IMG/VR virus record: IMGVR_UViG_3300023184_000106
Coordinates: 3,722-67,721 of that record
Length of the DNA stretch: 64,000 bases
Reading direction: 5' to 3' (one strand)
From: a virus
The notes under the pieces are model-generated. The model was not told where the DNA came from. It saw only the letters and a program-made list of their open reading frames with translations, and did no database searches. The position numbers were made by a program, and so were the translations under genes. This document shows, piece after piece, positions 1-64,000 of this stretch. How positions within the stretch are numbered: position 1 is the first letter of the stretch; the number at the start of each line of letters is the position of its first letter.

Positions 1-195
1 TCCTTTTACATCCCAATACGGTACGCCATCTTCATTATAATCTGATCCAAGTCGGGCTAGCATCTCTTGGACCTCTGGATCTACATGCCAACCATCAACT
101 ATAGAATTAATACTCTTTAGCTGAAGATATTTTCTGTGAATGGCAATACCGCTTATTATATAAGCAATAACTGCAACAACAATAATAGTTACCAT
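1..195 (-). CDS. Hypothetical membrane-anchored protein (3' end runs off the window)
   Basis: Hand-translated: MVTIIVVAVIAYIISGIAIHRKYLQLKSINSIVDGWHVDPEVQEMLARLGSDYNEDGVPYWDVKG...; N-terminal hydrophobic stretch; a consensus promoter lies 6 nt upstream of the ATG. Confidence 0.7.
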   Translation of the reverse strand, partial: MVTIIVVAVIAYIISGIAIHRKYLQLKSINSIVDGWHVDPEVQEMLARLGSDYNEDGVPYWDVKG

Positions 196-201
196 ATAGT
201 A

Positions 202-230
202 ATTATAGTAAATAAATGCAGTTTTGTCAA
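202..230 (-). promoter_or_regulatory. Perfect sigma70/SigA-type promoter, leaderless
   Basis: Minus strand TTGACA-N17-TATAAT, then 6 nt, then ATG (195). Confidence 0.85.
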
Positions 231-234
231 TAGG

Positions 235-1059
235 CTAGTGGTATCTAACACCACTTATGCCGTTCTCTTTTTCTTTAGTAACCTCTTCTGGCTCTTCCCA
301 TTTAAATCCATTGATTGGGGTAAGCCATTTATGCAGGTTATTAGTTTTTTTGGCCTCTATAATTTGTTCATTATACTCATCTGATTTATATGAATAAAAG
401 GTTCCTGGGTTTGCCGTAGTAGGCAAAACAAAATTAGAGAATGCAAATCTTGTACCGCTTAAAACTGGATTCACACCGTGAGCGTAATCATCATGAGATC
501 CATGAATTACAAGATCTCCACGACCTGGCTTGATTCTAAGCTCGTTACCCTCATTCATTGGAATATCTCCTCCGACCCAGGTTCCATCATTTTTTACATG
601 TGGATAAAATATTTCTCCACCTTCAAATTCACCAAAATAAATTATTAATCCATAATGCAATCGGCAGCAAGTGTTCCATCTATCTTCTGCAATTAATCTA
701 GATGATGCTATATCACAAACACCACAGATTGGCCCACAATTATCATGAGGCTCTCCAGGGGCATCTGAGTGTATAAACATACCCTCATCTCCCACTCTTC
801 CAACTAAGAAAAATGCTTGAGGGTGCATCACTAATTCTGGATATATTAAATCACTAGCCATTTCCCAAACTTCTAATAGCTCATGCATAACCTTAGTACT
901 TCTATTGTTATACCAGTCGACGTTGTGATCTATGGTATCTGGAGTTTTATAGTCAGCACATAAGGTTTCTATTTTTTCTAATAAATTGCCATTAATAAAG
1001 TTTCTGTAAACCCAAACTTTAGGGGCAAGTTGTTCTATATTGGGATTGTCTGTAAACAT
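235..1059 (-). CDS. 2OG-Fe(II) oxygenase (prolyl-4-hydroxylase-like)
   Basis: HSD iron ligands, FEGGEI strand, distal H in HGVNPV and R in GTRFAF. Confidence 0.85.
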   Translation of the reverse strand: MFTDNPNIEQLAPKVWVYRNFINGNLLEKIETLCADYKTPDTIDHNVDWYNNRSTKVMHELLEVWEMASDLIYPELVMHPQAFFLVGRVGDEGMFIHSDAPGEPHDNCGPICGVCDIASSRLIAEDRWNTCCRLHYGLIIYFGEFEGGEIFYPHVKNDGTWVGGDIPMNEGNELRIKPGRGDLVIHGSHDDYAHGVNPVLSGTRFAFSNFVLPTTANPGTFYSYKSDEYNEQIIEAKKTNNLHKWLTPINGFKWEEPEEVTKEKENGISGVRYH

Positions 1060-1065
1060 ATTTAT

Positions 1066-1074
1066 ATTATACCA
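1066..1074 (-). promoter_or_regulatory. Extended -10 promoter, leaderless
   Basis: TGGTATAAT-N6-ATG(1059). Confidence 0.75.
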
Positions 1075-1085
1075 TTTCTATTATT

Positions 1086-2372
1086 TTACTGTAAGTCTCT
1101 TTTTTTTATTTTTATCATTACTTTGCCCTCTGGTCTATATGTAGCGATTGGTAATCCTTTTGGGAAATCCCCCACTAATTCTATTTTCATTTTACTTGCC
1201 ATCTCAATTAGAGTCATTTGAGATTGAGCCATAGCAAATTGGTACCCTATACATTTTCTTGGACCTAAATGGAATGGGAAATATGCGCCTTCTGGCAAGG
1301 ATTCTTCTAGGCCTCCAGCCCAGCGCATAGGGTTAAATGTATTTGGATTATTAAAATACTTATCGCTTCTATGTGTTACAAAAGAACTTAATATTACATT
1401 AGTACCAGATTTTATTAATGTGTCGCCAACCTGGGTGTCTACAATTGCCATTCTTGGACTGAACCAGACTGGCGGGTATAGTCTCAGAGCTTCGTTAATT
1501 GCAAATTTAGATATATTCCAATCTCTAATGCTATGAACTATGCTATCACTGCCAACATTAACTTTCTTAGACTCTTCCATTAAGAGTTCCCAGTAGTCTT
1601 CATACTGAGTCATATGAGCTATACACCAAGATAGTGTGTTAGCAGTTGTCTCGTGACCTGCCAAGAGCATCGTGATAACCTCATCGCTTATGTCTTGAAG
1701 AGATATGCTATCGTCATCTATCGATGCCATTATTAGTAGATCAATAAAATCCTTTTCTTCTCTTTCATTCTCAATTCTATTTTTAATAACCTTTAACATT
1801 AATGAATTAAGCTTTTCTGATATCTCTTGGAAGGTACCTGGGCTTGAGTGTTCACCGTGACTAGTTTTTGCTAAAATTTGAAAAAATATTGTCTTGAGAT
1901 CATTTGATTCCTCAAGAATATCATCATTAAATATTGTATTTGTTAATACTTTATATGATAAGGAAAACATCTCTTCGCCAATATCTATAAGTTCTTTATC
2001 TAGCCATTTATCTGTTTCTTCTTTTATGATCAATAAAGATTTTTCTAAATAATAATTAATTTTATTTATATGAAATGCAGGATTTAAAATCCTTCTATGG
2101 TGCAGGTGAATTGGCTCTTCGCTAGTAAGTAAACCTTCTCCTAAAGCTTTTTTAATTATATGCCACCCTCCAGACTTTATAAAGTTTTTATATTTTTTAA
2201 TATAAATCTCTTCAACAAGCTCTGGTGTAAAGGCAAATAGATATTGTTTTGGTAAGATTGATCCAGACGACGGGGTGGCTACATTTAAAAAGAATTTATC
2301 TCCACGTTCTTTTTGTAATTGAAGCAGATACTCTGGTCCCCTAATCTTTAATTCATTTTTAATATCATTCAT
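1086..2372 (-). CDS. Cytochrome P450
   Basis: I-helix AGHETT, K-helix EALR, FNPMRW (PERF-like), heme-thiolate motif FPFHLGPRKCIG; 428 aa. Confidence 0.97.
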   Translation of the reverse strand: MNDIKNELKIRGPEYLLQLQKERGDKFFLNVATPSSGSILPKQYLFAFTPELVEEIYIKKYKNFIKSGGWHIIKKALGEGLLTSEEPIHLHHRRILNPAFHINKINYYLEKSLLIIKEETDKWLDKELIDIGEEMFSLSYKVLTNTIFNDDILEESNDLKTIFFQILAKTSHGEHSSPGTFQEISEKLNSLMLKVIKNRIENEREEKDFIDLLIMASIDDDSISLQDISDEVITMLLAGHETTANTLSWCIAHMTQYEDYWELLMEESKKVNVGSDSIVHSIRDWNISKFAINEALRLYPPVWFSPRMAIVDTQVGDTLIKSGTNVILSSFVTHRSDKYFNNPNTFNPMRWAGGLEESLPEGAYFPFHLGPRKCIGYQFAMAQSQMTLIEMASKMKIELVGDFPKGLPIATYRPEGKVMIKIKKRDLQ

Positions 2373-2607
2373 AATTAATGCCCTCCTTAAATTTAATTTT
2401 TATCCACGACCCTATCTTACCAGAAACAACTTTATTTCTTAATATAGATGAATATTTTTGGTGTCCTAGTGAAGTACCTAGGTACTCTTCTCCTGTTTCC
2501 ATGTCTATTATTTTCCATTTGGATGGAGCCTTGGTGTGTATTATAAGATCAACTGGGTAATCTAGCGATTCAACATTTGACCCATCTTGCAATAGCCTAG
2601 TGTTCAT
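2365..2607 (-). CDS. Hypothetical protein
   Basis: ORF overlapping both neighbours; start moved to MNTRLL. Confidence 0.6.
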   Translation of the reverse strand: MNTRLLQDGSNVESLDYPVDLIIHTKAPSKWKIIDMETGEEYLGTSLGHQKYSSILRNKVVSGKIGSWIKIKFKEGINYE

Positions 2608-3301
2608 ATACACCATTATCAACAAATATAGATTGCCCATTAACTGCTTTTGAATTTTTAATTAAATAACAAATTAAATCAGAAACTTCTTCAGGACCAC
2701 CTATGTATGCCTTTGTAATATCATTGGCAAAAATAATCTTTATAACTTCACTCTTAATATATTCTTCTGTCATGCCAGTTTTTGTTAGAGATGGATGTAT
2801 TACATTTATTCTTGCGTTTAAATTAGATTTAATAAATTTTCTCGCCCAGTGATTAAGGGCTAATTTACAAGATGCGTATACTTCAGTATCAGTAAGATGA
2901 TTATCCTTTGAATATAAAATAGCTTCTTCTTCTTTATCATCAAGTAACAATGATATAAGTTTTGGGTTTACCTTAGTATGAGAAAAAATAATAGATCCTA
3001 TTAAAATTGCATTAACATTGTCATACTGCTTATATATACTTTCTATAAGTCTAACTGAGCCAAAATAATTAAGTGGTATCACACTGCTTCCGCCTATCAC
3101 GCCAGCACAGGTGACCACTCCATCTATAGACTGATTCATGGATGCTATTTTAGAGACTAAATCTTCTATATTACTTTTAATAGATAAATCGCAAACCATA
3201 TCAGACTCTAATATATCTATACCCGTTACTAAATCAGTCTGTTTTAGTGAGCTATAGGTAGATTTACCTATGCCAGAAGCTGATCCAGTTACTAGATACA
3301 T
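2597..3301 (-). CDS. Short-chain dehydrogenase/reductase (SDR)
   Basis: TGSASGIG Rossmann motif, CAG, YASCK catalytic YxxxK, NGQSIFVDNG C-terminus. Confidence 0.9.
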   Translation of the reverse strand: MYLVTGSASGIGKSTYSSLKQTDLVTGIDILESDMVCDLSIKSNIEDLVSKIASMNQSIDGVVTCAGVIGGSSVIPLNYFGSVRLIESIYKQYDNVNAILIGSIIFSHTKVNPKLISLLLDDKEEEAILYSKDNHLTDTEVYASCKLALNHWARKFIKSNLNARINVIHPSLTKTGMTEEYIKSEVIKIIFANDITKAYIGGPEEVSDLICYLIKNSKAVNGQSIFVDNGVYEH

Positions 3302-3330
3302 TTTGTATTCCTAATCTTTAGTTAAATTAA

Positions 3331-3426
3331 TTAAAAGATAGAAGCTTCTGCAACATCAACGCTATCATCAATTGTTCTAGACATATCAATAACTAAATCA
3401 CTTGAGCTTGTTCTAATCTGACACAT
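3331..3426 (-). CDS. Small hypothetical peptide (31 aa)
   Basis: Hand-translated MCQIRTSSSDLVIDMSRTIDDSVDVAEASIF; fills the gap in a co-oriented run. Confidence 0.5.
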   Translation of the reverse strand: MCQIRTSSSDLVIDMSRTIDDSVDVAEASIF

Positions 3427-3435
3427 TGTAAATAC

Positions 3436-3672
3436 TTAAACTTTTTTTCTTCCAGTTTTTTTAGGTTGCTGGGGAGTTATTTCTCTTCTTATCCCGTGCT
3501 TATTTATATCTACTTTAACTGGAGGTCTTTTTGTTTGCACACCAGATTTAAATTTACCCTGATATGGCTTTTTTGCTGTAGCCTCTGCAGATGTTACAGC
3601 GCCAGCAGATGCACCAGCGTTAGCTGGTGGCACCGTGCTAGTACCGTTTTCTTTTTGAAAACTATTAGTCAT
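3436..3672 (-). CDS. Small basic low-complexity protein
   Basis: 78-aa ORF overlapping the upstream ORF. Confidence 0.6.
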   Translation of the reverse strand: MTNSFQKENGTSTVPPANAGASAGAVTSAEATAKKPYQGKFKSGVQTKRPPVKVDINKHGIRREITPQQPKKTGRKKV

Positions 3673-3850
3673 TATCGTTTATGACCGCTCCTGTAGATGT
3701 TGATGTACTCATTGAATCAGAGTCATCAAGACCACTTTCATCCATGCTATCAATATCTCCACCAAAGATGTTAGTGATGACCATCATAGGGGTGTCTGGA
3801 GATGTAATATCTCCATTCCCAGCCTTACCGCAACCACACATAATACACAT
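3665..3850 (-). CDS. Small protein with N-terminal MCIMCGCG and acidic/Ser-Thr tail
   Basis: 61-aa ORF; TAATG coupling with the upstream ORF. Confidence 0.65.
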   Translation of the reverse strand: MCIMCGCGKAGNGDITSPDTPMMVITNIFGGDIDSMDESGLDDSDSMSTSTSTGAVINDND

Positions 3851-3996
3851 TAGTTGCAGTTCTCACAATTCTTAACTGAACAAGGGGCTTCGCCTCTTGT
3901 GTCTCTTGTGCAATCTGTACTAGATGTAGTTGGAGCTACTGCTCTTACTGGAGCTGTAGCAGCCTCTACTACTGGCTCTTGATCCAATATAGACAT
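3850..3996 (-). CDS. Small Cys-containing peptide (48 aa)
   Basis: Hand-translated MSILDQEPVVEAATAPVRAVAPTTSSTDCTRDTRGEAPCSVKNCENCN; tightly coupled on both sides. Confidence 0.65.
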   Translation of the reverse strand: MSILDQEPVVEAATAPVRAVAPTTSSTDCTRDTRGEAPCSVKNCENCN

Positions 3997-3998
3997 TA

Positions 3999-4154
3999 TT
4001 ACTTACCGCTTGTTCCGACGCCTGAGCTATCTTGTGTTGACTTATCTGTTGAAGGGAAAGCTGATCCTGTGTTATCTGAATAGTGACCATTTATATCGTT
4101 AGTTGCTGATGGCTTTACTGTTGCAAAACCGTCTAAATTTAATCCGTCTGACAT
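3999..4154 (-). CDS. Small Ser/Thr/Gly/Asp-rich peptide (51 aa)
   Basis: Hand-translated MSDGLNLDGFATVKPSATNDINGHYSDNTGSAFPSTDKSTQDSSGVGTSGK; SD AGGAG upstream. Confidence 0.7.
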   Translation of the reverse strand: MSDGLNLDGFATVKPSATNDINGHYSDNTGSAFPSTDKSTQDSSGVGTSGK

Positions 4155-4180
4155 TTTATTACTCCTATAGGTTATTTATT

Positions 4181-4220
4181 TAAGCGGGACTAGTATTCCG
4201 CTTATGACTCTATTATAGCA
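4181..4220 (-). promoter_or_regulatory. Extended -10 promoter followed by a 5' stem-loop
   Basis: TGCTATAAT (4212-4220), then TAAGCGG-N10-CCGCTTA hairpin near the predicted +1. Confidence 0.6.
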
Positions 4221-4229
4221 TTTAGTTGA

Positions 4230-4352
4230 TTAGGACTTGTATTGCTTATGCCAGCAATCATCACAGATGTCTATTATTGGTCCGCCTAGCTTTCCAGAGA
4301 GCCTTGTTGACTTATTTTTACAGTCCTTTATTTCGCAAAAACCACTAAACAC
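4230..4352 (-). CDS. Small Cys4 zinc-binding protein (40 aa)
   Basis: Hand-translated MFSGFCEIKDCKNKSTRLSGKLGGPIIDICDDCWHKQYKS (GTG start, coupled to upstream TAG). Confidence 0.6.
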   Translation of the reverse strand: MFSGFCEIKDCKNKSTRLSGKLGGPIIDICDDCWHKQYKS

Positions 4353-4492
4353 TATTTAGGGCCTCTGGCCTTTTGACCCCTGTACCCAGTCTTTTTAATA
4401 TTCATTGAACCTGGCTTTTTTTCCCCAGGGGCGTAGGTTGCGGCCTGTCTTTGAGCTAATGCCCTTTTCATTTTATCTAGATGTTTACCCAT
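4352..4492 (-). CDS. Small basic protein (46 aa)
   Basis: Hand-translated MGKHLDKMKRALAQRQAATYAPGEKKPGSMNIKKTGYRGQKARGPK. Confidence 0.6.
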   Translation of the reverse strand: MGKHLDKMKRALAQRQAATYAPGEKKPGSMNIKKTGYRGQKARGPK

Positions 4493-5279
4493 TAATTGAT
4501 TTCCTTATCTCTTTTATTATATTGTGTATTTCTGAGCTTTGCCCTCGAACGGGAAGCTGATGTACTAGTATATCTGTAACTCCTTTTAACTTTAAGTTCA
4601 GAATCTCTTTATGTATGTGATCCTTATCACCATAGATGGTTGTCTTACCGTGGGTTCCAATAATTTTATTTAAATATTTATTGCTTTCATCAAGCGTGTC
4701 TTTATTTAATATCGCAACAGATACAATCTGCTTGTCATTTTTTAATAATGTTTTATCGTGTTGATATAAAAAATCATCTAGCTTGATTATATTGGTAATT
4801 CCATACTGTATGCAAGCTTTTTGAAAATCTATAGTATCACCAGATAGCATAAGTGGGGGTAGGTTTTTAATTATTGATAGCCTATTATATTTTTTAAGCC
4901 ATTCTAATGTATAAAGATCTCTTTGTTCTTGTGTTTTAATTTGATCTTCAATTAAAACAACATCCCTTAAACTTGTTTCTTGAAATTTAATATTTCCTGG
5001 AATTATATTAAAAGTGACACGTCCTGGCGCAATTCTTTCAAATGTTTCATACATTCCCGCCAAATATTCTGGAGATACAGAATATGTTCTTACCGCAATT
5101 ATATATTTAAAAGTATGATCTTTATTTATTGTATTTGATACAGTAATAACAGCATTATCTAAAAATGAATCATATACTATAAGTAATGATTCATATCCCA
5201 CCTCATGTACGGCGTTGGCTATACTTATTAATGCATCTTTAGAGTTATCTTCAAATAAAGACATATAGTGAAATTTCAT
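4485..5279 (-). CDS. Luciferase-like (LLM-class) flavin-dependent monooxygenase, SsuD-like
   Basis: FKYIIAVRTYSVSPEYLAGMYETFERIAPGRVTFNIIPG resembles the LLM core (ALRP..SP..AAR..ATLD.LS.GR..LN.V.G); leaderless TGGTATTAT-N6-ATG. Confidence 0.75.
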   Translation of the reverse strand: MKFHYMSLFEDNSKDALISIANAVHEVGYESLLIVYDSFLDNAVITVSNTINKDHTFKYIIAVRTYSVSPEYLAGMYETFERIAPGRVTFNIIPGNIKFQETSLRDVVLIEDQIKTQEQRDLYTLEWLKKYNRLSIIKNLPPLMLSGDTIDFQKACIQYGITNIIKLDDFLYQHDKTLLKNDKQIVSVAILNKDTLDESNKYLNKIIGTHGKTTIYGDKDHIHKEILNLKLKGVTDILVHQLPVRGQSSEIHNIIKEIRKSING

Positions 5280-5304
5280 ATAATAATAATACCATTTAAA
5301 TAAT

Positions 5305-5334
5305 AAAGGGGCAAGGCCTAGGCCTTGCCCCTTT
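5305..5334 (-). terminator. Intrinsic terminator (perfect 30-bp palindrome)
   Basis: AAAGGGGCAAGGCCT|AGGCCTTGCCCCTTT just after the stop at 5347, followed by a U-rich tail on the minus strand. Confidence 0.8.
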
Positions 5335-5346
5335 GCTTTAATATAC

Positions 5347-6519
5347 TTACTTCTTTAGTGAAACTTTGGACTTTGGATTAGCCTTGTTCCATTTAGCAGC
5401 CAGTTTATTATAATCAGCTTTTAGTTTTGCTTCTGTTGCATCTGAAAGAGTCTTAGCAGTTAGTGCTGCAGAAGACGCATTAGCCTTATCAAGTGCAGCA
5501 TCTGCTGCAAACTTTGAATGTGATGCAATGGCATCTGAAAGAGCCTTATCTCCACTAGCCTTAGCATCTGCTAAAGTTTTTTCTGCTACTGCTTTAGCTG
5601 CATCTGATGCAACCTTGGCATCTGCTAAAGCTTTTGCATTTGCTAACTTGTTTGCTTCATTTGAAGCTTTTTCAGTGGCAAGCGCTGCTTGTGATGCCGC
5701 AAGGTCTGACTTTAGTCCTGCAATAATTCCCGTAAGATCAGAAACTGTAAACTTGGCAATGACAGACTTTACTGGTGCAGCAAGGCCAGTTACGGCTGTT
5801 ACTGTTGAAAGACCTGTAGCAACTACAGTAACTTCTCCAGCAACTGATGTTGCTAGGGCTGATGTTACAGTTCCAAGAACTGCTCCAGTCGAAGTGTTTG
5901 TTGCTGTTGCTGTAGTTAGTGACTTTGTAACAGAACCATCAGCAAATGTTGAGCCGATCAATGTTACTGTTGCTGTATCTGAAACTGAGTTTCCGAATAC
6001 ATCTGTTGTTGTTAGAGCAATTGTAGGAACTGTGCCCACTGCTGTTGCAGATGGAACTGTTAGTCCTAGGTTGTATGCTGCTCCAGCAGTACCAGAGATG
6101 TAAACAATTGTTGAGTACGAGCCATTAGTAATGGTTACTGTACCGACTGCTGTTGTAGTTGTATAAGCATAAACTGTTGCTGCTGATCCAGCAGAAGTAA
6201 CTGTAAGTGTTGAAACACCTGATGCGACTGACTTTGGTGCATCTGTTGTGTTAAGTGCTGTTACCAACTTTACAGTTGATGAAGCAGTAAAAGTAACGCT
6301 TGTGCCTGTATCTGCTGTTGCTGCCAAGGCAATAGTGTTTCCAGAAGTAATGACATTACTTGATGGAACTGCTACTGTTGCTGGTGCTGTCGTAGTTGTT
6401 GCGTTATTTACTGTTGCAACCGTAACGGCAAGCGGTGCTGCCGAAGAAGGTGCTACAGAAAATCCAACGATTGCTAAAGCTGCAGCAGTAGCAATTGATA
6501 TTTTTTTGAACGATTTCAT
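5347..6519 (-). CDS. Secreted/cell-surface Ala/Thr-rich protein with C-terminal coiled coil
   Basis: Signal peptide MKSFKKISIATAAALAIVGFSVAPSSA, beta-rich T/A/V region, Lys/Ala helical tail; SD AAGGAGA supports the start at 6519. Confidence 0.75.
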   Translation of the reverse strand: MKSFKKISIATAAALAIVGFSVAPSSAAPLAVTVATVNNATTTTAPATVAVPSSNVITSGNTIALAATADTGTSVTFTASSTVKLVTALNTTDAPKSVASGVSTLTVTSAGSAATVYAYTTTTAVGTVTITNGSYSTIVYISGTAGAAYNLGLTVPSATAVGTVPTIALTTTDVFGNSVSDTATVTLIGSTFADGSVTKSLTTATATNTSTGAVLGTVTSALATSVAGEVTVVATGLSTVTAVTGLAAPVKSVIAKFTVSDLTGIIAGLKSDLAASQAALATEKASNEANKLANAKALADAKVASDAAKAVAEKTLADAKASGDKALSDAIASHSKFAADAALDKANASSAALTAKTLSDATEAKLKADYNKLAAKWNKANPKSKVSLKK

Positions 6520-6614
6520 TCTATTTATTTCTCCTTTTATTATCTGTCTCTTCACGAGCCAGAAATTTGTGACATGTTCACACTATGTAAGACGTTTTTA
6601 GACCTCAAATGTCG

Positions 6615-6815
6615 CTACATTAGCGCATTTATTTTTACATGAAATGAACATGGGTCTCCGCCTTCATCCCATTCTTGACTTTCTTCTTCTGTTAAAGGAG
6701 GTCCTTCGTGTGTGTCGCAAAACACATCTGATACCCAACCCCTGTCGTAACCATTTTTAAGCCATATTTCAAACTCTACGTGGTCGATGTACTCTGGATC
6801 GGAATCTATATCCAC
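6615..6815 (-). CDS. Hypothetical acidic protein
   Basis: 66-aa ORF overlapping the thioredoxin 3' end. Confidence 0.6.
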   Translation of the reverse strand: MDIDSDPEYIDHVEFEIWLKNGYDRGWVSDVFCDTHEGPPLTEEESQEWDEGGDPCSFHVKINALM

Positions 6816-7108
6816 TCTGACAACTCCTCCAACATAATATGCTTGGGTTTAGCCCCAATAATAGTTTTGACTGGCTTTCCAGACTTAAATAATACCATAC
6901 ACGGAATAGAGGTTACAGAGTATTCTGCAGATTTAATAGGATTCTCATCAACATTTAACTTTCCCACCCACAATCCGAGCTCTTTAGATATCTCATCTAA
7001 TATTGGAGACACCTTTAGGCATGGCCCACACCACGGAGCCCAAAAATCAATAAGAACTAGATTATGAGAATCTAGTACTCTACCGAAGCTTTCATCTGTA
7101 ACTATCAA
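6806..7108 (-). CDS. trxA: Thioredoxin
   Basis: DFWAPWCGPC active site, SIP cis-Pro loop, GAKPK. Confidence 0.95.
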   Translation of the reverse strand: MIVTDESFGRVLDSHNLVLIDFWAPWCGPCLKVSPILDEISKELGLWVGKLNVDENPIKSAEYSVTSIPCMVLFKSGKPVKTIIGAKPKHIMLEELSEWI

Positions 7109-7109
7109 A

Positions 7110-7319
7110 CTACTCTCCTTTTAATTCGTCCGCAGCGCTATTAAACTTCTCCATGAATGTTTGAATAACCCACATTGCCGTCTCGCCAGCATTTGTAGAA
7201 AGTGCTTTTGATGCGGCCTCATTTCTATCTTCAAGAGCAATTGAGTTGTACCATTTCTGGTACAACTCCTCGCCAATCTCTTTTATAATTTCTTCTAATA
7301 CAGTTAGCTTATTATCCAT
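7110..7319 (-). CDS. Hypothetical protein
   Basis: 69-aa ORF in operon context. Confidence 0.6.
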   Translation of the reverse strand: MDNKLTVLEEIIKEIGEELYQKWYNSIALEDRNEAASKALSTNAGETAMWVIQTFMEKFNSAADELKGE

Positions 7320-8250
7320 TTATTGCGCCCTGTTCACTCATTACGATTCCTATTTGATTTAAAGAATTTGTGATTGGCTTAGCAGTTCTTTTAATTAGAT
7401 CAAGCATTTGTGACATTGTGAGTGTTGGTTTTGATGACGACACACTTAGCCATTTTGCTGCTGCAATTTGTACTGAAACAGATGTTCCAAATGCGTTACC
7501 CTCTGCACCTCCAGGGAATAGCACTCTGGCTGATATTGGTGCCCAAAAATCTGTCAATACGGGATCGTAATTACTAGTAATAGATGTTGCATAAGTTTCA
7601 TCAAAATCTTCTGCCCCGCCTATTGCAATGGATGATGGAATACATGCTGGCCAGTCAATTCTTGCTTTGTCACGACCATTACCTGTGGGAAAAAATACTG
7701 GAATGTTAGACTTTGAAAACCAATCCACCCAATAATCTGTATTTGTAACTGGGCAGTAGTTTGTTTTAGCCAGTAGGTTGTGGTGGCCTTGCGACATGCT
7801 TACTGCTTTAATATTATATTTATCCTTGTTTTCATACAGCCATTTCAAAGCATTTGGAACAGTGTTAATTCCTGTAGTTTGTCTCATTCCATTTGCAGTG
7901 TTCCCAATAATGCGGACAAACAGAATATTCATATTTGGGTTATTTGCAATTGCAATAGATGTCATCTGAGTTCCGTGGTTTAAGTCTCTACTAACCATTA
8001 GATTAAGTGGGATGACTGCCGCCCCTGGACCTTCCATAAACTTTTGGCCATTGGCGCATGTTGCCCAATCTAAAATACAAACCTCACCAATTAATCTTGA
8101 TTTAATTGAGGGGATTGAAGTGTCTAGAGCTGTGTCTAGAATTGCCAATGTCGGCACATTTACTGTTGTATTTTTTAATACAGCAGCATTAGCTGTTGGT
8201 ATTAAGCATAGAGCTATTGAGGCTACTAGAGCCGTGATTATTTTTTTCAT
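7312..8250 (-). CDS. Secreted subtilisin-like (S8) serine protease
   Basis: Signal peptide; AILDT (Asp), NHGTQM (His), TGN oxyanion, GTSVS (Ser). Confidence 0.88.
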   Translation of the reverse strand: MKKIITALVASIALCLIPTANAAVLKNTTVNVPTLAILDTALDTSIPSIKSRLIGEVCILDWATCANGQKFMEGPGAAVIPLNLMVSRDLNHGTQMTSIAIANNPNMNILFVRIIGNTANGMRQTTGINTVPNALKWLYENKDKYNIKAVSMSQGHHNLLAKTNYCPVTNTDYWVDWFSKSNIPVFFPTGNGRDKARIDWPACIPSSIAIGGAEDFDETYATSITSNYDPVLTDFWAPISARVLFPGGAEGNAFGTSVSVQIAAAKWLSVSSSKPTLTMSQMLDLIKRTAKPITNSLNQIGIVMSEQGAING

Positions 8251-8256
8251 ATACTA

Positions 8257-8285
8257 ATCATACTAAATTGACTGGTGAATGTCAA
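8257..8285 (-). promoter_or_regulatory. SigA-type promoter, leaderless
   Basis: TTGACA-N17-TATGAT-N6-ATG(8250). Confidence 0.8.
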
Positions 8286-8290
8286 TAGTA

Positions 8291-8464
8291 CTATTGCTGT
8301 GGGTTCTTACGTGGGTACCACTTGCCAGAATCAATTCTTTGATTGTCTATCTGGGTAGACATAGAGGATATTACGGTATTTATAATTTCATGTAATAAAT
8401 CTAACTCTATATGTAGCTTATATATTTCAAGTTCTAGTAGATCTATTCTTCTTGAATTTCTCAT
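8291..8464 (-). CDS. Hypothetical protein (57 aa)
   Basis: Hand-translated MRNSRRIDLLELEIYKLHIELDLLHEII...GKWYPRKNPQQ; ATGA overlap with the upstream gene. Confidence 0.6.
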   Translation of the reverse strand: MRNSRRIDLLELEIYKLHIELDLLHEIINTVISSMSTQIDNQRIDSGKWYPRKNPQQ

Positions 8465-8673
8465 TGCAACTCATTTCTATCTATAGGCGTTGGCGCAGTT
8501 GCCAACGTACCACAAGCGGCACATTCCATATCTAAAAAATAACTGGCTATCTCATAATCTTTAAAAATTACCTTTAGATTAAATACTTCACAGCCACAAG
8601 GACATATGTGTATTGGAAACCCCCTGATGTCCATAGATCTGCTATAGTCTGGTCTTAGGTGGTTTATATCCAT
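8461..8673 (-). CDS. Zinc-ribbon protein
   Basis: CPCGC...CAAC; leaderless TATAAT-N6-ATG. Confidence 0.7.
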   Translation of the reverse strand: MDINHLRPDYSRSMDIRGFPIHICPCGCEVFNLKVIFKDYEIASYFLDMECAACGTLATAPTPIDRNELQ

Positions 8674-8687
8674 GTATTAATTATACA

Positions 8688-9245
8688 CTAAACTTGAATG
8701 TATGTATAGGGGGCCGTTACGCTCATATTGAATTCAGTTGCAGCCTCTAGTGCTGCTTTTAATCGCAAACGTGGATTCTTTTGGTTCTTAGTAGCATACA
8801 ATGCTCCAAGTGCTACCATTCCACCGCTACCTTCTGCCATGTAGTTAACAATGTTTTCTCCAACATGAAAATCTTCATCTATAGTAAAAAGTCTTCCGCA
8901 TACTCCAACAATAAAAATTCCACCCGTATCTTCCTCTGACGGTGATCCTATACTTCCATAGCCATGATCTTTAAATACAGACTTAACAGAATCAATAAAT
9001 TTAGTTCTCATAAACTTATCTAAACCAGAGTTTGTTTTAGTTGGTGTATATTTTGGAGGGGTCCACATATATTGAAGGATTTGTCCCATACGAAATGAAT
9101 CTGTAAATGCAATTCCATACTGACCATTTTTAAAACATTTTGGTTCTTTTCTTGCCAAAATCCATCCAGTTTTATCATCTGATGCGGCATGGTCGGAGCC
9201 CATATACACAACACCACCTTGAGCAATAGCAACGATACAAGTCAT
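8688..9245 (-). CDS. Ntn-hydrolase, HslV/proteasome-beta-like peptidase
   Basis: N-terminal (M)TCIVA nucleophile, MGSD, GSGG, AA.EF; leaderless TGGACA-N17-TACAAT-N6-ATG. Confidence 0.8.
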   Translation of the reverse strand: MTCIVAIAQGGVVYMGSDHAASDDKTGWILARKEPKCFKNGQYGIAFTDSFRMGQILQYMWTPPKYTPTKTNSGLDKFMRTKFIDSVKSVFKDHGYGSIGSPSEEDTGGIFIVGVCGRLFTIDEDFHVGENIVNYMAEGSGGMVALGALYATKNQKNPRLRLKAALEAATEFNMSVTAPYTYIQV

Positions 9246-9266
9246 ATATTTATTGTACTATTTTAA

Positions 9267-9575
9267 TTATTCTGTGTCCAGTTCCGCATGATATTCTATA
9301 TGATTTAATTGATTTATGGCGTTTTCTAATTCAGCTTTAATTTCTATTAATTCCTGCATGGCTTTATAATACTTATCTTTCCAGGAATTAAGTTCACGCT
9401 CAAGTTCATATAATTCAATTTTTAAATCTTTTACGTCTATTCTTAGTAAATCCTGTGCATGCTCATATTGCCGTATTTTTTCTTTTTTGGATTCCCTAGA
9501 AGAATTGACAATAGCTGTCCCAAGACCACTTAAAATGGCTGAACAGATAACTAATACTATAGATAGTGGCTCCAT
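9267..9575 (-). CDS. Membrane-anchored coiled-coil protein
   Basis: N-terminal hydrophobic helix followed by heptad repeats. Confidence 0.65.
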   Translation of the reverse strand: MEPLSIVLVICSAILSGLGTAIVNSSRESKKEKIRQYEHAQDLLRIDVKDLKIELYELERELNSWKDKYYKAMQELIEIKAELENAINQLNHIEYHAELDTE

Positions 9576-9603
9576 GTATAACTATTATATCAGTATAACA
9601 ACT

Positions 9604-9840
9604 TTAAACTAGAAGTTCTGATGCAGATATATCTGCGCCAAGATACCGTTTCTTTTGAATGAATTCTTTAACAAACTCATGCCCATTTGATCTGCCAGAT
9701 AGGATAATCACCCATCGTGGCTCAAATTTTAAATCTATGCATGTTTGGCACATAAATAAATTAATTGTAAGTAAATTAGACTTTCTAATATGCAATTGAT
9801 TTTTTGTTTTATTACAGGAGTAACAAAGTATTTTTTCCAA
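9604..9840 (-). CDS. Hypothetical Zn-finger protein
   Basis: CYSC...CQTC. Confidence 0.6.
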   Translation of the reverse strand: MEKILCYSCNKTKNQLHIRKSNLLTINLFMCQTCIDLKFEPRWVIILSGRSNGHEFVKEFIQKKRYLGADISASELLV

Positions 9841-10044
9841 TTATTCCTCTTCCATGAATGTAAGGTCATCATTCTCTATTATTTCTTGATAATAGATACC
9901 GTGTTTTGAGTATTCAACTATTGATGCATGTGCACCTATAGATCTAGCCATTCCATGAACTTGCTCTGATTTGATCAAGACATTATAGTTTTCTGTGTTC
10001 AATCGGGACCCCTTCAAGTTCGCATCGTACACCGTAAGATTCAA
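9841..10044 (-). CDS. Hypothetical protein (start uncertain)
   Basis: ORF track; overlaps the upstream gene. Confidence 0.45.
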   Translation of the reverse strand: MNLTVYDANLKGSRLNTENYNVLIKSEQVHGMARSIGAHASIVEYSKHGIYYQEIIENDDLTFMEEE

Positions 10045-10306
10045 TCATTTTCTTAGCTTTTGAAACATAATCAATAACTTTCTCTTTTTCAATTCCAGTG
10101 AATTGAATAAAGTTATCTTCATACAGCCTCAAAGCAAGAAACTCAGGATACTTTACTATATCCATCATCAAAAGCAAAGGTTTTTTAATTTCCCTAAGCT
10201 TCCTTCTCATCTCGTCGCTATAAAATACTGGCTTGTTTGGCTCCCCAGTCCACTGGTTTATGCCATGCTTAAAATGAACATTGTCGTATAAATTACTTGA
10301 TGCCAT
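9983..10306 (-). CDS. Hypothetical protein
   Basis: 107-aa ORF coupled to whiB. Confidence 0.6.
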   Translation of the reverse strand: MASSNLYDNVHFKHGINQWTGEPNKPVFYSDEMRRKLREIKKPLLLMMDIVKYPEFLALRLYEDNFIQFTGIEKEKVIDYVSKAKKMIESYGVRCELEGVPIEHRKL

Positions 10307-10607
10307 TTTTTTTATTTACTTTCTTCCAAATTTCTTTAGTCTTGTGCGAATTTTTTAGCTTATCTGCTAAACCAGAACTTAAGTAAACTCCACCCCATAC
10401 CCCATATTCATTATTTGAAACACCAGACTCGTGGCATATCTTCATAACTGGGCAAGATAAACAACACTCATCTATATTTTTTGCAACAGTTTCATTAGAC
10501 TCATAGGTATCAAAAAATAAATTAGTGTCCATTCCCCTGCAGGCAGATATATCCCACCAGTTTAGATTGTCTGGATTTAAATTTAAATCATTTAAGATAT
10601 TTGACAT
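10293..10607 (-). CDS. whiB: WhiB-family Fe-S transcription factor
   Basis: W...AC...LFF...C-x2-C-PV-x3-C and YGVWGG turn motif. Confidence 0.9.
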   Translation of the reverse strand: MSNILNDLNLNPDNLNWWDISACRGMDTNLFFDTYESNETVAKNIDECCLSCPVMKICHESGVSNNEYGVWGGVYLSSGLADKLKNSHKTKEIWKKVNKKNGIK

Positions 10608-10821
10608 ATTTTTTTGGCAGTTCCCATATTCCATTTTTTGTTATTGGGAAAATCTTTGATATCCCCCAACTACTGTTTCTATATACACCACTTGTATTAG
10701 AGTATCCGCCAATATTTTTTTCCCATATTATGAAGCTATAATTATTCCAATACATATCAGTTGCATTTGCTTTATTTTTTTTTATTAAAACATTAATGCC
10801 AGCTTCATTAAGATATAACAT
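10588..10821 (-). CDS. Hypothetical protein
   Basis: 77-aa ORF overlapping the whiB start. Confidence 0.55.
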   Translation of the reverse strand: MLYLNEAGINVLIKKNKANATDMYWNNYSFIIWEKNIGGYSNTSGVYRNSSWGISKIFPITKNGIWELPKKYVKYLK

Positions 10822-10848
10822 AATTATACCAAGCGTTTAGTGGGTGTG

Positions 10849-11523
10849 TCAAGAGCAAAATGGTATTTCCTTTACATGGCCGATAGATATACTGTTTATA
10901 TCAACGTGTTTTTTTGTATTACATATATAAGATACAATATCAGCAATATCTGAAGGATCAAGGCATTTATCTGACATGCTTGGGTTATTGTGACTATTTA
11001 CGGATGATGGGATAATTTCAGAAACCCTAACACCAGACTTAGCTAGGTCACGTCTTAATATATTAGTAAGAACTGATTGAGCATGTTTTGCTATTGTGTA
11101 AGATGGGGTGGCGTTAAGTATCTCATGCCCAGCTATTGATGTTATATTTATAATTATTGGGTTATCAGATATATTCATTTTAGGAACAACCGACTTGATT
11201 AAATTAAATGTAGATGAGGTATTTAACATAAAGTCACTGCTTATATCTTCTGCATTTTGATTTAAAATATTATCCTTAAACTCCGAAGTACCGCCACCAG
11301 CACAATTTACAAGAATAGAAATAGATTTATCTGATATATACTTAGATAGTCCAGATATTGAATCATTGTCGGTTATGTCTAATTTAAATGGTATTATATT
11401 CCTAGACTCTTCAATTAGATTAATTCTTCTTCCACAGGCTATAACTGTGTATTGATCCGATAACCTATTGGCTATTGATTTTCCAATGCCAAAAGTAGCC
11501 CCAGTAACAATAGCATACTGCAT
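10849..11523 (-). CDS. Short-chain dehydrogenase/reductase (YdfG-like)
   Basis: TGATFGIG, GRR, LVNCAG, ITSIAG, YTIAK. Confidence 0.9.
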   Translation of the reverse strand: MQYAIVTGATFGIGKSIANRLSDQYTVIACGRRINLIEESRNIIPFKLDITDNDSISGLSKYISDKSISILVNCAGGGTSEFKDNILNQNAEDISSDFMLNTSSTFNLIKSVVPKMNISDNPIIINITSIAGHEILNATPSYTIAKHAQSVLTNILRRDLAKSGVRVSEIIPSSVNSHNNPSMSDKCLDPSDIADIVSYICNTKKHVDINSISIGHVKEIPFCS

Positions 11524-11525
11524 AT

Positions 11526-11669
11526 CTACTTCTTTACTATTCGGACTATTTTAACACTTTTAATTTCATCGTCTATGCCAAATATATCAGAAATATAATC
11601 CATTGCATCATTTTCATCAAAAGCTTCCACTTCTGCTGTTATTGCAATACTTATGCTATATTTGTTCAC
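11526..11669 (-). CDS. Small hypothetical protein (47 aa)
   Basis: Hand-translated (GTG) MNKYSISIAITAEVEAFDENDAMDYISDIFGIDDEIKSVKIVRIVKK. Confidence 0.55.
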   Translation of the reverse strand: MNKYSISIAITAEVEAFDENDAMDYISDIFGIDDEIKSVKIVRIVKK

Positions 11670-11671
11670 AA

Positions 11672-12271
11672 TTATTTAACAGCTGACGGTTTTCCGCCAC
11701 TAGATTTAGATGCTGTTTTTTTAACTGTAGAAGCTGCCTTCTTAACAACTGGCTTACCAAATGACGGTCTTCCAAATCCTACAATAGAAACTAATTCACT
11801 TCTGCGAAGTTTTGAACCATTTTTCTTTTTGTATGCACGAGTTTTACGACAACATTCTCCGCCGTTGCGTTGATCTCCCTTTTTGTTTCCCGCAGTATTT
11901 CCTTCAACTGTGTCAACGGTTCCGTCACCATTGTCTTTAATAACAATGCCAACATGAGAAATTCTATCGACGCCATCTGATGGGAAATCAAAATAGGCAA
12001 TATCCCCTGGTTGTGGTGTTGCTTCTTCTGACATCTGCCACGAACCTGCTTTAATAAATGCTTGTGCCCCTGCTGGTGTATAAACTGTATTAGGAATATT
12101 TACGGAAGACTCGTTCCCGCACCAGTTTACGAAACTTCCGCACCATGGTTGGAAGTTTGATTTTGTAAACTTACCATACTTTGTTTCATTATCTTTTGGA
12201 CCCTCAATGGTTCCAACTTCTGCTAATGCTACTTCTACTAATCTTGCTGCTGAGCCTTGTGCCTCTGCCAT
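11672..12271 (-). CDS. CHAP-domain amidase/endopeptidase (probable endolysin)
   Basis: PWCGSFV (Cys), PGDIAYF, SHVGIV (His), VEGNT; basic C-terminal tail; next to small membrane proteins. Confidence 0.85.
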   Translation of the reverse strand: MAEAQGSAARLVEVALAEVGTIEGPKDNETKYGKFTKSNFQPWCGSFVNWCGNESSVNIPNTVYTPAGAQAFIKAGSWQMSEEATPQPGDIAYFDFPSDGVDRISHVGIVIKDNGDGTVDTVEGNTAGNKKGDQRNGGECCRKTRAYKKKNGSKLRRSELVSIVGFGRPSFGKPVVKKAASTVKKTASKSSGGKPSAVK

Positions 12272-12353
12272 TTTACTCTCCTAGTTTGTGATAGACTTGT
12301 GTCATAAGTACATTATACCACTTTAAAGGTTTTTTAGTCGACTTGTATTTATA

Positions 12354-12647
12354 TTAAATTTTATTGGCTTTTTTATCTACTGCTGAAAATGCCGAATTTA
12401 TTTCTGATACTGTTAATTTACCATCATCTAAGAATCCACGAGCAAGCTTTTCAACTACAGTTGCAACTCCAAGGGTTCCAGCCAATATAACTGCTTTATA
12501 GGTTTCAATCCCTACAATTGCTCCTGCTCCAATTACGGATAGTCCAGAGGCTGCAAATACAGCAATTATACGCATTACAATATTATTGATGTTTGCAATT
12601 GCTCCTGAGCCTACTTGTGTCGGCTCTTCTATGTATGCTTTAGCCAT
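12354..12647 (-). CDS. Membrane protein, holin-like
   Basis: Two hydrophobic segments; adjacent to the CHAP gene. Confidence 0.55.
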   Translation of the reverse strand: MAKAYIEEPTQVGSGAIANINNIVMRIIAVFAASGLSVIGAGAIVGIETYKAVILAGTLGVATVVEKLARGFLDDGKLTVSEINSAFSAVDKKANKI

Positions 12648-12859
12648 TACTTTTCACCTTTTCCTGCAAAGTATCCGCCAATAATTCCTATTAATCCTAC
12701 TAATGCATTTTGAACTAATGCAATTGCATCTGAGTTAGTTGAATACTTTTCTCCAAATTTTGCTTGTTGCATTAACATTGAAGAGTATTCTCCAATAACT
12801 ACAAGGCCTATAAATCCTAATATTCCTAGGGTGATTACCCACATCAATTTATCTTTCAT
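12647..12859 (-). CDS. Small two-TM membrane protein
   Basis: Two hydrophobic helices. Confidence 0.6.
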   Translation of the reverse strand: MKDKLMWVITLGILGFIGLVVIGEYSSMLMQQAKFGEKYSTNSDAIALVQNALVGLIGIIGGYFAGKGEK

Positions 12860-13038
12860 TCTTTATCATCCCAATCTTTGTTTCTAATAGGATACGTTAC
12901 TGCCCACGCAATTAGTGTGCATACAATTGCATAACCTACTACTGTTTTTGCGGAACCATCAAGGACTACCCAGGCAATAAACATACCTAGAAGTGTCCAA
13001 AGTTGGTCTATCATATCTTGCATTATTTTCTTTATCAT
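12856..13038 (-). CDS. Small two-TM membrane protein
   Basis: Two hydrophobic helices; ATGA overlap with the large upstream gene. Confidence 0.6.
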
Positions 13039-15755
13039 GGTCTTCTTCTCCTTATTCCCTTGGAATCGCCAGAGGCTCCTCCTCCACCTGATCCTCCAGA
13101 ATTGCTTCTGCTAGATCCTCCAGTGGTTCCCGCCGTTGCTGCACCAACAGCATTTATTGCTGCACCTGTTGCGATGACTGTTGCTACAACCATCTTAGTT
13201 GCTTCTTCTCTTTCTCCTGTAGTCATGTCAGCACCTATACTACCAATGGCTGCTACTGCTGCCCCTGGGTCTGTAAATACTGCTTCTAATAATGCTCCCG
13301 CATCTGTAACTAATTCTACATTTGCAGCAACTTCTGCAGTAATAACAAGTGTTTCTCCATTTTCAGATGTTCTAACTTCAACTGGTGTTTCTGGTGGAAG
13401 ATCTTTATATTGAATTCCAGCATCTTGAATTTGTTCTGCTGTTACATTTTCTCCAGAAGATACTGCTGCTGCAATAACAACTGTTGCAATTAAATCTTTT
13501 TGCTCAACAGTTAATGGAGCATCTGATTGTTTAATTGCTTCTACAATATTTTTAACTTCTGCTTGAGTTACTTTACCATCAGAGTTAATATTTTCTAAAA
13601 CCCTTTTAGTATCTTCTGCTGTAATCTTTCCGTCAGTCAAAGCCTTTTGCTCAGCGATCTTTCTATCTTCCTCTGCTTTTATTTTTGCAGCCTCCGCTTC
13701 TTTAGCTTTTTGCTCTGCTAATATTCTTGCTTCTTCTGCTGCTTTATCTTTAGCAATTTGTGCCTGCCTGTCTGCTTCTGCTTTGGCTCTGGCTTCTTCT
13801 TCTGCTTTCTTTATTGCTGCAAGTCGTGCATCTTCTTCTGCCTTGGCTTTTGCCTCAGCCTCTGCCTTCAGTCTATCCGCCTCTGCCTTAGCAGCAGCCT
13901 CTGCTGCAAGCCTATCCTTTTCTGCTTGAATTCTTGCTTCTTCTTCTGCCTTCTTTCTTTGCTCTTCCGCTATACGAGCATCCTCTTCCGCTTTCTTTCT
14001 TTTCTCTTCAGCAAGCCTTGCTTCTTCTTCAGCCTTTAGTCTAGCCTCTTCTGCTGCTTTGGCTTCTTCTTCAGCCTTCAATCTTTTCTCTTCAGCAATT
14101 CTTGCTTCTTCTTCTGCCTTGGCCTTTGCTAATGCTGCAGCAACTCTTTCTTCTTCTGCTTTCTTTGCTGCTAGTTCTGCTGCTACACGATCAGCCTCCG
14201 CTTTAATTGCAGACTGTCTTGCTACCTCGGCAAGCCTAGCATTTTCTGCATTGATGGCATCCTGTTTTGCTTTCTCTACTGCCAGTGCTGCTAATCTTGC
14301 TTCTTCCGCTACCCTTGCAACTTCTGCAAGTCTGGCATTTTCTGCAGCGATTGCTGCTAATCTTTCAGATTCAATTCGTGCTGCCTCAACCCTTGCAGCC
14401 TCTGCTGCTGCTGCTACCCTTGCCGCCTCTGCTACCGCTGCTACTCTGGCTGCTTCAACCCTTGCAGCCTCTGCAATAGCGGCTACACGAGCAGCCTCAA
14501 CCCTTGCTGCCTCTGCTACTGCTGCCACCCTTGCTGCTTCTATTCTTGCTGCTTCTTGCTGTGCTGCTAAGACTGCTGCTGCTTCTGCTTCAACCCTTGC
14601 TACTTCTGCTAACCTTGCCACCTCTGCCAGTCTTGCAACCTCTGCTACTCTTGCTGCTTCTGCAGCGATTGCTGCTAATCTTGCGTTCTCTGCATCAATA
14701 GCAGCCTGTGCTGCTGCTGCTTCAGCATTTAGTAATAACTGATAGTTACTAACGAGTGCTTTTTGATCACTTGTCAATGCATTATATTGGCTACGGGCTG
14801 TGGTCCAGTTAGAGTTTGTAATTGATCCAATAACAATGTTTGCTGCGCTTTGATTTGCTGCTGCTTGCTCTGCTGCAATTTCTTCTGCAGTCTTTCCAAT
14901 TTTTAATGTAACAACATTTGAATTTGCAGAGTACAGGGCTAATGTATCATTATCTGATCTAATATGAAATGACCATACCGTACCGCTTGGCATTAAACTT
15001 TCAAGTAGAGAGTTATCAATTGTTATTGTTGTGTTTAAAGAATTTGGTCCGCCAACATTTCCAGTGGCAATTCCCCAACCGTTACACCCAGAACAATTAA
15101 AGCTTATCGCATATCTTTCTGGTTGTGTGTTGCCAGTATTGGGTGCCTCCCAGCTTAATACAGTTGATGTATCATTGCTAGATATCGTTAAATTTCTTGG
15201 GGCTCCAATGGTTTTAACAACTGTTGGTGTCACAGATAAAGAGGCATTAGTAAATATAGTTCCGTAGCATCCAGCCCAGCCTAATCCGTCTGTTCCGCTT
15301 ATTGTTATTGTTACATTTTCATTTGGAGATGTGGTTGTTACTGTTAGCGTTTTATTAATTCCGCTAGTAGAATAGTTGCCGCCTGTTGAAATATTTTGAT
15401 TAGAATCTTGAAGTCTAATTGTTGCTTGTGCTCCAGGAACATCTGATCTATTCCGAGCATTTACTGTAAAAACAACTGCAGATGGTTGAGATATTGTTAC
15501 TACTTGAGTAACTGGCGTGTTAACATACGACATAGCAAGTGCATCGTCATCCCAAGCGCCCATACTTGGGCCACCATTGTCGCAGGAGGCATTATTGTTT
15601 GATGAGCCAGTGATATTTGCCCCAGACCATCCACCACCAGTTGACGAGAAGGATCCGTTTATTAGTGTGTCTGCAGCATTAGCTTGGGAGGGACCAGCAA
15701 AAAGCCAACCTACTGATAGCAGGAAGGCTGTAAATATTCTTAATTTTTTGTTCAA
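13035..15755 (-). CDS. Large exported membrane-anchored protein: beta-sandwich/FN3 head, long Ala/Glu/Arg/Lys helical stalk, C-terminal TM
   Basis: Signal peptide (..SQANA), APRNL..LSWEAP FN3-like motif, EAARVAA and AEEEAR repeats, hydrophobic segment then a Gly/Ser linker and RRRRP. Confidence 0.75.
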
Positions 15756-15822
15756 TCAAGAGTCCCCCAAGTAATACAATATTTTTGTTTACTTAGTAAG
15801 TATAGCAGAATGCTAGTTCAAA

Positions 15823-16011
15823 TTACTTGGGATTATCTGTTTTGTAAAAGCCATTTCCTTTAAACTGTACGCCAACTGTAGTAAAAAATCGTGTCATTTC
15901 GGACTCACATTCTACGCATGTATACCCAGGGTCGCTCTCAGTCATTGCCCTGTGTACTGACATTTTTGGATGTGCATCATCATATGAGCATTTATATTCG
16001 TATACTGGCAT
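15823..16011 (-). CDS. FmdB-family zinc-ribbon protein
   Basis: MPVYEYKC...CVEC...FKGNGFYKTD. Confidence 0.85.
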   Translation of the reverse strand: MPVYEYKCSYDDAHPKMSVHRAMTESDPGYTCVECESEMTRFFTTVGVQFKGNGFYKTDNPK

Positions 16012-16418
16012 TACTTCCCGCTTTTCTTCCTAGCTTTTGCTAATGCGTCAAAGTCTTTAATCTTTGTTTCTCCCATATATCCCCATGCATGTCCATCCGC
16101 AATCATCTTTTCATTTAATGATACAGATGCTCCGTCAAGAAATACCCAACCCAAAATACGACCATACTTTTCAGATGAGTCCATTTTTTCTGTTTTAATA
16201 ACAACAGATTTGGCTGCATCAATCTCATGCTTTAAGTAAGCTTTTGCTTCTAAGCCTAGGGCTTTTTCTATCTTGTCAGTTGTTCTACTCTCTGGAGTAT
16301 CAATGCCAGCAAGTCTTACCCTTGAACTAAAGGAGATATCAAAACCTAAATCAATTTCTACATCAATTGTATCTCCGTCTACAACCTTGCTTACTTTCTT
16401 TACATAATACTCAAACAT
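16011..16418 (-). CDS. Thermonuclease (SNase-like) nuclease
   Basis: VVDGDTI, RVRLAGIDTPE, KYGRILG. Confidence 0.85.
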   Translation of the reverse strand: MFEYYVKKVSKVVDGDTIDVEIDLGFDISFSSRVRLAGIDTPESRTTDKIEKALGLEAKAYLKHEIDAAKSVVIKTEKMDSSEKYGRILGWVFLDGASVSLNEKMIADGHAWGYMGETKIKDFDALAKARKKSGK

Positions 16419-16621
16419 TATTCTCTCCCCCATTTAATTTTATTCCAACCACGTTCATGGAAGTAATAAAGTATTGTTTTTGTTAGTACTTCAAACCCTG
16501 CAATTGATGCAGCCGTTATTGCTTTATGTGTTATAAAATATGACAAAACAAAAGTATCTGCTGTACCTATAACACGCCAAGTAATTGCTTTTAGTGCTGA
16601 TCTTTGTTTAGTTACGTTCAT
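16418..16621 (-). CDS. DUF2061-like small membrane protein
   Basis: RSALKAITWR...YYFHERGW pattern. Confidence 0.75.
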   Translation of the reverse strand: MNVTKQRSALKAITWRVIGTADTFVLSYFITHKAITAASIAGFEVLTKTILYYFHERGWNKIKWGRE

Positions 16622-16686
16622 CTTCTTCTTTCTTAAACCATTGCTCGTAAAGCTTTATTTCGTTGTCTGCCATAGCATCGGCGGAC

Positions 16687-17442
16687 TCATATACCCATTT
16701 CTTTACGCTTTTGAGTAGCACTAATAGATTCAATTTCTGCTCCTAACGACACTTGCTCAATTTTATATCCGACATCACGACCATATACAATGTTAGTTAT
16801 ATTAGGCATCTTAATAACCATCGCTTTGTCCATTACTGGATCTTGTGCAATATATCCCCTTACTTGTTCAAAATCTAAGGGATCTTTTTCGCTTGTCTTG
16901 TACGTATTTCTAACACCTAGCATTACTTGAGGAGTTCTGGTTCCCGCCTCTTGATACAAAGCATGATGCCCTTCATGCCATGGCTGATATCTTCCAAGCA
17001 TCAATGTAGTTGGCTGACGCCAATCATGGAGCTGAAAATCAACACATGCAATTCTTGCTGCATCTGTGTATTCTGTTCTGTCATCAAACGTTAAATTTGG
17101 GTTTGCTGGCATTTCCCACATAGCTGTTGTATCTGGAAAATCTCGAACTGGTTTTCTATTCATCCAAACTACTTTGTCTGGATTTCCAAATGATGCTCTT
17201 GTTTCTGCTGTTGGGTTAACAAAATCTACAACCACATGGTATCCTTGATTTGAAAGTAGTCTTGAAAGGGCACCCATTCTGCGAGCTTGCTCAAGCCTAT
17301 CCTCTGGACTAAACCCTAAATCTTTATTTAATTCCGCTCTTACTGCATCGGCATTTAAATGTATAGCATTAATTCTATCAGCAAGTTCTTTTGCAAACGT
17401 AGTTTTGCCTGCTCCTGGCAAGCCTATAACCTGTATAATCAT
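16687..17442 (-). CDS. Adenylylsulfate-kinase-like domain fused to a HIGH-superfamily nucleotidyltransferase
   Basis: GLPGAGKT P-loop, ADAVRAELNKDLGFSPEDR (CysC-like), C-terminal GRYQPWHEGH and ISATQKR. Confidence 0.8.
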   Translation of the reverse strand: MIIQVIGLPGAGKTTFAKELADRINAIHLNADAVRAELNKDLGFSPEDRLEQARRMGALSRLLSNQGYHVVVDFVNPTAETRASFGNPDKVVWMNRKPVRDFPDTTAMWEMPANPNLTFDDRTEYTDAARIACVDFQLHDWRQPTTLMLGRYQPWHEGHHALYQEAGTRTPQVMLGVRNTYKTSEKDPLDFEQVRGYIAQDPVMDKAMVIKMPNITNIVYGRDVGYKIEQVSLGAEIESISATQKRKEMGI

Positions 17443-17471
17443 TAATTTACCTTAATCTCTACACAAGTATA

Positions 17472-18434
17472 TCATAATACACTTGATCTTTCATCTAAAA
17501 TTTTGTAAAATTTTGTAAAATCTATTTCACAAGCTGCCTCAAATTCTTTTAATTTTTCAATTGATGGGGCACCCCAATACCCTATATAGTCACCCAACAG
17601 AATTTCTCGCATAATCCTTTTACCCTCATTGTACCTTTTCATATAAAACGGGAAAAGCCTTGAGTCATTATTTGCCAAGCTTCTCCAATCATCTTTGTTG
17701 TCTTTCCCATGGGCACCTTTAGTTGTTTTTTTATTATAGTGAAAACATATGTTTGGTTTAATAGAAAACATCTGGTATCCTCTGCACCACGCACGCAAAG
17801 AATATATTGGCTCATCTCCACCCCAAACAATCCTGGGATCATGCAAAATTTCAGAATATAAGTCTGGCCTGCTAAAAGTAAATTGAGCAGATATTAAATT
17901 GTGTTCTATATAATCACCGTTTTCAAAACCAACACCTTCTATTGTTGGGTATCCGTCTTGAAATGCAGAAACCTCTGAGTCTTTAAATATTAATTTTTGA
18001 GGACTATTTGATACTTCGGCATATAAAATACTGCCCGACTCATCATAAGTCCATGCTGGCGCTCTTGAGCTGATGATTGGTTTTTTTGCTATCTTTTCAA
18101 GTTTATTAAAGCATTCCACTATTGTGGTGTCCCAATGTTTAACAAATATCATATGTGAGTCTAGCTGCAAAACGTAGTTGGTGTCTGGCATAATAATAGA
18201 TGAAGCAATTAGTCTAGCCAGGCCGACACCTTGTGTCCCACTAAATTCCATATTCATATAAAAAACATTTTTAATATCTGTAAAATCAGTTTTTGTAAAG
18301 CCGTTCAGGCATGAATCAAATATGACAAATGATAGATTGTCTGGGTTATCTGCATTATCTATAGCGCTTAAAACAGTTTGTTTTAAATCCTTCTCATTAG
18401 CGCTAATAATTGCTACCAAAATTTTACTGCTCAT
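17472..18434 (-). CDS. GT-A glycosyltransferase, GT60/Skp1-hydroxyproline GlcNAc-transferase-like
   Basis: SAIDNADNPDNLSF, GVGLAR, YVLQLDSHMIFVKHWD, GDEP..SLRAW.RGY; leaderless TATACT-N6-ATG. Confidence 0.75.
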   Translation of the reverse strand: MSSKILVAIISANEKDLKQTVLSAIDNADNPDNLSFVIFDSCLNGFTKTDFTDIKNVFYMNMEFSGTQGVGLARLIASSIIMPDTNYVLQLDSHMIFVKHWDTTIVECFNKLEKIAKKPIISSRAPAWTYDESGSILYAEVSNSPQKLIFKDSEVSAFQDGYPTIEGVGFENGDYIEHNLISAQFTFSRPDLYSEILHDPRIVWGGDEPIYSLRAWCRGYQMFSIKPNICFHYNKKTTKGAHGKDNKDDWRSLANNDSRLFPFYMKRYNEGKRIMREILLGDYIGYWGAPSIEKLKEFEAACEIDFTKFYKILDERSSVL

Positions 18435-18464
18435 ATTATAAGTATACCTTTCTTTTTGCTAGGG

Positions 18465-18536
18465 CACCCCTGGCTGGAATCGAACCAGCGACAAACAGAT
18501 TAGAAGTCTGTTGCTCTTCCGCTGAGCTACAAAGGT
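18465..18536 (-). tRNA. tRNA-Arg(TCT)
   Basis: Cloverleaf ACCTTTG/CAGGGGT acceptor, GCTC/GAGC D-stem, ACAGA-CTTCTAA-TCTGT anticodon arm, GCTGG-TTCGATT-CCAGC T-arm; no encoded CCA; TTGACT-N17-TATAAT promoter inside the end of the upstream gene. Confidence 0.92.
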
Positions 18537-19958
18537 TTATGTTAATATATTATACCCGTAATATTGTTGCCAGTCAATAGTGTCTTGAATATCATTTAAT
18601 AGAGGTTGGCCCTTTATGTTTAAACTAGTATTTAATAACATTGGAACTCCAGTTTGTAAATAAAATTTATTTAAAACTCTGTGTAATCCTGGATGCTGAT
18701 CCCTTGTTACTGTTTGTACTCTAGATGTTCCATCAAAATGAACAACAGAAGGAACCCTTGATGGCTGCAAGCATTTAACTGTATACTGCATATATGGACT
18801 TTCAAAATCCATATCGAACCATTTAGATGCATGATCCGCCATAACAACTGGAGCAAAGGGTCTAAACAGCTCTCTTTGTTTAATTAAATTTACTTTATTT
18901 TTTATATTAGGATCTCTAGGATCCGCAAGTATACTTCTATTACCAAGTGCCCTTGGTCCGTATTCTGCTCTTCCTGATGCAACTGCAACAACACCATCTT
19001 TTAATATGCCATCAATAATTTTTTGAACTGGGTACTCTCCACCTAAATCATGGCCTAAATATGGAGACTTCCATTCCAAATGTTTACCGTACAATGCTGC
19101 AGCGGCACCCAAAGAACTTCCAGCATCTCCAGGGTTTGGCATTATCCATATCATGTCAAATATATTCCACAACAAAGTATTTGCTGAAGAGTTAAGAGCA
19201 CACCCACCCATAAATACTAAATTGTTTTTACCAGTAAGAGACTTTGCCATACGCATAAATTGATTTAGTCTTTGCTCATAAACTACTTGTACTGCTGCAG
19301 CAATATCAAATTTATCTTGTTCTGAAATCCAGCCCCAGTCGGTGATTCCCTTATGAAAATTATATTTTTGCTTATCATAACTTGGAAAATAATCATCTAC
19401 TTCCTTATAATACTTTTTCCAGTCTCCGTGTGCTGCCATACCCATCATTATATATTCTTCTTGATTTGGCATAAGTCCGATTAGCTGAGTAAAAGCTGAG
19501 TAGAATAATCCAAAACTAACTGGATAGTTTTGTTTATATTTCAACTTAATTTTTTCACCTTCTCCAACCCATATTGTTGATGTATTGTATTCTCCAATAG
19601 CATCTAGTACCACTATTGCGGCGTCATTAAATTTACTTGTATAGTATCCTGCTGCTGCATGAGAGTAATGGTGGCTAAAAGATTTTTTAGGTATACCTGA
19701 AATATTGAATCTTGGCTTCCATTCCCCAGAACCGCCCCTTAGAAGCAGTCTGGAGGCTTTTAGAAGAGGTTTTTCGTAGTAGGCGATAGCATCAGGTGCG
19801 CCATAAGATAAGGCATCCTCAATCAAGCCGTCAGCAATATACCAGTCATTCTTTTTCTTGCTATATCTTTCAGAATGTCCTGCAAATAATATCTCACCAT
19901 CTTTAATTAAAGATAGTGATGCGTCATGAGATGTTTCATTAACCCCTAATATTATCAT
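18537..19958 (-). CDS. O-carbamoyltransferase (NodU/CmcH/TobZ family)
   Basis: SHDAS, ERYS, HHYSHA, DAIGE, GGCALN, GDAGSSLG, EYGPRALGNRS, FRPFAP, LNTSLN. Confidence 0.95.
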   Translation of the reverse strand: MIILGVNETSHDASLSLIKDGEILFAGHSERYSKKKNDWYIADGLIEDALSYGAPDAIAYYEKPLLKASRLLLRGGSGEWKPRFNISGIPKKSFSHHYSHAAAGYYTSKFNDAAIVVLDAIGEYNTSTIWVGEGEKIKLKYKQNYPVSFGLFYSAFTQLIGLMPNQEEYIMMGMAAHGDWKKYYKEVDDYFPSYDKQKYNFHKGITDWGWISEQDKFDIAAAVQVVYEQRLNQFMRMAKSLTGKNNLVFMGGCALNSSANTLLWNIFDMIWIMPNPGDAGSSLGAAAALYGKHLEWKSPYLGHDLGGEYPVQKIIDGILKDGVVAVASGRAEYGPRALGNRSILADPRDPNIKNKVNLIKQRELFRPFAPVVMADHASKWFDMDFESPYMQYTVKCLQPSRVPSVVHFDGTSRVQTVTRDQHPGLHRVLNKFYLQTGVPMLLNTSLNIKGQPLLNDIQDTIDWQQYYGYNILT

Positions 19959-20018
19959 TAGTATATGTACTTTCTATTTTTCATAATCTTTTTTATTTTT
20001 CTTTTAACCAGCATTCTT

Positions 20019-20846
20019 TTAATTATTTTTATAATTTATAAACTCCTCATAAAACTTTTCTGCCCATACTTTATGAAACCCTTTGCCAAAATGAAAGCCG
20101 TCCCTTGCGACTAAATCCTCTATCTTAATGCCCCAATGATCTTTCCCTGACGGTGCAGTTAAAACATAATCCGAAGAATCATACTCTGTAAATATTCCAA
20201 TAGGGTAACTATCTGGGTGCCAAGTGGACCAATAAAGTTTTACAGAATTTATTTTGCAAAATTGAATTAATGTTCTTAAAATAAAATTACTAAAAAATAT
20301 ATTTATATTAAGCTCAGGAATTTCGCCACCTTTAGTAAAAAAATCTAAAAATTTAGAATCTAATTTTGTTAGCTCTTTTTTATTTTTATATACTGGATGA
20401 ATTAATTTTTCTTCTGACCAGGAAAGGTACCTGCTGTGATCTGGAAGTTGTAGAAATATGTAATCTGGAATTCCATAATCACTAATATACTGAAAAATAT
20501 TTAATATAATTAATGGGGTCGTCAAGCCAGTTTTACCAACATTATAGTAGCCAGACGCATTGATGTCGTTTTTAATTTTATTATATAAAACATGTGACCA
20601 TGTGTCCTCTAGTAAATTAGACGCCCCCTCTGTTTCGGAACATCCTCCAAACAATACGTGCGTCCCGACATGCTCTTTTATAAAATTATCACACCTAAAC
20701 CCAATATTGTTATATTGATAAATTATACTTAGATCAACCTCCAAACCTAATTCTTTTTCGTATCTTAAACTAAATTCTTCAGTATTTGGAGACAACTCTC
20801 CAAAATATCCTAGAGAAAAAAAGTTATCTCTTTGATTAGATATCAT
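20019..20846 (-). CDS. SGNH-like hypothetical protein
   Basis: FGGCSETEG block-I-like motif and terminal DGFHFG. Confidence 0.55.
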   Translation of the reverse strand: MISNQRDNFFSLGYFGELSPNTEEFSLRYEKELGLEVDLSIIYQYNNIGFRCDNFIKEHVGTHVLFGGCSETEGASNLLEDTWSHVLYNKIKNDINASGYYNVGKTGLTTPLIILNIFQYISDYGIPDYIFLQLPDHSRYLSWSEEKLIHPVYKNKKELTKLDSKFLDFFTKGGEIPELNINIFFSNFILRTLIQFCKINSVKLYWSTWHPDSYPIGIFTEYDSSDYVLTAPSGKDHWGIKIEDLVARDGFHFGKGFHKVWAEKFYEEFINYKNN

Positions 20847-21774
20847 TTGTTAAAATAAGTTTTCCAAGTGTTATTCTATCTCTTATTTTTTCATGCATGA
20901 TCTTTGCATCTTTTAGGCTCATCTTATCTCCGATAATAATCTTAATCTTTTTATTTTTAATTAAATCAAATAATGCATTTACAACATTTGCTAATCTATC
21001 TGAGTCATGTAAGAATAAGGCAGTTCCCCAAAATCCAGAGACTGTCTTTGTGTCCTTAAGCAAATCTCTTATCTGAATAGATGGAAGTCCATCTCTAGAT
21101 GAAGCTCCGTATGAGCATATGTGTCCACCAGTAGAAAGCATTGCGTAGTACCCCATGAAATGTTTGCCTCCGTATGATTCCATGATAAATTTTGGCCTGC
21201 ACCCTATTGACTTTATTATTTTATTTATTTCAGTATCTAGAAAAGCAAAATCTACACCTAGAGTTTTAATAAATTCTATCTTTTGCTCACTTGAAGTAAC
21301 TCCTACTACAGTAGCACCAGCAAGTTTACACAGCTGAATTAAAATCATTCCGACTGCGCTTGAGGCACCATTGACCAAAACAACGTCACCTGGCAATATA
21401 TTGCAGACATCGTTTACAATTCCATATGCTGTGGATCCTTGACATATGACAGACAGGGCTTCTTCTTCAGTCACGCCTTCTGGAACCTCAAACATTTTGT
21501 CTTTATTAATAATAATTTTTTCTGCATAAGCACCGCTTGATGTGTAACCTACAAATAATTTATTGTCCAGAATAAAGGAAGCCTCAATGCCAGGTATGAC
21601 TGGTGGTAGGGACTGAACTAAATAAGTATTTTCTGTTTGATAGGTGTCGGCATAGTTTACGCCAATCATTCTAGTATCCGCTACTACCTGGTTACTATTT
21701 GGTATTGGATCCCTGTAGTCAACATATTCCATAACTTCTGGTCCACCAAACGACTTTACAACAATTGCTTTCAT
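20836..21774 (-). CDS. NADPH:quinone oxidoreductase (Zn-independent MDR family)
   Basis: FGGPEVM, GVNYAD, PGIE, GAYAE, GASSAVG, GKLIL. Confidence 0.9.
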   Translation of the reverse strand: MKAIVVKSFGGPEVMEYVDYRDPIPNSNQVVADTRMIGVNYADTYQTENTYLVQSLPPVIPGIEASFILDNKLFVGYTSSGAYAEKIIINKDKMFEVPEGVTEEEALSVICQGSTAYGIVNDVCNILPGDVVLVNGASSAVGMILIQLCKLAGATVVGVTSSEQKIEFIKTLGVDFAFLDTEINKIIKSIGCRPKFIMESYGGKHFMGYYAMLSTGGHICSYGASSRDGLPSIQIRDLLKDTKTVSGFWGTALFLHDSDRLANVVNALFDLIKNKKIKIIIGDKMSLKDAKIMHEKIRDRITLGKLILTNDI

Positions 21775-22181
21775 TATATTCCCATTTCTAATCTATATTC
21801 AATAAGCATATCGTATAATAAATCAGAATATGATTTATTAACAATAAGAAATTGATTCATGTTTGGACTGCATAGCTGTATCAATTCATCATAAGTATCT
21901 GCATCTATTTCAAAAAACCACCTGATATGCTTAATAAATAAAACAAAAAGATCATGGGCCTCTTTTGTTTTTGCGGATATCCCCAAATTAATTGCTTTAT
22001 CAAAACTATCTTGGAAAGCATAAGCTTCTTTAAGCATAAAAGAATATTCATCTTTTGAATAACTTTTCATTTTTTCGGTAGCTTTTATTACCCACGGGTT
22101 GTTTGGGAAAGCTTTAGCTATATTTTGGAATAAGAACCTTCTATTCTCAAAAACATCATCGTCAAAATTAATTGTCGGCAT
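21774..22181 (-). CDS. TipAS-like helical ligand-binding protein
   Basis: EKMKSYSKDEY...EA...F...G....KEA resembles TipAS EKTASYTKEDW...EA...F...G...SEGA (by-eye alignment). Confidence 0.5.
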   Translation of the reverse strand: MPTINFDDDVFENRRFLFQNIAKAFPNNPWVIKATEKMKSYSKDEYSFMLKEAYAFQDSFDKAINLGISAKTKEAHDLFVLFIKHIRWFFEIDADTYDELIQLCSPNMNQFLIVNKSYSDLLYDMLIEYRLEMGI

Positions 22182-22494
22182 TAAAAATATCCCCCTCTTC
22201 TAGCGGTATAATTCCTTTTTCTTTTGCAATCTTATATCCTTCTGGGGATAACATTAATGTGGCTTCTAAATTTTCATCGTATTCAACATCCACTAATCCT
22301 TCTTCATATAGCTCAATAAGTGATTCATCTACATAATTCATATGTGATTCCCACAGCTCGGGGGCAAGAGATTGAGTAATATCTTCGTCTATTTCATATA
22401 CAATTTCTCCATCTTTATCTACCCCAGCCACCCTGATTGCTCCTATCTCTAAGTAGTGAGCTAGTTTTTCATTATGATATTGTTCATCATTCAT
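22168..22494 (-). CDS. Hypothetical acidic protein
   Basis: ORF track; start moved to MNDEQ. Confidence 0.6.
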   Translation of the reverse strand: MNDEQYHNEKLAHYLEIGAIRVAGVDKDGEIVYEIDEDITQSLAPELWESHMNYVDESLIELYEEGLVDVEYDENLEATLMLSPEGYKIAKEKGIIPLEEGDIFNADN

Positions 22495-22495
22495 T

Positions 22496-23197
22496 TTAAT
22501 ACCCCATGGCATCTAGTATGCCGTTAACTATTTTTTGGCTAAATGGCTTTTTTAAATGGTCAAGCTTAATATCTGTTTCTTTATACTGATCACATGCTAG
22601 GCATTCATGACATTCAAATGATTCATCTAGTCTATCAACACCCAGAATATCTTCTATGGATATTGGGTCTTTTAAACCTTCTTCAGATACATGCTTTTTT
22701 AAAAAATACTTAAATTCTTCATAATATGGGAATCTGTCATCAAAATCATAGTTCGGTGATCCACTACCGATAGCGTTAACAAATTGTGGTATAGGATTTA
22801 CAAAACGTATTTGATGTCCCTTAAAAAATGAAAGAGTTTTACCGACATAACGAGATACAACCTCTTCAGTATTTTTTTTATGTGGCAAGTGTGCTTTAAC
22901 ATCAATATATCCAAATGATGGGAGTACGACAGAATTAGAATCAAGTGTTTTAAGAATGCAGGGGTATCCACCATTTGTATATGTTGATGAGTATGCACTG
23001 GCGCCCCTGAAGCCAGAAAAATACATATCTGCTCTGAGTCCCACTGCACGTGCAACGTGAGTAGATGCACATTCTGATGGATTTGGGATATCGTCATCTG
23101 GCGGAGTTCGGCCAATCCAGCTGCAATAGCTTACTGCTTCGCCTTGTCCAGACAAAGCCATTCTAAACTGATGGCTATCTCCAATTGAATACAACAT
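22496..23197 (-). CDS. SGNH-like hypothetical protein
   Basis: IGDSH at the N-terminus, FGYID, terminal DH. Confidence 0.55.
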   Translation of the reverse strand: MLYSIGDSHQFRMALSGQGEAVSYCSWIGRTPPDDDIPNPSECASTHVARAVGLRADMYFSGFRGASAYSSTYTNGGYPCILKTLDSNSVVLPSFGYIDVKAHLPHKKNTEEVVSRYVGKTLSFFKGHQIRFVNPIPQFVNAIGSGSPNYDFDDRFPYYEEFKYFLKKHVSEEGLKDPISIEDILGVDRLDESFECHECLACDQYKETDIKLDHLKKPFSQKIVNGILDAMGY

Positions 23198-23212
23198 CTA
23201 CTTACCTTTCTG

Positions 23213-23286
23213 TGCAACAGCTCGGACTTGAACCGAGGATTACCGAATTATGAGTTCGGGGCTTTAACCAACTAAGCTACTGTTGC
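23213..23286 (-). tRNA. tRNA with CAT anticodon (Ile2/lysidine or elongator Met)
   Basis: GCAACAG/CTGTTGC acceptor, CCGAA-CTCATAA-TTCGG anticodon arm, CTCGG-TTCAAGT-CCGAG T-arm; own TTGACA-N18-TATACT promoter. Confidence 0.9.
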
Positions 23287-23302
23287 CTAGTTGTAAGTAT
23301 AC

Positions 23303-23545
23303 CTAAACTGACTTGCCGTTGTCAATACTATTCTGAACTACTTGCTGTACATACTCTGAAAAATGTTTACTTAAGTTACCTGGAGGCCTATGTCCAATTT
23401 TTTCCCAAAGCTTACTGTACTCTAAAACATTATAATACGTTGTAGGACACAGTGTAGTTCTATTAAATTCTTTTAGGATTATTGGTAATGGTACATGCTT
23501 ACCGCAGCACTTACAATCTTTTGCTTTTTCTTGATATATACTCAT
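23303..23545 (-). CDS. Hypothetical Cys-containing protein
   Basis: CKCCGKH...LCP; coupled to terL. Confidence 0.6.
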   Translation of the reverse strand: MSIYQEKAKDCKCCGKHVPLPIILKEFNRTTLCPTTYYNVLEYSKLWEKIGHRPPGNLSKHFSEYVQQVVQNSIDNGKSV

Positions 23546-25326
23546 ATTATTTCCATATTCTCTATAGCGTTTGCCAAGCTTATTGGTATTCTGGGTGGTC
23601 TTATCATATTATACCTAGTTTCTTCCTCATCTTTAACATTATCGTATACAATAGAATCATAAGTGTGAACCTCAACTTCCCCAAAAGCTGGTCTAGTGAG
23701 GCTTATTGCATTATATATTGACCCACAGACTGCATCGGCTAAATCTTTTGAGCCTTTCCGTGGGTGATCCACCTTGTCCCTTATAATTCTTAACTCAAGT
23801 AGCTCGTCTATCAAAAGATTGATGTGTGGCCCAGAAAGTCTTTCTTCTAGAACTACCATAGCCATGTCGTCGTAATGCTTTTTTGCAACAGATAAAGTCT
23901 CGGTATTTATACCATACTGCTTAAGTTGCTGCATCATGTCATGAGAGTTCCACCTATCAAAAGTACAAATTCTTATATTAAACCCTCTTGATCTTAATGA
24001 CAATATGTAATCCCTTACTTCAGTAAAATCAACAGATTTATCAGATGTAGGGGTCCAATATCTTACTGAGTCTACTTCTACAATCGGAGCTTGCTGAGAA
24101 TAGGTATCTGTTACTTTTACGTTTACCCATTTTTTAATATGGGACATTGCAACTGCACAATGGTCATGTTTTTGTGCAAGGTCGACGTGGATAAAATATT
24201 CTTTTGAGTCTTCTGGTTTAAACCATTCTTCAAATCTTCCGTGCTCATCTGTTGCCAATGCCAAATTGTTAAAAGATTTTTCTACTTTATCTCTTGATTT
24301 AAAAAATGCATCAATAGCCTCTGGGGGCATGCAGGCAAATCTACCAAGTGCGTCTACTGGATCTCTGTAAAATGATATCTTAAAGTCATTAATATCTCTA
24401 GTCGGGTTTACTTCCCACGTAGGCCTTTTTATAGCATACACCCTAGGATATTTATAAGACACAATATGGTCTTCATCCCAGGATATCTCAAATTCGTTGC
24501 CTGCGGTCTCATCTGGCAAATCGTTGTCTAGCTTAAATTTATATACTCTAGATATGGTTTCTTTTTCTGCAATAACATCTGCGTATCTTTGCTGAATATA
24601 ATCATTCTTAAATCTTGGGAATGATAATAAAATTACTTTTCCGTAATCTGGAAAACGTGAATCAACTGATGCCCTGTACATCTCATATATTCCGCTTGCA
24701 GTCTTTGCCTGATCATGCCCACTGGTGCTTTCAAGAGAGAAGCCCGATATCTCATCTAGCACAACTACAAGTACGTTATAACCCTCAAACGCTTCTCTTT
24801 CTGAGTGACCTGAGTATACTGTAACATTTTTATCAAATTTAATTTCAGATGCTTTTTCAAAATATTTTCCGATAAACCACGGAGATTTTGTTATTCTTGT
24901 TTTAAATCCTTTAAAAAAAACATTGTTCGCTTGTTGTGAGTTAATTGCAATATTAATAATATCAATTGAATCTCCTGGGGGTTTCCCATAGTATGTCGCT
25001 GGGTCTTTTAAGCACAGCAACAAATAAACAATATAGGCAACGGAGATTGTTGAGCAGTAATCCTTACCGCTTCCTTTTCCTAATTGTGCAATTACTTCAT
25101 TACATGTCTGCCTGTATCTTAATGTTCCCTCTTCGCCAAACAACTTTACTAGCGTAGCCTCTTTATAAATCTGAGAACTTTTTTCAATTAAAGTGTATTG
25201 ATGCTCAGAAAGTTCTGGAAGGCCAAGATACTGCTTATCTGTTACAAAAGTTTTTAGATCGACTGGTCTTTCATCAAACTCTTCGCCATCCAGGATGTCA
25301 ATCAAATCATTAAAATTAAGATCCAC
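23542..25326 (-). CDS. terL: Terminase large subunit
   Basis: Walker A GKGSGKD, Walker B VVVLDE, LLSFPR coupling motif, RNase-H-like HVDLA and DHP..GSKDLADA. Confidence 0.92.
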   Translation of the reverse strand: MDLNFNDLIDILDGEEFDERPVDLKTFVTDKQYLGLPELSEHQYTLIEKSSQIYKEATLVKLFGEEGTLRYRQTCNEVIAQLGKGSGKDYCSTISVAYIVYLLLCLKDPATYYGKPPGDSIDIINIAINSQQANNVFFKGFKTRITKSPWFIGKYFEKASEIKFDKNVTVYSGHSEREAFEGYNVLVVVLDEISGFSLESTSGHDQAKTASGIYEMYRASVDSRFPDYGKVILLSFPRFKNDYIQQRYADVIAEKETISRVYKFKLDNDLPDETAGNEFEISWDEDHIVSYKYPRVYAIKRPTWEVNPTRDINDFKISFYRDPVDALGRFACMPPEAIDAFFKSRDKVEKSFNNLALATDEHGRFEEWFKPEDSKEYFIHVDLAQKHDHCAVAMSHIKKWVNVKVTDTYSQQAPIVEVDSVRYWTPTSDKSVDFTEVRDYILSLRSRGFNIRICTFDRWNSHDMMQQLKQYGINTETLSVAKKHYDDMAMVVLEERLSGPHINLLIDELLELRIIRDKVDHPRKGSKDLADAVCGSIYNAISLTRPAFGEVEVHTYDSIVYDNVKDEEETRYNMIRPPRIPISLANAIENMEII

Positions 25327-25855
25327 TTGACTCTTCTAAATCTATTATCACATGCTCTACTATCCCAGTTATCTGGGATAATCTTTTTGCAACCTCTAGC
25401 TTGCATTTAGGGCAAACAGCGGTTACTTCTTTTAATATCTTAACCAATACTTCTTGCTTTCTTTCCATCTCGGCAAGGTCTGTTGCTAATTCTGCATTAT
25501 CAAGTAGGCCAACTTCTTGAAGCATTCCTATTCTTTTTCCTTCAATATCTGCAATTAATTTTAATGTGGTTGCCTTTACGTTTAGTTGCCCAAGCTGGTC
25601 TGCATCCTCTACCGTCTTCCAGGCCTCTTTAATTAGCATTGCATAGTGTTGGTCCGCACCAGAGATCGCCTGCTTAGCCCTCTCACGAGCCCCAGAATCC
25701 GTTCTAACGGCCTCTTTCCACTCATCTATATACTCTATAACCTCTGACCTTTTAAAACCCGTTAGAGTAGATATTTTTGTTGCGTTGTTACCTTTAAGTA
25801 GTTCTTCAACTACCTTGTTCATTCGATCATAATGATCAGCTAATTCAATTTCCAT
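25316..25855 (-). CDS. HTH protein, probable terminase small subunit
   Basis: N-terminal HTH-like segment, helical body, immediately upstream of terL; TTGACA-N17-TATACT promoter at 25864-25892. Confidence 0.55.
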   Translation of the reverse strand: MEIELADHYDRMNKVVEELLKGNNATKISTLTGFKRSEVIEYIDEWKEAVRTDSGARERAKQAISGADQHYAMLIKEAWKTVEDADQLGQLNVKATTLKLIADIEGKRIGMLQEVGLLDNAELATDLAEMERKQEVLVKILKEVTAVCPKCKLEVAKRLSQITGIVEHVIIDLEESSGS

Positions 25856-25888
25856 AGATATACAGTATACTTTCAGTCAACTAAAATG

Positions 25889-26230
25889 TCAATTGGATTT
25901 AGCCTTTGCAATTTTATATAGGACTAAATATCCAATTAAATCATCAATATCGTTGTCTCCAGAAAATCCTTGGTTGTTCTTTACCCTACTTAGTTTATCA
26001 TCAATACGGACCTTTAACTGCTCTGCTGGGTCCGCCGTTGAAAATATTCTTGTTGGCTCCAGGGCCGAATTGCCATAGGATATATTTTTATCAATTAGCA
26101 ATTGTGCAATTTCATGACAGGCAGACCAAATTTTATTACCTGCTGGTGCGCTTACTGATTGAAGGTACAGATCACTACATCTAAATTCTTTTACATCTGG
26201 AAAAACTGCCCTAAGAGCCATAATATTCAT
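25889..26230 (-). CDS. DUF1599-like / nucleotide-modification-associated helical protein
   Basis: KNISYGNS, RIDDKLSR, DDLIGYLVL motifs. Confidence 0.6.
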   Translation of the reverse strand: MNIMALRAVFPDVKEFRCSDLYLQSVSAPAGNKIWSACHEIAQLLIDKNISYGNSALEPTRIFSTADPAEQLKVRIDDKLSRVKNNQGFSGDNDIDDLIGYLVLYKIAKAKSN

Positions 26231-26813
26231 CCACCTTTGAAATTACATAATCTACAATACGCTCAGAATCTTCTGGGGTATGATGTTTAAATTCATCTAT
26301 CGTTGTATATTTTCTGCTAATAACATTATACATTACCTCAATTGGTTCTGGCAAGTCATTTTCTTGTGAAATTTTTCTAAGTAGTACGGTTACATCTTCC
26401 CATGGCTGATAAGTTTCATCATCTTCATACATCCACCATGGGCACATAAAGATTAGTTTAGTATTATATTCTTTACAAAATCTAATTATTTCTGAAGTAT
26501 ATTTATACATTACACTATCAACATTTTTATATTTTTTGTTATACTCCATAACTGCGTCCATACCTCCAAATTCTGAAATAATTACAGAATGCTCTCCCAA
26601 ATCAGAAATATTATTTTTAAATAAATCTTTTAAGTAATCAAAATCTACTTTATATGCACCCCTGCTAGTTTGCCATAAAAATTTTAAGTTGTATCCCGAC
26701 TTTAATCTGCTATGAGATCCGTATGCAAGATGTTTACCATTCATTGGTATCTTTACACCCGCAGATGCGTAGGCTATTTGGCTATCCCCTATTATAAATA
26801 TGCTTTCTATCAT
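26211..26813 (-). CDS. SGNH-like protein, tandem paralog 2
   Basis: IGDSQ, EFGGMD, KHHTPEDSE; colinear with 26816..27415. Confidence 0.6.
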   Translation of the reverse strand: MIESIFIIGDSQIAYASAGVKIPMNGKHLAYGSHSRLKSGYNLKFLWQTSRGAYKVDFDYLKDLFKNNISDLGEHSVIISEFGGMDAVMEYNKKYKNVDSVMYKYTSEIIRFCKEYNTKLIFMCPWWMYEDDETYQPWEDVTVLLRKISQENDLPEPIEVMYNVISRKYTTIDEFKHHTPEDSERIVDYVISKVDEYYGS

Positions 26814-26815
26814 TT

Positions 26816-27415
26816 TTAATTATAGTACTCCGAGACTTTTAAAATAACATAATCAACTATTTTTTCTGAGTCTTCTGGCGTATGGTGCTTCCATTCATCT
26901 AAAACTGGATATACCCTACCAACAACATTGTACATAACCTCAATTGGTTCTGGTAAATTATTGTCTTCAGATAATCTTCTAAATAGCAATGTAATATCAT
27001 CCCACGTTTTATAAAACTCATCGTCTTCGACCAGCCACCAAGGTGTCATTAGGACTAATTTAGTATTATAGTCTTTACAAAACTTTAATATATCAGTAAA
27101 ATATTTAGTAAGAACACTTTCCATATTGCCATGCTTTTGATACTGGTTTAGAGCTGCATCCATTCCGCCAAATTCAGAAACAATAACGGAGTTTTCACCT
27201 AGATCTAACATATTATTTTTAAAAAGATCTTCAAGATACTTATAGGTTACCCCAAAAGCTGTTCTGCTATGTTGCCATAAAAACTTTAATTCGTAGCCCG
27301 ACTTGCTTCTACTGAAATTGCCATACTCAAGAGCTCTTAACGGACCTGCATGGACAACACCTCCAGATGCATATGCAATCTGGCTTTCTCCAATAATAAA
27401 TATATTTTTAATCAT
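26816..27415 (-). CDS. SGNH-like protein, tandem paralog 1
   Basis: IGESQ, EFGGMD, KHHTPEDSE. Confidence 0.6.
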   Translation of the reverse strand: MIKNIFIIGESQIAYASGGVVHAGPLRALEYGNFSRSKSGYELKFLWQHSRTAFGVTYKYLEDLFKNNMLDLGENSVIVSEFGGMDAALNQYQKHGNMESVLTKYFTDILKFCKDYNTKLVLMTPWWLVEDDEFYKTWDDITLLFRRLSEDNNLPEPIEVMYNVVGRVYPVLDEWKHHTPEDSEKIVDYVILKVSEYYN

Positions 27416-27555
27416 TTTCTAATTAAACCAAATTTCTCTAAGTATCTTTGTATAGTCATGGCGGAAACGCTACATTCGGCTCCTATTTCGGTAACAGTTT
27501 TCTTTTGCACTACATATCTTCTATATAGCCATTCCTTACTTTGATAAAATTTCAT
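27412..27555 (-). CDS. Small HTH DNA-binding protein (47 aa)
   Basis: Hand-translated MKFYQSKEWLYRRYVVQKKTVTEIGAECSVSAMTIQRYLEKFGLIRK; ATGA overlaps on both sides. Confidence 0.7.
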   Translation of the reverse strand: MKFYQSKEWLYRRYVVQKKTVTEIGAECSVSAMTIQRYLEKFGLIRK

Positions 27556-28121
27556 CGCTCTGTTAATACTTTGTTAGCATAATGTGCAATACCAAAGCTA
27601 TCTGCCACGTCAAAATCCACCACATTTAGATTATACTTTGTATTAAAGTAATCAGCAGTTCTCTGCTTTCTCATATTTCGTAATTTGTTTTTATACCAGG
27701 AATCCGCATACCCTGGGCTCAACGCTCTTATTGCAGACTTCTCATCTTTTGTCGGATTTTTGTTGCCAATGTACGCCTGCCACGAGGATGGGCTAATAGT
27801 AATAACCTTAGCACCAGTAGACATAAGCTCAGCAATAACAACTCCATAGACATAAGACAATTTTATCACAGCATCTGGTGATCTGACAAGTATGGCTCCT
27901 TCTACAGCAATATAATCGCTTTTTAGTTCGTCTAGCATTACAAACATTTTATTTTTAGCATCATATATTTTTTCATATATATCGTTTCCATTTAAATTAA
28001 TTTTGCCCCACTTTAATGGTACGTCATTTTCCATGAGGCAAAAAGCTATTGAGCTTGTGGATGCGTCTATTCCCAGCACCCTGTTTGCTTTTGTTTTAAC
28101 CAGGCTGGCTAGCTTCATCAA
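27552..28121 (-). CDS. RuvC-like Holliday junction resolvase
   Basis: VLGIDAST, IAVE, DVADSFGIA acidic RNase-H-fold residues. Confidence 0.8.
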   Translation of the reverse strand: MMKLASLVKTKANRVLGIDASTSSIAFCLMENDVPLKWGKINLNGNDIYEKIYDAKNKMFVMLDELKSDYIAVEGAILVRSPDAVIKLSYVYGVVIAELMSTGAKVITISPSSWQAYIGNKNPTKDEKSAIRALSPGYADSWYKNKLRNMRKQRTADYFNTKYNLNVVDFDVADSFGIAHYANKVLTER

Positions 28122-28383
28122 TCATCCCTAAAACAGATTTCCTATGCCTTATGGCATTATTTTTTTCACAACTTGAGCAAATTTCATAATGATTATACCG
28201 ACTTAGTTGAGCATTACATTTTTTGCATATTCGTACTGCGCCATTTCTAATAGCTTTTTTTTCATAATACTTTTGCATAATTTTTTTGTTTGTTGCAACT
28301 CTGCAGCATTCATTAGAGCAATATTTTTGATTGTGCGTTTTTGCATCAAAATCTATTGCACAATCTTTATTAAAGCATATCAT
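28096..28383 (-). CDS. Cys-rich hypothetical protein
   Basis: QKYCSNECC, CKKC, CSSC. Confidence 0.6.
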   Translation of the reverse strand: MICFNKDCAIDFDAKTHNQKYCSNECCRVATNKKIMQKYYEKKAIRNGAVRICKKCNAQLSRYNHYEICSSCEKNNAIRHRKSVLGMIDEASQPG

Positions 28384-29171
28384 ATTAATGGTGCCTCGTA
28401 TAATTCTATTTGCACTGTTCCAATAGGGCCTGATTTGTCGTAGCATGATTTTTTAACTGGACAATATGTGCATGGCATTTTTGATTTTGTTGCGCCCGCT
28501 GGACGCATTGGCAAATCTCCATTTTTAAAATTATCATAAACTTCTTGCATCCATAGGAATGCATCCTCAATAATTTTTTTATTTTTATCATTCATAGAAA
28601 TTGGAATAATCAATATCTCTTGTGTGTTTTTATTTTCATATAAAAAGAAGCCCTCTTTGGCATTTTTTAGTTTCATGTAAGTAAGAAGTTGAAGCATATG
28701 GTTTGTGGTGGATTTCATTTCAGACTGTCTTGTATCCCATACCTCTTGCTTTGCCGTTTTAATTTCGCCGATAACCGTTTCACCATCATACTCCATAATA
28801 AGATCTATAAAGCCACGAATTGGAGGATACTCATTAATGATCTCTTCTTCTTCCGCTCTCCACTCTGGCATAGTAGCAATGAGCTTTTGTAGTCTCTCGT
28901 GAGCTTGAGTTCCTTGTGCCATATTTGCAACAGCAACTGCATCATTATCGTCCACAAAGACTGCGCCAGAAAAAGCCATGTACCAGTATCTAGGGCACTT
29001 TCCGTGCCCGTAGCCTAAAGAGCTAGGGCTAAATGATTTTTTTGTCATTAGGCCGTCTGCACGTTTTGTATTTCTGTATGACTCATCAAGTAGCTGGGCA
29101 AAAAGTTCAGGGTCAAAAAATTTACCTGTATGTTTTTTAAATTTAAGGTTTTTTACAATATCTCTTCCCAT
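28380..29171 (-). CDS. Cas4/RecB-like PD-(D/E)XK exonuclease
   Basis: CPR...GTQAH...GFID...GEIKT...QLLTY...CTYCPVKKSC Fe-S cysteines. Confidence 0.85.
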   Translation of the reverse strand: MGRDIVKNLKFKKHTGKFFDPELFAQLLDESYRNTKRADGLMTKKSFSPSSLGYGHGKCPRYWYMAFSGAVFVDDNDAVAVANMAQGTQAHERLQKLIATMPEWRAEEEEIINEYPPIRGFIDLIMEYDGETVIGEIKTAKQEVWDTRQSEMKSTTNHMLQLLTYMKLKNAKEGFFLYENKNTQEILIIPISMNDKNKKIIEDAFLWMQEVYDNFKNGDLPMRPAGATKSKMPCTYCPVKKSCYDKSGPIGTVQIELYEAPLI

Positions 29172-29509
29172 TATGAGTTGTACCTAACGACATACTTAAG
29201 TGCATCTACAAGTTTGTCTATGGACTCCTTTACTGAATAGTAAATATTTTTCTTGTTATTATTAGATGTACCAGCTTTATCTTTAGCAATTGTAGAGTAT
29301 ACAGAAGCAAGCACTGCAAATTTTGTAGACATGGCTTGAAGCTCCATAATCAAATGTGGTGCCTTTGCGGAAGGGACATCTGGGTTCATTAATATCTTAA
29401 CAACAATAGCAAGGGCCTTATCTAAGTGCTCGTCCTGCATATACTCATGAAGATCATTAAACTCTGTGATATCGCTAATCAACTGAAGTGTGTTTTTATC
29501 CTCTGTCAT
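29171..29509 (-). CDS. Hypothetical helical protein
   Basis: ORF track; start moved to MTEDK. Confidence 0.6.
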   Translation of the reverse strand: MTEDKNTLQLISDITEFNDLHEYMQDEHLDKALAIVVKILMNPDVPSAKAPHLIMELQAMSTKFAVLASVYSTIAKDKAGTSNNNKKNIYYSVKESIDKLVDALKYVVRYNS

Positions 29510-29600
29510 TTTTAATCCTCTTATCCCATTTGTCTGCAAACAATCCCATTCCATAACCAACTACAACGCCAACCATAAGTCCCATTAAAAATAATGTCAT
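29496..29600 (-). CDS. Small single-TM peptide (34 aa)
   Basis: Hand-translated MTLFLMGLMVGVVVGYGMGLFADKWDKRIKNDRG. Confidence 0.55.
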   Translation of the reverse strand: MTLFLMGLMVGVVVGYGMGLFADKWDKRIKNDRG

Positions 29601-29758
29601 GACATAAACCTCTGAACAATCCCATACCCCATCCATAAACCAAAGATTCCCATAAGCCCCGCAAAAACTGGTGGGGCAGGAACTGGTAGCTTAAAGATGC
29701 TAAATACTGCCCCAACTCCCATACCAGTAAGTGTTGTTAAAAATACTTCTTTAATCAT
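29597..29758 (-). CDS. XapX/DUF1427-like small membrane protein (53 aa)
   Basis: Hand-translated MIKEVFLTTLTGMGVGAVFSIFKLPVPAPPVFAGLMGIFGLWMGYGIVQRFMS; LPVPAPP hairpin motif. Confidence 0.75.
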   Translation of the reverse strand: MIKEVFLTTLTGMGVGAVFSIFKLPVPAPPVFAGLMGIFGLWMGYGIVQRFMS

Positions 29759-30708
29759 TGGTCTCTTCCGTCTATGTATGTTTCCGATTTAATATAAATT
29801 GGAACTGATGGATCGCTATCGTTTGGAGCCCCACCTTCAAAAATTAATTGTCTTCCCACATTCCCAGCATCTTCAAAATCTTTTACTTTATCATTTGTCA
29901 TCCTTAACCAAAGTGCTAGCCCGTGATTCTTTAATCCGTTATTCCATTCTTTAGTACCTGAGCTTCTATACAGACCAAATGTTCTAATGAATACTTTATT
30001 CGATCCGCCAGTTACGGCTCTTGCCCCATGCCAATATGGTCTACCAGACGGGAATACGGTGACATCGCCACGCTTTGGCTTATATACAATTAAATTTCCA
30101 GTTGCTTCATCAACAAAGTCTATTTCCCCTCCTTCGTAATCATCGTTAATATAAATTGTGTATGTGAGTATCTGCTTTGGCCCTGGCTCATCTTTTCTGT
30201 GATCGTGCCAGTCTGTGTGAACTCCAATTGTATAATCTTTTTCTAAATTAAGTTTGTGTTGTAGTATTTCAAAACTAGACAAACACATATTGTCTAGATT
30301 ATCCGTTTCACGTTCAAAAATATCCCACTTAGGAATATCATAGGTCCAGTCTCCAGCGTCTTTCCATTTTTCTATATAATCAAAATGGGCTTTGCCAATT
30401 GCGTCTTGAAGAATTAAATAACCCATAGCCTGCGGGGATTGATCCCCGATATCTTTTATAGAACCCCAAACGCTTTTTATACCGTAGGTGTACCATGACT
30501 CCCATGTACGAATTAGGCTTCCATCCTTTTTATCTCTAGGCTCTTCCCCGTGATAATCATTTAAAACTGATTCAAGTGGATCAAGCGAATCGTGGCTTAT
30601 CATATCTTCTTGAGACTTACTAATTTCTGCAAATATAAGATCCAAATCTTTATCAGAAATTAAATTTTTATATACTGTAATTTGAGGTAATATTTCAATT
30701 TTATCCAT
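29755..30708 (-). CDS. 2OG-Fe(II) oxygenase (prolyl-4-hydroxylase-like)
   Basis: HTD, YINDDYEGGEI, KPKRGDVTVFPS, WHG, distal K. Confidence 0.85.
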   Translation of the reverse strand: MDKIEILPQITVYKNLISDKDLDLIFAEISKSQEDMISHDSLDPLESVLNDYHGEEPRDKKDGSLIRTWESWYTYGIKSVWGSIKDIGDQSPQAMGYLILQDAIGKAHFDYIEKWKDAGDWTYDIPKWDIFERETDNLDNMCLSSFEILQHKLNLEKDYTIGVHTDWHDHRKDEPGPKQILTYTIYINDDYEGGEIDFVDEATGNLIVYKPKRGDVTVFPSGRPYWHGARAVTGGSNKVFIRTFGLYRSSGTKEWNNGLKNHGLALWLRMTNDKVKDFEDAGNVGRQLIFEGGAPNDSDPSVPIYIKSETYIDGRDQ

Positions 30709-31006
30709 TATGTTTCTCCCAAAACTCTATTAGTTCTTCTAGTACAGACCACTCTATTATACCAAGTCTTACCTTGGACTCCGTTCCTATAATTATCTTT
30801 AAAGCTGGATGCATATCTCTGTTTACCTTAAAGGTGTCAGTACAAATTTTGGCCCAGTTGTCTTTATTTAATGTAAAAGATTTTCCAGATTCTTTATAGT
30901 CAACAAGAAACTTGCCCCATTTAGCATCTCCCTTTTGATAGTCTCCACGTCCTGAATTTTTTTGAGCCTTGGCCCCATCCCGTTTTACTTCAGATCGCTC
31001 TGACAT
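30701..31006 (-). CDS. Small PD-(D/E)XK-like nuclease / resolvase-like protein
   Basis: NSGRG...KGDA...VDYKE. Confidence 0.5.
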   Translation of the reverse strand: MSERSEVKRDGAKAQKNSGRGDYQKGDAKWGKFLVDYKESGKSFTLNKDNWAKICTDTFKVNRDMHPALKIIIGTESKVRLGIIEWSVLEELIEFWEKHNG

Positions 31007-31188
31007 TACTGCACCATAAACTTTGACTCGTGACCTTTGGAACATTTCCAGGACATTGATAAATTAATTGGATCCCAAAATGCGCCATCTACGTTTTCTT
31101 CACAAAATTTACACGGCCTGATTCCTTCTAAAAACTCCAAGTTTTTATTATCATCTTTAGGATTTAAAAATTCATCAAGATCTGGCAT
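31006..31188 (-). CDS. Small Zn-binding hypothetical protein
   Basis: CKFC...CSKGH. Confidence 0.55.
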   Translation of the reverse strand: MPDLDEFLNPKDDNKNLEFLEGIRPCKFCEENVDGAFWDPINLSMSWKCSKGHESKFMVQ

Positions 31189-32182
31189 TTATTTCTGACA
31201 CCAGCCCCTCAACTACATCTGGGTGATCTTTTAAATACAAAACAGCTTTAGCACGACCCTGAAGTCGTTCTCCATTAACTGTATACCAAGCGCCGCCCTT
31301 TTCAACAATTCCGCACATCTCTGCAACGTCAAGAACTTCACCTACTCTATCTACCCCTAAAACTTCCCCTTGGTAATAGAAATCGTATTGTCCTGATAAA
31401 TTAGGGGGGCCGAGTTTGTTGTAATCAATAATCCAATTGACGGGTCTCCCAACTCTTTGTTCAATAACCTTGTCGCCAACCTTAACACCAGCTTTAATAG
31501 CATTAGCCTCTGCTTCTGAAGACCAAAGCTTAATGACCGTTGAGGAGAAGAATTTAACTGCCATTCCTCCCGTAGGGATGTGACTAGCGTGCATTGATCC
31601 AAATTGATTTCTTTGTTGTGAGATAAGAACAAGTAGTGTATTTTTGTTTGCATAATTTAACATCTTGACTGCGTGAGTCATATCCTTTGCTTCTGCGCCG
31701 ATTTGCTTTGTATCTTGCAAATCCTTCATTTCATTTCCATCTTTTTCAAAATAGATTGCTGGTAGTAATGCTGAAATAGAATCAACTACTATTAAATCTA
31801 CACCCGCATCCATTAATTTAGTAGCGACATCAACCATATCGTTAACTGTTTTTGCTGGTGAATAGATAAGGGAAGATGAATCTACTCCTAGTTGCTCAGC
31901 CCAGGATTGGTCGTAAGAAGCTTCTGCATCAATCCACGCACACGTTTTGCCATCTTTTTGTGCAATGGCAATCATCTGTAAGCAAAAAGAAGATTTACCA
32001 GCAGATTTATTTCCCCATACAAGTGCTTGCCTTCCGTAACCCAGGCCTCCACGAAGTGCAAAGTTTAGCCCAATACTGGGAGTTAATTGTTTATCAACCT
32101 TAACATCTTGTGCCGATTTAACCCTGGCTCTTGTTTTTGGATCAAGTTTAGCCAATACGTTATCTATATCTACGGTCATCAA
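31175..32182 (-). CDS. recA: RecA/UvsX-like recombinase
   Basis: GNKSAGKS Walker A, WIDAE, IVVDSISAL, TGG.A.KF, KGGAWY. Confidence 0.93.
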   Translation of the reverse strand: MMTVDIDNVLAKLDPKTRARVKSAQDVKVDKQLTPSIGLNFALRGGLGYGRQALVWGNKSAGKSSFCLQMIAIAQKDGKTCAWIDAEASYDQSWAEQLGVDSSSLIYSPAKTVNDMVDVATKLMDAGVDLIVVDSISALLPAIYFEKDGNEMKDLQDTKQIGAEAKDMTHAVKMLNYANKNTLLVLISQQRNQFGSMHASHIPTGGMAVKFFSSTVIKLWSSEAEANAIKAGVKVGDKVIEQRVGRPVNWIIDYNKLGPPNLSGQYDFYYQGEVLGVDRVGEVLDVAEMCGIVEKGGAWYTVNGERLQGRAKAVLYLKDHPDVVEGLVSEINARS

Positions 32183-32183
32183 A

Positions 32184-32510
32184 TCACTTTCTATAAAATG
32201 GGCTATTGTAATCTACAAATCCAACTTCTAAATTGCCTCTTGTACATTGAAAACCTATTGCATTTAAAGGTCTATATCCATCATCTTCGTACATTAATTC
32301 AAACCCAAACTCTTTTTTATTTGTGTCGTAAGTTACGCACATAGCGCTTCCGTTATTTGTAATAAAATCATTGGGCCACTCTTGTTTATTTAATAGCTCC
32401 ATAAGCATGTTTTCTGGCACACTCATTTTCCCATTGTGCTTTAATAAAGCAACTAAAGCTGAGGTAGCTTTTAAATTTTCAAAAATTGTTTTTAGTTTAT
32501 CGTCTTCCAT
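32184..32510 (-). CDS. Hypothetical protein (probable paralog of 32875..33123)
   Basis: IFENLKATSALVALLKHNGKMSV vs IFKSLSLSAILVAAIQTLGEIRV; leaderless TGGTATACT-N6-ATG. Confidence 0.6.
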   Translation of the reverse strand: MEDDKLKTIFENLKATSALVALLKHNGKMSVPENMLMELLNKQEWPNDFITNNGSAMCVTYDTNKKEFGFELMYEDDGYRPLNAIGFQCTRGNLEVGFVDYNSPFYRK

Positions 32511-32525
32511 ATTTTCAGTATACCA

Positions 32526-32921
32526 TTAATCTAAATTGTTGTGAAGTGATGCTATAATAGCTTTATTATTTTCTATTTGCCTAATCAAAAGCTCATCAAT
32601 ACTGTGTTCTACAAATTCTACATTACGCATAGCCGCATAAAGATCAAGTGTTCTAATTAAAATCATTACTAGGCACGCAACTATTTCTTCGGAGTCTTTA
32701 TCATTTTTTATTGCCTCAAGAATTTCTTTTACTTCACCCGCAATGTATCCAAGTTTGGTATTAAATGAGCTATAGTCTCTTGGCCCGTCCCAAAATCCTT
32801 TTTCAACCGCAGCTTCATGTAAAATTGCAGCAAGTGCGTCTAGGCCATAATCCGTTGGCAATTGTATTTCTGTTTTATTCAAAGTCTGTAATGAGATCGT
32901 TTTCGTTATTTCCTGATCCAT
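32526..32921 (-). CDS. MazG-like nucleotide pyrophosphohydrolase fold, apparently degenerate
   Basis: HEAAVEKGFW, GEVKEILEA, IRTLDL; second acidic motif replaced by ACLVM. Confidence 0.6.
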   Translation of the reverse strand: MDQEITKTISLQTLNKTEIQLPTDYGLDALAAILHEAAVEKGFWDGPRDYSSFNTKLGYIAGEVKEILEAIKNDKDSEEIVACLVMILIRTLDLYAAMRNVEFVEHSIDELLIRQIENNKAIIASLHNNLD

Positions 32922-33123
32922 TTTTCTCCTTTAATGTAAAAACAAATGTTTGACCGTCAATTAGGTCAACTTTTAATTCTCTATCCTCTTTTGCCATATT
33001 CATAAACAGCTTGGCATCAACTCTAATTTCACCTAATGTTTGAATTGCTGCGACTAATATTGCTGAAAGACTAAGAGACTTAAAAATCTCTTCCACTTCA
33101 TTTGTGCCTGATTCTTCTGTCAT
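32875..33123 (-). CDS. Hypothetical protein
   Basis: 82-aa ORF coupled to dnaE. Confidence 0.6.
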   Translation of the reverse strand: MTEESGTNEVEEIFKSLSLSAILVAAIQTLGEIRVDAKLFMNMAKEDRELKVDLIDGQTFVFTLKEKNGSGNNENDLITDFE

Positions 33124-36100
33124 TTTATTTCCTTTACCATTAAAGTTCCATCGTCTAGTGTCGATAAAACAACTTTACACTTCATTCCTTCACGCATTTT
33201 AGCAAGAGACATTTTGTACATAGTTGGAAAAGCAATTACCCTGGTTAATTCTTTTGAAGCATTTGACAATATTATATGGCTCATTGTTTTGCCAGCTTTT
33301 GTAACATATGGGGTAAAGTCTACTACAAAATACTCACCTTCGTCAAGGTCATATTCCTTTTTGTATAAATAATTTACAAAAGAATTCTCTGATCCTTCTT
33401 CCATGTTACCAACCTTTACGTACCTTGCAATTCTATTATCCCCCACAAGTATAAAATACATCTGTCCTGTTTCAATTTGAGTTTGCTCTGTGTGGAATAA
33501 ACCAATTGTTCCAGTCTCATCTACTAACTCTACTCTAGCCCAGCCAGATCCACGTTTAATACTTTTTACCATACCAAACATTACAAATGACCCGAGATCT
33601 TCAAATTCCTCAATTGGCCTTGCCTGAGATTTAATTCTTGGTGGGATACCTTCAAGATTAAATGTTGGAATGCCTAGGTATTCGTAGTAGCTGTCTTTTT
33701 CATTTCCTTGCCTTTTGTTATCATCGAACGCAGCACCGCCGATGGAGTTAAGAGCATTAATAGCACGGCTATTAATACCAGAGCCTTTGCTCGATGCTTT
33801 TTCAATAAATTCAACATAATTTTTGTATGGCCTCTTATCTATAATCTTATTAGCAATACTATCTGAAATAAATTTTACTTCAGCCAATCCAAATCTAATT
33901 GAGTCTCCCTGCAGAGAAAAATAAATATCTGATTCGTTAACGTGAGGAAGCTTAACACTAAGACCTAGTCTTTTTGCTTCAATTAAATATTCAGTTCTTG
34001 CATCTTTATCATTTTCGTTTTTAAGAATTGAAAACATGAATTCAAGAGGATAATAGGACTTAAGCCAAGCAGTATAATAACTAAGCATAGAGTAAGCAAC
34101 AGCATGGGAGCGGTTGAAAGAATAGCCAGCATGAGCCTCAAATGTTTGCCAAAGGGTTTCTGCTTGTTTCTTAGAAATGTGTTTTGAAGCACCATCAATA
34201 AAACTATCCCTGAACTGGTCGAACTCTTTTGCATCCTTTTTCTTTCCAATAATCTTGCGGACCTTATCAGCCTCTGACCAAGTCATACCCCCAAGGTGTA
34301 CGCATGCCTGCATAACCTGCTCTTGATATATGATAACACCATATGTGTTCTCGGTAAAGGGCTTCATTATTGGGTGAATAAACCGTACCGCTTCATTTCC
34401 GTGCTTACGTTTTACATAAGAAGCTCCTACTGTATTCATAGCACCTGGCCTTACCAGGGCATTTGACGCAGCAAGATCTTCAAATTTATCCACTCCCATC
34501 TTAATCAGAAGGTTTGTGTATGGTGTTGCTTCAGCCTGGAACACACCCTTTGTGTATCCATCGCTTAAAAGCTTATATACATTTTCATCAGCAAAGTCTA
34601 GGTCAGATAAATTAATATCTTTACCCGATCTTTTTTTAATTGATGAAAGTGTGTCTGATATAACGGAAAGAGTTTTTAATCCTAGGGCATCTAACTTGAT
34701 TAATCCAATATCCGCAACCGTATCCATGTCGTAAGCAACAACGGGGATTCTTCCAGATACAAGGTCGCTTGCGTCGGCTCTTGATTCGACTGGAGCATAT
34801 TTTCTTAATTCATCTTTTGCTACTACAACTCCTGCGGCGTGCACCCCAACGGATCTTATTCTTCCACGCAGTCTATCAGCAAGCCAGACAACTTCTGGGT
34901 ACTTACCCCTAAACTCTTTTGTATTTGGAGAGTCAATAAAATCTTCAAATGTATCAATTGATTTCATTGCACGATTTACGTCTTGAAGTGGAACCATAAA
35001 TACACGAGCAGCATCTCTAATAACACCTTTATCTTTAAAATAAGTATAAGTAGAAATAGATGCAACGTGCTTAAACTTCTTCTTTAAATAGTCTTTAACC
35101 TCTTTACGGCGACGGTCTTCAAAATCTGTATCAATATCTGGAAAGTCATTTCGCTCTGGGTTAATAAAACGAAAAAACAAAAGGTCATATTTAATTGGAT
35201 CTACATCCGTAATGCCAAGTGAGTAGCAGACCAGCGAGCCTGCCGCTGAACCACGCCCTGGCCCAACCTTAATGTCATTGCCCTTTGCCCAGTTAATCAT
35301 GTCTGCAACAACCAAGAAATAGGAAGCAAATGACTTATCTTTAATTACAGATAACTCCTCATTAAGCCTATCAATGTATACCTGAGACTCTGCCAGATCT
35401 AGCCGTTTAAGGCCTTCAGAGGCCATCTGAGCCAGTTTCTCGTCGGCATCTGTCTTAGGTACTGGGAGCAGGTCTAAACCCCTGTTAAAATCGTATTCTT
35501 CAATTTTTTCAGATATCTCAATAGTGTTGTCATATATATCGGTACGAGTAATTCCAGCCTTATTAAAATCAGCTTCAATTTCAGACCTTGATTGAATAAA
35601 TAAATTGTAGTCCTGAAAGGATATTCTACGGTCTGGATATAAGTAATTTAATCTTTCATTAATATCTTTAATCTGTCTAGACATTTCAAAGTCAGCATCT
35701 TTATCCATTTTAGGGGATGTTGATAATATAAGCATTGCCTCTTCTAATACTCTATCTTCTTCTTTAGCAAAGTGAGCATCACCTGTTGCCACCGCTTTAA
35801 TTTTAAGTTTGTCTGCTAATTCTAAAAGGGCAGAGTTGATTTCCATAGGGTTATGTGATTGCACTTCCACGTAAAAATCTTGTCCGAAAGTTTGTTTAAA
35901 ACCTTTGAGAAGAAGTTCTGCTTCCTCCATGTTACCTTTATCGATAGCCTTACTAATGAGTCCATTAAGACATCCGCTGAGAACGATAATACCTTCGCTA
36001 TAATCATTTAAAACCTCTCTGTCAATTCTTGGCTTATGATAAAAGCCTTCGTTCCAAGCAAGCTCTTGGAGAGTATTGATATTCTCTAATCCTTTTTTAT

Positions 36101-36389
36101 TCTTTGCTAACAGGATGATGTGGTTATATGCTTGAATAGATTTATCTGTCTTTGAAGACTTATCAAATCTATCTGTTGGAGAGATGTATGCTTCTACTCC
36201 AAGGATTGGCTTGATGCCCTCTTCTTTACACGCAATCTGCATTTCACGGTGTGATGATAATGTTCCGTGATCTGTAATTGCTATTGCTGTTTGTCCCGCC
36301 GCTTTTGCTGCCTGAACAAGTTCAAGGGGAGAGTTAAGCCCATCCATTAAAGAATAGTAGGAATGCACATGCAAATGTGTGAATTTCAT
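33120..36389 (-). CDS. dnaE: DNA polymerase III alpha subunit
   Basis: HLHVHSYYSLMDG PHP domain, GPGRGSAAGSL, PDIDTDF, YSFNRSHA. Confidence 0.97.
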   Translation of the reverse strand: MKFTHLHVHSYYSLMDGLNSPLELVQAAKAAGQTAIAITDHGTLSSHREMQIACKEEGIKPILGVEAYISPTDRFDKSSKTDKSIQAYNHIILLAKNKKGLENINTLQELAWNEGFYHKPRIDREVLNDYSEGIIVLSGCLNGLISKAIDKGNMEEAELLLKGFKQTFGQDFYVEVQSHNPMEINSALLELADKLKIKAVATGDAHFAKEEDRVLEEAMLILSTSPKMDKDADFEMSRQIKDINERLNYLYPDRRISFQDYNLFIQSRSEIEADFNKAGITRTDIYDNTIEISEKIEEYDFNRGLDLLPVPKTDADEKLAQMASEGLKRLDLAESQVYIDRLNEELSVIKDKSFASYFLVVADMINWAKGNDIKVGPGRGSAAGSLVCYSLGITDVDPIKYDLLFFRFINPERNDFPDIDTDFEDRRRKEVKDYLKKKFKHVASISTYTYFKDKGVIRDAARVFMVPLQDVNRAMKSIDTFEDFIDSPNTKEFRGKYPEVVWLADRLRGRIRSVGVHAAGVVVAKDELRKYAPVESRADASDLVSGRIPVVAYDMDTVADIGLIKLDALGLKTLSVISDTLSSIKKRSGKDINLSDLDFADENVYKLLSDGYTKGVFQAEATPYTNLLIKMGVDKFEDLAASNALVRPGAMNTVGASYVKRKHGNEAVRFIHPIMKPFTENTYGVIIYQEQVMQACVHLGGMTWSEADKVRKIIGKKKDAKEFDQFRDSFIDGASKHISKKQAETLWQTFEAHAGYSFNRSHAVAYSMLSYYTAWLKSYYPLEFMFSILKNENDKDARTEYLIEAKRLGLSVKLPHVNESDIYFSLQGDSIRFGLAEVKFISDSIANKIIDKRPYKNYVEFIEKASSKGSGINSRAINALNSIGGAAFDDNKRQGNEKDSYYEYLGIPTFNLEGIPPRIKSQARPIEEFEDLGSFVMFGMVKSIKRGSGWARVELVDETGTIGLFHTEQTQIETGQMYFILVGDNRIARYVKVGNMEEGSENSFVNYLYKKEYDLDEGEYFVVDFTPYVTKAGKTMSHIILSNASKELTRVIAFPTMYKMSLAKMREGMKCKVVLSTLDDGTLMVKEIK

Positions 36390-36412
36390 TTAACTCTCCG
36401 CCCCTGAACCTA

Positions 36413-37081
36413 TTACCAGTCTACGCTGCTAGATGAGCTAGACTCTTCTTCATTTGAATGTTCGCCTGCAAAGAATCCTTCTTGATCTGTGTATGGCATG
36501 TCACGCACTGCTGTATCTTCAAGCTGATAAAGCTCAAGTGATGAACCATCAAATGGTGTTTCATCTTTTGCAAGTGGGATGATTGTATAACTTGTATCGG
36601 TCTTTGTGCCAGTACGCTTGATTCTCCACATTAGATTAGTAATGCTTCCCATCTCTCCAGCATACTCAATTAGTGTCGGTGTAATTGTCTTGCCGCTTGA
36701 ACCTTGAGACAAGATTCCTACGTAAGGATCTTCCTTGCCATCATCGATAAGAACATTAATGTAAAGTCGTGAACGGCCTTTCCATCCTGCCTTGTAATCT
36801 TTTCGGTGTTGTTCGCAACCGTAACACTTTCCTTGATCGTCCATTGAGCATAGAGCCTTGCGACGATAGTCTTTTGGATTTGTGTGTTCTACTGCAATAA
36901 ATCCAAGACCTAGCTTTTCATTGTAGGTAGGTGAGTCTGGATCAAGTTCTTGAAGAAAGCGAACTTTAACACTTTCTGCATCCTCTAACTTAACCCAACG
37001 AGCCTTTGTACCGTCTCCACCTGAAGACTGTGGCTTGTCCATTACTTGATTAAGGCCTTTAAGCCCTTTTACTATTCCCAT
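36413..37081 (-). CDS. Single-stranded DNA-binding protein (gp32-like)
   Basis: Position between primase and polymerase; Cys/His cluster; acidic/Ser tail ending in DW. Confidence 0.65.
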   Translation of the reverse strand: MGIVKGLKGLNQVMDKPQSSGGDGTKARWVKLEDAESVKVRFLQELDPDSPTYNEKLGLGFIAVEHTNPKDYRRKALCSMDDQGKCYGCEQHRKDYKAGWKGRSRLYINVLIDDGKEDPYVGILSQGSSGKTITPTLIEYAGEMGSITNLMWRIKRTGTKTDTSYTIIPLAKDETPFDGSSLELYQLEDTAVRDMPYTDQEGFFAGEHSNEEESSSSSSVDW

Positions 37082-37134
37082 TTTTCCTCATTTCATATAG
37101 TTGATGGTGTATATCCATCTTTAGTTTGTTTTTA

Positions 37135-38133
37135 TTATGGGGTCCAAGATCTGTACTCTATGTCTGATACTGCATTCTTAATACAGTTTTTAATTTCTTC
37201 ATCAGTCATATCGCCAGCATCTTTTGCATCATGTGGATATATCTTACCATATTTATGGGAAGCCCACAAGAGGTCTTTATTTTTTAATCTATTGGCTATG
37301 CTCAAGCCTAGCTCTCTGCCAGCCAAATCTGCGTCTGTCATTACGGTTATTTTATTAAAATATCTATTTAGAATATTGTGCTGCTCAGTTGACAAAAATC
37401 CACCTAGCGTAGCAACAACATTTGGAAACCCAGCTTGATGCACACGGATTGCATCAAAGCTAGACTCCACAACTATGACATTACTGCCAATTTTTTTAGC
37501 ACGGTGCACATTAAATAATGTTTTGCTCTTAGGCAGGTTTGTGCTATTTTTAAAAGACTTTCCCTCAATAGATCTTCCTACAATTCCAATCGGAATACCG
37601 TCTGGGCTATGCACTGGAACAGTAACCATATTTTGTTTTTCAGAATACCCTAAAGAAAAATGTGCCATCGAAGACATGTCGATACCTCTTGATTTAAAAT
37701 AATCTTTTGCCATTTCAGAACCAACAAGTCCGTTATATAAACCCCTTAATGTCTCTTCTGGAAACTCTTCAAAGTCAGGCTTTTCCTCAAATAGACCCGC
37801 CATTATTTCATCAAAATTATTTAGCACTTCTTTTTCTTGAGAAGATATAAATCTCATAGCTTCAAAATCATTCTTGTGTAACACACGCTTTACTAATTCT
37901 ATTAACGTTCCCGACTCTCCGCATGATGGATTAAAGCAAAGCCAGACACCCGAAGATTTATTTATACAACAGCTTGCCGTATGTCTATTAGAATGAAATG
38001 GGCAGTAGAACATAACCTCATTACCTGGTTCTGCAACAATATCTAAACCTAAAGATTTAACTATAGACTTGATATGGTTGGGCGCATACTGCGTGGAATC
38101 AATTTTCCTTGCGTTATACCCTCTGATAGCCAT
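37135..38133 (-). CDS. dnaG: DNA primase (CHC2 Zn finger + TOPRIM)
   Basis: CPFH...CFNPSC, VVESSFD, DADLAG, KDAGD. Confidence 0.9.
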   Translation of the reverse strand: MAIRGYNARKIDSTQYAPNHIKSIVKSLGLDIVAEPGNEVMFYCPFHSNRHTASCCINKSSGVWLCFNPSCGESGTLIELVKRVLHKNDFEAMRFISSQEKEVLNNFDEIMAGLFEEKPDFEEFPEETLRGLYNGLVGSEMAKDYFKSRGIDMSSMAHFSLGYSEKQNMVTVPVHSPDGIPIGIVGRSIEGKSFKNSTNLPKSKTLFNVHRAKKIGSNVIVVESSFDAIRVHQAGFPNVVATLGGFLSTEQHNILNRYFNKITVMTDADLAGRELGLSIANRLKNKDLLWASHKYGKIYPHDAKDAGDMTDEEIKNCIKNAVSDIEYRSWTP

Positions 38134-38360
38134 GCCTTCTTCTTTCCAACATATACTCCATGAAGTGTCATTAAGAACTTCCATGTCTCACCAGTAAATT
38201 CTACCGAAAATGCAGTATCTATGTCAAGTACCCTGACATACCCTTTTGACCTCATATCATGAGTTAAAAGGTTCTCATACTGCGGTCTAAGGCTAATTAG
38301 CTGTGAATTATCCCGAAACAGTACATCTATTTGAAATCTTTTAATCCTTTTGTGAGTCAT
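38061..38360 (-). CDS. Hypothetical protein
   Basis: ORF between helicase and primase; start moved to MTHKR. Confidence 0.6.
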   Translation of the reverse strand: MTHKRIKRFQIDVLFRDNSQLISLRPQYENLLTHDMRSKGYVRVLDIDTAFSVEFTGETWKFLMTLHGVYVGKKKAWLSEGITQGKLIPRSMRPTISSL

Positions 38361-39585
38361 TCTGGAATGGATTCTCATAAATTTCTTTGACAATACCACG
38401 GTTGATATCCCAGTCCAGATAGAAGTTAAAGTCGTGACCGTGCCTATTCTTACGAGATACAATCTCAATCATATTAGTTTGTGGATATCTGTGAACAGCT
38501 AAGGCCATATCCGCATCATACTCAATTGCCTTTGACCAAGCAACTTGGCTCATCATTGGTGGATTGTCTTGATCTGATATATCGTCTGCTGTTGCAGCAG
38601 TAATATCAATAATGGGAATATTGTTTGATACCGCAAGCATTTTGAATTCACGAGAAACGTTTCTATTTCTTTCTACTTCAGAATTTGATCTCTTGTTGTC
38701 ATTAAATAGCTGGTGGTAATCAAGAATAACTAAATCAGGTTTGTGCTGATCAATCTTTCCCTGAATTGTTGCTGGAGTAACTTCAGATGAACCTTCATTT
38801 GAAATTAAAACAAAGCTATTTTTTCCTTCAAACTTTTTATTTCCCCATGACTTGAAGTCATCAATGTTAATGTCTCCTTTTGATAAATCACTTGCACGAA
38901 ATATTCCAGAACCCAGCATAGTAAAAATTCTATCTCTCATATTTTCTGGCGACATTTCAAGTGAGACAATCATTGGCTTAAATCCTTGCTCCCATGCTTT
39001 GCACGCCAAGTAGGCCGTAAACCATGTCTTTCCTTTTCCTGGCCAGCCGATTGCAACAATTAAATGTCCTGGTGCCATGCCAGTTGGATAAGCTTTATCA
39101 ATTGCTTCAAAGCCAGTGAGGATTCCTGGGGCCCCTCCCATTATAGATGAACGGTCTTTGACTGCTTGATAATGTCTTGCAGCATTTTCAACATCAATAA
39201 TATCTAGGTCTCTTACGTTATTTGTGTATCGACTTAGGCTAGCGAGGTCGCTTTGCATTTGTGCAAGAACTCTGGATGCCGCATCTTCTTTAAGAGCGGA
39301 TCCGCCACGCATAATAATTGTCTTAAGCTTGTTTGAAATAAATTCATTTTTTAAAATGTCTAAGTAATATCCAGTTTCTGCTTTTGCCTCAACTGGCTCA
39401 AAATCTTTATGTCGTTCCATAAGTATGCCAGCTTCTGGTACCGCTTTAAACTTATAGTAGTATGACTTTAGGCTTTCCCAGATATCTCTATGTGATGTAA
39501 ACAGCTCATCTACGTTATTAGCAAGAAGTGTGCTGATGTCTTTATTCTTGCATACGGCAGAAATTAATGTTGCTTCTGTATTCAT
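38341..39585 (-). CDS. dnaB: Replicative DnaB-like helicase
   Basis: GWPGKGKT, SLEMS, ILDYHQL, IEYDAD, KNRHG. Confidence 0.93.
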   Translation of the reverse strand: MNTEATLISAVCKNKDISTLLANNVDELFTSHRDIWESLKSYYYKFKAVPEAGILMERHKDFEPVEAKAETGYYLDILKNEFISNKLKTIIMRGGSALKEDAASRVLAQMQSDLASLSRYTNNVRDLDIIDVENAARHYQAVKDRSSIMGGAPGILTGFEAIDKAYPTGMAPGHLIVAIGWPGKGKTWFTAYLACKAWEQGFKPMIVSLEMSPENMRDRIFTMLGSGIFRASDLSKGDINIDDFKSWGNKKFEGKNSFVLISNEGSSEVTPATIQGKIDQHKPDLVILDYHQLFNDNKRSNSEVERNRNVSREFKMLAVSNNIPIIDITAATADDISDQDNPPMMSQVAWSKAIEYDADMALAVHRYPQTNMIEIVSRKNRHGHDFNFYLDWDINRGIVKEIYENPFQNDSQKD

Positions 39586-39899
39586 TATTCGCTCTCCACC
39601 ATCTTCTTGGTTTCAATTAGCAAGACACTGCGATTTGCTTTATCTTTTTCAATTTCTTTTTGTAATTTATCAATTCTGTCAAAATTATTATAAAAAAAGT
39701 TTAGCGGATGCCCCGACTTGTTGGTATCAAAATAATACTTTATAAGTTCAACTGCACGATCATATCCTACACTATCAATGACATCTTGCATAGCCCATTT
39801 TTCTCTAAACTTATTAATTGTTAAGGTTTTGTTATACTTCTCTTTATATATAGACAGGTATATCCCTATTAGTATATATGGCTGCTTCTCATTTGCCAC
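39585..39899 (-). CDS. Hypothetical protein
   Basis: 104-aa ORF coupled to the helicase. Confidence 0.6.
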   Translation of the reverse strand: MANEKQPYILIGIYLSIYKEKYNKTLTINKFREKWAMQDVIDSVGYDRAVELIKYYFDTNKSGHPLNFFYNNFDRIDKLQKEIEKDKANRSVLLIETKKMVESE

Positions 39900-40092
39900 G
39901 TTTTAGCTCTTCTTCTACCTCACGAGTTTTTTCTATAAGCTTGCTTTCAACAAATTGATAAACTCTTTCCGTTGCCGTATCTACATTTTCTCCATCACGA
40001 ATATCATCTTCAACTCCAACGGCAATCTTAATGCTTTCATAATTGCCAAGGTTGCGTGTGAATGATAAATCTATTTTAACTCTAGTTGTCAC
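39889..40092 (-). CDS. Hypothetical protein
   Basis: 67 aa, TRNLGNYESIKI motif. Confidence 0.6.
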   Translation of the reverse strand: MTTRVKIDLSFTRNLGNYESIKIAVGVEDDIRDGENVDTATERVYQFVESKLIEKTREVEEELKRGK

Positions 40093-40199
40093 CTGTGCTC
40101 CTTTTTAATATGGTTAGATAGTGTTAGGTGTGCAAATCCAGATCTTACTTCCAGCTCCTTGTTGCATGTTGGGCACATGACTAGCCTACTACTTGCCAT
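40089..40199 (-). CDS. Small C2H2-like zinc-finger peptide (36 aa)
   Basis: Hand-translated MASSRLVMCPTCNKELEVRSGFAHLTLSNHIKKEHR. Confidence 0.6.
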   Translation of the reverse strand: MASSRLVMCPTCNKELEVRSGFAHLTLSNHIKKEHR

Positions 40200-40326
40200 C
40201 TTTTTTAACCTCAGCTTTTTTAATAACAACTGGGCCATTTAAAGAATTCCAATACTCTACTTCTGCTTCTCTTTTTCTTTTTTTAGAAGCGCCAGTTTCT
40301 AATGTGTACCTAGGCATATCAGCCAT
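40189..40326 (-). CDS. Small basic hypothetical protein (45 aa)
   Basis: Hand-translated MADMPRYTLETGASKKRKREAEVEYWNSLNGPVVIKKAEVKKDGK; TAATG coupling. Confidence 0.55.
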   Translation of the reverse strand: MADMPRYTLETGASKKRKREAEVEYWNSLNGPVVIKKAEVKKDGK

Positions 40327-40805
40327 TATTCCGCCTTCCATACTGGGATGAACCCAGTCTCAGTCTTAGTATACAATATAAAGCTGTGTTTGAGAAGAGC
40401 CCTCAATTCAGCCTTAGATGGAACATTTTTAGAATAGCCCGCTTCCAATATAAATTCATGAATGTCCATTATGTCTGACTCGCTATACATAAACTTATAC
40501 CATTTACTATCTGGTTTTCCTATTGGGTATACCCTTTGTGGCATCTTAATCTTGCCCTCTAGGATATAGTCTTCTATGGTAACCTTATGTTTATTTAATA
40601 AGTCTGCAACTTGCGTTGTGCTGTATGCCTTTTCCATATTCTTTAAAACCTGTGAATGTGAATAAAGTACACGCTTGCGATCTAAATAGGACCATGCAAT
40701 CATTTCATCTTTAGATCTTGACGAACTAAGTACACGATGTATTTTATTGTTTAAGAAGAAATAGAGGAACTTTTTAGTTGAGCTTTTTCTTTTTTTTCTA
40801 TCCAT
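40326..40805 (-). CDS. HTH (MerR/excisionase-like) DNA-binding protein
   Basis: YSTTQVADLLNKHKVTIEDYILEGKI. Confidence 0.7.
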   Translation of the reverse strand: MDRKKRKSSTKKFLYFFLNNKIHRVLSSSRSKDEMIAWSYLDRKRVLYSHSQVLKNMEKAYSTTQVADLLNKHKVTIEDYILEGKIKMPQRVYPIGKPDSKWYKFMYSESDIMDIHEFILEAGYSKNVPSKAELRALLKHSFILYTKTETGFIPVWKAE

Positions 40806-40936
40806 TTTCCAAAAGAACTCGTTTCTTTGTTAACCATCCAACGTTTTCCGCACATAATACAGAAAAGTTCAACATGCAGTTTTTGTGAAAAAACTCTATC
40901 TACAAAAACTCTTCCCTTACATTTACTACACCACAT
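40751..40936 (-). CDS. Zinc-ribbon protein
   Basis: CSKC...CIMCG. Confidence 0.65.
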   Translation of the reverse strand: MWCSKCKGRVFVDRVFSQKLHVELFCIMCGKRWMVNKETSSFGKWIEKKEKAQLKSSSISS

Positions 40937-41736
40937 TATAAAGTAAATACCTTTCCGTCTACTACGCAAGAGTAGTCTGGAGATACGTGAATCATTTGAA
41001 TATGAGGATAATCATTTACAATATGTGCAACGGCAAAACCCTTTTGCCAATCGTGGTGCTGAGTATATTTCATTCCTGGACCTTTTTCATCACACATGTG
41101 ACCAATTTCATAGCCACGTAGTGTTTCTCCTTCACCGTTATTTCTAAGTTCATATGTTACCATATGTGAAGCAATCCTGTGAGAGTGTCCTCTAATCAAA
41201 GATACTTGCATATCTTCCATATCTTTTCTTACCGCACCTGTTGCGGAAACAGATAGTCCGTGATGAACATGTATATCTCCAAAACGTTTCTTCGGTAGGC
41301 TGTCATAATAAATATAATCATATCCTAAAGAATCTAAACTCCACAAAGCTTCTGGTGTTACCTCAGAAATATAATCTGGAAGCTTTGCGTCAACGTAATT
41401 AAATACCCTAATATCGTGGTTTCCTAATGCTGAAAAAAGTTGTGCATCTGGCAACATCTCTCTTGTTTTAGCATAAAAATCTCTTGCCCCCTTTGCCTCA
41501 TGGCGCATCATAGGAACAATTAAATCCTTGCTATCATTTTTATGATAGTTTAAAAACTCAGCTGAGCGTCCTTCGGTATATTTGCTGTAGCAAGCTTGAT
41601 CATCAGTATCTCCCAAATAGTCAACAACATCTGGCTTAAACCATTTCATTACCTTAAACCAAAGAGCAATCATTTTGTCATCTTGATATGGGAACTGCTG
41701 GTCAGACGAAAGCATCCATTTTAAATCGTTACTCAT
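40936..41736 (-). CDS. Calcineurin-like metallophosphoesterase
   Basis: SDQQ, LGDTDD, GNHD, HHG, GHSHR. Confidence 0.85.
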   Translation of the reverse strand: MSNDLKWMLSSDQQFPYQDDKMIALWFKVMKWFKPDVVDYLGDTDDQACYSKYTEGRSAEFLNYHKNDSKDLIVPMMRHEAKGARDFYAKTREMLPDAQLFSALGNHDIRVFNYVDAKLPDYISEVTPEALWSLDSLGYDYIYYDSLPKKRFGDIHVHHGLSVSATGAVRKDMEDMQVSLIRGHSHRIASHMVTYELRNNGEGETLRGYEIGHMCDEKGPGMKYTQHHDWQKGFAVAHIVNDYPHIQMIHVSPDYSCVVDGKVFTL

Positions 41737-41752
41737 TTTCTACCTTAATACT

Positions 41753-41776
41753 AAAAAAGTCACGATATCGTGACTT
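41753..41776 (-). terminator. Terminator-like hairpin / 20-bp palindrome
   Basis: AAGTCACGAT|ATCGTGACTT (41757-41776) running into TTTTTT on the minus strand. Confidence 0.6.
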
Positions 41777-41792
41777 AGGGCGCTACAATTAA

Positions 41793-41820
41793 ATTGTAAC
41801 ATAAAAAACAATCTTGTCAA
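41793..41820 (-). promoter_or_regulatory. SigA-type promoter at the head of the replication module
   Basis: TTGACA-N16-TACAAT with TG extension. Confidence 0.7.
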
Positions 41821-41822
41821 TA

Positions 41823-42239
41823 CTAAATAATTTTTTCTGCTGAACTTATCCAGCAAATTGTAATCAATGGTTTTGTATCTGGTTTACCTTCATAGTATAT
41901 ATTAATTATAGGGGCAAATGCTCCCTTAACTCCAACTCTAACTTCATTGGCTTTTGGGTCTTGAATTTTTGCAGTTGCTACGGTTACAGGATTTTTATAT
42001 ACTGTTGAGTCCCATGCAAAGTCTAGGCCTTCTGTTCTTAAGCTGCCGCTTTTTACATTTTCAAAATCTAATTCTCCAGATCTGGTATGGAATACAGAGC
42101 TAGTGGTTTGGCCATTTGCGGTAGTGCTAATTAGATTGTATGCAGCACCTGCAGTTGCCTTGATCTCTGTTATCTGAGATTGAAGGTTTCTTAATTTTTG
42201 CGGATCTACTGGTTCTCCGTCTGCAAATGTTTCTGCCAT
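41823..42239 (-). CDS. Hypothetical protein, possibly virion-associated
   Basis: 138-aa ORF at the end of the tail module. Confidence 0.55.
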   Translation of the reverse strand: MAETFADGEPVDPQKLRNLQSQITEIKATAGAAYNLISTTANGQTTSSVFHTRSGELDFENVKSGSLRTEGLDFAWDSTVYKNPVTVATAKIQDPKANEVRVGVKGAFAPIINIYYEGKPDTKPLITICWISSAEKII

Positions 42240-42240
42240 G

Positions 42241-42414
42241 CTACACTTCCTTTATCTGTTCTTTTAAAGAATCAGAGTATTCTTCTTTGGCTGCCTCTTT
42301 TTCAATTAGCTGAGTTATTTCTGCCCGCATCACTGCAATTTGTGTCTCATAGTTTGAGACAATTTCGCCAATACGTTGCTGTAGGGCAGTAATAATTAAC
42401 TCTTCTTTATTCAA
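42241..42414 (-). CDS. Small coiled-coil protein (57 aa)
   Basis: Hand-translated (TTG) MNKEELIITALQQRIGEIVSNYETQIAVMRAEITQLIEKEAAKEEYSDSLKEQIKEV; SD AAGGA. Confidence 0.6.
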   Translation of the reverse strand: MNKEELIITALQQRIGEIVSNYETQIAVMRAEITQLIEKEAAKEEYSDSLKEQIKEV

Positions 42415-42425
42415 TTTAAAATCCT

Positions 42426-42647
42426 TTACTCTAATTCAATTGATGCTTTTTCTGCATCAAGAGCTGCTATCTGTTGATCAATTAATTCTACTTGGCTTGT
42501 TAAAATTGTTATGTTTGCAGTATCTTTTACTGATTTAACATTTTCTTCAATTAAAGTAAGCTCTATGTTATATTGAGACATTGCTAGAGATCTCTTATGT
42601 GAGTCTACCAATTGAATTCTTTCTTCTTTAGATAAAATATTTGTCAT
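42426..42647 (-). CDS. Small coiled-coil protein
   Basis: SD GAGGAGG; heptad pattern. Confidence 0.65.
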   Translation of the reverse strand: MTNILSKEERIQLVDSHKRSLAMSQYNIELTLIEENVKSVKDTANITILTSQVELIDQQIAALDAEKASIELE

Positions 42648-42674
42648 TTTTTGCCTCCTCTCATATTATAGCAT

Positions 42675-42881
42675 TTAGTCTTGATTAGTCAAGGCCGTTT
42701 TTTGATTCTCTAAGGCCTGTTTTTGAGCTAATAAATCTGATATATATTCATCAAGATCAATTGGAGATTTATTTTCTGGGGTCTCATATTGACTTGGATC
42801 TAGCAACACCATATTGACATGATCGATATGGAACTGTATATTATCTATGTGAGATTGAAGTATCTCTAATTTATTTATCAT
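42675..42881 (-). CDS. Small coiled-coil protein
   Basis: ATGA coupling with the fibre gene; similar layout to 42426..42647. Confidence 0.6.
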   Translation of the reverse strand: MINKLEILQSHIDNIQFHIDHVNMVLLDPSQYETPENKSPIDLDEYISDLLAQKQALENQKTALTNQD

Positions 42882-45448
42882 TTGTACACACTCAATTGTG
42901 AAGCTGTACTTTCTAGATTAGCAGAGTTAACTGCCCAGACTGAGGCAGCATAATACAACGCAGCATTCGGTGAAGTATATGTATAGGATAATGTACTACC
43001 ATTTGCAGTATAAAATGATCCTTTCCATACTGCTCCGCTGCCAGAACTGTTTGATGCTTCATATATTGCTATACCGTATTTGGAAATAGTTGCTGCTCCT
43101 CCTCCACTTACTGTTCCAGGACTAGTTGACGCTGTCCAGCTAAATGGGTATGTAGTACCAGAAGTCCATCCATTTGTTGGAGTGCCAGGAGCACCTGGTG
43201 CTGTTGCTGGTGTAGTAGCTGTCACTCTGGCTCCATTATCTGGTCCACCCCAGTTAGATTTTGTACCCGTCGGATTTCCACTTTTAAATGCCTGAACATA
43301 ATAATCCCTATTTGATCCAGAAGAAATAGTTGTATCTAAATATGAAGTGCCAGTAATTAAAGTAGGATTTCCTGGACCTCCAAAGTCTGGGGTAGAGTCA
43401 TACCCTGGTGTATATCCCCACCAAACTCCATAGTATGAGGCACCCGATACTGCGTTCCACGTAATGTTAGTTCCATCAGTTCTAGTGTCTGTTGCGTTTA
43501 CTCCAGTTGGTGTTGCAAGTTGTACAACAACAACTGCTGTCCATCTAGCGTACATATTTCGGTTTCCTTCTGGTGGTGACCAAGTACCTCCAGCGGCAAC
43601 AAAATAAGTATAGTCTAAAGAAGATGAGTCATACCAACCATTAAATGTGAAACCAGATCTTGTGGGAGCTGAAGCAGCTACTGTTGATCCTCCATAGGTA
43701 AATGTGCTTGTGTCTTGCGCTGTTCCAGACCCATCATTTTTAAGATAAGTAATTGTATATGTAGGTGATGTATTTTGAATAGAGTTTGAGCTTGCTGGGG
43801 AAGAGCTTCCTGTAGCATTTGTTGCAGTAACATTACAATATATTGAATAATTATGATAAGATGAGCTTGAGGTATAGGTGCTAGAATTTGTTCCAACAGC
43901 TGTATTGCTTATGTATGGCGGATAAGGAAGGCTTGTAGATGCATACCACTGATAGCTGTATGAGGTTGGAGTATTATTCCATGACCCAGTTGTTGTGGAA
44001 TACGAATAGGTATTTGAAGTCCTACTTACTACTGGGTCTCCCAAATAAATTATGGTTGGAGCTGGCAGTGGTATAGATGCAACTATCGCAGTACTTCCAT
44101 CATCAACATTATCTTTTAATGTATTCCTAGTCATTCCGCTAACTAGGTCCGTTGCAACAGCAGTAGATCCTGCCCAAGTTGCTGTTGCAGTAGCTCCATT
44201 ATATACAGCATTTGTATCATAGTCAGCGGTTATTAAATTATTTGTAACAAAATAAACATCTACTGCCGAAGACCCATATGTAAACTTTGCTTGGTAGTCA
44301 ATTGTTCTACCTGTGTTATTTAGCCTATAACCTTGCCACCTAACATAAAAATTAGTTGCATCTGAATAATAATATAAAGCCGTTTGCACATGATCGCCTC
44401 TTAAAATAGTTAGGTGTGCTCCAGATGCTGGTACACTAATTGATGAACCTGGATCATAACCTATAGATATAAATCCATTTGTAGAAACATATACAGTAGT
44501 TCCTGAAGTAAAATTTGAATTTAACAACACCCTTCTTTTTGAGCCAGTCGCTTGATTAGAAATTTCAGTTACTACGCTTGTAGTTATAACGCTAACAGAA
44601 ACTCCTACATCAACTCCATAATCAAAATCTGATCCTGAATTTACTCTTGTTTCAGTTACATATATATATTTACCTACATCAGCAGATACTGGAGTGTATG
44701 TTGATCCTGTAGTTAAAGGTGTTCCCCCAGTTGTTGAATTTGTGCTATTACTATACCATCCAATAGTTATTGTCCTGGCTCTATTTGCTTCCGCTGCAAA
44801 CCAAGTGGAGCTATAAGTTAGCTGTGTACCCACTACTGGAGTCAGGCTACTTAAAGAATAAGTAGAATTAATAGGTGATTGCCTAATGACTTTAATTTTT
44901 GAAGAAACAGAAAGTCCACTATATACAGATCCGTTGGAGGCGTTAGCCATACATTCAAATCCTAGGTATTGTTCGTCCGAGTTTGCACAGTTGGTAGTTG
45001 TCCAGATAGAAGATGGAAGTACATCTTCTCCTGCTGAGGATGTCCACCCTGATCCTGTACCGCTTCTTAAAACTGTAGTTAAATCTGATCCATATTGATC
45101 ATACAATTTCCATTTGTAGGTATAGTTAGACGCAGCAAAACCATTTAAATCCCAAACAGCATTGTCTCCATAGTATGCATATCCCATTCTTATCCTGCCT
45201 GCAGTAGTTAATCTATTTGCGTAAGTGTCAGCAGAAGAGGCTGATATATACGGAACTCTTGAAGCAAATATACCAGATATTGGCCAGACCTTGAGCCATT
45301 GAGTTGCGTTTTTAATCCATACCCCAGTTGCTTCTCTCCAACCAGTAGATGGTGAGTTGGCAGTTTTAGCCCAAATTCTTGATGCTTTTCTCCAGCCAGT
45401 TGTGCCGTAACTTCCTGAACTAGCTGCTTTGACAAAGATATCTGACAT
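42878..45448 (-). CDS. Tail fibre / receptor-binding protein with Ig-like, InlB B-repeat-like and FN3-like domains
   Basis: S/T-rich beta modules; PTSYSYQWY, APTRSGFTFNGWYD...YARW, ATPTGVNAT..ITWNAVSGASYY. Confidence 0.7.
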   Translation of the reverse strand: MSDIFVKAASSGSYGTTGWRKASRIWAKTANSPSTGWREATGVWIKNATQWLKVWPISGIFASRVPYISASSADTYANRLTTAGRIRMGYAYYGDNAVWDLNGFAASNYTYKWKLYDQYGSDLTTVLRSGTGSGWTSSAGEDVLPSSIWTTTNCANSDEQYLGFECMANASNGSVYSGLSVSSKIKVIRQSPINSTYSLSSLTPVVGTQLTYSSTWFAAEANRARTITIGWYSNSTNSTTGGTPLTTGSTYTPVSADVGKYIYVTETRVNSGSDFDYGVDVGVSVSVITTSVVTEISNQATGSKRRVLLNSNFTSGTTVYVSTNGFISIGYDPGSSISVPASGAHLTILRGDHVQTALYYYSDATNFYVRWQGYRLNNTGRTIDYQAKFTYGSSAVDVYFVTNNLITADYDTNAVYNGATATATWAGSTAVATDLVSGMTRNTLKDNVDDGSTAIVASIPLPAPTIIYLGDPVVSRTSNTYSYSTTTGSWNNTPTSYSYQWYASTSLPYPPYISNTAVGTNSSTYTSSSSYHNYSIYCNVTATNATGSSSPASSNSIQNTSPTYTITYLKNDGSGTAQDTSTFTYGGSTVAASAPTRSGFTFNGWYDSSSLDYTYFVAAGGTWSPPEGNRNMYARWTAVVVVQLATPTGVNATDTRTDGTNITWNAVSGASYYGVWWGYTPGYDSTPDFGGPGNPTLITGTSYLDTTISSGSNRDYYVQAFKSGNPTGTKSNWGGPDNGARVTATTPATAPGAPGTPTNGWTSGTTYPFSWTASTSPGTVSGGGAATISKYGIAIYEASNSSGSGAVWKGSFYTANGSTLSYTYTSPNAALYYAASVWAVNSANLESTASQLSVYK

Positions 45449-45456
45449 TTATTATC

Positions 45457-48400
45457 CTAAGCGTATTGAATCCATATGTCACCACGTAAGCCATCTGTAT
45501 GTGATGATGTTTTTGCTCCAGTGCCCATGCCAATATTTCTCATGTAATAAAGACCATCCGAAGCGGTTCCTCCAATAGCGCCCCCGTAGCTGGTGCTAAC
45601 TTCTTTGCCTCTAAAATATATGCTGCCCGCCGACTCGATTTCTATGGAATACTTTGTGCTTCCATTTGCATCAGTATACCCCAAAGTTGTAGTACTTGAA
45701 TTGAGTGAAAGGTAAGATGATGATGCTGGATATCCAAGTGCTGTTTTAGATCCGTGCTGAAATATACTTTCGCTTCCGTCAGCAAATGTGAAAAGTGATG
45801 TGGCAACTGCATTACTTGAATTTAATAACTCAATTGTATTATTAGATCCATTAATTCTAACAGCTCCATATCCTGAACCAGCCGTTGTGAGTGAAGCTCC
45901 AACTATGGCTCCATTTGAAATAGATGCAGATCCACTATAAATAATTCCACCAGTAATTGTTGCACCAGAAATTGTTCCAGTTGCAGAGTTTAATGAAATT
46001 GCACCTTTGTATATAGAATCTGTTCCTATACTCCATCCGCCAATGAATCCTGTTGTGGCAGATATATTTCCCTTTATCACTAAGCCATCATCTGTAGAAT
46101 ACTTTAAATAGGTATCTGCTCCGCCTAAATAAATTGCTGGGGTATAAGATCCAGCTCCAACTGACTTCCACCCCATATACCATCCGTTTGTTGTATCGGT
46201 ATAGCTAGTTTTTGATGAATAAATAGATGCACTACTAGTATCAAGCGTTAACCCTAATATTAAATTACCCGTTGTTGAGTCAAATTTCTTTGCTTTTCCT
46301 GCTGCTACCGCTGCTGCGGAAGCTGCGGCAGCTGCGGCCAAATTAGCAGCAACCGCTTTACCATCTGCGACACCTGCTGCATCATCTGCGTCTGCAGCTA
46401 ACTGAGCTGCGGCATCTGCGGCATTTTTGGCAACAACCGCTTTACCATCTGCTGTTACCGCTTTACCATCTGCTGTTACCGCTTTACCATCTGCTATTGC
46501 AGCTGCAGCTAAAGCTGCTGCGGAATCTTGAACAACCACCCATGCGGCTGGAGTTACTAACGTACTCCATTGATAAACTTTACTATTATCGTCCGTATCT
46601 ATCCAAAGGTCACCATTTTTATATGAGCTTCCCGATGGTATAGAAGGGCTTCTAAAAATACTTGCTTTGCTATCAATTATTGTACTTAGTCCTGATCCAT
46701 TTGTTAATGTTATATTTCCTTCAATAACCGCACCCGTTGCATGCAATATTCCGCCTGCAGTTACTCTAAAGTTTGCTCCAGTAACTGAGGTTCCGCCAGT
46801 TGCAGATTGTCCTGCCCATAAAACAATATCGTCGACTGAAGCTGATTTTGGCTCTATCCCAACATAATACGCTCCGCTGCTGGCAATAATTTTTCCTGTT
46901 GAGTTTAAAGTAATACCATTTTTGCTTATTGTGCTTGCGTTGACATCCCAACCACCAATATTTGCTAGAGATGTACTTAGCTTTCCAGTTTCGGCATCTA
47001 TTGTTGTTATGTCTGTAACTGTTGCAGAGTTAAATTTAAGCCCGCCAGTATTTAGCACAAATCCCTTACCCAGAAGGACTCCGCCAGTGTCTCCTGCACT
47101 TGTCACGGTATTTCCAGTTAGAGCGCCGCTATACAAAGATGCACCACTAGCAATACTTACATTTCCGCTAAATGATCCTTTTTTTGCCCGAAGGTCCCCA
47201 GTTACTGTAAGAGAAGATCCGTTCCAACTCATATAATTATCTGCGCCGCCAACCTTTAATGATGCACCCTGATTTGAATCTATATACCAATAGTTGTGCT
47301 CAGTTAAAGAAATTCCTCTTTTACCCAAGAGGGCTTTGTCAAAATATCCAAATTTAAATGCTGTTGAATCTACATCGGTGGAATTTGCTTTTGCCGAAAA
47401 GTATCCAGATACATCTACTGTGCTGGCTATGTATGGAGTTCCGCCAACCGTGACATTGGTTCCAGATATAAAATCTGTTGATGTATTATTGTATGCATCG
47501 TATGTGGCAACTGCAATTTCATATACTAGCCCTGCGTTTAGGCCAGTCAGTCTGAAAGAAAGTCCTGCGCCTGGCGAGTTTACATATGCATATGGAGATA
47601 CTGGTGAAGTTACTGGTCTATATCGTATTGTGTATCCACGAATATCTCCAGTAGTGACTGCGGCCCAAGAAATGTTAGCAAAGCCATTGAATCCAATAGT
47701 GCCTAGTGAGTCTAATCCCCCGCTGGTTGTTACTGTGCCGACATTAGGTGGACCTGAAGTGCCTAGTGATACGGCGGCTAAAGGTTTTACTGTTACTGGT
47801 GTGCTAAATGATGTTGATCCGCCATTACTATCATAAAACTTTGCTTTGACAGATCTTGTTAATGTATTATTAACAGGAACAGATATTGGATTTGAAGTTC
47901 CCTGAGCCACCTGACTGTATCCAGAACCCGTATCTTCAAAGATATAGATATTGTCAAATGGCTTATCAGTTTGGTTGTTATAAGAAACATTATATGAAAG
48001 TGTTCCAGCTGTTGCGGTAATGGTTGGAGTATCTAAAGGAGTTGAATACGTAAGAGTCTGTGCATTAACTAATGTGCTAACTTGACCGAATGTATCTCGT
48101 ACTAATATAAAAACTTCAAACTGTGAAGCAAATAGTCCAAAGCTAGCTTTATTATCTGTGGCTGATAAAAAGAATGATTGGCTGGTTGAAGATTTATTTA
48201 CTGGAGACCAAAAAGTTCTAGTTTTGGAGTTTGCTGTTAGTGTTATTAGGAAATAATCTGCATCTTTATTTGAATTGGTGGCATCTACCGCAGATGGATC
48301 AAAAGTAAAGGTAATCATTAATGCATCAGTCTTTGATGTCAAATCATCCTTTACCCATCTTCCTTGAAGATTAGTAACTGGCTTTGGGCTTTTATATACC

Positions 48401-48882
48401 TCAACACAATATTCATTTGAAAATCCAGACAGTGTGCCGAGCATTGATTCCGCTTGAAGTTTTACACAATATTGACCAGCGTTTACTGGTATAGTCAATA
48501 ATCCAGCTTGCGTAAATGATTGTGCAGCTTTAACATATACTGCCCCAAATGATCCGCCCTTTATCCAAACATTTACTTGTTTAAAGTTTAATAACGGCAT
48601 GTTGGTTAAATCATTGCCGTCCCAATTAATTAATAGGAAACCATTTTTTGCAGTTAAATCTGAAGATCGAAAATTTGGAGCTGGAAAATCTGGCTCTTCA
48701 TTTGTAATCAATGGGAACACATCCGAAGGACTACTTATTCCGCCTAGGCCGAGTGATGGGTCTTCATACTCCCAAGCAAATCTTAATCCATATATGGTAT
48801 CTGGATCCAGGTCAGTAAAAACAAGATCGACATATTTACCGTCATCCGTTTTAGATTGATTGACAAGATCCTCAAAAGCCAT
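45457..48882 (-). CDS. Large tail protein with FN3-like domains and fibre-like C-terminus
   Basis: ISWAAV...GYTIRYR...LTGLNAGLVYEIAVAT FN3; GDLWIDT; IGGW repeats; ends GDIWIQYA. Confidence 0.7.
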   Translation of the reverse strand: MAFEDLVNQSKTDDGKYVDLVFTDLDPDTIYGLRFAWEYEDPSLGLGGISSPSDVFPLITNEEPDFPAPNFRSSDLTAKNGFLLINWDGNDLTNMPLLNFKQVNVWIKGGSFGAVYVKAAQSFTQAGLLTIPVNAGQYCVKLQAESMLGTLSGFSNEYCVEVYKSPKPVTNLQGRWVKDDLTSKTDALMITFTFDPSAVDATNSNKDADYFLITLTANSKTRTFWSPVNKSSTSQSFFLSATDNKASFGLFASQFEVFILVRDTFGQVSTLVNAQTLTYSTPLDTPTITATAGTLSYNVSYNNQTDKPFDNIYIFEDTGSGYSQVAQGTSNPISVPVNNTLTRSVKAKFYDSNGGSTSFSTPVTVKPLAAVSLGTSGPPNVGTVTTSGGLDSLGTIGFNGFANISWAAVTTGDIRGYTIRYRPVTSPVSPYAYVNSPGAGLSFRLTGLNAGLVYEIAVATYDAYNNTSTDFISGTNVTVGGTPYIASTVDVSGYFSAKANSTDVDSTAFKFGYFDKALLGKRGISLTEHNYWYIDSNQGASLKVGGADNYMSWNGSSLTVTGDLRAKKGSFSGNVSIASGASLYSGALTGNTVTSAGDTGGVLLGKGFVLNTGGLKFNSATVTDITTIDAETGKLSTSLANIGGWDVNASTISKNGITLNSTGKIIASSGAYYVGIEPKSASVDDIVLWAGQSATGGTSVTGANFRVTAGGILHATGAVIEGNITLTNGSGLSTIIDSKASIFRSPSIPSGSSYKNGDLWIDTDDNSKVYQWSTLVTPAAWVVVQDSAAALAAAAIADGKAVTADGKAVTADGKAVVAKNAADAAAQLAADADDAAGVADGKAVAANLAAAAAASAAAVAAGKAKKFDSTTGNLILGLTLDTSSASIYSSKTSYTDTTNGWYMGWKSVGAGSYTPAIYLGGADTYLKYSTDDGLVIKGNISATTGFIGGWSIGTDSIYKGAISLNSATGTISGATITGGIIYSGSASISNGAIVGASLTTAGSGYGAVRINGSNNTIELLNSSNAVATSLFTFADGSESIFQHGSKTALGYPASSSYLSLNSSTTTLGYTDANGSTKYSIEIESAGSIYFRGKEVSTSYGGAIGGTASDGLYYMRNIGMGTGAKTSSHTDGLRGDIWIQYA
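46436..46495. repeat. In-frame 21-bp tandem repeat (about 3 copies, ADGKAVT)
   Basis: accgctttaccatctgctgtt x2 plus an 18-bp third copy; a further partial copy near 46352. Confidence 0.85.
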
Positions 48883-48886
48883 TTAT

Positions 48887-49744
48887 TTAAACTCCAAAAT
48901 TTAAATCTAATTTATATTCTAGAAGCATTTCTCTTCCAGCAATCTTTTCTATCTCAGTTATGTTTGCTCTTGCTACCATACCATACGTTGGGTCAAATGT
49001 ATCTTCATCATTAACTCTCAACCCATCAACACAAATTGAAGTTGTGCCAGAACTTGGGGTTACAACAATACCCACCTTAGATATTTTATTTTTTGATGGG
49101 CTTCCAACTACTGACATAGAGGCAAAGCCTAATTGCTTTATATTCCATCCTACAGAATGTCCCGTAAAGCTAAATTGATAATAATCCACGTCTGAGCTAT
49201 AAAATCTAACTTTAACTGAAGATAAGTTTGCATCATTTGCTTTGTATGAAAAAGATAGCGTATCAAAATTGCTATACCCCGATATATCAAAATCCTCTAC
49301 TATGGAAATGTATTCTTTTGCAGCTGAAGCATTAGAAGTAAATATCAAAGAGCTGTTACCGATTCTATAGTTAACTTGATCTATAGATGGTTCTGGGGTC
49401 CAGCTATAAATTGATTCAAAGTCTGTTATAAATTTATTATCAAAAGAATTTACGGATGTTCTAAGTCCTGGGTATATTGCAATTTCATTAATTTTACCCG
49501 CAAGGTTTGTTGGCAATGTTGCGCTAAATATTGCTGTATATGTTATTGGATTTGCCGATGTGTCTATATCGATCCCGCCAAATTTAACTGGAAGTCTATA
49601 AAACTCAAAACCTAATCTTGAGTTTGTTTCCGCTAGCGTATACTCTAAATTTTTTGCTATACCAATAGCCATATCTTTTTTCTCAAAAGACTGGTTGCCT
49701 GCTAAAAAACTTGTCAAAAATCTTTTACCAAATAGTGTTATCAT
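48887..49744 (-). CDS. Putative tail/baseplate structural protein
   Basis: Position in the tail module; MIT.FG.RF...AIG, INEIAIY. Confidence 0.55.
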   Translation of the reverse strand: MITLFGKRFLTSFLAGNQSFEKKDMAIGIAKNLEYTLAETNSRLGFEFYRLPVKFGGIDIDTSANPITYTAIFSATLPTNLAGKINEIAIYPGLRTSVNSFDNKFITDFESIYSWTPEPSIDQVNYRIGNSSLIFTSNASAAKEYISIVEDFDISGYSNFDTLSFSYKANDANLSSVKVRFYSSDVDYYQFSFTGHSVGWNIKQLGFASMSVVGSPSKNKISKVGIVVTPSSGTTSICVDGLRVNDEDTFDPTYGMVARANITEIEKIAGREMLLEYKLDLNFGV

Positions 49745-50088
49745 GTTCTTCCACCCCTTAAGACAGGAAGAGTGCTTGTTATTTTAAATTTCTTTACTGC
49801 ATCTGTTGAAGATATGTAGATTCTCATTTTTACCTTTACCCTAGCTATATTGTTTACATAATAAATTTCTTGCGTAACTGGACGTTGAATATCATCAATT
49901 TGAGGTCTTTCATCTTTATTGCTTGGTGGATCCACTGGGCCGCTACCTGGGTCTCCAACTCCAGCTTTAAACGGTCCTACAACTGATGTAGTTCTATTTG
50001 CTGCAAGGTTGGCCGTCCACACGGGATTTAGATAAAACTTATCTATTTCGTCTGGTATATGTGGTGTTGATTTGCCTGCTGTTGCCAT
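49741..50088 (-). CDS. Hypothetical protein in the tail module
   Basis: Start MATAGK lies 7 nt after TGGTATAAT (50096-50104). Confidence 0.6.
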   Translation of the reverse strand: MATAGKSTPHIPDEIDKFYLNPVWTANLAANRTTSVVGPFKAGVGDPGSGPVDPPSNKDERPQIDDIQRPVTQEIYYVNNIARVKVKMRIYISSTDAVKKFKITSTLPVLRGGRT

Positions 50089-50111
50089 AATATTCATTAT
50101 ACCATTTAGAG

Positions 50112-53100
50112 CTAAATTGCTCTACATGCTATCCTGGTTGTCACCCCCTCTGAAAACTGAAGTTGAACGTCTACCACTATATACTTACCAACTTGAGTTA
50201 TAAGCTCTTGTAAAGGATAGTTTATAGTTACAATATCACCTGGAGATATTAAGGGGTTTCCAAATATGTCTAAGTTGATTACCTTATTTTTATTTAGAAT
50301 AGATTCTTTAATCCATGTTGCTAAAGACTTTGCGTCCTGCTCGGACTGTATCCAGGTGGATTGAAATATCAAAGGTTCTTTTGAAGACATTTCAGTAGAG
50401 TCGTCGATTGAATATTCTATTTGGCCAGACTTATTAATTTCATTGCCAATAACAGAAAATGTACTAAATTGATTATCGTGTAATGGAACAAATGTTGAGG
50501 TGTTATTTAGCACGTACATCTCTGCACCAAACGGTTGAATCTTGCTATCCAATACAGTTACCTGCTTATTCCCTCCCACAGAAACTCTGAGTGGGATGGA
50601 AGGGCCTTCCGATTGAAATCTAACCTTTACTTTTCTTACTTCTCTTGCAGTTGAGCCAAATTCTAAAAGAGATCCATTTCTTGATTCCGCAGTCTCCCCA
50701 GGAGAATATATCAGGTCACCATAAAGAAGTGATATTGTGTCATCTGAATACACACCACTGTATTGATAAGATGATTTTGCGAATAAAGATTTGTATGTTG
50801 GCTTCCCGTCCAGTTTTGGAGAATCACCACTTTCTATTGCGGTTCCGTATACATAATCGTAATATGCTATTCCTTGTCCGCATATAATTCCAATATTTTT
50901 TGTAGGAGATAGTGGTGGGTATACCGCTGACTGCCCTTCTGAAACAATGTCTTCAGCTTGTATCTTAAACCCATTAACAAATACTGTAATAATATTCTTT
51001 TCGGCTGTACCCTTTACAAGTACATCTATATTATATGTTTCTGCAGCATATACTCCCGCCAATGTGTTTGCTGAATTGGTCTGGGTGTCTTTTAAAACTG
51101 TCACAGTGCCGTTTGCTCTTTTTTTAAGAATTCTAATATCCTTGCTTGTTTTTGCAAGTCCCGTAGTTGTTAGTACAACGTAATATCCGTAGGCTCCATT
51201 TGAGCTTGTAAAAAATGAAAATCCTCCGACCTGCTCTGAGCTGTCTTGAAAATTATTATCAAAAAACATTCTTGTTCCAAATGCGTGATATTTACTTGAG
51301 GTGTCTATAGAGCTAATTTCTTTTACACCTATTGTAAAGGTTGTTTTATCTTTATCAAAATTAGAAACTGAAATAAAAGATTTTGAAATAGATGATTCTG
51401 TCCATCCAGTAGGGGAGTTATAAAACTGGTTTGGATTTCCAATATATGTTGAGTCTAGGGACGACTTTAGGTTAATCTTGTATTTAGATATATCTGTGGA
51501 TTTAACTGGATGGGCTTTGGCTGTTGTCCCTAGAGCACCTCTTCCACCAGTAGGTCTACTTGTAGATATGGGAAGAATTTTATAACGGCCAGTGGGCTTA
51601 AAGAACGAAGAGCTTGGGTCTTGTGTGTTTGAGTAACCTGGTTTAGATAAGCTTTTATACTTATATATATCCGTTAAAGATTTTATTACTATGGGCAAAG
51701 CTTTATTATCAGAAGCAGTTTTTGGAACGTATTGATACTCTATGCCGTCATATTCAATAATTTCTCCATTTATTAAAGCATACCCACTAAAACCGTAAAA
51801 AGAATTTACATTGCTTTGTTGATCAATTGTGTTACTATTTAAATTAAAATAGGTTGTGTCAAGTTCTGTTAAAGGGGTTGCAAGAGAACCCGCTCCAAGG
51901 TACGATGTATCAGATTGCCATATTGGGGAAGATGAACCATCATAATCTGATGTTGCTGGGGCCTGCCAAAGTATTCTTACCGAGTTTGCTGATGAATTTT
52001 CTGTCTTATTTAATGAAATAATATTTGGCAAAACAGTTTTATTATTTACTGTAATTGTTTCACTTGTAAAATCCCAATCGACTGCTCTGTTGTAGTCATA
52101 AATATAATCTCTACTATAAAAATTTAACACATTATTTTCATCAACAGAAGCATTCATTTGAATATCTCTACATAACTCTTGTATTGTTTCCCATACTGTT
52201 TTATCTTCAGATGTCCAAAAATATCTTATTGTTGGAATTGATCCATCTTGTGCTCTTATATTTATTCTATAATTTGAAAATCCTATTGCATCTAGTAATC
52301 TTTTGATAGATGACGTAACTGGGGCATCTTGTACAAGTATAAGGGGGCACATAGTTTCTTGAAGTATTTTTGCCGAATCTAAAGCCGATATAGAAGTGTC
52401 TCCAAATTCATTAAACTGCCAGGATAGTGCGTAGAATGTTCCTTGAAAAATTTTATTATCTGTTGTGCCATCCTTTATATTGATATACGGCTTGATAATT
52501 ATGTTTTTATGTAAATAAATTTTTGTGCTATCAATATCGCTATCACGATTATATTCTTTAATGATTAAACTATCTTGGCTAAATTTATTAATATTTATGT
52601 TTAACATATTTGCAGTCAATGTGCCAACAGGCAGCATAGAATTTTGATCCATACTCGTCTGCTTTGATATATCAAAAGATTGGATATCATTAGATATGTC
52701 TATTACCCATCTAGGACTTAACTCAATAACTCCTATTAGTTTTCCAGTTCCTGAATTTACTGCTTCTAAAGATATTTTTTTAAAAGATTGTGTTGTTGAA
52801 TATGAAGTTGGTTCTGTTTTAGACCAGGCAGTTCCATTGTAGTAGACAACGGCTTCTCCATTAGTTAAAGATGTTCCAGTTCCCAATGTAATTGTTGTAG
52901 AGTCTGATTTTGTTCCTTTAATTGTCCAGGAAGTTGGTACATCGTGACTTGTTTCAAATCTTGCAATAACCTTATTGCAAGGAACTAATTTTGCAACTGG
53001 AATAGATTGGTTGTCAAAATACTCAAGAGATAGCGATACATTTTGATTCTTTGGTCCTACCCAGTATTTGTATGTTGTATCAGCACCTGGATAATATAGT

Positions 53101-53423
53101 CTTGGTGAACCCGCTTCCATATCTCTAAATGAATAATAGGAATTTGGAGGGGTATCGGTTTGAACCCCAGGAGAGGTTTCTGTTGTGTATATATAGTATT
53201 TAATTCCTGGAGCAACTGGTCTCCATGGCTTGTATATTGTATCAATAGGGAATAGCTTTTTAAATGCATTTGATAAAGACGACACATGGTCTAGACCAGA
53301 TGAGGATGCGGTTATTTTGTCAACCATCGTATTTAAATTATATTCAATAATTGCACCTGCTGAGGTACTAATATTTACTGTTGATTTTAATAGATCTTTT
53401 ATTGAATCTGAAGCAGAGATCAT
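50112..53423 (-). CDS. Large minor tail protein (hub/Tal-like)
   Basis: 1103 aa; second gene downstream of the TMP; C-terminal GNPLISPGDIVTI motif typical of tail hubs. Confidence 0.65.
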   Translation of the reverse strand: MISASDSIKDLLKSTVNISTSAGAIIEYNLNTMVDKITASSSGLDHVSSLSNAFKKLFPIDTIYKPWRPVAPGIKYYIYTTETSPGVQTDTPPNSYYSFRDMEAGSPRLYYPGADTTYKYWVGPKNQNVSLSLEYFDNQSIPVAKLVPCNKVIARFETSHDVPTSWTIKGTKSDSTTITLGTGTSLTNGEAVVYYNGTAWSKTEPTSYSTTQSFKKISLEAVNSGTGKLIGVIELSPRWVIDISNDIQSFDISKQTSMDQNSMLPVGTLTANMLNININKFSQDSLIIKEYNRDSDIDSTKIYLHKNIIIKPYINIKDGTTDNKIFQGTFYALSWQFNEFGDTSISALDSAKILQETMCPLILVQDAPVTSSIKRLLDAIGFSNYRINIRAQDGSIPTIRYFWTSEDKTVWETIQELCRDIQMNASVDENNVLNFYSRDYIYDYNRAVDWDFTSETITVNNKTVLPNIISLNKTENSSANSVRILWQAPATSDYDGSSSPIWQSDTSYLGAGSLATPLTELDTTYFNLNSNTIDQQSNVNSFYGFSGYALINGEIIEYDGIEYQYVPKTASDNKALPIVIKSLTDIYKYKSLSKPGYSNTQDPSSSFFKPTGRYKILPISTSRPTGGRGALGTTAKAHPVKSTDISKYKINLKSSLDSTYIGNPNQFYNSPTGWTESSISKSFISVSNFDKDKTTFTIGVKEISSIDTSSKYHAFGTRMFFDNNFQDSSEQVGGFSFFTSSNGAYGYYVVLTTTGLAKTSKDIRILKKRANGTVTVLKDTQTNSANTLAGVYAAETYNIDVLVKGTAEKNIITVFVNGFKIQAEDIVSEGQSAVYPPLSPTKNIGIICGQGIAYYDYVYGTAIESGDSPKLDGKPTYKSLFAKSSYQYSGVYSDDTISLLYGDLIYSPGETAESRNGSLLEFGSTAREVRKVKVRFQSEGPSIPLRVSVGGNKQVTVLDSKIQPFGAEMYVLNNTSTFVPLHDNQFSTFSVIGNEINKSGQIEYSIDDSTEMSSKEPLIFQSTWIQSEQDAKSLATWIKESILNKNKVINLDIFGNPLISPGDIVTINYPLQELITQVGKYIVVDVQLQFSEGVTTRIACRAI

Positions 53424-53980
53424 GCTTCCTCCATACTTATGTCAACATTCCAGTATGATTGAATTCCTCTTTTAGCCAAGACAAAATTGCATGATGTAAA
53501 TATTACACTATAATCTACTTCAGAACTTGTCTTTACTTTAATATCAAACTGTCCTTGTCCCGCAGTGCTTTCATAAAATTCTTTTATATCTTCCGCTCCC
53601 CATGCTCCGTCAACTGTTTCATTTCTAAATGAGGGTAGCATTGTCCAAGATACGCTAAATGTACTTTTATCTGCAATAAAATATTTTCGCATTGAGCCAT
53701 TTGCCATTCTAGATTGTTGCTCAATTCTATTATTCCCAATAGTAAATTCTGATCTATTATGTTCTGAAACTCTTCTCCAGGCAACAGTATCTTTTGTTGC
53801 GTATACTAATCCATTTGTAGTTGATGTACTTAAATTGTAGTATTGCCCTGGGACAACTGTTGTTGCGCCCTTATATAAAAATGTAGGTGTTGGCGGGGAA
53901 ACTATTGCAAGATTAATTGCAAGAGGATCTTTTGCCTTAATTGATAAAGCTGACCCTTTTGGTAATACTTCATATGACAT
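53420..53980 (-). CDS. Putative distal tail protein
   Basis: Directly downstream of the TMP; RMANGSMRKY, WNVDISMEE. Confidence 0.55.
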   Translation of the reverse strand: MSYEVLPKGSALSIKAKDPLAINLAIVSPPTPTFLYKGATTVVPGQYYNLSTSTTNGLVYATKDTVAWRRVSEHNRSEFTIGNNRIEQQSRMANGSMRKYFIADKSTFSVSWTMLPSFRNETVDGAWGAEDIKEFYESTAGQGQFDIKVKTSSEVDYSVIFTSCNFVLAKRGIQSYWNVDISMEEA

Positions 53981-56900
53981 TAATTGCTCCTCCCTGGTCC
54001 TACTTGGCCGCTATAATTCTTTTCCATATCTTTAATAACCTTTATTGTTTTCATGGTTACCCTATTGCTTAATGACTCTATATCCATTCCTTCTGGAGCG
54101 GTTATATAGTTAGTAATATTTACTCCGCCTCCGCCCGAATTTCTTGTAGGCTCAAAGAATTTTTGCGCCTGTTGAACATCAAATCTAGGGGATGAGTATG
54201 GAATATCAGACATATTTGGAATAACCATATTACCAAACACCAATTCTGGTCCTCGGTCTCCAACAATTGTTGGGACCATTGGGTTAATTTTATCTATTCC
54301 GTACCCAGCCTTGACAACACCATATGTTGTATCATGGTCACCTGTGGGAGGTTGCATGATTTTCCAAGTTTTACCATCTTTATCAGTAAAGGTACTGCCT
54401 ACTTTGGGGGTTATCCCAGCTGCTTGGAATTGTCTAATATCCACTTCATATGATTTATTATTTCGTGAATCAGTTACAGTGCCAACTGATAAACCAGGTG
54501 TTGCTTTCGCTCCAGGGACCTTGTATCCCATTGCTGCGGCTAATTCTTTAATGGTCATTCCACCAGCAATACCCTTAACAATAGAATCTGCATTTTTATT
54601 TGCCGCTGCAATATCTGATGCTATTGTTCCAGCAATTGTTGGATTAATTCCCGTTGTTCCCATTACGCCGCCAGGTAAGAGTGGGGTAGTTGTCTTTAAA
54701 GGTGTTGGCTTACCATTTTTATCAAATAAATTTAATTTTTCAAATGCGTCTTTTACGCTTTTTGCTAGAAGCGTGTTGCCAGTACCAGATTTTTGTATTT
54801 CTGCAAATAGTGCAATAAGGTTTTCATTTGATGTTTTTGTAGCAGCGCCTTGTTTAGATGGATCAAGAAATTGAATATCATTTTTTTGCTGCAACAGATT
54901 TTCATATCTACCTTTAAATGCAGTTATTGCGGTTGATGCAGCTTGGGCATCAGCAGATTTTTCTGCTGCTATTGCTGCTTTTCTGGCAGCCGCATCTATG
55001 CTAGCCTGAACTGCTTCAGCTTTTTTCTGTGCCGCTGCTGCTTTTTTATCTGCATCATCACGTATAGCCTCTTGTGCAAGTTGCATTTGATATTCTTTTG
55101 TTAATTGCTGCTGTTTAATTTGAGCTTGTGCAGCTGCGGCCATATCTCCTCTTGCAATAGCATCTTGATATTCTAGTTGCGTTTGTAGTGAGTTTAGTTG
55201 ATAGCTTTCTGCATTTTGTATTTTTTGCATTGCCTTAAGCTTGGCATCTGCTTCATCTTGAATTAATTTAATTTTTTTATTAATTGCTTTAATTTCATCT
55301 TCAGCATTTCTTTGTGATTGCGCTGCTGCCCTTGCTGATGCTTGTGAGTTTGAATCGATTATTTTCTTTAGGCCTGTAAGGGTTTTCCCCATTGTTGAAA
55401 ATGTAGTTGATGGGCCTGCTGCTGTTGCAAGATTATTCATTGCAGTTCCAAAAGCTGAATTAAATGCTGCTAGGCCAATTGCTGCCTCTGAACTTATTTC
55501 TTTAAAGTTTACAACAATATCAGAACTGTACAATTGCCATTTAGCCAACATGCCAGCTATTGAGTCGGCGCTGTTTGATATTGCTTGGAATTCTGGAGGC
55601 AGATTAGAAAATGCGCTCTCGCCCATTCCTTTGGTAAATCCTGGAACACTTGAAAGCTTTTCCATTGAAATTCTAAATGCATCTGCTGCTGTTATAATTT
55701 TTCCAAACTCATCTTTGGTGCCAACAAGTGAGTTCTGGTATTGGCTAAAGGAATTTATAACAGAAGATATTCCTTCAATTGTTGCAGTTTTTAAATCATC
55801 AAAACCTGAATCTTTTATGCTTCCGTCAAGTACTTTTGTAAAACTTTCAATACTATATTTAGCAGCAGTTGCCTTATCGGTAATGCCCATAAATCCAGCA
55901 TCTGAAAGAACTGCAAATGCGCTACTTGCATTTTTTGAAACTGATATAGATGCGTAAATCTTTTTATTGGCTTCTTCAACACTCATGCCAGCTGCAAGGA
56001 ATTGAGCCTTTATGTTAGTTGCTGTTTGTATAATGTTATTCTGTCCTACAGAACTAAATGTATCTACAAACTCTCCTAAATTCTTTTTAGCATTTTCTTT
56101 TTCTTTTTTAAGATCTGTTATGGATAAAGTTAATCCTGGGACAGAAGACCCTTGATAAGCTCCCTTTGCTGATGCAAACATTGCTTTCTGTCTTTCTGAA
56201 ACAAGCTTCATGGTATCTGCTAACTTAAAGTATTTAATACCCGCTTGCTCGGCACCCTTTTCCGTCATACCAAAAGTTAATTGTGTATTTTGATGAAGTT
56301 GATCCATATGCTTTTTAAGAGCGTATATGGCTGATCCTAAAGTTATAATTGCGCCTATTGGGCCTGCAAATTTAAATTTAGTTAATACGTTAACAAATGC
56401 TTTTGCCGTAAAAGATCCACCTCTAAGTGCAGTTGCTGCTCCTTTTACTCCAGTAGCTAATGCTTTTGCACCACTTGCAAGTTTAGGACCCATCATAGGA
56501 AGTATGCTTGAACCAATCATTACTCCCATACCAAGATTTTGATTTTGTTGCATGAGCGCCATTCCAGCCATTTGGCCGCCCATCATAGTGCCCATTCCTG
56601 CTCCACCACTCATAGTTCCTCGTGGAGCAACTAGACCCTTTTGTACAGCCTGTTGTCTTGTTATTGCTTGTCCGTCTACTTGATATTGTGTTTTTCTAAA
56701 TCCCAGATATCCGCTCTTTCTGCTTTCTACAGTACCTACGCCTTCTACTTGACTTGACATCCAAGGGGTTAACCCTATAGGCCCAGTAATTGCGTTAGGT
56801 TTGTACTGCGTGTTAAGTGTCCCAGCTTCTCTATGTTGTTGATATGCTTCATTTCTTAATAAAGATCTTCCCATCTTGGCTTGAATTTCTGCTTGTCTTG

Positions 56901-59900
56901 CGGCAGATGCGGCGATGGACGCTGCTTTTTTTGCAGCGTTACCCATAGACTTTCCAGCATCAGAGTATGCTGTTCCAATATAATTTCCTGAAACTGATAA
57001 AGTTTGTTTTAATAATTTTGATCCATGGGAAACTGAAACTGAAAGGTTTTTAAAAGCAGATGCAATATCTGCTCCGTTCCCAATTTGTGCCATTCTTAAA
57101 GTGCTGATAACACTGCTTGCAGATGGTGTAAATCCTCCACTATACGCATTTCCAGACACACCTGCGCCACCGACATATGGTGTGCGAGAAACACTCATTT
57201 GTGAATTGCCAGATGAGGTGTATGATGATTCCGATGATCCTCTATACGAGGCGGCTCTTTCTGCTTTTGCTCTTACTTGTTCTGCTCTTGCAGCTGGGTT
57301 ACCCTTTTTACCGTATGAACGCTTACCGCTAGTAATTGGGCCACCATAGTTAAAACCAGGAACCTTGGAGTGCATATCATGATACTTTCTCCAATCAACC
57401 GATCTACCAGCCTCTAAGCGCTTAACCATTTTTTGATAAAGGGCTGCCTCAACTCTTGTTAATTTAAATGATTTTATAACCTGCTTAAGCTTAGGCAATA
57501 CCCTATTTATTTCCTCTATCATTAAATGATGATATTGATCTGGAGTCATCTTTCTTGCAATATCTGATGTAGCCATTGCAAAATCTTTTCGTGCTCCACC
57601 CTTTACTCCAAGTAGGTTAACGGTTGCTTGCTGCGCCATTGAAGGAAGATTAAAGTTATACTCTCTTTGTCCTGAAGCTCTTCCAAATACGCCGCCTGCG
57701 CCTTCATCTGCCATGTTATTGCCAAATACATTGCTTGAAGAAAGATCTTTATCATTACGGACTAATGATGCAACTAATTGCCTTATGTATTGTTTTTGTG
57801 TAAAGCTTCTTCCACCCTTTGCAAGCCTAGCATCGTATGGAGATTCAAGAACTATTACTTTTCTCTTACCTGCGGGATCTGTTGGATCAATCATTGTTCT
57901 AATTGTGTGCTTGGCTGTATTTAATCCGTTTGCACGTCGTGCTATTTCCGTAGCCCTGAGTGATGCAATAGCTGATCTTTCGTCTAGCTGTGGCTTAACA
58001 AATGATCTAGACCCATCTGGCTTTAGCCAAACTCCGCCTATTCCTTCTACTGGAAAGCTATGTCCTGTTGATTTGGTTTCAAGTGTTCCAAAATTAGTTG
58101 GCTTAATTCTTTTAAATCTGCTTGAAGATACCCTGGCTGAAATTTTATCCATGATCCCACCATTGAGGATGCTTGTGTTGTATGCCTGAATTTTTTCTCT
58201 AATCCAGGGGTACCTGGCCATGTTTTTTTCATGTTCTGCAGCGTACCTAGCCTGCTGAGCTACTCTAAAAGCTTCTAATCTTGGAGAGAGTCCGTATGAA
58301 GATCTATTTGCAGATATTGATCCCCCTGGGATTCCGCCACCCATGTTTCTCTTAAGGAACATTTTTGCCATAAGTTTAGCAAGAGCTTGTCTACTAGTGT
58401 TAAAAGATTTTCCGCTATATGTTCCAAGTAGACCTTTTGCCACAGAAGAAAGTTTGGATTTTTCAATTGAAGTTAAACCCGATGCACCTTTAATTAATGT
58501 TCGTAAAGCAACATTTGTTTTCTCGCCCCTTGGTCCGTAAGGTTGAAGTACGGAATTAAATAATGATTTAAATGATTTTGATCCGACTCTTATTGAGCTA
58601 AATGATCTAGAAGGAAGTATTTCTTTTTGAAACCATTGTTCAAAAGTTAAGTCTCCATTGTTTCCGCCAAATACTCTACCGTCTTTTTCAAGCTTACTTA
58701 TCATTTCCTTGAAGACTTTATTAAATTTATCTTGATTCCTTGGATCGCCACCAAGGTTATCGGATGCGGTCATCCATGGCTCAAAGGGGTGTCGTCCTGC
58801 TCTTATTGCTTTTTGAAATTCGTTTGCTAACTGAGGACCAGTCATTCCTCTGCCAGTTGAACGTGTTTCTTGATTAGCATCTGCCGTCATCCAAATTGGA
58901 ATTCCCTTGCCTACGCTTACAGTGTTCTTATAATTAACAAAGTTACCGAGAGAGTCTGTATAACCACTTTGAGATCTAACGTCTCTTATATCAGATGCTG
59001 AACCCATTGCTACATGACTTCTTTCAAATCTGGGAGTGCCATCTGCATTGTAACGAGATCGTGGGTTTTGTCTTCCGTACGATTTTAATCCTCTTTTAAT
59101 CTGCCCGCCAAAACTGTATCCATTATTTGCAGCATCTACTGCGGCATAAAGTTCAGGATCTTTTTCAATCTTTGGCCCAAATACTGTTTCTCCTGGAGTC
59201 AAGTTGGCAGTTATCTCTCCGCCACTGTTCAAGTATGTTTGTGGTGCCATCGCAACAAGGTCAGCATTTGCTGGGTCCATTGAGGCTTGCTGGTTTAAAA
59301 CATACCCTCCAACTGGAACATTCCCCAGTCTGTCATCATAATTAATTGATGTTGATCCGCTTACTGTTGTTTTATTTGCATGAAATCCTTCAATACGACC
59401 ACCCTCATAAAATCTTGGCAGTCTTGTTGTTTCTATTGAATAGGGTGCACCAAATGTTCTTACTCCACGTAGTCGCCCAAACTCTTCCATTACTGCACGG
59501 TTTGATTGCTTCTTGTATAAATCTCTAAGGGTAAATTGTCCATTAACATCAACAACTGGTTGATTCATTAATGGTGCTCTATTTAGGTTAAGTGTTCTTC
59601 CTCTGCTACCAGCAAATGATGTTAGCGCTGATCCCATCATTGTTTCAATTTCTGAATTAAGCGCCATGATTCTAGCTTTTGCTTGGTCTACAGTCATTTT
59701 CCCAGCTTTTAATTCAGCAACTATGGCAGCTGAACCAGCTGCTGCTTTATCAGTAAACATTGATGTAATTGGGAGAATGTCATCAAAAGTTCCAAGAAGT
59801 TCTGAGCTTACTGTTCCACCCAACGCAATAGTCTTTTTTAGTGACTCAACTTCTGCTTTTGTTTGCATTCCTAACGTGGCCATTAATGCGTGGAATCTTG

Positions 59901-62115
59901 CAGCTTCTCCAGAAACTATTCCTGTGGAGATACCCTTTACGGATGTGAGCCCTTCGTAATCTGGAAGTCTTTGATCCATATATACTTGCGGAGCTCTTTG
60001 AATTCCTCTATTAACTGGTATTGCTGCTGGAACAACTCCCATCAATGATGCTGGTCTTTGTGGATCCCTCGGAAGAATGTGAGCCATAGCTCTTGTATTT
60101 TCATCCCCAGATAATCTGTTTGTTGGATCTACTTCTCTTCTTATTGAAGCTGAACCAGACATTATTGCGCTTCCCTGCACTGTGGCCACACTAGGATTTA
60201 CTGGAACTGCTCCCTTTAACATTTGTGTATTTAAATTTGCATAGTCTGAAATTAATTTTTTCAGTGCTACATCTAAAACTTGTGCTGCAGCTGCATCTGA
60301 GTAGAACGATTTTTCAACTAGTTTTGCAGCTTTTTCTGCAGCTATTATTTCTGGAGTCAACATCTTCCATCCAGAAGCGCCCTTGAAAAATGCTCTTAGG
60401 TTAACGACACCTTTAATAATGTATCCAAAGAAGTTAGCAAGTACACCAGTTAACATAATAAGTGGACCAGCTACCGCTGTTAATCCTCCTAAAAATGTTA
60501 ATGCTTGTTTTAATGGCTTAGGAAGCATGTTAAAGAAATTAATAACCTTATCAATAACTCCAATTACAATTGTTCCTATTTTTAAAAACTGCTCTCCCAA
60601 TTGAGCCATATCGGCCTTGAGTCCTTCTATTGCTCGTTTATACTTTCCAGATGCAGATTCTGTAACTTGTGCTAACTCTCGACCTGCCACATTAGCTAAA
60701 TCTTGTGATGATGCTTTCATTAAATCCATAACCTGTAGTGTTTGCGAACCTTGCTTACCTAAATTTGCAAATAGAGCGTTCATTCTAGCAAATTGAAACT
60801 TACCAAATAACTGCTCTAAAGCTTGCTGCTTTTGAAGCGGATTAAGTTTTTCTAAGGCTTTTTGTAGTGATAAAAGTGTTGCTGTTACATCTCCTGCATT
60901 ATTTTGAACTATACCCATCAGATCAATGCCAAAACCTTTAAATCTATCTGTTGCAACTTTTGTTGGGTTAATAAGAGATGCAAGTCCTGACTTTAATGCG
61001 TTAGCGCCTTCTGATGCATTAATTCCACCTTCTCTCATTGCTGTTAGATATAAGGCAAGATCTTTTACGTCTCCACCTAGGCCTTGTATAATTGGTCCAG
61101 CTTTTGGAATAGCTTCTACAAGATCTTGTAGTGTTGTAGAAGTTTGGTTTTCAACTGCGTTCAAAAAATCAATAGATTTTGATAGTTCATCTGTATTTAA
61201 TTTAAATGCTGTTTGAAGTGATAATGTTGCTTTCATTGCATCTTGTCTATCAATTTCACCAAGTACCGCAAGTCTGGTAGTTTCTTTTACTGAGACAAGC
61301 AAATCATTTCCTTGCTTACCAGTTGCTGCAATATCTGCTGCTAATGAGATTGTATCTTTAAAATTAACACCCATAGCTTTTGATAGCGCTTTAGAAGTAT
61401 CAACAACTTCTTTTCTAATTTTAGATAAATCTTGTGCAGAAGATCCCGCAATATCTCCGTAAACCTTTGTTAATCTTACCAGTTCAGAGTCCGCCTCTCT
61501 AAATGCTTTAGCGGCTGCTACGCCAAACATTGTTAAAGGTACTGTTAATCCAACGGTAAGCTGTCTACCAGCCCACTGAGTATTCTTACCCCAGTTAACC
61601 ATTGCTGTAGATCCTTCAGATAATGTTTTATTCATTATCTGCAATTCCATTCTGGCTAGTGCAGCTTTATTTTTTACTAAGTCTAATCCTCTTGGCACAG
61701 CAACGTTAAACTGCATTAACCCCTGGGCATTTCGGCCAAGGGGTTGCAGGATTGCGTTTTGAAGCATTACTTGCTCTTTAGCAAGCTCTCTTATTAATCC
61801 ACCAGATGTTCTTGCGTGTGTCTGAAATACAGAAGAAAACTCTTTAAGTTTTAATCTTCCCGAGTCTAAGTTCTTGCCAAATTTTTCTACATCGGATGTT
61901 AAGTTAACAAAGTGTGATGAGAATAGTCCGCTTTTTACTAAGTTATCTGAAAATAAATTGTTAGATACTTTTGTAGCAGCAGCAATTGATTTGTTAGATG
62001 AAAGAAGTTCTCTTTGTAATTGCTGTAGACTTGCCGTGGCCCTGTGTACTTCAGACACAAGACTTGATAAGTCGGCTTTGGCGACTATACTGGTTACAAT
62101 TTGTTCATCAGCCAT
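53980..62115 (-). CDS. Tape measure protein with inserted globular cassettes
   Basis: 2711 aa; TP901-type N-terminal core (GRQLTVGLTVPL, EGANALKS, LEQLFGK), TM-like segments, VGDRGPELV near the C-terminus; follows the tail chaperones. Confidence 0.92.
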   Translation of the reverse strand: MADEQIVTSIVAKADLSSLVSEVHRATASLQQLQRELLSSNKSIAAATKVSNNLFSDNLVKSGLFSSHFVNLTSDVEKFGKNLDSGRLKLKEFSSVFQTHARTSGGLIRELAKEQVMLQNAILQPLGRNAQGLMQFNVAVPRGLDLVKNKAALARMELQIMNKTLSEGSTAMVNWGKNTQWAGRQLTVGLTVPLTMFGVAAAKAFREADSELVRLTKVYGDIAGSSAQDLSKIRKEVVDTSKALSKAMGVNFKDTISLAADIAATGKQGNDLLVSVKETTRLAVLGEIDRQDAMKATLSLQTAFKLNTDELSKSIDFLNAVENQTSTTLQDLVEAIPKAGPIIQGLGGDVKDLALYLTAMREGGINASEGANALKSGLASLINPTKVATDRFKGFGIDLMGIVQNNAGDVTATLLSLQKALEKLNPLQKQQALEQLFGKFQFARMNALFANLGKQGSQTLQVMDLMKASSQDLANVAGRELAQVTESASGKYKRAIEGLKADMAQLGEQFLKIGTIVIGVIDKVINFFNMLPKPLKQALTFLGGLTAVAGPLIMLTGVLANFFGYIIKGVVNLRAFFKGASGWKMLTPEIIAAEKAAKLVEKSFYSDAAAAQVLDVALKKLISDYANLNTQMLKGAVPVNPSVATVQGSAIMSGSASIRREVDPTNRLSGDENTRAMAHILPRDPQRPASLMGVVPAAIPVNRGIQRAPQVYMDQRLPDYEGLTSVKGISTGIVSGEAARFHALMATLGMQTKAEVESLKKTIALGGTVSSELLGTFDDILPITSMFTDKAAAGSAAIVAELKAGKMTVDQAKARIMALNSEIETMMGSALTSFAGSRGRTLNLNRAPLMNQPVVDVNGQFTLRDLYKKQSNRAVMEEFGRLRGVRTFGAPYSIETTRLPRFYEGGRIEGFHANKTTVSGSTSINYDDRLGNVPVGGYVLNQQASMDPANADLVAMAPQTYLNSGGEITANLTPGETVFGPKIEKDPELYAAVDAANNGYSFGGQIKRGLKSYGRQNPRSRYNADGTPRFERSHVAMGSASDIRDVRSQSGYTDSLGNFVNYKNTVSVGKGIPIWMTADANQETRSTGRGMTGPQLANEFQKAIRAGRHPFEPWMTASDNLGGDPRNQDKFNKVFKEMISKLEKDGRVFGGNNGDLTFEQWFQKEILPSRSFSSIRVGSKSFKSLFNSVLQPYGPRGEKTNVALRTLIKGASGLTSIEKSKLSSVAKGLLGTYSGKSFNTSRQALAKLMAKMFLKRNMGGGIPGGSISANRSSYGLSPRLEAFRVAQQARYAAEHEKNMARYPWIREKIQAYNTSILNGGIMDKISARVSSSRFKRIKPTNFGTLETKSTGHSFPVEGIGGVWLKPDGSRSFVKPQLDERSAIASLRATEIARRANGLNTAKHTIRTMIDPTDPAGKRKVIVLESPYDARLAKGGRSFTQKQYIRQLVASLVRNDKDLSSSNVFGNNMADEGAGGVFGRASGQREYNFNLPSMAQQATVNLLGVKGGARKDFAMATSDIARKMTPDQYHHLMIEEINRVLPKLKQVIKSFKLTRVEAALYQKMVKRLEAGRSVDWRKYHDMHSKVPGFNYGGPITSGKRSYGKKGNPAARAEQVRAKAERAASYRGSSESSYTSSGNSQMSVSRTPYVGGAGVSGNAYSGGFTPSASSVISTLRMAQIGNGADIASAFKNLSVSVSHGSKLLKQTLSVSGNYIGTAYSDAGKSMGNAAKKAASIAASAARQAEIQAKMGRSLLRNEAYQQHREAGTLNTQYKPNAITGPIGLTPWMSSQVEGVGTVESRKSGYLGFRKTQYQVDGQAITRQQAVQKGLVAPRGTMSGGAGMGTMMGGQMAGMALMQQNQNLGMGVMIGSSILPMMGPKLASGAKALATGVKGAATALRGGSFTAKAFVNVLTKFKFAGPIGAIITLGSAIYALKKHMDQLHQNTQLTFGMTEKGAEQAGIKYFKLADTMKLVSERQKAMFASAKGAYQGSSVPGLTLSITDLKKEKENAKKNLGEFVDTFSSVGQNNIIQTATNIKAQFLAAGMSVEEANKKIYASISVSKNASSAFAVLSDAGFMGITDKATAAKYSIESFTKVLDGSIKDSGFDDLKTATIEGISSVINSFSQYQNSLVGTKDEFGKIITAADAFRISMEKLSSVPGFTKGMGESAFSNLPPEFQAISNSADSIAGMLAKWQLYSSDIVVNFKEISSEAAIGLAAFNSAFGTAMNNLATAAGPSTTFSTMGKTLTGLKKIIDSNSQASARAAAQSQRNAEDEIKAINKKIKLIQDEADAKLKAMQKIQNAESYQLNSLQTQLEYQDAIARGDMAAAAQAQIKQQQLTKEYQMQLAQEAIRDDADKKAAAAQKKAEAVQASIDAAARKAAIAAEKSADAQAASTAITAFKGRYENLLQQKNDIQFLDPSKQGAATKTSNENLIALFAEIQKSGTGNTLLAKSVKDAFEKLNLFDKNGKPTPLKTTTPLLPGGVMGTTGINPTIAGTIASDIAAANKNADSIVKGIAGGMTIKELAAAMGYKVPGAKATPGLSVGTVTDSRNNKSYEVDIRQFQAAGITPKVGSTFTDKDGKTWKIMQPPTGDHDTTYGVVKAGYGIDKINPMVPTIVGDRGPELVFGNMVIPNMSDIPYSSPRFDVQQAQKFFEPTRNSGGGGVNITNYITAPEGMDIESLSNRVTMKTIKVIKDMEKNYSGQVGPGRSN

Positions 62116-62124
62116 TTATTACAA

Positions 62125-62493
62125 TTACTCCTTAGAGTACCCTAGTCCCATTCCTACTCCGAATCCAGCTTCTGCTGCGAATTGTCCTTGCAAACCAACA
62201 ACATCATCTGCTGATGAATTGATACCAAGGGCCCTTCGTTTAACATCTTCAAAGGATGGACCTGCACTTTCTACTTCTTCATCTAGGTTTACACCTTTTA
62301 ACGAAGCAGTAAACTTTCTCTGGTTATGTTCTTTATCATGCATTGATTTCAATGTAATGATAAGTTCTGGCATTGATAAATTTGTTTCTAACTCTTCGTA
62401 ATTCTTCCAATGTCCTAAAAGAAATACTTCACCCTCTAGAGCGGCTAAATCTAGTTCTGACCAGCCAGTACCGCTGCCGCTATGAGGTTTGGG
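62125..62493 (-). CDS. Tail assembly chaperone, frameshifted C-terminal part (gpT-like)
   Basis: The -1 frame is open from the slippery site through WSELDLAALEGEVFLLGHWKNYEELE to the stop at 62125. Confidence 0.75.
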   Translation of the reverse strand, partial: PKPHSGSGTGWSELDLAALEGEVFLLGHWKNYEELETNLSMPELIITLKSMHDKEHNQRKFTASLKGVNLDEEVESAGPSFEDVKRRALGINSSADDVVGLQGQFAAEAGFGVGMGLGYSKE

Positions 62494-62783
62494 TCGTCCA
62501 TCTTAATTCCTCCGCACACTTCCATGATGCGATTGATTGTTGGAACGTCTAGCGCATCTTCAAATGCATCTAGGTTTTTTGTTAACTCTGGTAGCTGTGT
62601 TTCAAGTGCAATCGCACATGCCTCTACCAATACACTTAGTGTTTGATCTTCTTCTGTTACGTTTTGCGTTTTCTGTACCACTACCATAAACTTTCTAAGT
62701 TGCTTAATAGAAAGCGGCTTAAGTAAAACTTTATCGCCATTCTGTAACTGAATTTCTTCTACATCGTAGATTTTTGTAGCCAA
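62451..62783 (-). CDS. Tail assembly chaperone (gpG-like)
   Basis: Between major tail and TMP genes; SD AAGGAGG, TTG start. Confidence 0.8.
   Translation of the reverse strand: MATKIYDVEEIQLQNGDKVLLKPLSIKQLRKFMVVVQKTQNVTEEDQTLSVLVEACAIALETQLPELTKNLDAFEDALDVPTINRIMEVCGGIKMDDPNLIAAAVLAGQN
62487..62493 (-). other. Programmed -1 ribosomal frameshift heptamer C CCA AAC
   Basis: X XXY YYZ pattern in the correct phase (GAC CCA AAC, D-P-N). Confidence 0.75.
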
Positions 62784-62841
62784 TTTAATATCCTCCTTTA
62801 GGATTATAATTATTATAACATATGGGGGTTACCATTACAAG

Positions 62842-62870
62842 AATAAAGCCCCCTAAAAGGGGGCTTTATT
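62842..62870 (-). terminator. Intrinsic terminator after the major tail gene
   Basis: AATAAAGCCCCC-N5-GGGGGCTTTATT. Confidence 0.85.
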
Positions 62871-62889
62871 ACTATTACTTAATTAATAA

Positions 62890-63621
62890 TTAAGCTGGTG
62901 TCCAAGAACGGTCAATTATCTTACCATATTCTGAACCTGCGTGAGCAGATAGACCTGATGGTAGAAGACGGAATGTTACTGGGAATGTTGTTGCTGCTGA
63001 ACGAGCCAAAGAGAACTGTGACTGTTGTACAGAAAGAACACGACGTGCATAATATACACGTTCTGTATGTGGGCCTACTACTGTTGGAGCTTGTCCAACC
63101 GCAATAAGCTGACGTTCTGTTGGAGCTTGTCCAAGTGCGCCTGCCTCAAGACCTAATTCATCAATTGTAGCACCATCTGTCAATGTGCCCTTGCCCTGGC
63201 CGAATACAATGAGAATATTCTCAAGTGTACCTTCTGCCATTTCTGTTGCAATCATAACTTCCATTGCTGACTTAAATAGCTTAGCTGTATCTAGCAGCTG
63301 ATCTACTGTAACTGAGTCATATGTTGGGTTATAAGTAATCTGAAGACCATTATTTGTGTAACCTACGTTGCGATATCCTGCTGCGGTTACACCACCATCT
63401 GCTACTGTTCCTGCATTAAGTGTATCTCTATATGATGCTGAAGTTGCAAAAGCTGGTACAAGTGTAGATGGCTTTGTGCTACCTACTGCTGCTGTACCTG
63501 CGTTTGCTTGTCCTGCTTCCATGCTATCATCGTATCCTACAGTTGTTGAGTCATCAACAGACAAGAATAGCGGTGATGCACCGACAAGAATGTTTTTAGC
63601 ATTTCCTATGTTTTGTGCCAT
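62890..63621 (-). CDS. Major tail (tube) protein
   Basis: NILVGA, VGYTNNGLQITY, VDQLLD, FPVTFRLLP; SD AGGAGG; synteny. Confidence 0.8.
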   Translation of the reverse strand: MAQNIGNAKNILVGASPLFLSVDDSTTVGYDDSMEAGQANAGTAAVGSTKPSTLVPAFATSASYRDTLNAGTVADGGVTAAGYRNVGYTNNGLQITYNPTYDSVTVDQLLDTAKLFKSAMEVMIATEMAEGTLENILIVFGQGKGTLTDGATIDELGLEAGALGQAPTERQLIAVGQAPTVVGPHTERVYYARRVLSVQQSQFSLARSAATTFPVTFRLLPSGLSAHAGSEYGKIIDRSWTPA

Positions 63622-63733
63622 TTGTTTTCCTCCTGTTTAAAAAAATATATATATTATTGTAAATCATTAAATCTTGGCTGGCTAGGCCCTTTCCTCTAGT
63701 CTAATTTTAGAGTATTTAGTCGCCTAAAGCAAA

Positions 63734-64000
63734 TCAGGCAAATTTGCCGTTGTTGTTAGTTATCCTAGAATATTTTATTTCTAGGACCAGGTCGCTTGCA
63801 TAAAACCCTTCCAGGTCCTCTGAGGGCTTGGTGGGGGAGATATCGGCAACTATGATACTGTGGAATTTAAACTTGTCTGAGAGGCCCGCCCAATCGTTTA
63901 TATCCCTAGCTGAGTCGTCCATCCTTCTAAATTCATCAGTCATAAAGTTTCTTATTTCAACTATATCTATCAAGTCTGTTGAATATATTGTAAATAATAT
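63734..64000 (-). CDS. Putative tail terminator/completion protein (5' end outside the window)
   Basis: Reading frame continues to the window edge; directly upstream of the major tail gene. Confidence 0.5.
   Translation of the reverse strand: MLFTIYSTDLIDIVEIRNFMTDEFRRMDDSARDINDWAGLSDKFKFHSIIVADISPTKPSEDLEGFYASDLVLEIKYSRITNNNGKFA

Follow-up and report, generated by a model that had tools for sequence, protein, structure and literature searches.

The closest described counterparts of the architecture reported here are the polyvalent proteins and the hydrolase motifs found within the tape measure proteins (TMPs) of mycobacteriophages. In the available text of Piuri and Hatfull (2006, PMC1796659), the mycobacteriophage motifs (the Rpf-like motif 1 and motifs 2 and 3) are non-ruler modules within the TMP; they are small hydrolases that attack wall peptidoglycan, resemble free-standing cellular proteins, vary among related phages and are believed to be active at infection. 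Polyvalent proteins of phages and conjugative elements, as portrayed in the available parts of Iyer et al. (2017, PMC5512222), combine several effector-type domains (kinases, ARTs, lysozymes, peptidases) in one polypeptide that is proposed to accompany the DNA into the host, with cassette-like recombination suggested; in that text the term 'tape measure' occurs 0 times. Polymorphic toxin systems pair a constant delivery part with domains that are exchanged at a conserved junction. For TP901-1, whose TMP belongs to the TIGR01760 family, the accessible portion of the published study (PMC5099701) describes two hydrophobic regions and a prediction that the stretch between them faces the cytoplasm; it treats membrane insertion as unconfirmed and prefers chaperone binding as the role of the hydrophobic regions.

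Here we analyse a TMP encoded in the window, the whole stretch of 64,000 nucleotides of viral DNA that was studied; its source is probably an uncultured siphovirus of about 110 kb. Like the mycobacteriophage proteins it contains non-ruler modules, but where those are small hydrolases, this TMP has a fixed kinase-like domain of ~260 aa, predicted to require ATP, together with a variable slot that has defined linkers, at least four unrelated cassette families and, in cassette A, a domain without recognisable fold. Like the polyvalent proteins, it holds at least two effector-type domains, the kinase-like module and the orphan cassette A, and its relatives add OmpA, CHAP, LysM, lysozyme, M23 and HAD-phosphatase modules between similar linkers. 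As in polymorphic toxin systems, a conserved carrier presents one or another of several unrelated domains at a conserved junction; however, exchange there is C-terminal, whereas here it is internal and in a tail-lumen protein, and neither a toxin signature nor an immunity gene was found at this locus, where the neighbouring ORFs are tail genes. A PADLOC search returned nothing. Kinase-like or swappable TMP modules were not described in the literature searched, which covered main texts and few subscription journals.

Results

A TP901-type tape measure protein with a long inter-hydrophobic region

The ORF at 53980..62115 on the minus strand (2711 aa; P0001), already read as a TMP in the first-pass annotation, is by profile similarity a TP901-type TMP. 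It matches TIGR01760 (7.1e-31, 107.5 bits, above the curated cut-off of 28.8), Pfam PF10145 (6.6e-30, 104.9 bits, cut-off 33.2) and phrog_10030 (1e-118). It is the longest tail gene and lies in tail synteny, between small ORFs in the chaperone position and the distal or minor tail proteins. The two small ORFs (62125..62783, minus strand), placed between an Ig-domain tail protein gene and the TMP, match phrog_10504 and phrog_10474, PHROGs of no known function; from their position they would be the tail assembly chaperones.

All features of the TMP are given on the minus strand. The TP901-type core, defined by the TIGR01760 match, spans aa 192-550 (60466..61542) and overlaps a first hydrophobic region at aa 537-573 (60397..60507; Kyte-Doolittle window mean up to 1.87). 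A Gly/Met-rich and second hydrophobic stretch follows at aa 1836-1934 (56314..56610), with Kyte-Doolittle values of 1.32-1.37 at aa 1906-1934, and is kept in the family consensus. The intervening stretch, 129 aa in TP901-1 (PMC5099701, as given in its available text), here extends over ~1260 aa (aa 574-1835) and contains the modules. Among cultured phages, the closest relatives are Streptomyces phages, at 25-34% identity. The nearest cultured TMP is that of Streptomyces phage LilMartin, with which aa 20-609 is the sole region in common; this region covers the TP901-type core, and the LilMartin TMP has 0 composite linkers. Near the C-terminus is a VGDRGPELVF element (aa 2618-2627, 54235..54264), and relatives also have a GG...VGE.GPELF element resembling it.

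The protein is laid out as a TP901-type N-terminal core, a hydrophobic region and then a string of autonomous modules (aa ~880-1610). The string opens with a constant 'pre' module (aa 881-1014, 59074..59475), which contains three GGxI copies, at aa 905, 965 and 1003, and is matched by phmmer in 120/120 relatives. The copy at ~905 is present in 121/121 relatives and that at ~965 in 106/121; the modelled portion, aa 940-1020, is of low confidence. Searches of the 'pre' module gave only chance-level rows, both against Pfam (E up to 10) and against PHROGs and NCBIfam (E up to 1).

The GGxI...SYG linkers are conserved at the peptide level

The modules are connected by short Gly-rich linkers, disordered in the models, with the general form aromatic-x-x-G-G-x-[IV]...[KR]-x-S-Y-G. 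Three copies had been reported and all three are present: linker 1, YSFGGQIKRGLKSYG (aa 1000-1014, 59074..59118), linker 2, NMGGGIPGGSISANRSSYG (aa 1257-1275, 58291..58347), and linker 3, FNYGGPITSGKRSYG (aa 1588-1602, 57310..57354). The upper coordinates first given were each one codon too long, a trivial difference. The weaker upstream copies are also where they had been described, FYEGGRI at aa 902-908 (59392-59412) and LNSGGEI at aa 962-968 (59212-59232), and a further inner GG motif, ILNGGIM, lies inside the kinase-like module (aa 1316-1322, 58150..58170).

SYG occurs exactly three times in the whole TMP, each time 8-13 residues downstream of a GGxI. We counted the composite GG.[IV].{3,16}SYG in 20,000 shuffles of the TMP sequence: it was absent from 19,863, occurred once in 136 and twice in 1, and reached the three copies that are observed in 0. 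For GG.I alone, 7 copies are observed against a shuffle mean of 1.3, and 0.03% of shuffles reached at least 7. The shuffle test rules out a chance or low-complexity artefact. Comparison of the coding DNA by eye found no extended nucleotide identity between the linker copies, so the repeat is maintained at the peptide level.

The linkers recur in relatives. At the boundary between the 'pre' module and the slot, GGx[IVLM] is found in 113/121 relatives and GG...[YF]G in 104/121; within 110 aa upstream of the kinase core the figures are 121/121 and 119/121, and downstream of the kinase both forms occur in 82/121. In a wider, more divergent set, the downstream position has the GG form in 23/128 and the full form in only 7/128, which indicates that the SYG flavour is clade-specific. 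The two linkers that flank the kinase-like module, 2 and 3, were both modelled as disordered (pLDDT <50; model residues 1-22 and 334-352). Together these data support GG...SYG as a real, conserved linker between modules.

A variable slot is exchanged at the linkers

The linkers bracket two segments whose lengths, put at about 240 and 310 aa in the first-pass annotation, are 242 aa (aa 1015-1256) and 312 aa (aa 1276-1587). The view that they do not resemble helical TMP sequence holds for both in structure models: the second is predicted to be globular, and the core of the first (aa ~1021-1231) has a confident fold (block pLDDT 70-96). The earlier proposal that related TMPs would carry different domains between conserved linkers, swapped at the linker, was borne out for the first segment and failed for the second, which is constant.

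The first segment, cassette A (58348..59073), is predicted to be an orphan alpha/beta domain. It is found in 23/120 relatives, and across 121 relatives the slot it occupies is filled by four cassette types that have no relationship to one another. Linker 2 is the sole stretch that slot types I and II have in common (hhalign, 19 columns, probability 95.9). In 10/10 pairwise comparisons the divergent block is bounded on the left by linker 1. Against P0007 and P0008, the right edge of the exchanged block falls at ILNGGIM, where identity to P0007 climbs from under 35% to ~80%, only to drop sharply within linker 3. Cassette A is 66-72% identical to its counterparts in distant TMPs whose flanks are 36-51% identical, and the slot type switches repeatedly on trees. 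These patterns support the exchange of slot cassettes by recombination at the linkers, as read from the sequences. Single-linkage clustering of all inter-GG segments merged helical and low-complexity parts into one cluster, and its clusters were used solely for slot-A and extension labels. GC and GC3 of the cassette show no anomaly and hence no compositional sign of recent capture.

Cassette A also has free-standing homologues of 267-275 aa, encoded on contigs of 30-57 kb, to which it is 50-54% identical over ~230 aa; many polar residues are invariant. No structural match was found for its model, and the A part of a homologue gave no usable match in the ESM Atlas. Searches of Pfam (E up to 10), PHROGs and NCBIfam (both E up to 1) returned only two PHROGs of unknown function (E 0.11 and 0.21), and a single-sequence search of PDB sequences gave no more than four rows, with E values of 0.59-1.6 (epoxide hydrolase, cytochrome c peroxidase). 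Neither segment matched any of 50,697 phage records. A search of one genome per species for 185,579 species, with single sequence and profile, found no relatives and hence no prophage copies. On its model, cassette A is an orphan domain that is conserved and has homologues in cells, but no structural relative could be detected.

The same junctions might be read as proteolytic sites, the TMP then being a polyprotein from which cassette A and the kinase-like module are freed at GG...SYG, either while the tail matures or once the protein has been ejected. In favour of this, the linkers are disordered and exposed, with invariant GG and YG, and the free-standing homologues of cassette A stop precisely where the linkers lie. 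Processing of TMPs is moreover common and may take off the termini or an internal segment (PMC1796659, available text), polyvalent proteins are proposed to be split by built-in peptidases (PMC5512222, available parts), and the phage itself encodes a subtilase-family protein (7312-8250). However, where polyvalent proteins are proposed to have a separating metallopeptidase, Pfam detected no peptidase domain in the window's TMP; the motif fits no protease site among those checked, and many relatives have other linker forms. The central region is a single open frame in 79/80 related viral loci, which means that, at synthesis at least, the modules form one polypeptide; there is no natural split at a linker, and the sole exception is a frameshift located at a GG motif. 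The CHAP and M23 domains of relatives may equally be wall hydrolases rather than domain-separating peptidases. We regard cleavage as rather unlikely; it would be compatible with our main reading, a modular TMP with linkers as joints, and would add one step to it.

Module B is a fixed, kinase-like domain

The second segment, module B (57355..58290), comprises two N-terminal helices followed by a domain that is predicted to be protein-kinase-like. It was found by phmmer in 120/120 relatives and is a fixed part of the TMP family, not exchanged cargo. The family was traced to no fewer than 168 clusters of proteins (50% identity) and to 192 viral contigs, and the kinase-like domain was found only inside giant TMPs.

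The model of module B is confidently globular (pLDDT 83) and predicts a bilobal kinase fold. Kinase motifs were placed from the secondary structure of the model and compared across 129 sequences that are only 27-56% identical. The putative Gly-rich loop (strands 1-2) and strand-3 Lys are invariant, G1351, S1353, G1361 and K1374 each being kept in 129/129. D1457 (128/129) and N1462 (129/129) form the candidate catalytic D-x-x-x-x-N loop, and D1470 (129/129) and G1472 (126/129) would correspond to the metal-binding Asp of the DFG motif. The putative helix-C Glu is Glu in 128/129 of the family, but the window's TMP has Ser1385 at this near-invariant position, as is common to the clade P0001-P0006, and the window's own copy may therefore be weakened or inactive; the P0007 and P0009 types are examples of orthologues in which the Glu is retained. 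From one AlphaFold model and this residue conservation, module B is probably an atypical protein-kinase-like domain, and as such would be a phosphotransferase that keeps its ATP-binding and catalytic residues.

No sequence profile in Pfam, PHROGs or NCBIfam and no PDB sequence recognises a kinase in module B. Pfam at E up to 10 gave no family beyond chance-level rows, PHROGs and NCBIfam at E up to 1 chance-level rows only, and a single-sequence search of PDB sequences nothing; Pfam likewise had no match (E up to 1) for 17 short relatives. PDB searches with profiles spanning the whole TMP (alignments A2 and A4) matched coiled-coil regions only. In the ESM Atlas, the kinase part of a homologue gave leads only (HipA_2, LepB_N and PI3_PI4, at 0.86). 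The atypical kinases CotH, CtkA, MavQ/PI4KII and HipA (PDB 5jd9/5jda, 3akk, 7m7a, 4hnd, 4pu4) are 9-14% identical to module B, and in contrast to them it is matched by no Pfam model of these families and is confined to giant TMPs. Filing it under CotH (PF08757), PI3_PI4_kinase (PF00454) or HipA was rejected, the family models being unmatched and the likeness one of fold only. The fold cannot tell a protein from a lipid substrate class. A second kinase-like cassette in P0015 and P0024, suggested by weak ABC1/APH matches, was likewise rejected, showing no profile similarity to module B (hhalign probability 1.3).

Large phage head, portal or MuF-type proteins bear C-terminal effector domains, and BFVD matches include kinase-like domains in large phage proteins that carry the UniProt names portal, head-morphogenesis or ADP-ribosyltransferase. 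The kinases of polyvalent proteins belong to a truncated Ser/Thr/Tyr-kinase group without a C-lobe (PMC5512222, available text), whereas module B is modelled as a full bilobal core of the CotH/PI4KII/HipA type.

Could the modules instead be structural, the kinase-like domain serving as a pseudoenzyme scaffold (a plug, hub or chaperone-docking site) and the GG motifs binding a chaperone or the tube lumen? The loss of the helix-C Glu in the window's clade would fit, as would the frequency of GGx[IVLM] throughout these TMPs (5.2 per 1000 aa), often followed by ...GE.V or ...GPELF as at the C-terminus. Hydrophobic regions of the TP901-1 TMP have been tied to chaperone recruitment (PMC5099701, available text), and in TM4 embedded TMP segments count toward tail length: a TMP from which one 114-aa motif was removed gave a tail ~20 nm shorter (PMC1796659, in the part available), so that embedded motifs can act as ruler and not as extra cargo. 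However, retention of the Lys, Asp, Asn, Asp and Gly-rich loop over such divergence is expected of an active site rather than of a scaffold. The slot cassettes are also not degenerate, given the identity of cassette A to free-standing proteins, and bona fide enzymes are among the cargo of relatives. We consider a purely structural role unlikely. For the variable slot, such a role would imply relaxed constraint or host-range adaptation.

Still less probable is action of the kinase-like module late in the producing cell, before or during tail assembly, on phage or host proteins or on the TMP's own Ser/Tyr-containing linkers, the module being merely carried in the virion: the TMP is synthesised late, in a cytoplasm rich in ATP, basic-x-S-Y-G linkers lie on both sides of the kinase and Benler et al. 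argued for a late role of a HipA-like kinase among head genes (PMC8008677, available text), but this leaves unexplained both the fusion to the sole protein expelled into the next host and the wall-active cargo in the same chassis, and the Ser of S-Y-G is often Ala in relatives.

Discussion

We propose, with a probability of roughly 0.6, that this TMP is a modular 'polyvalent' virion protein in which a fixed kinase-like module and a recombining slot are joined by flexible linkers and delivered as cargo. TMPs exit the tail lumen before the DNA. The modules lie between two hydrophobic regions and are predicted, by analogy with TP901-1, to face the cytoplasm; with exit before the DNA, they would be pre-made enzymes in the host at time zero. 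Delivery as effectors is plausible from TMP biology, and the kinase-like module would then spend host ATP modifying a host protein or lipid. A folded domain of ~30 kDa should be too big for a tail lumen of ~4 nm and would have to travel unfolded. As flexible joints, the linkers would let each module thread and refold separately and would make module exchange tolerable, and the slot is swapped by recombination with its junctions in the linkers. Several points weigh against this proposal: the phage is uncultured, the window's clade has lost the helix-C Glu, no sequence profile recognises a kinase in module B, a folded module should not pass the lumen, embedded motifs can act as ruler in TM4, chaperone binding was preferred for the TP901-1 hydrophobic regions, and downstream of the kinase GG...SYG is not general beyond the close relatives.

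A bolder version, which we hold to be improbable in its entirety, makes the TMP a recombination-programmable injection chassis. A kinase delivered to the host cytoplasm before phage expression would phosphorylate a host protein or membrane lipid, the GG...YG linkers would also be processing sites at which the cassettes are freed, and the slot would hold captured cellular domains, the window's having a fold unseen in solved structures. PI-kinase-like action on the inositol lipids of the host is conceivable should that host be an actinobacterium.

In the available text of Benler et al. (2021, PMC8008677), the characterised phage protein kinases number only two, those of T7 and 933W. The present family places a conserved kinase-like enzyme in the sole tail protein to be ejected into the host, and cassette A adds a conserved orphan domain to it. 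The architecture suggests that the tail ruler also delivers ready-made enzymes to the host; an active enzyme could let host takeover or counter-defence start before any phage transcription. The conserved linkers and the exchanged slot mark where a TMP tolerates foreign domains. They offer a natural template for engineered phage cargo, and make the carrying capacity of the siphovirus tail directly testable.

Modular architecture of the tape measure protein

A single minus-strand open reading frame (ORF; 53980–62115) holds the whole finding and encodes a tape measure protein (TMP) of 2711 aa. It matches Pfam PhageMin_Tail (6.6e-30, aa 239–438), TIGR01760 tape_meas_TP901 (7.1e-31, aa 192–550) and the PHROG TMP families (best 1e-118). 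It is flanked on the upstream side by an Ig-domain tail protein with two small ORFs, and on the downstream side by a 186-aa ORF, a 1103-aa minor tail protein and a tail protein. Alignments and structure models show the middle of this protein to be a chain of autonomous modules on conserved, predicted disordered Gly-rich linkers, placed between a hydrophobic region (aa 537–573) and a Gly/Met-rich and hydrophobic stretch (aa 1836–1934). The window covers most of a 67.7-kb IMG/VR record with an estimated completeness of 63%, and contigs with related TMPs reach ~115–120 kb. Among cultured phages, those nearest to it infect Streptomyces and measure ~130 kb; in them the TMP is 34% identical, at the N-terminus only, and the minor tail protein 25%.

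A run of metabolic-type genes, unusual for a phage, occupies 235–30708, with all features on the minus strand. It includes a cytochrome P450 (1086–2372), two short-chain dehydrogenases (2597–3301, 10849–11523), a luciferase-like monooxygenase (4485–5279), a subtilase (7312–8250), an APS-kinase-like protein (16687–17442), a GlcNAc glycosyltransferase (17472–18434), a carbamoyltransferase (18537–19958), a Zn-dehydrogenase (20836–21774) and a 2OG-Fe(II) oxygenase (29755–30708); together these look like a small-molecule modification pathway. The same strand carries tRNA-Arg(tct) (18463–18536), tRNA-Met(cat) (23212–23286) and a 906-aa ORF starting at TTG (13035–15755), which coincides with the GC peak of the window (0.40–0.43 versus ~0.36) and has no family match in PHROG or Pfam.

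Segment B is a predicted kinase-like domain

The AlphaFold model of aa 1255–1622, built from an input alignment of 52 rows, has a mean pLDDT of 83 and a pTM of 0.73, with pLDDT below 50 only at model residues 1–22 and 334–352, which are the two linkers flanking segment B (aa 1276–1587). All matches listed by Foldseek against the PDB were kinases, none of them at E ≤ 1e-3, and a second structural comparison scored CotH (12.3), CtkA (11.2), MavQ (10.8), PI4KII-alpha (10.0), LepB (9.6) and HipA (9.3). In the model the elements follow the kinase order: G-x-S-x-P-V-x-G-x-x-G between strands 1 and 2, F-V-K in strand 3, then a helix, two strands with L-E-S at the end, a further helix and D-L-S-x-S-N, with D-x-G thirteen residues on. 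In an alignment of the window with 128 representatives (27–56% identical to the query), G1351, S1353, G1361, K1374, Q1446, N1462, D1470 and Y1560 are invariant across all 129 sequences and D1457 is kept in 128. The helix-C Glu is likewise near-invariant (E in 128/129); as a caveat for this copy, the window (57964–57966) and its closest relatives, P0002–P0006, carry Ser1385 here, and the next-closest relatives, P0007 and P0008, retain the Glu. Model and alignment together show segment B to be a kinase-like domain in which the predicted catalytic residues are conserved. It matches no kinase entry in the sequence libraries (Pfam, PDB sequences, PHROGs, NCBIfam), and the kinase-like family is therefore recognised here only by fold and residue pattern.

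When 1.84 billion representatives were scanned exhaustively with HMMER, segment B was found in 168 clusters (E ≤ 1e-3), nearly all of 2000–4400 aa; the shorter proteins mostly start mid-domain and are fragment-like. A Pfam check found PhageMin_Tail in 11 of 13 members of the wide family, two of the 13 being N-terminal fragments. In IMG/VR 192 loci encode a relative; 80 of these were kept, and in all but one of them the kinase region ± 2 kb forms one open frame (79/80). No match to B was found among 50,697 deposited phage genomes, nor any relative in one genome for each of 185,579 prokaryotic species. The one broken giant frame among the 80 viral loci has a frameshift between REK and GGPV of a linker (L036:3371–3407), which may reflect either an error in the sequencing or a genuine split.

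Cassette exchange occurs at slot A

The first-pass annotation had proposed that cargo domains are swapped between linkers. This holds for slot A, which contains four cluster types among 121 proteins, but not for segment B, a constant part of all 120 best relatives; cassette A (aa 1015–1256) occurs in only 23 of these. The stretch between the 'pre' module (aa 881–1014) and the kinase falls into BLAST clusters of 76, 24, 16 and 5 proteins, the largest of which divides into three on finer clustering, and in profile–profile comparison the sole match between the four was 19 columns of linker (probability 95.9). Identity is mosaic: P0007 matches the window protein at 97% over the N-terminus, 89% over 'pre' and 80% over the kinase, but has a different cassette. 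Between the two, identity is kept through ...FGGQIKRGL(K/R)SYG(R/K)QNP, lost up to ILNGGIM (aa 1317), kept across the kinase and lost again within VPGFN-GG-I. Cassette A is 66–72% identical to those of P0009, P0015 and P0018, while their 'pre' modules are 36–39% and their kinases 48–51% identical. In all ten pairs differing in slot type, divergence begins 17–30 residues past the linker-1 GG, just past the linker, and ends 3–15 residues from a GG motif, with a further uncertainty of ~12 residues from smoothing. A kinase-core tree and an N-terminal tree, both quick trees (FastTree), give 8 and 7 changes of slot type, against a minimum of 3 and a shuffled mean of 41.6; for the type in the window, starred branches require no fewer than 3. 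These comparisons show segment A to be an exchangeable cassette, its slot being swapped at the linkers.

Free-standing homologues of A (267–275 aa, 50–54% identity across 93–98% of A) occur on contigs as long as 56.9 kb, and one copy (L004:507–1307) adjoins a DUF6421 protein, a short-chain dehydrogenase and a beta-eliminating lyase, a context that looks cellular. Their ends coincide with the TMP linker edges, which places the linkers outside the autonomous domain. The model of aa 940–1280 is confident at aa ~1021–1231 (block pLDDT 70–96) and low in the flanks, namely linker 1, the modelled end of 'pre' and linker 2. Polar residues that do not vary (E-R-x-H, ANQ-x-TRS, HPFEPW) hint at a site for catalysis or binding.

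The linker is conserved as a peptide

All five copies of the GG-x-I motif noted earlier, three of them continuing to SYG, were recovered within one codon of the positions assigned to them. SYG occurs only three times in the 2711 residues, always 8–13 residues past GGxI, and in 20,000 shuffled versions of the protein three composite motifs (GGxI...SYG) never arose and two arose once. The coding DNA of the copies, compared side by side by eye, is dissimilar, so conservation is at the peptide level. Among the 121 closest family members, GGx[IVLM] and GG...[YF]G are found in 113 and 104 at the 'pre'/slot A boundary, in 121 and 119 in the 110 aa preceding the kinase core, and in 82 and 82 after the kinase, GGx[IVLM] itself being common in these TMPs (mean 16.5 per protein). 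In the wider, more divergent set only 23/128 have the GG form after the kinase, and substitute linkers stand there, often ...YADGVVSVPG...GDVVPAMLSPGEAVIP. The composite linker is absent from the nearest cultured TMP.

The 'pre' module has a weak GroES-like match (E 0.09–0.36; 59179–59322, aa ~935–982) over its GGYVL...GGEI...TPGETVF stretch. A small beta structure may be built from the GG...GE.V elements, the model being of low confidence at aa 940–1020.

Relatives carry further cargo, with OmpA, CHAP, LysM or phage lysozyme domains in C-terminal extensions and, in the wider set, Peptidase_M23, PG_binding_1, CHAP + LysM and HAD acid phosphatase. The HAD-family acid phosphatase directly follows the kinase in P0131 (aa 713–1137) and P0150 (aa 731–1154); P0201 also has a HAD domain. 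The HAD module of P0267 has the same ~20-residue GG linker on either side and resembles a cassette inserted via linker duplication. Weak ABC1/APH kinase-motif matches (E 0.002–0.006) lie beside OmpA in the C-terminal extensions of P0015 (aa ~3134–3171) and P0024 (aa ~3119–3159); this region, which does not resemble module B in profile comparison, may represent another kinase-like cassette unrelated to it.

Relation to known systems and possible delivery

The case for a modular TMP variant with a kinase-like domain is computational. In concept this variant comes closest to the hydrolase motifs within mycobacteriophage TMPs and to the polyvalent proteins described by Iyer et al. (PMC5512222), whose available text lists kinases and never mentions tape measure proteins. 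The known phage kinases in the available text of Benler et al. (PMC8008677) are T7, 933W, CotH-lectin and HipA-like; unlike module B, none given there lies inside a TMP. The literature searched, an incomplete set of main texts, yielded no description of a kinase-like or swappable TMP module.

In the accessible account of the TP901-1 TMP, 129 aa between two hydrophobic regions are predicted to be cytoplasmic, chaperone binding is favoured, membrane insertion could not be confirmed, and the C-terminal end is proposed to touch the tail-tip initiator complex (PMC5099701). Since TMP processing is described as common in the text available (PMC1796659), cleavage at the linkers, also suggested in the first-pass annotation, is possible by analogy. 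The same source reports that the TM4 tail became shorter when an embedded motif was deleted, as it would for ruler sequence, which counts against the modules being pure cargo.

From TMP biology, the modules would be delivered to the host at infection. The wall-active cargo of relatives lies at the C-terminal end of the TMP, the end that would leave the tail first. A predicted ATP-dependent module in mid-protein would fit later, cytoplasmic exposure. The best structural matches of B in BFVD (E 4.5e-6 to 8.5e-4) are large phage proteins with ADP-ribosyltransferase, HK97 portal, PI3/4-kinase-domain or head-morphogenesis annotations, and kinase-like domains may therefore be fused to virion proteins more widely.
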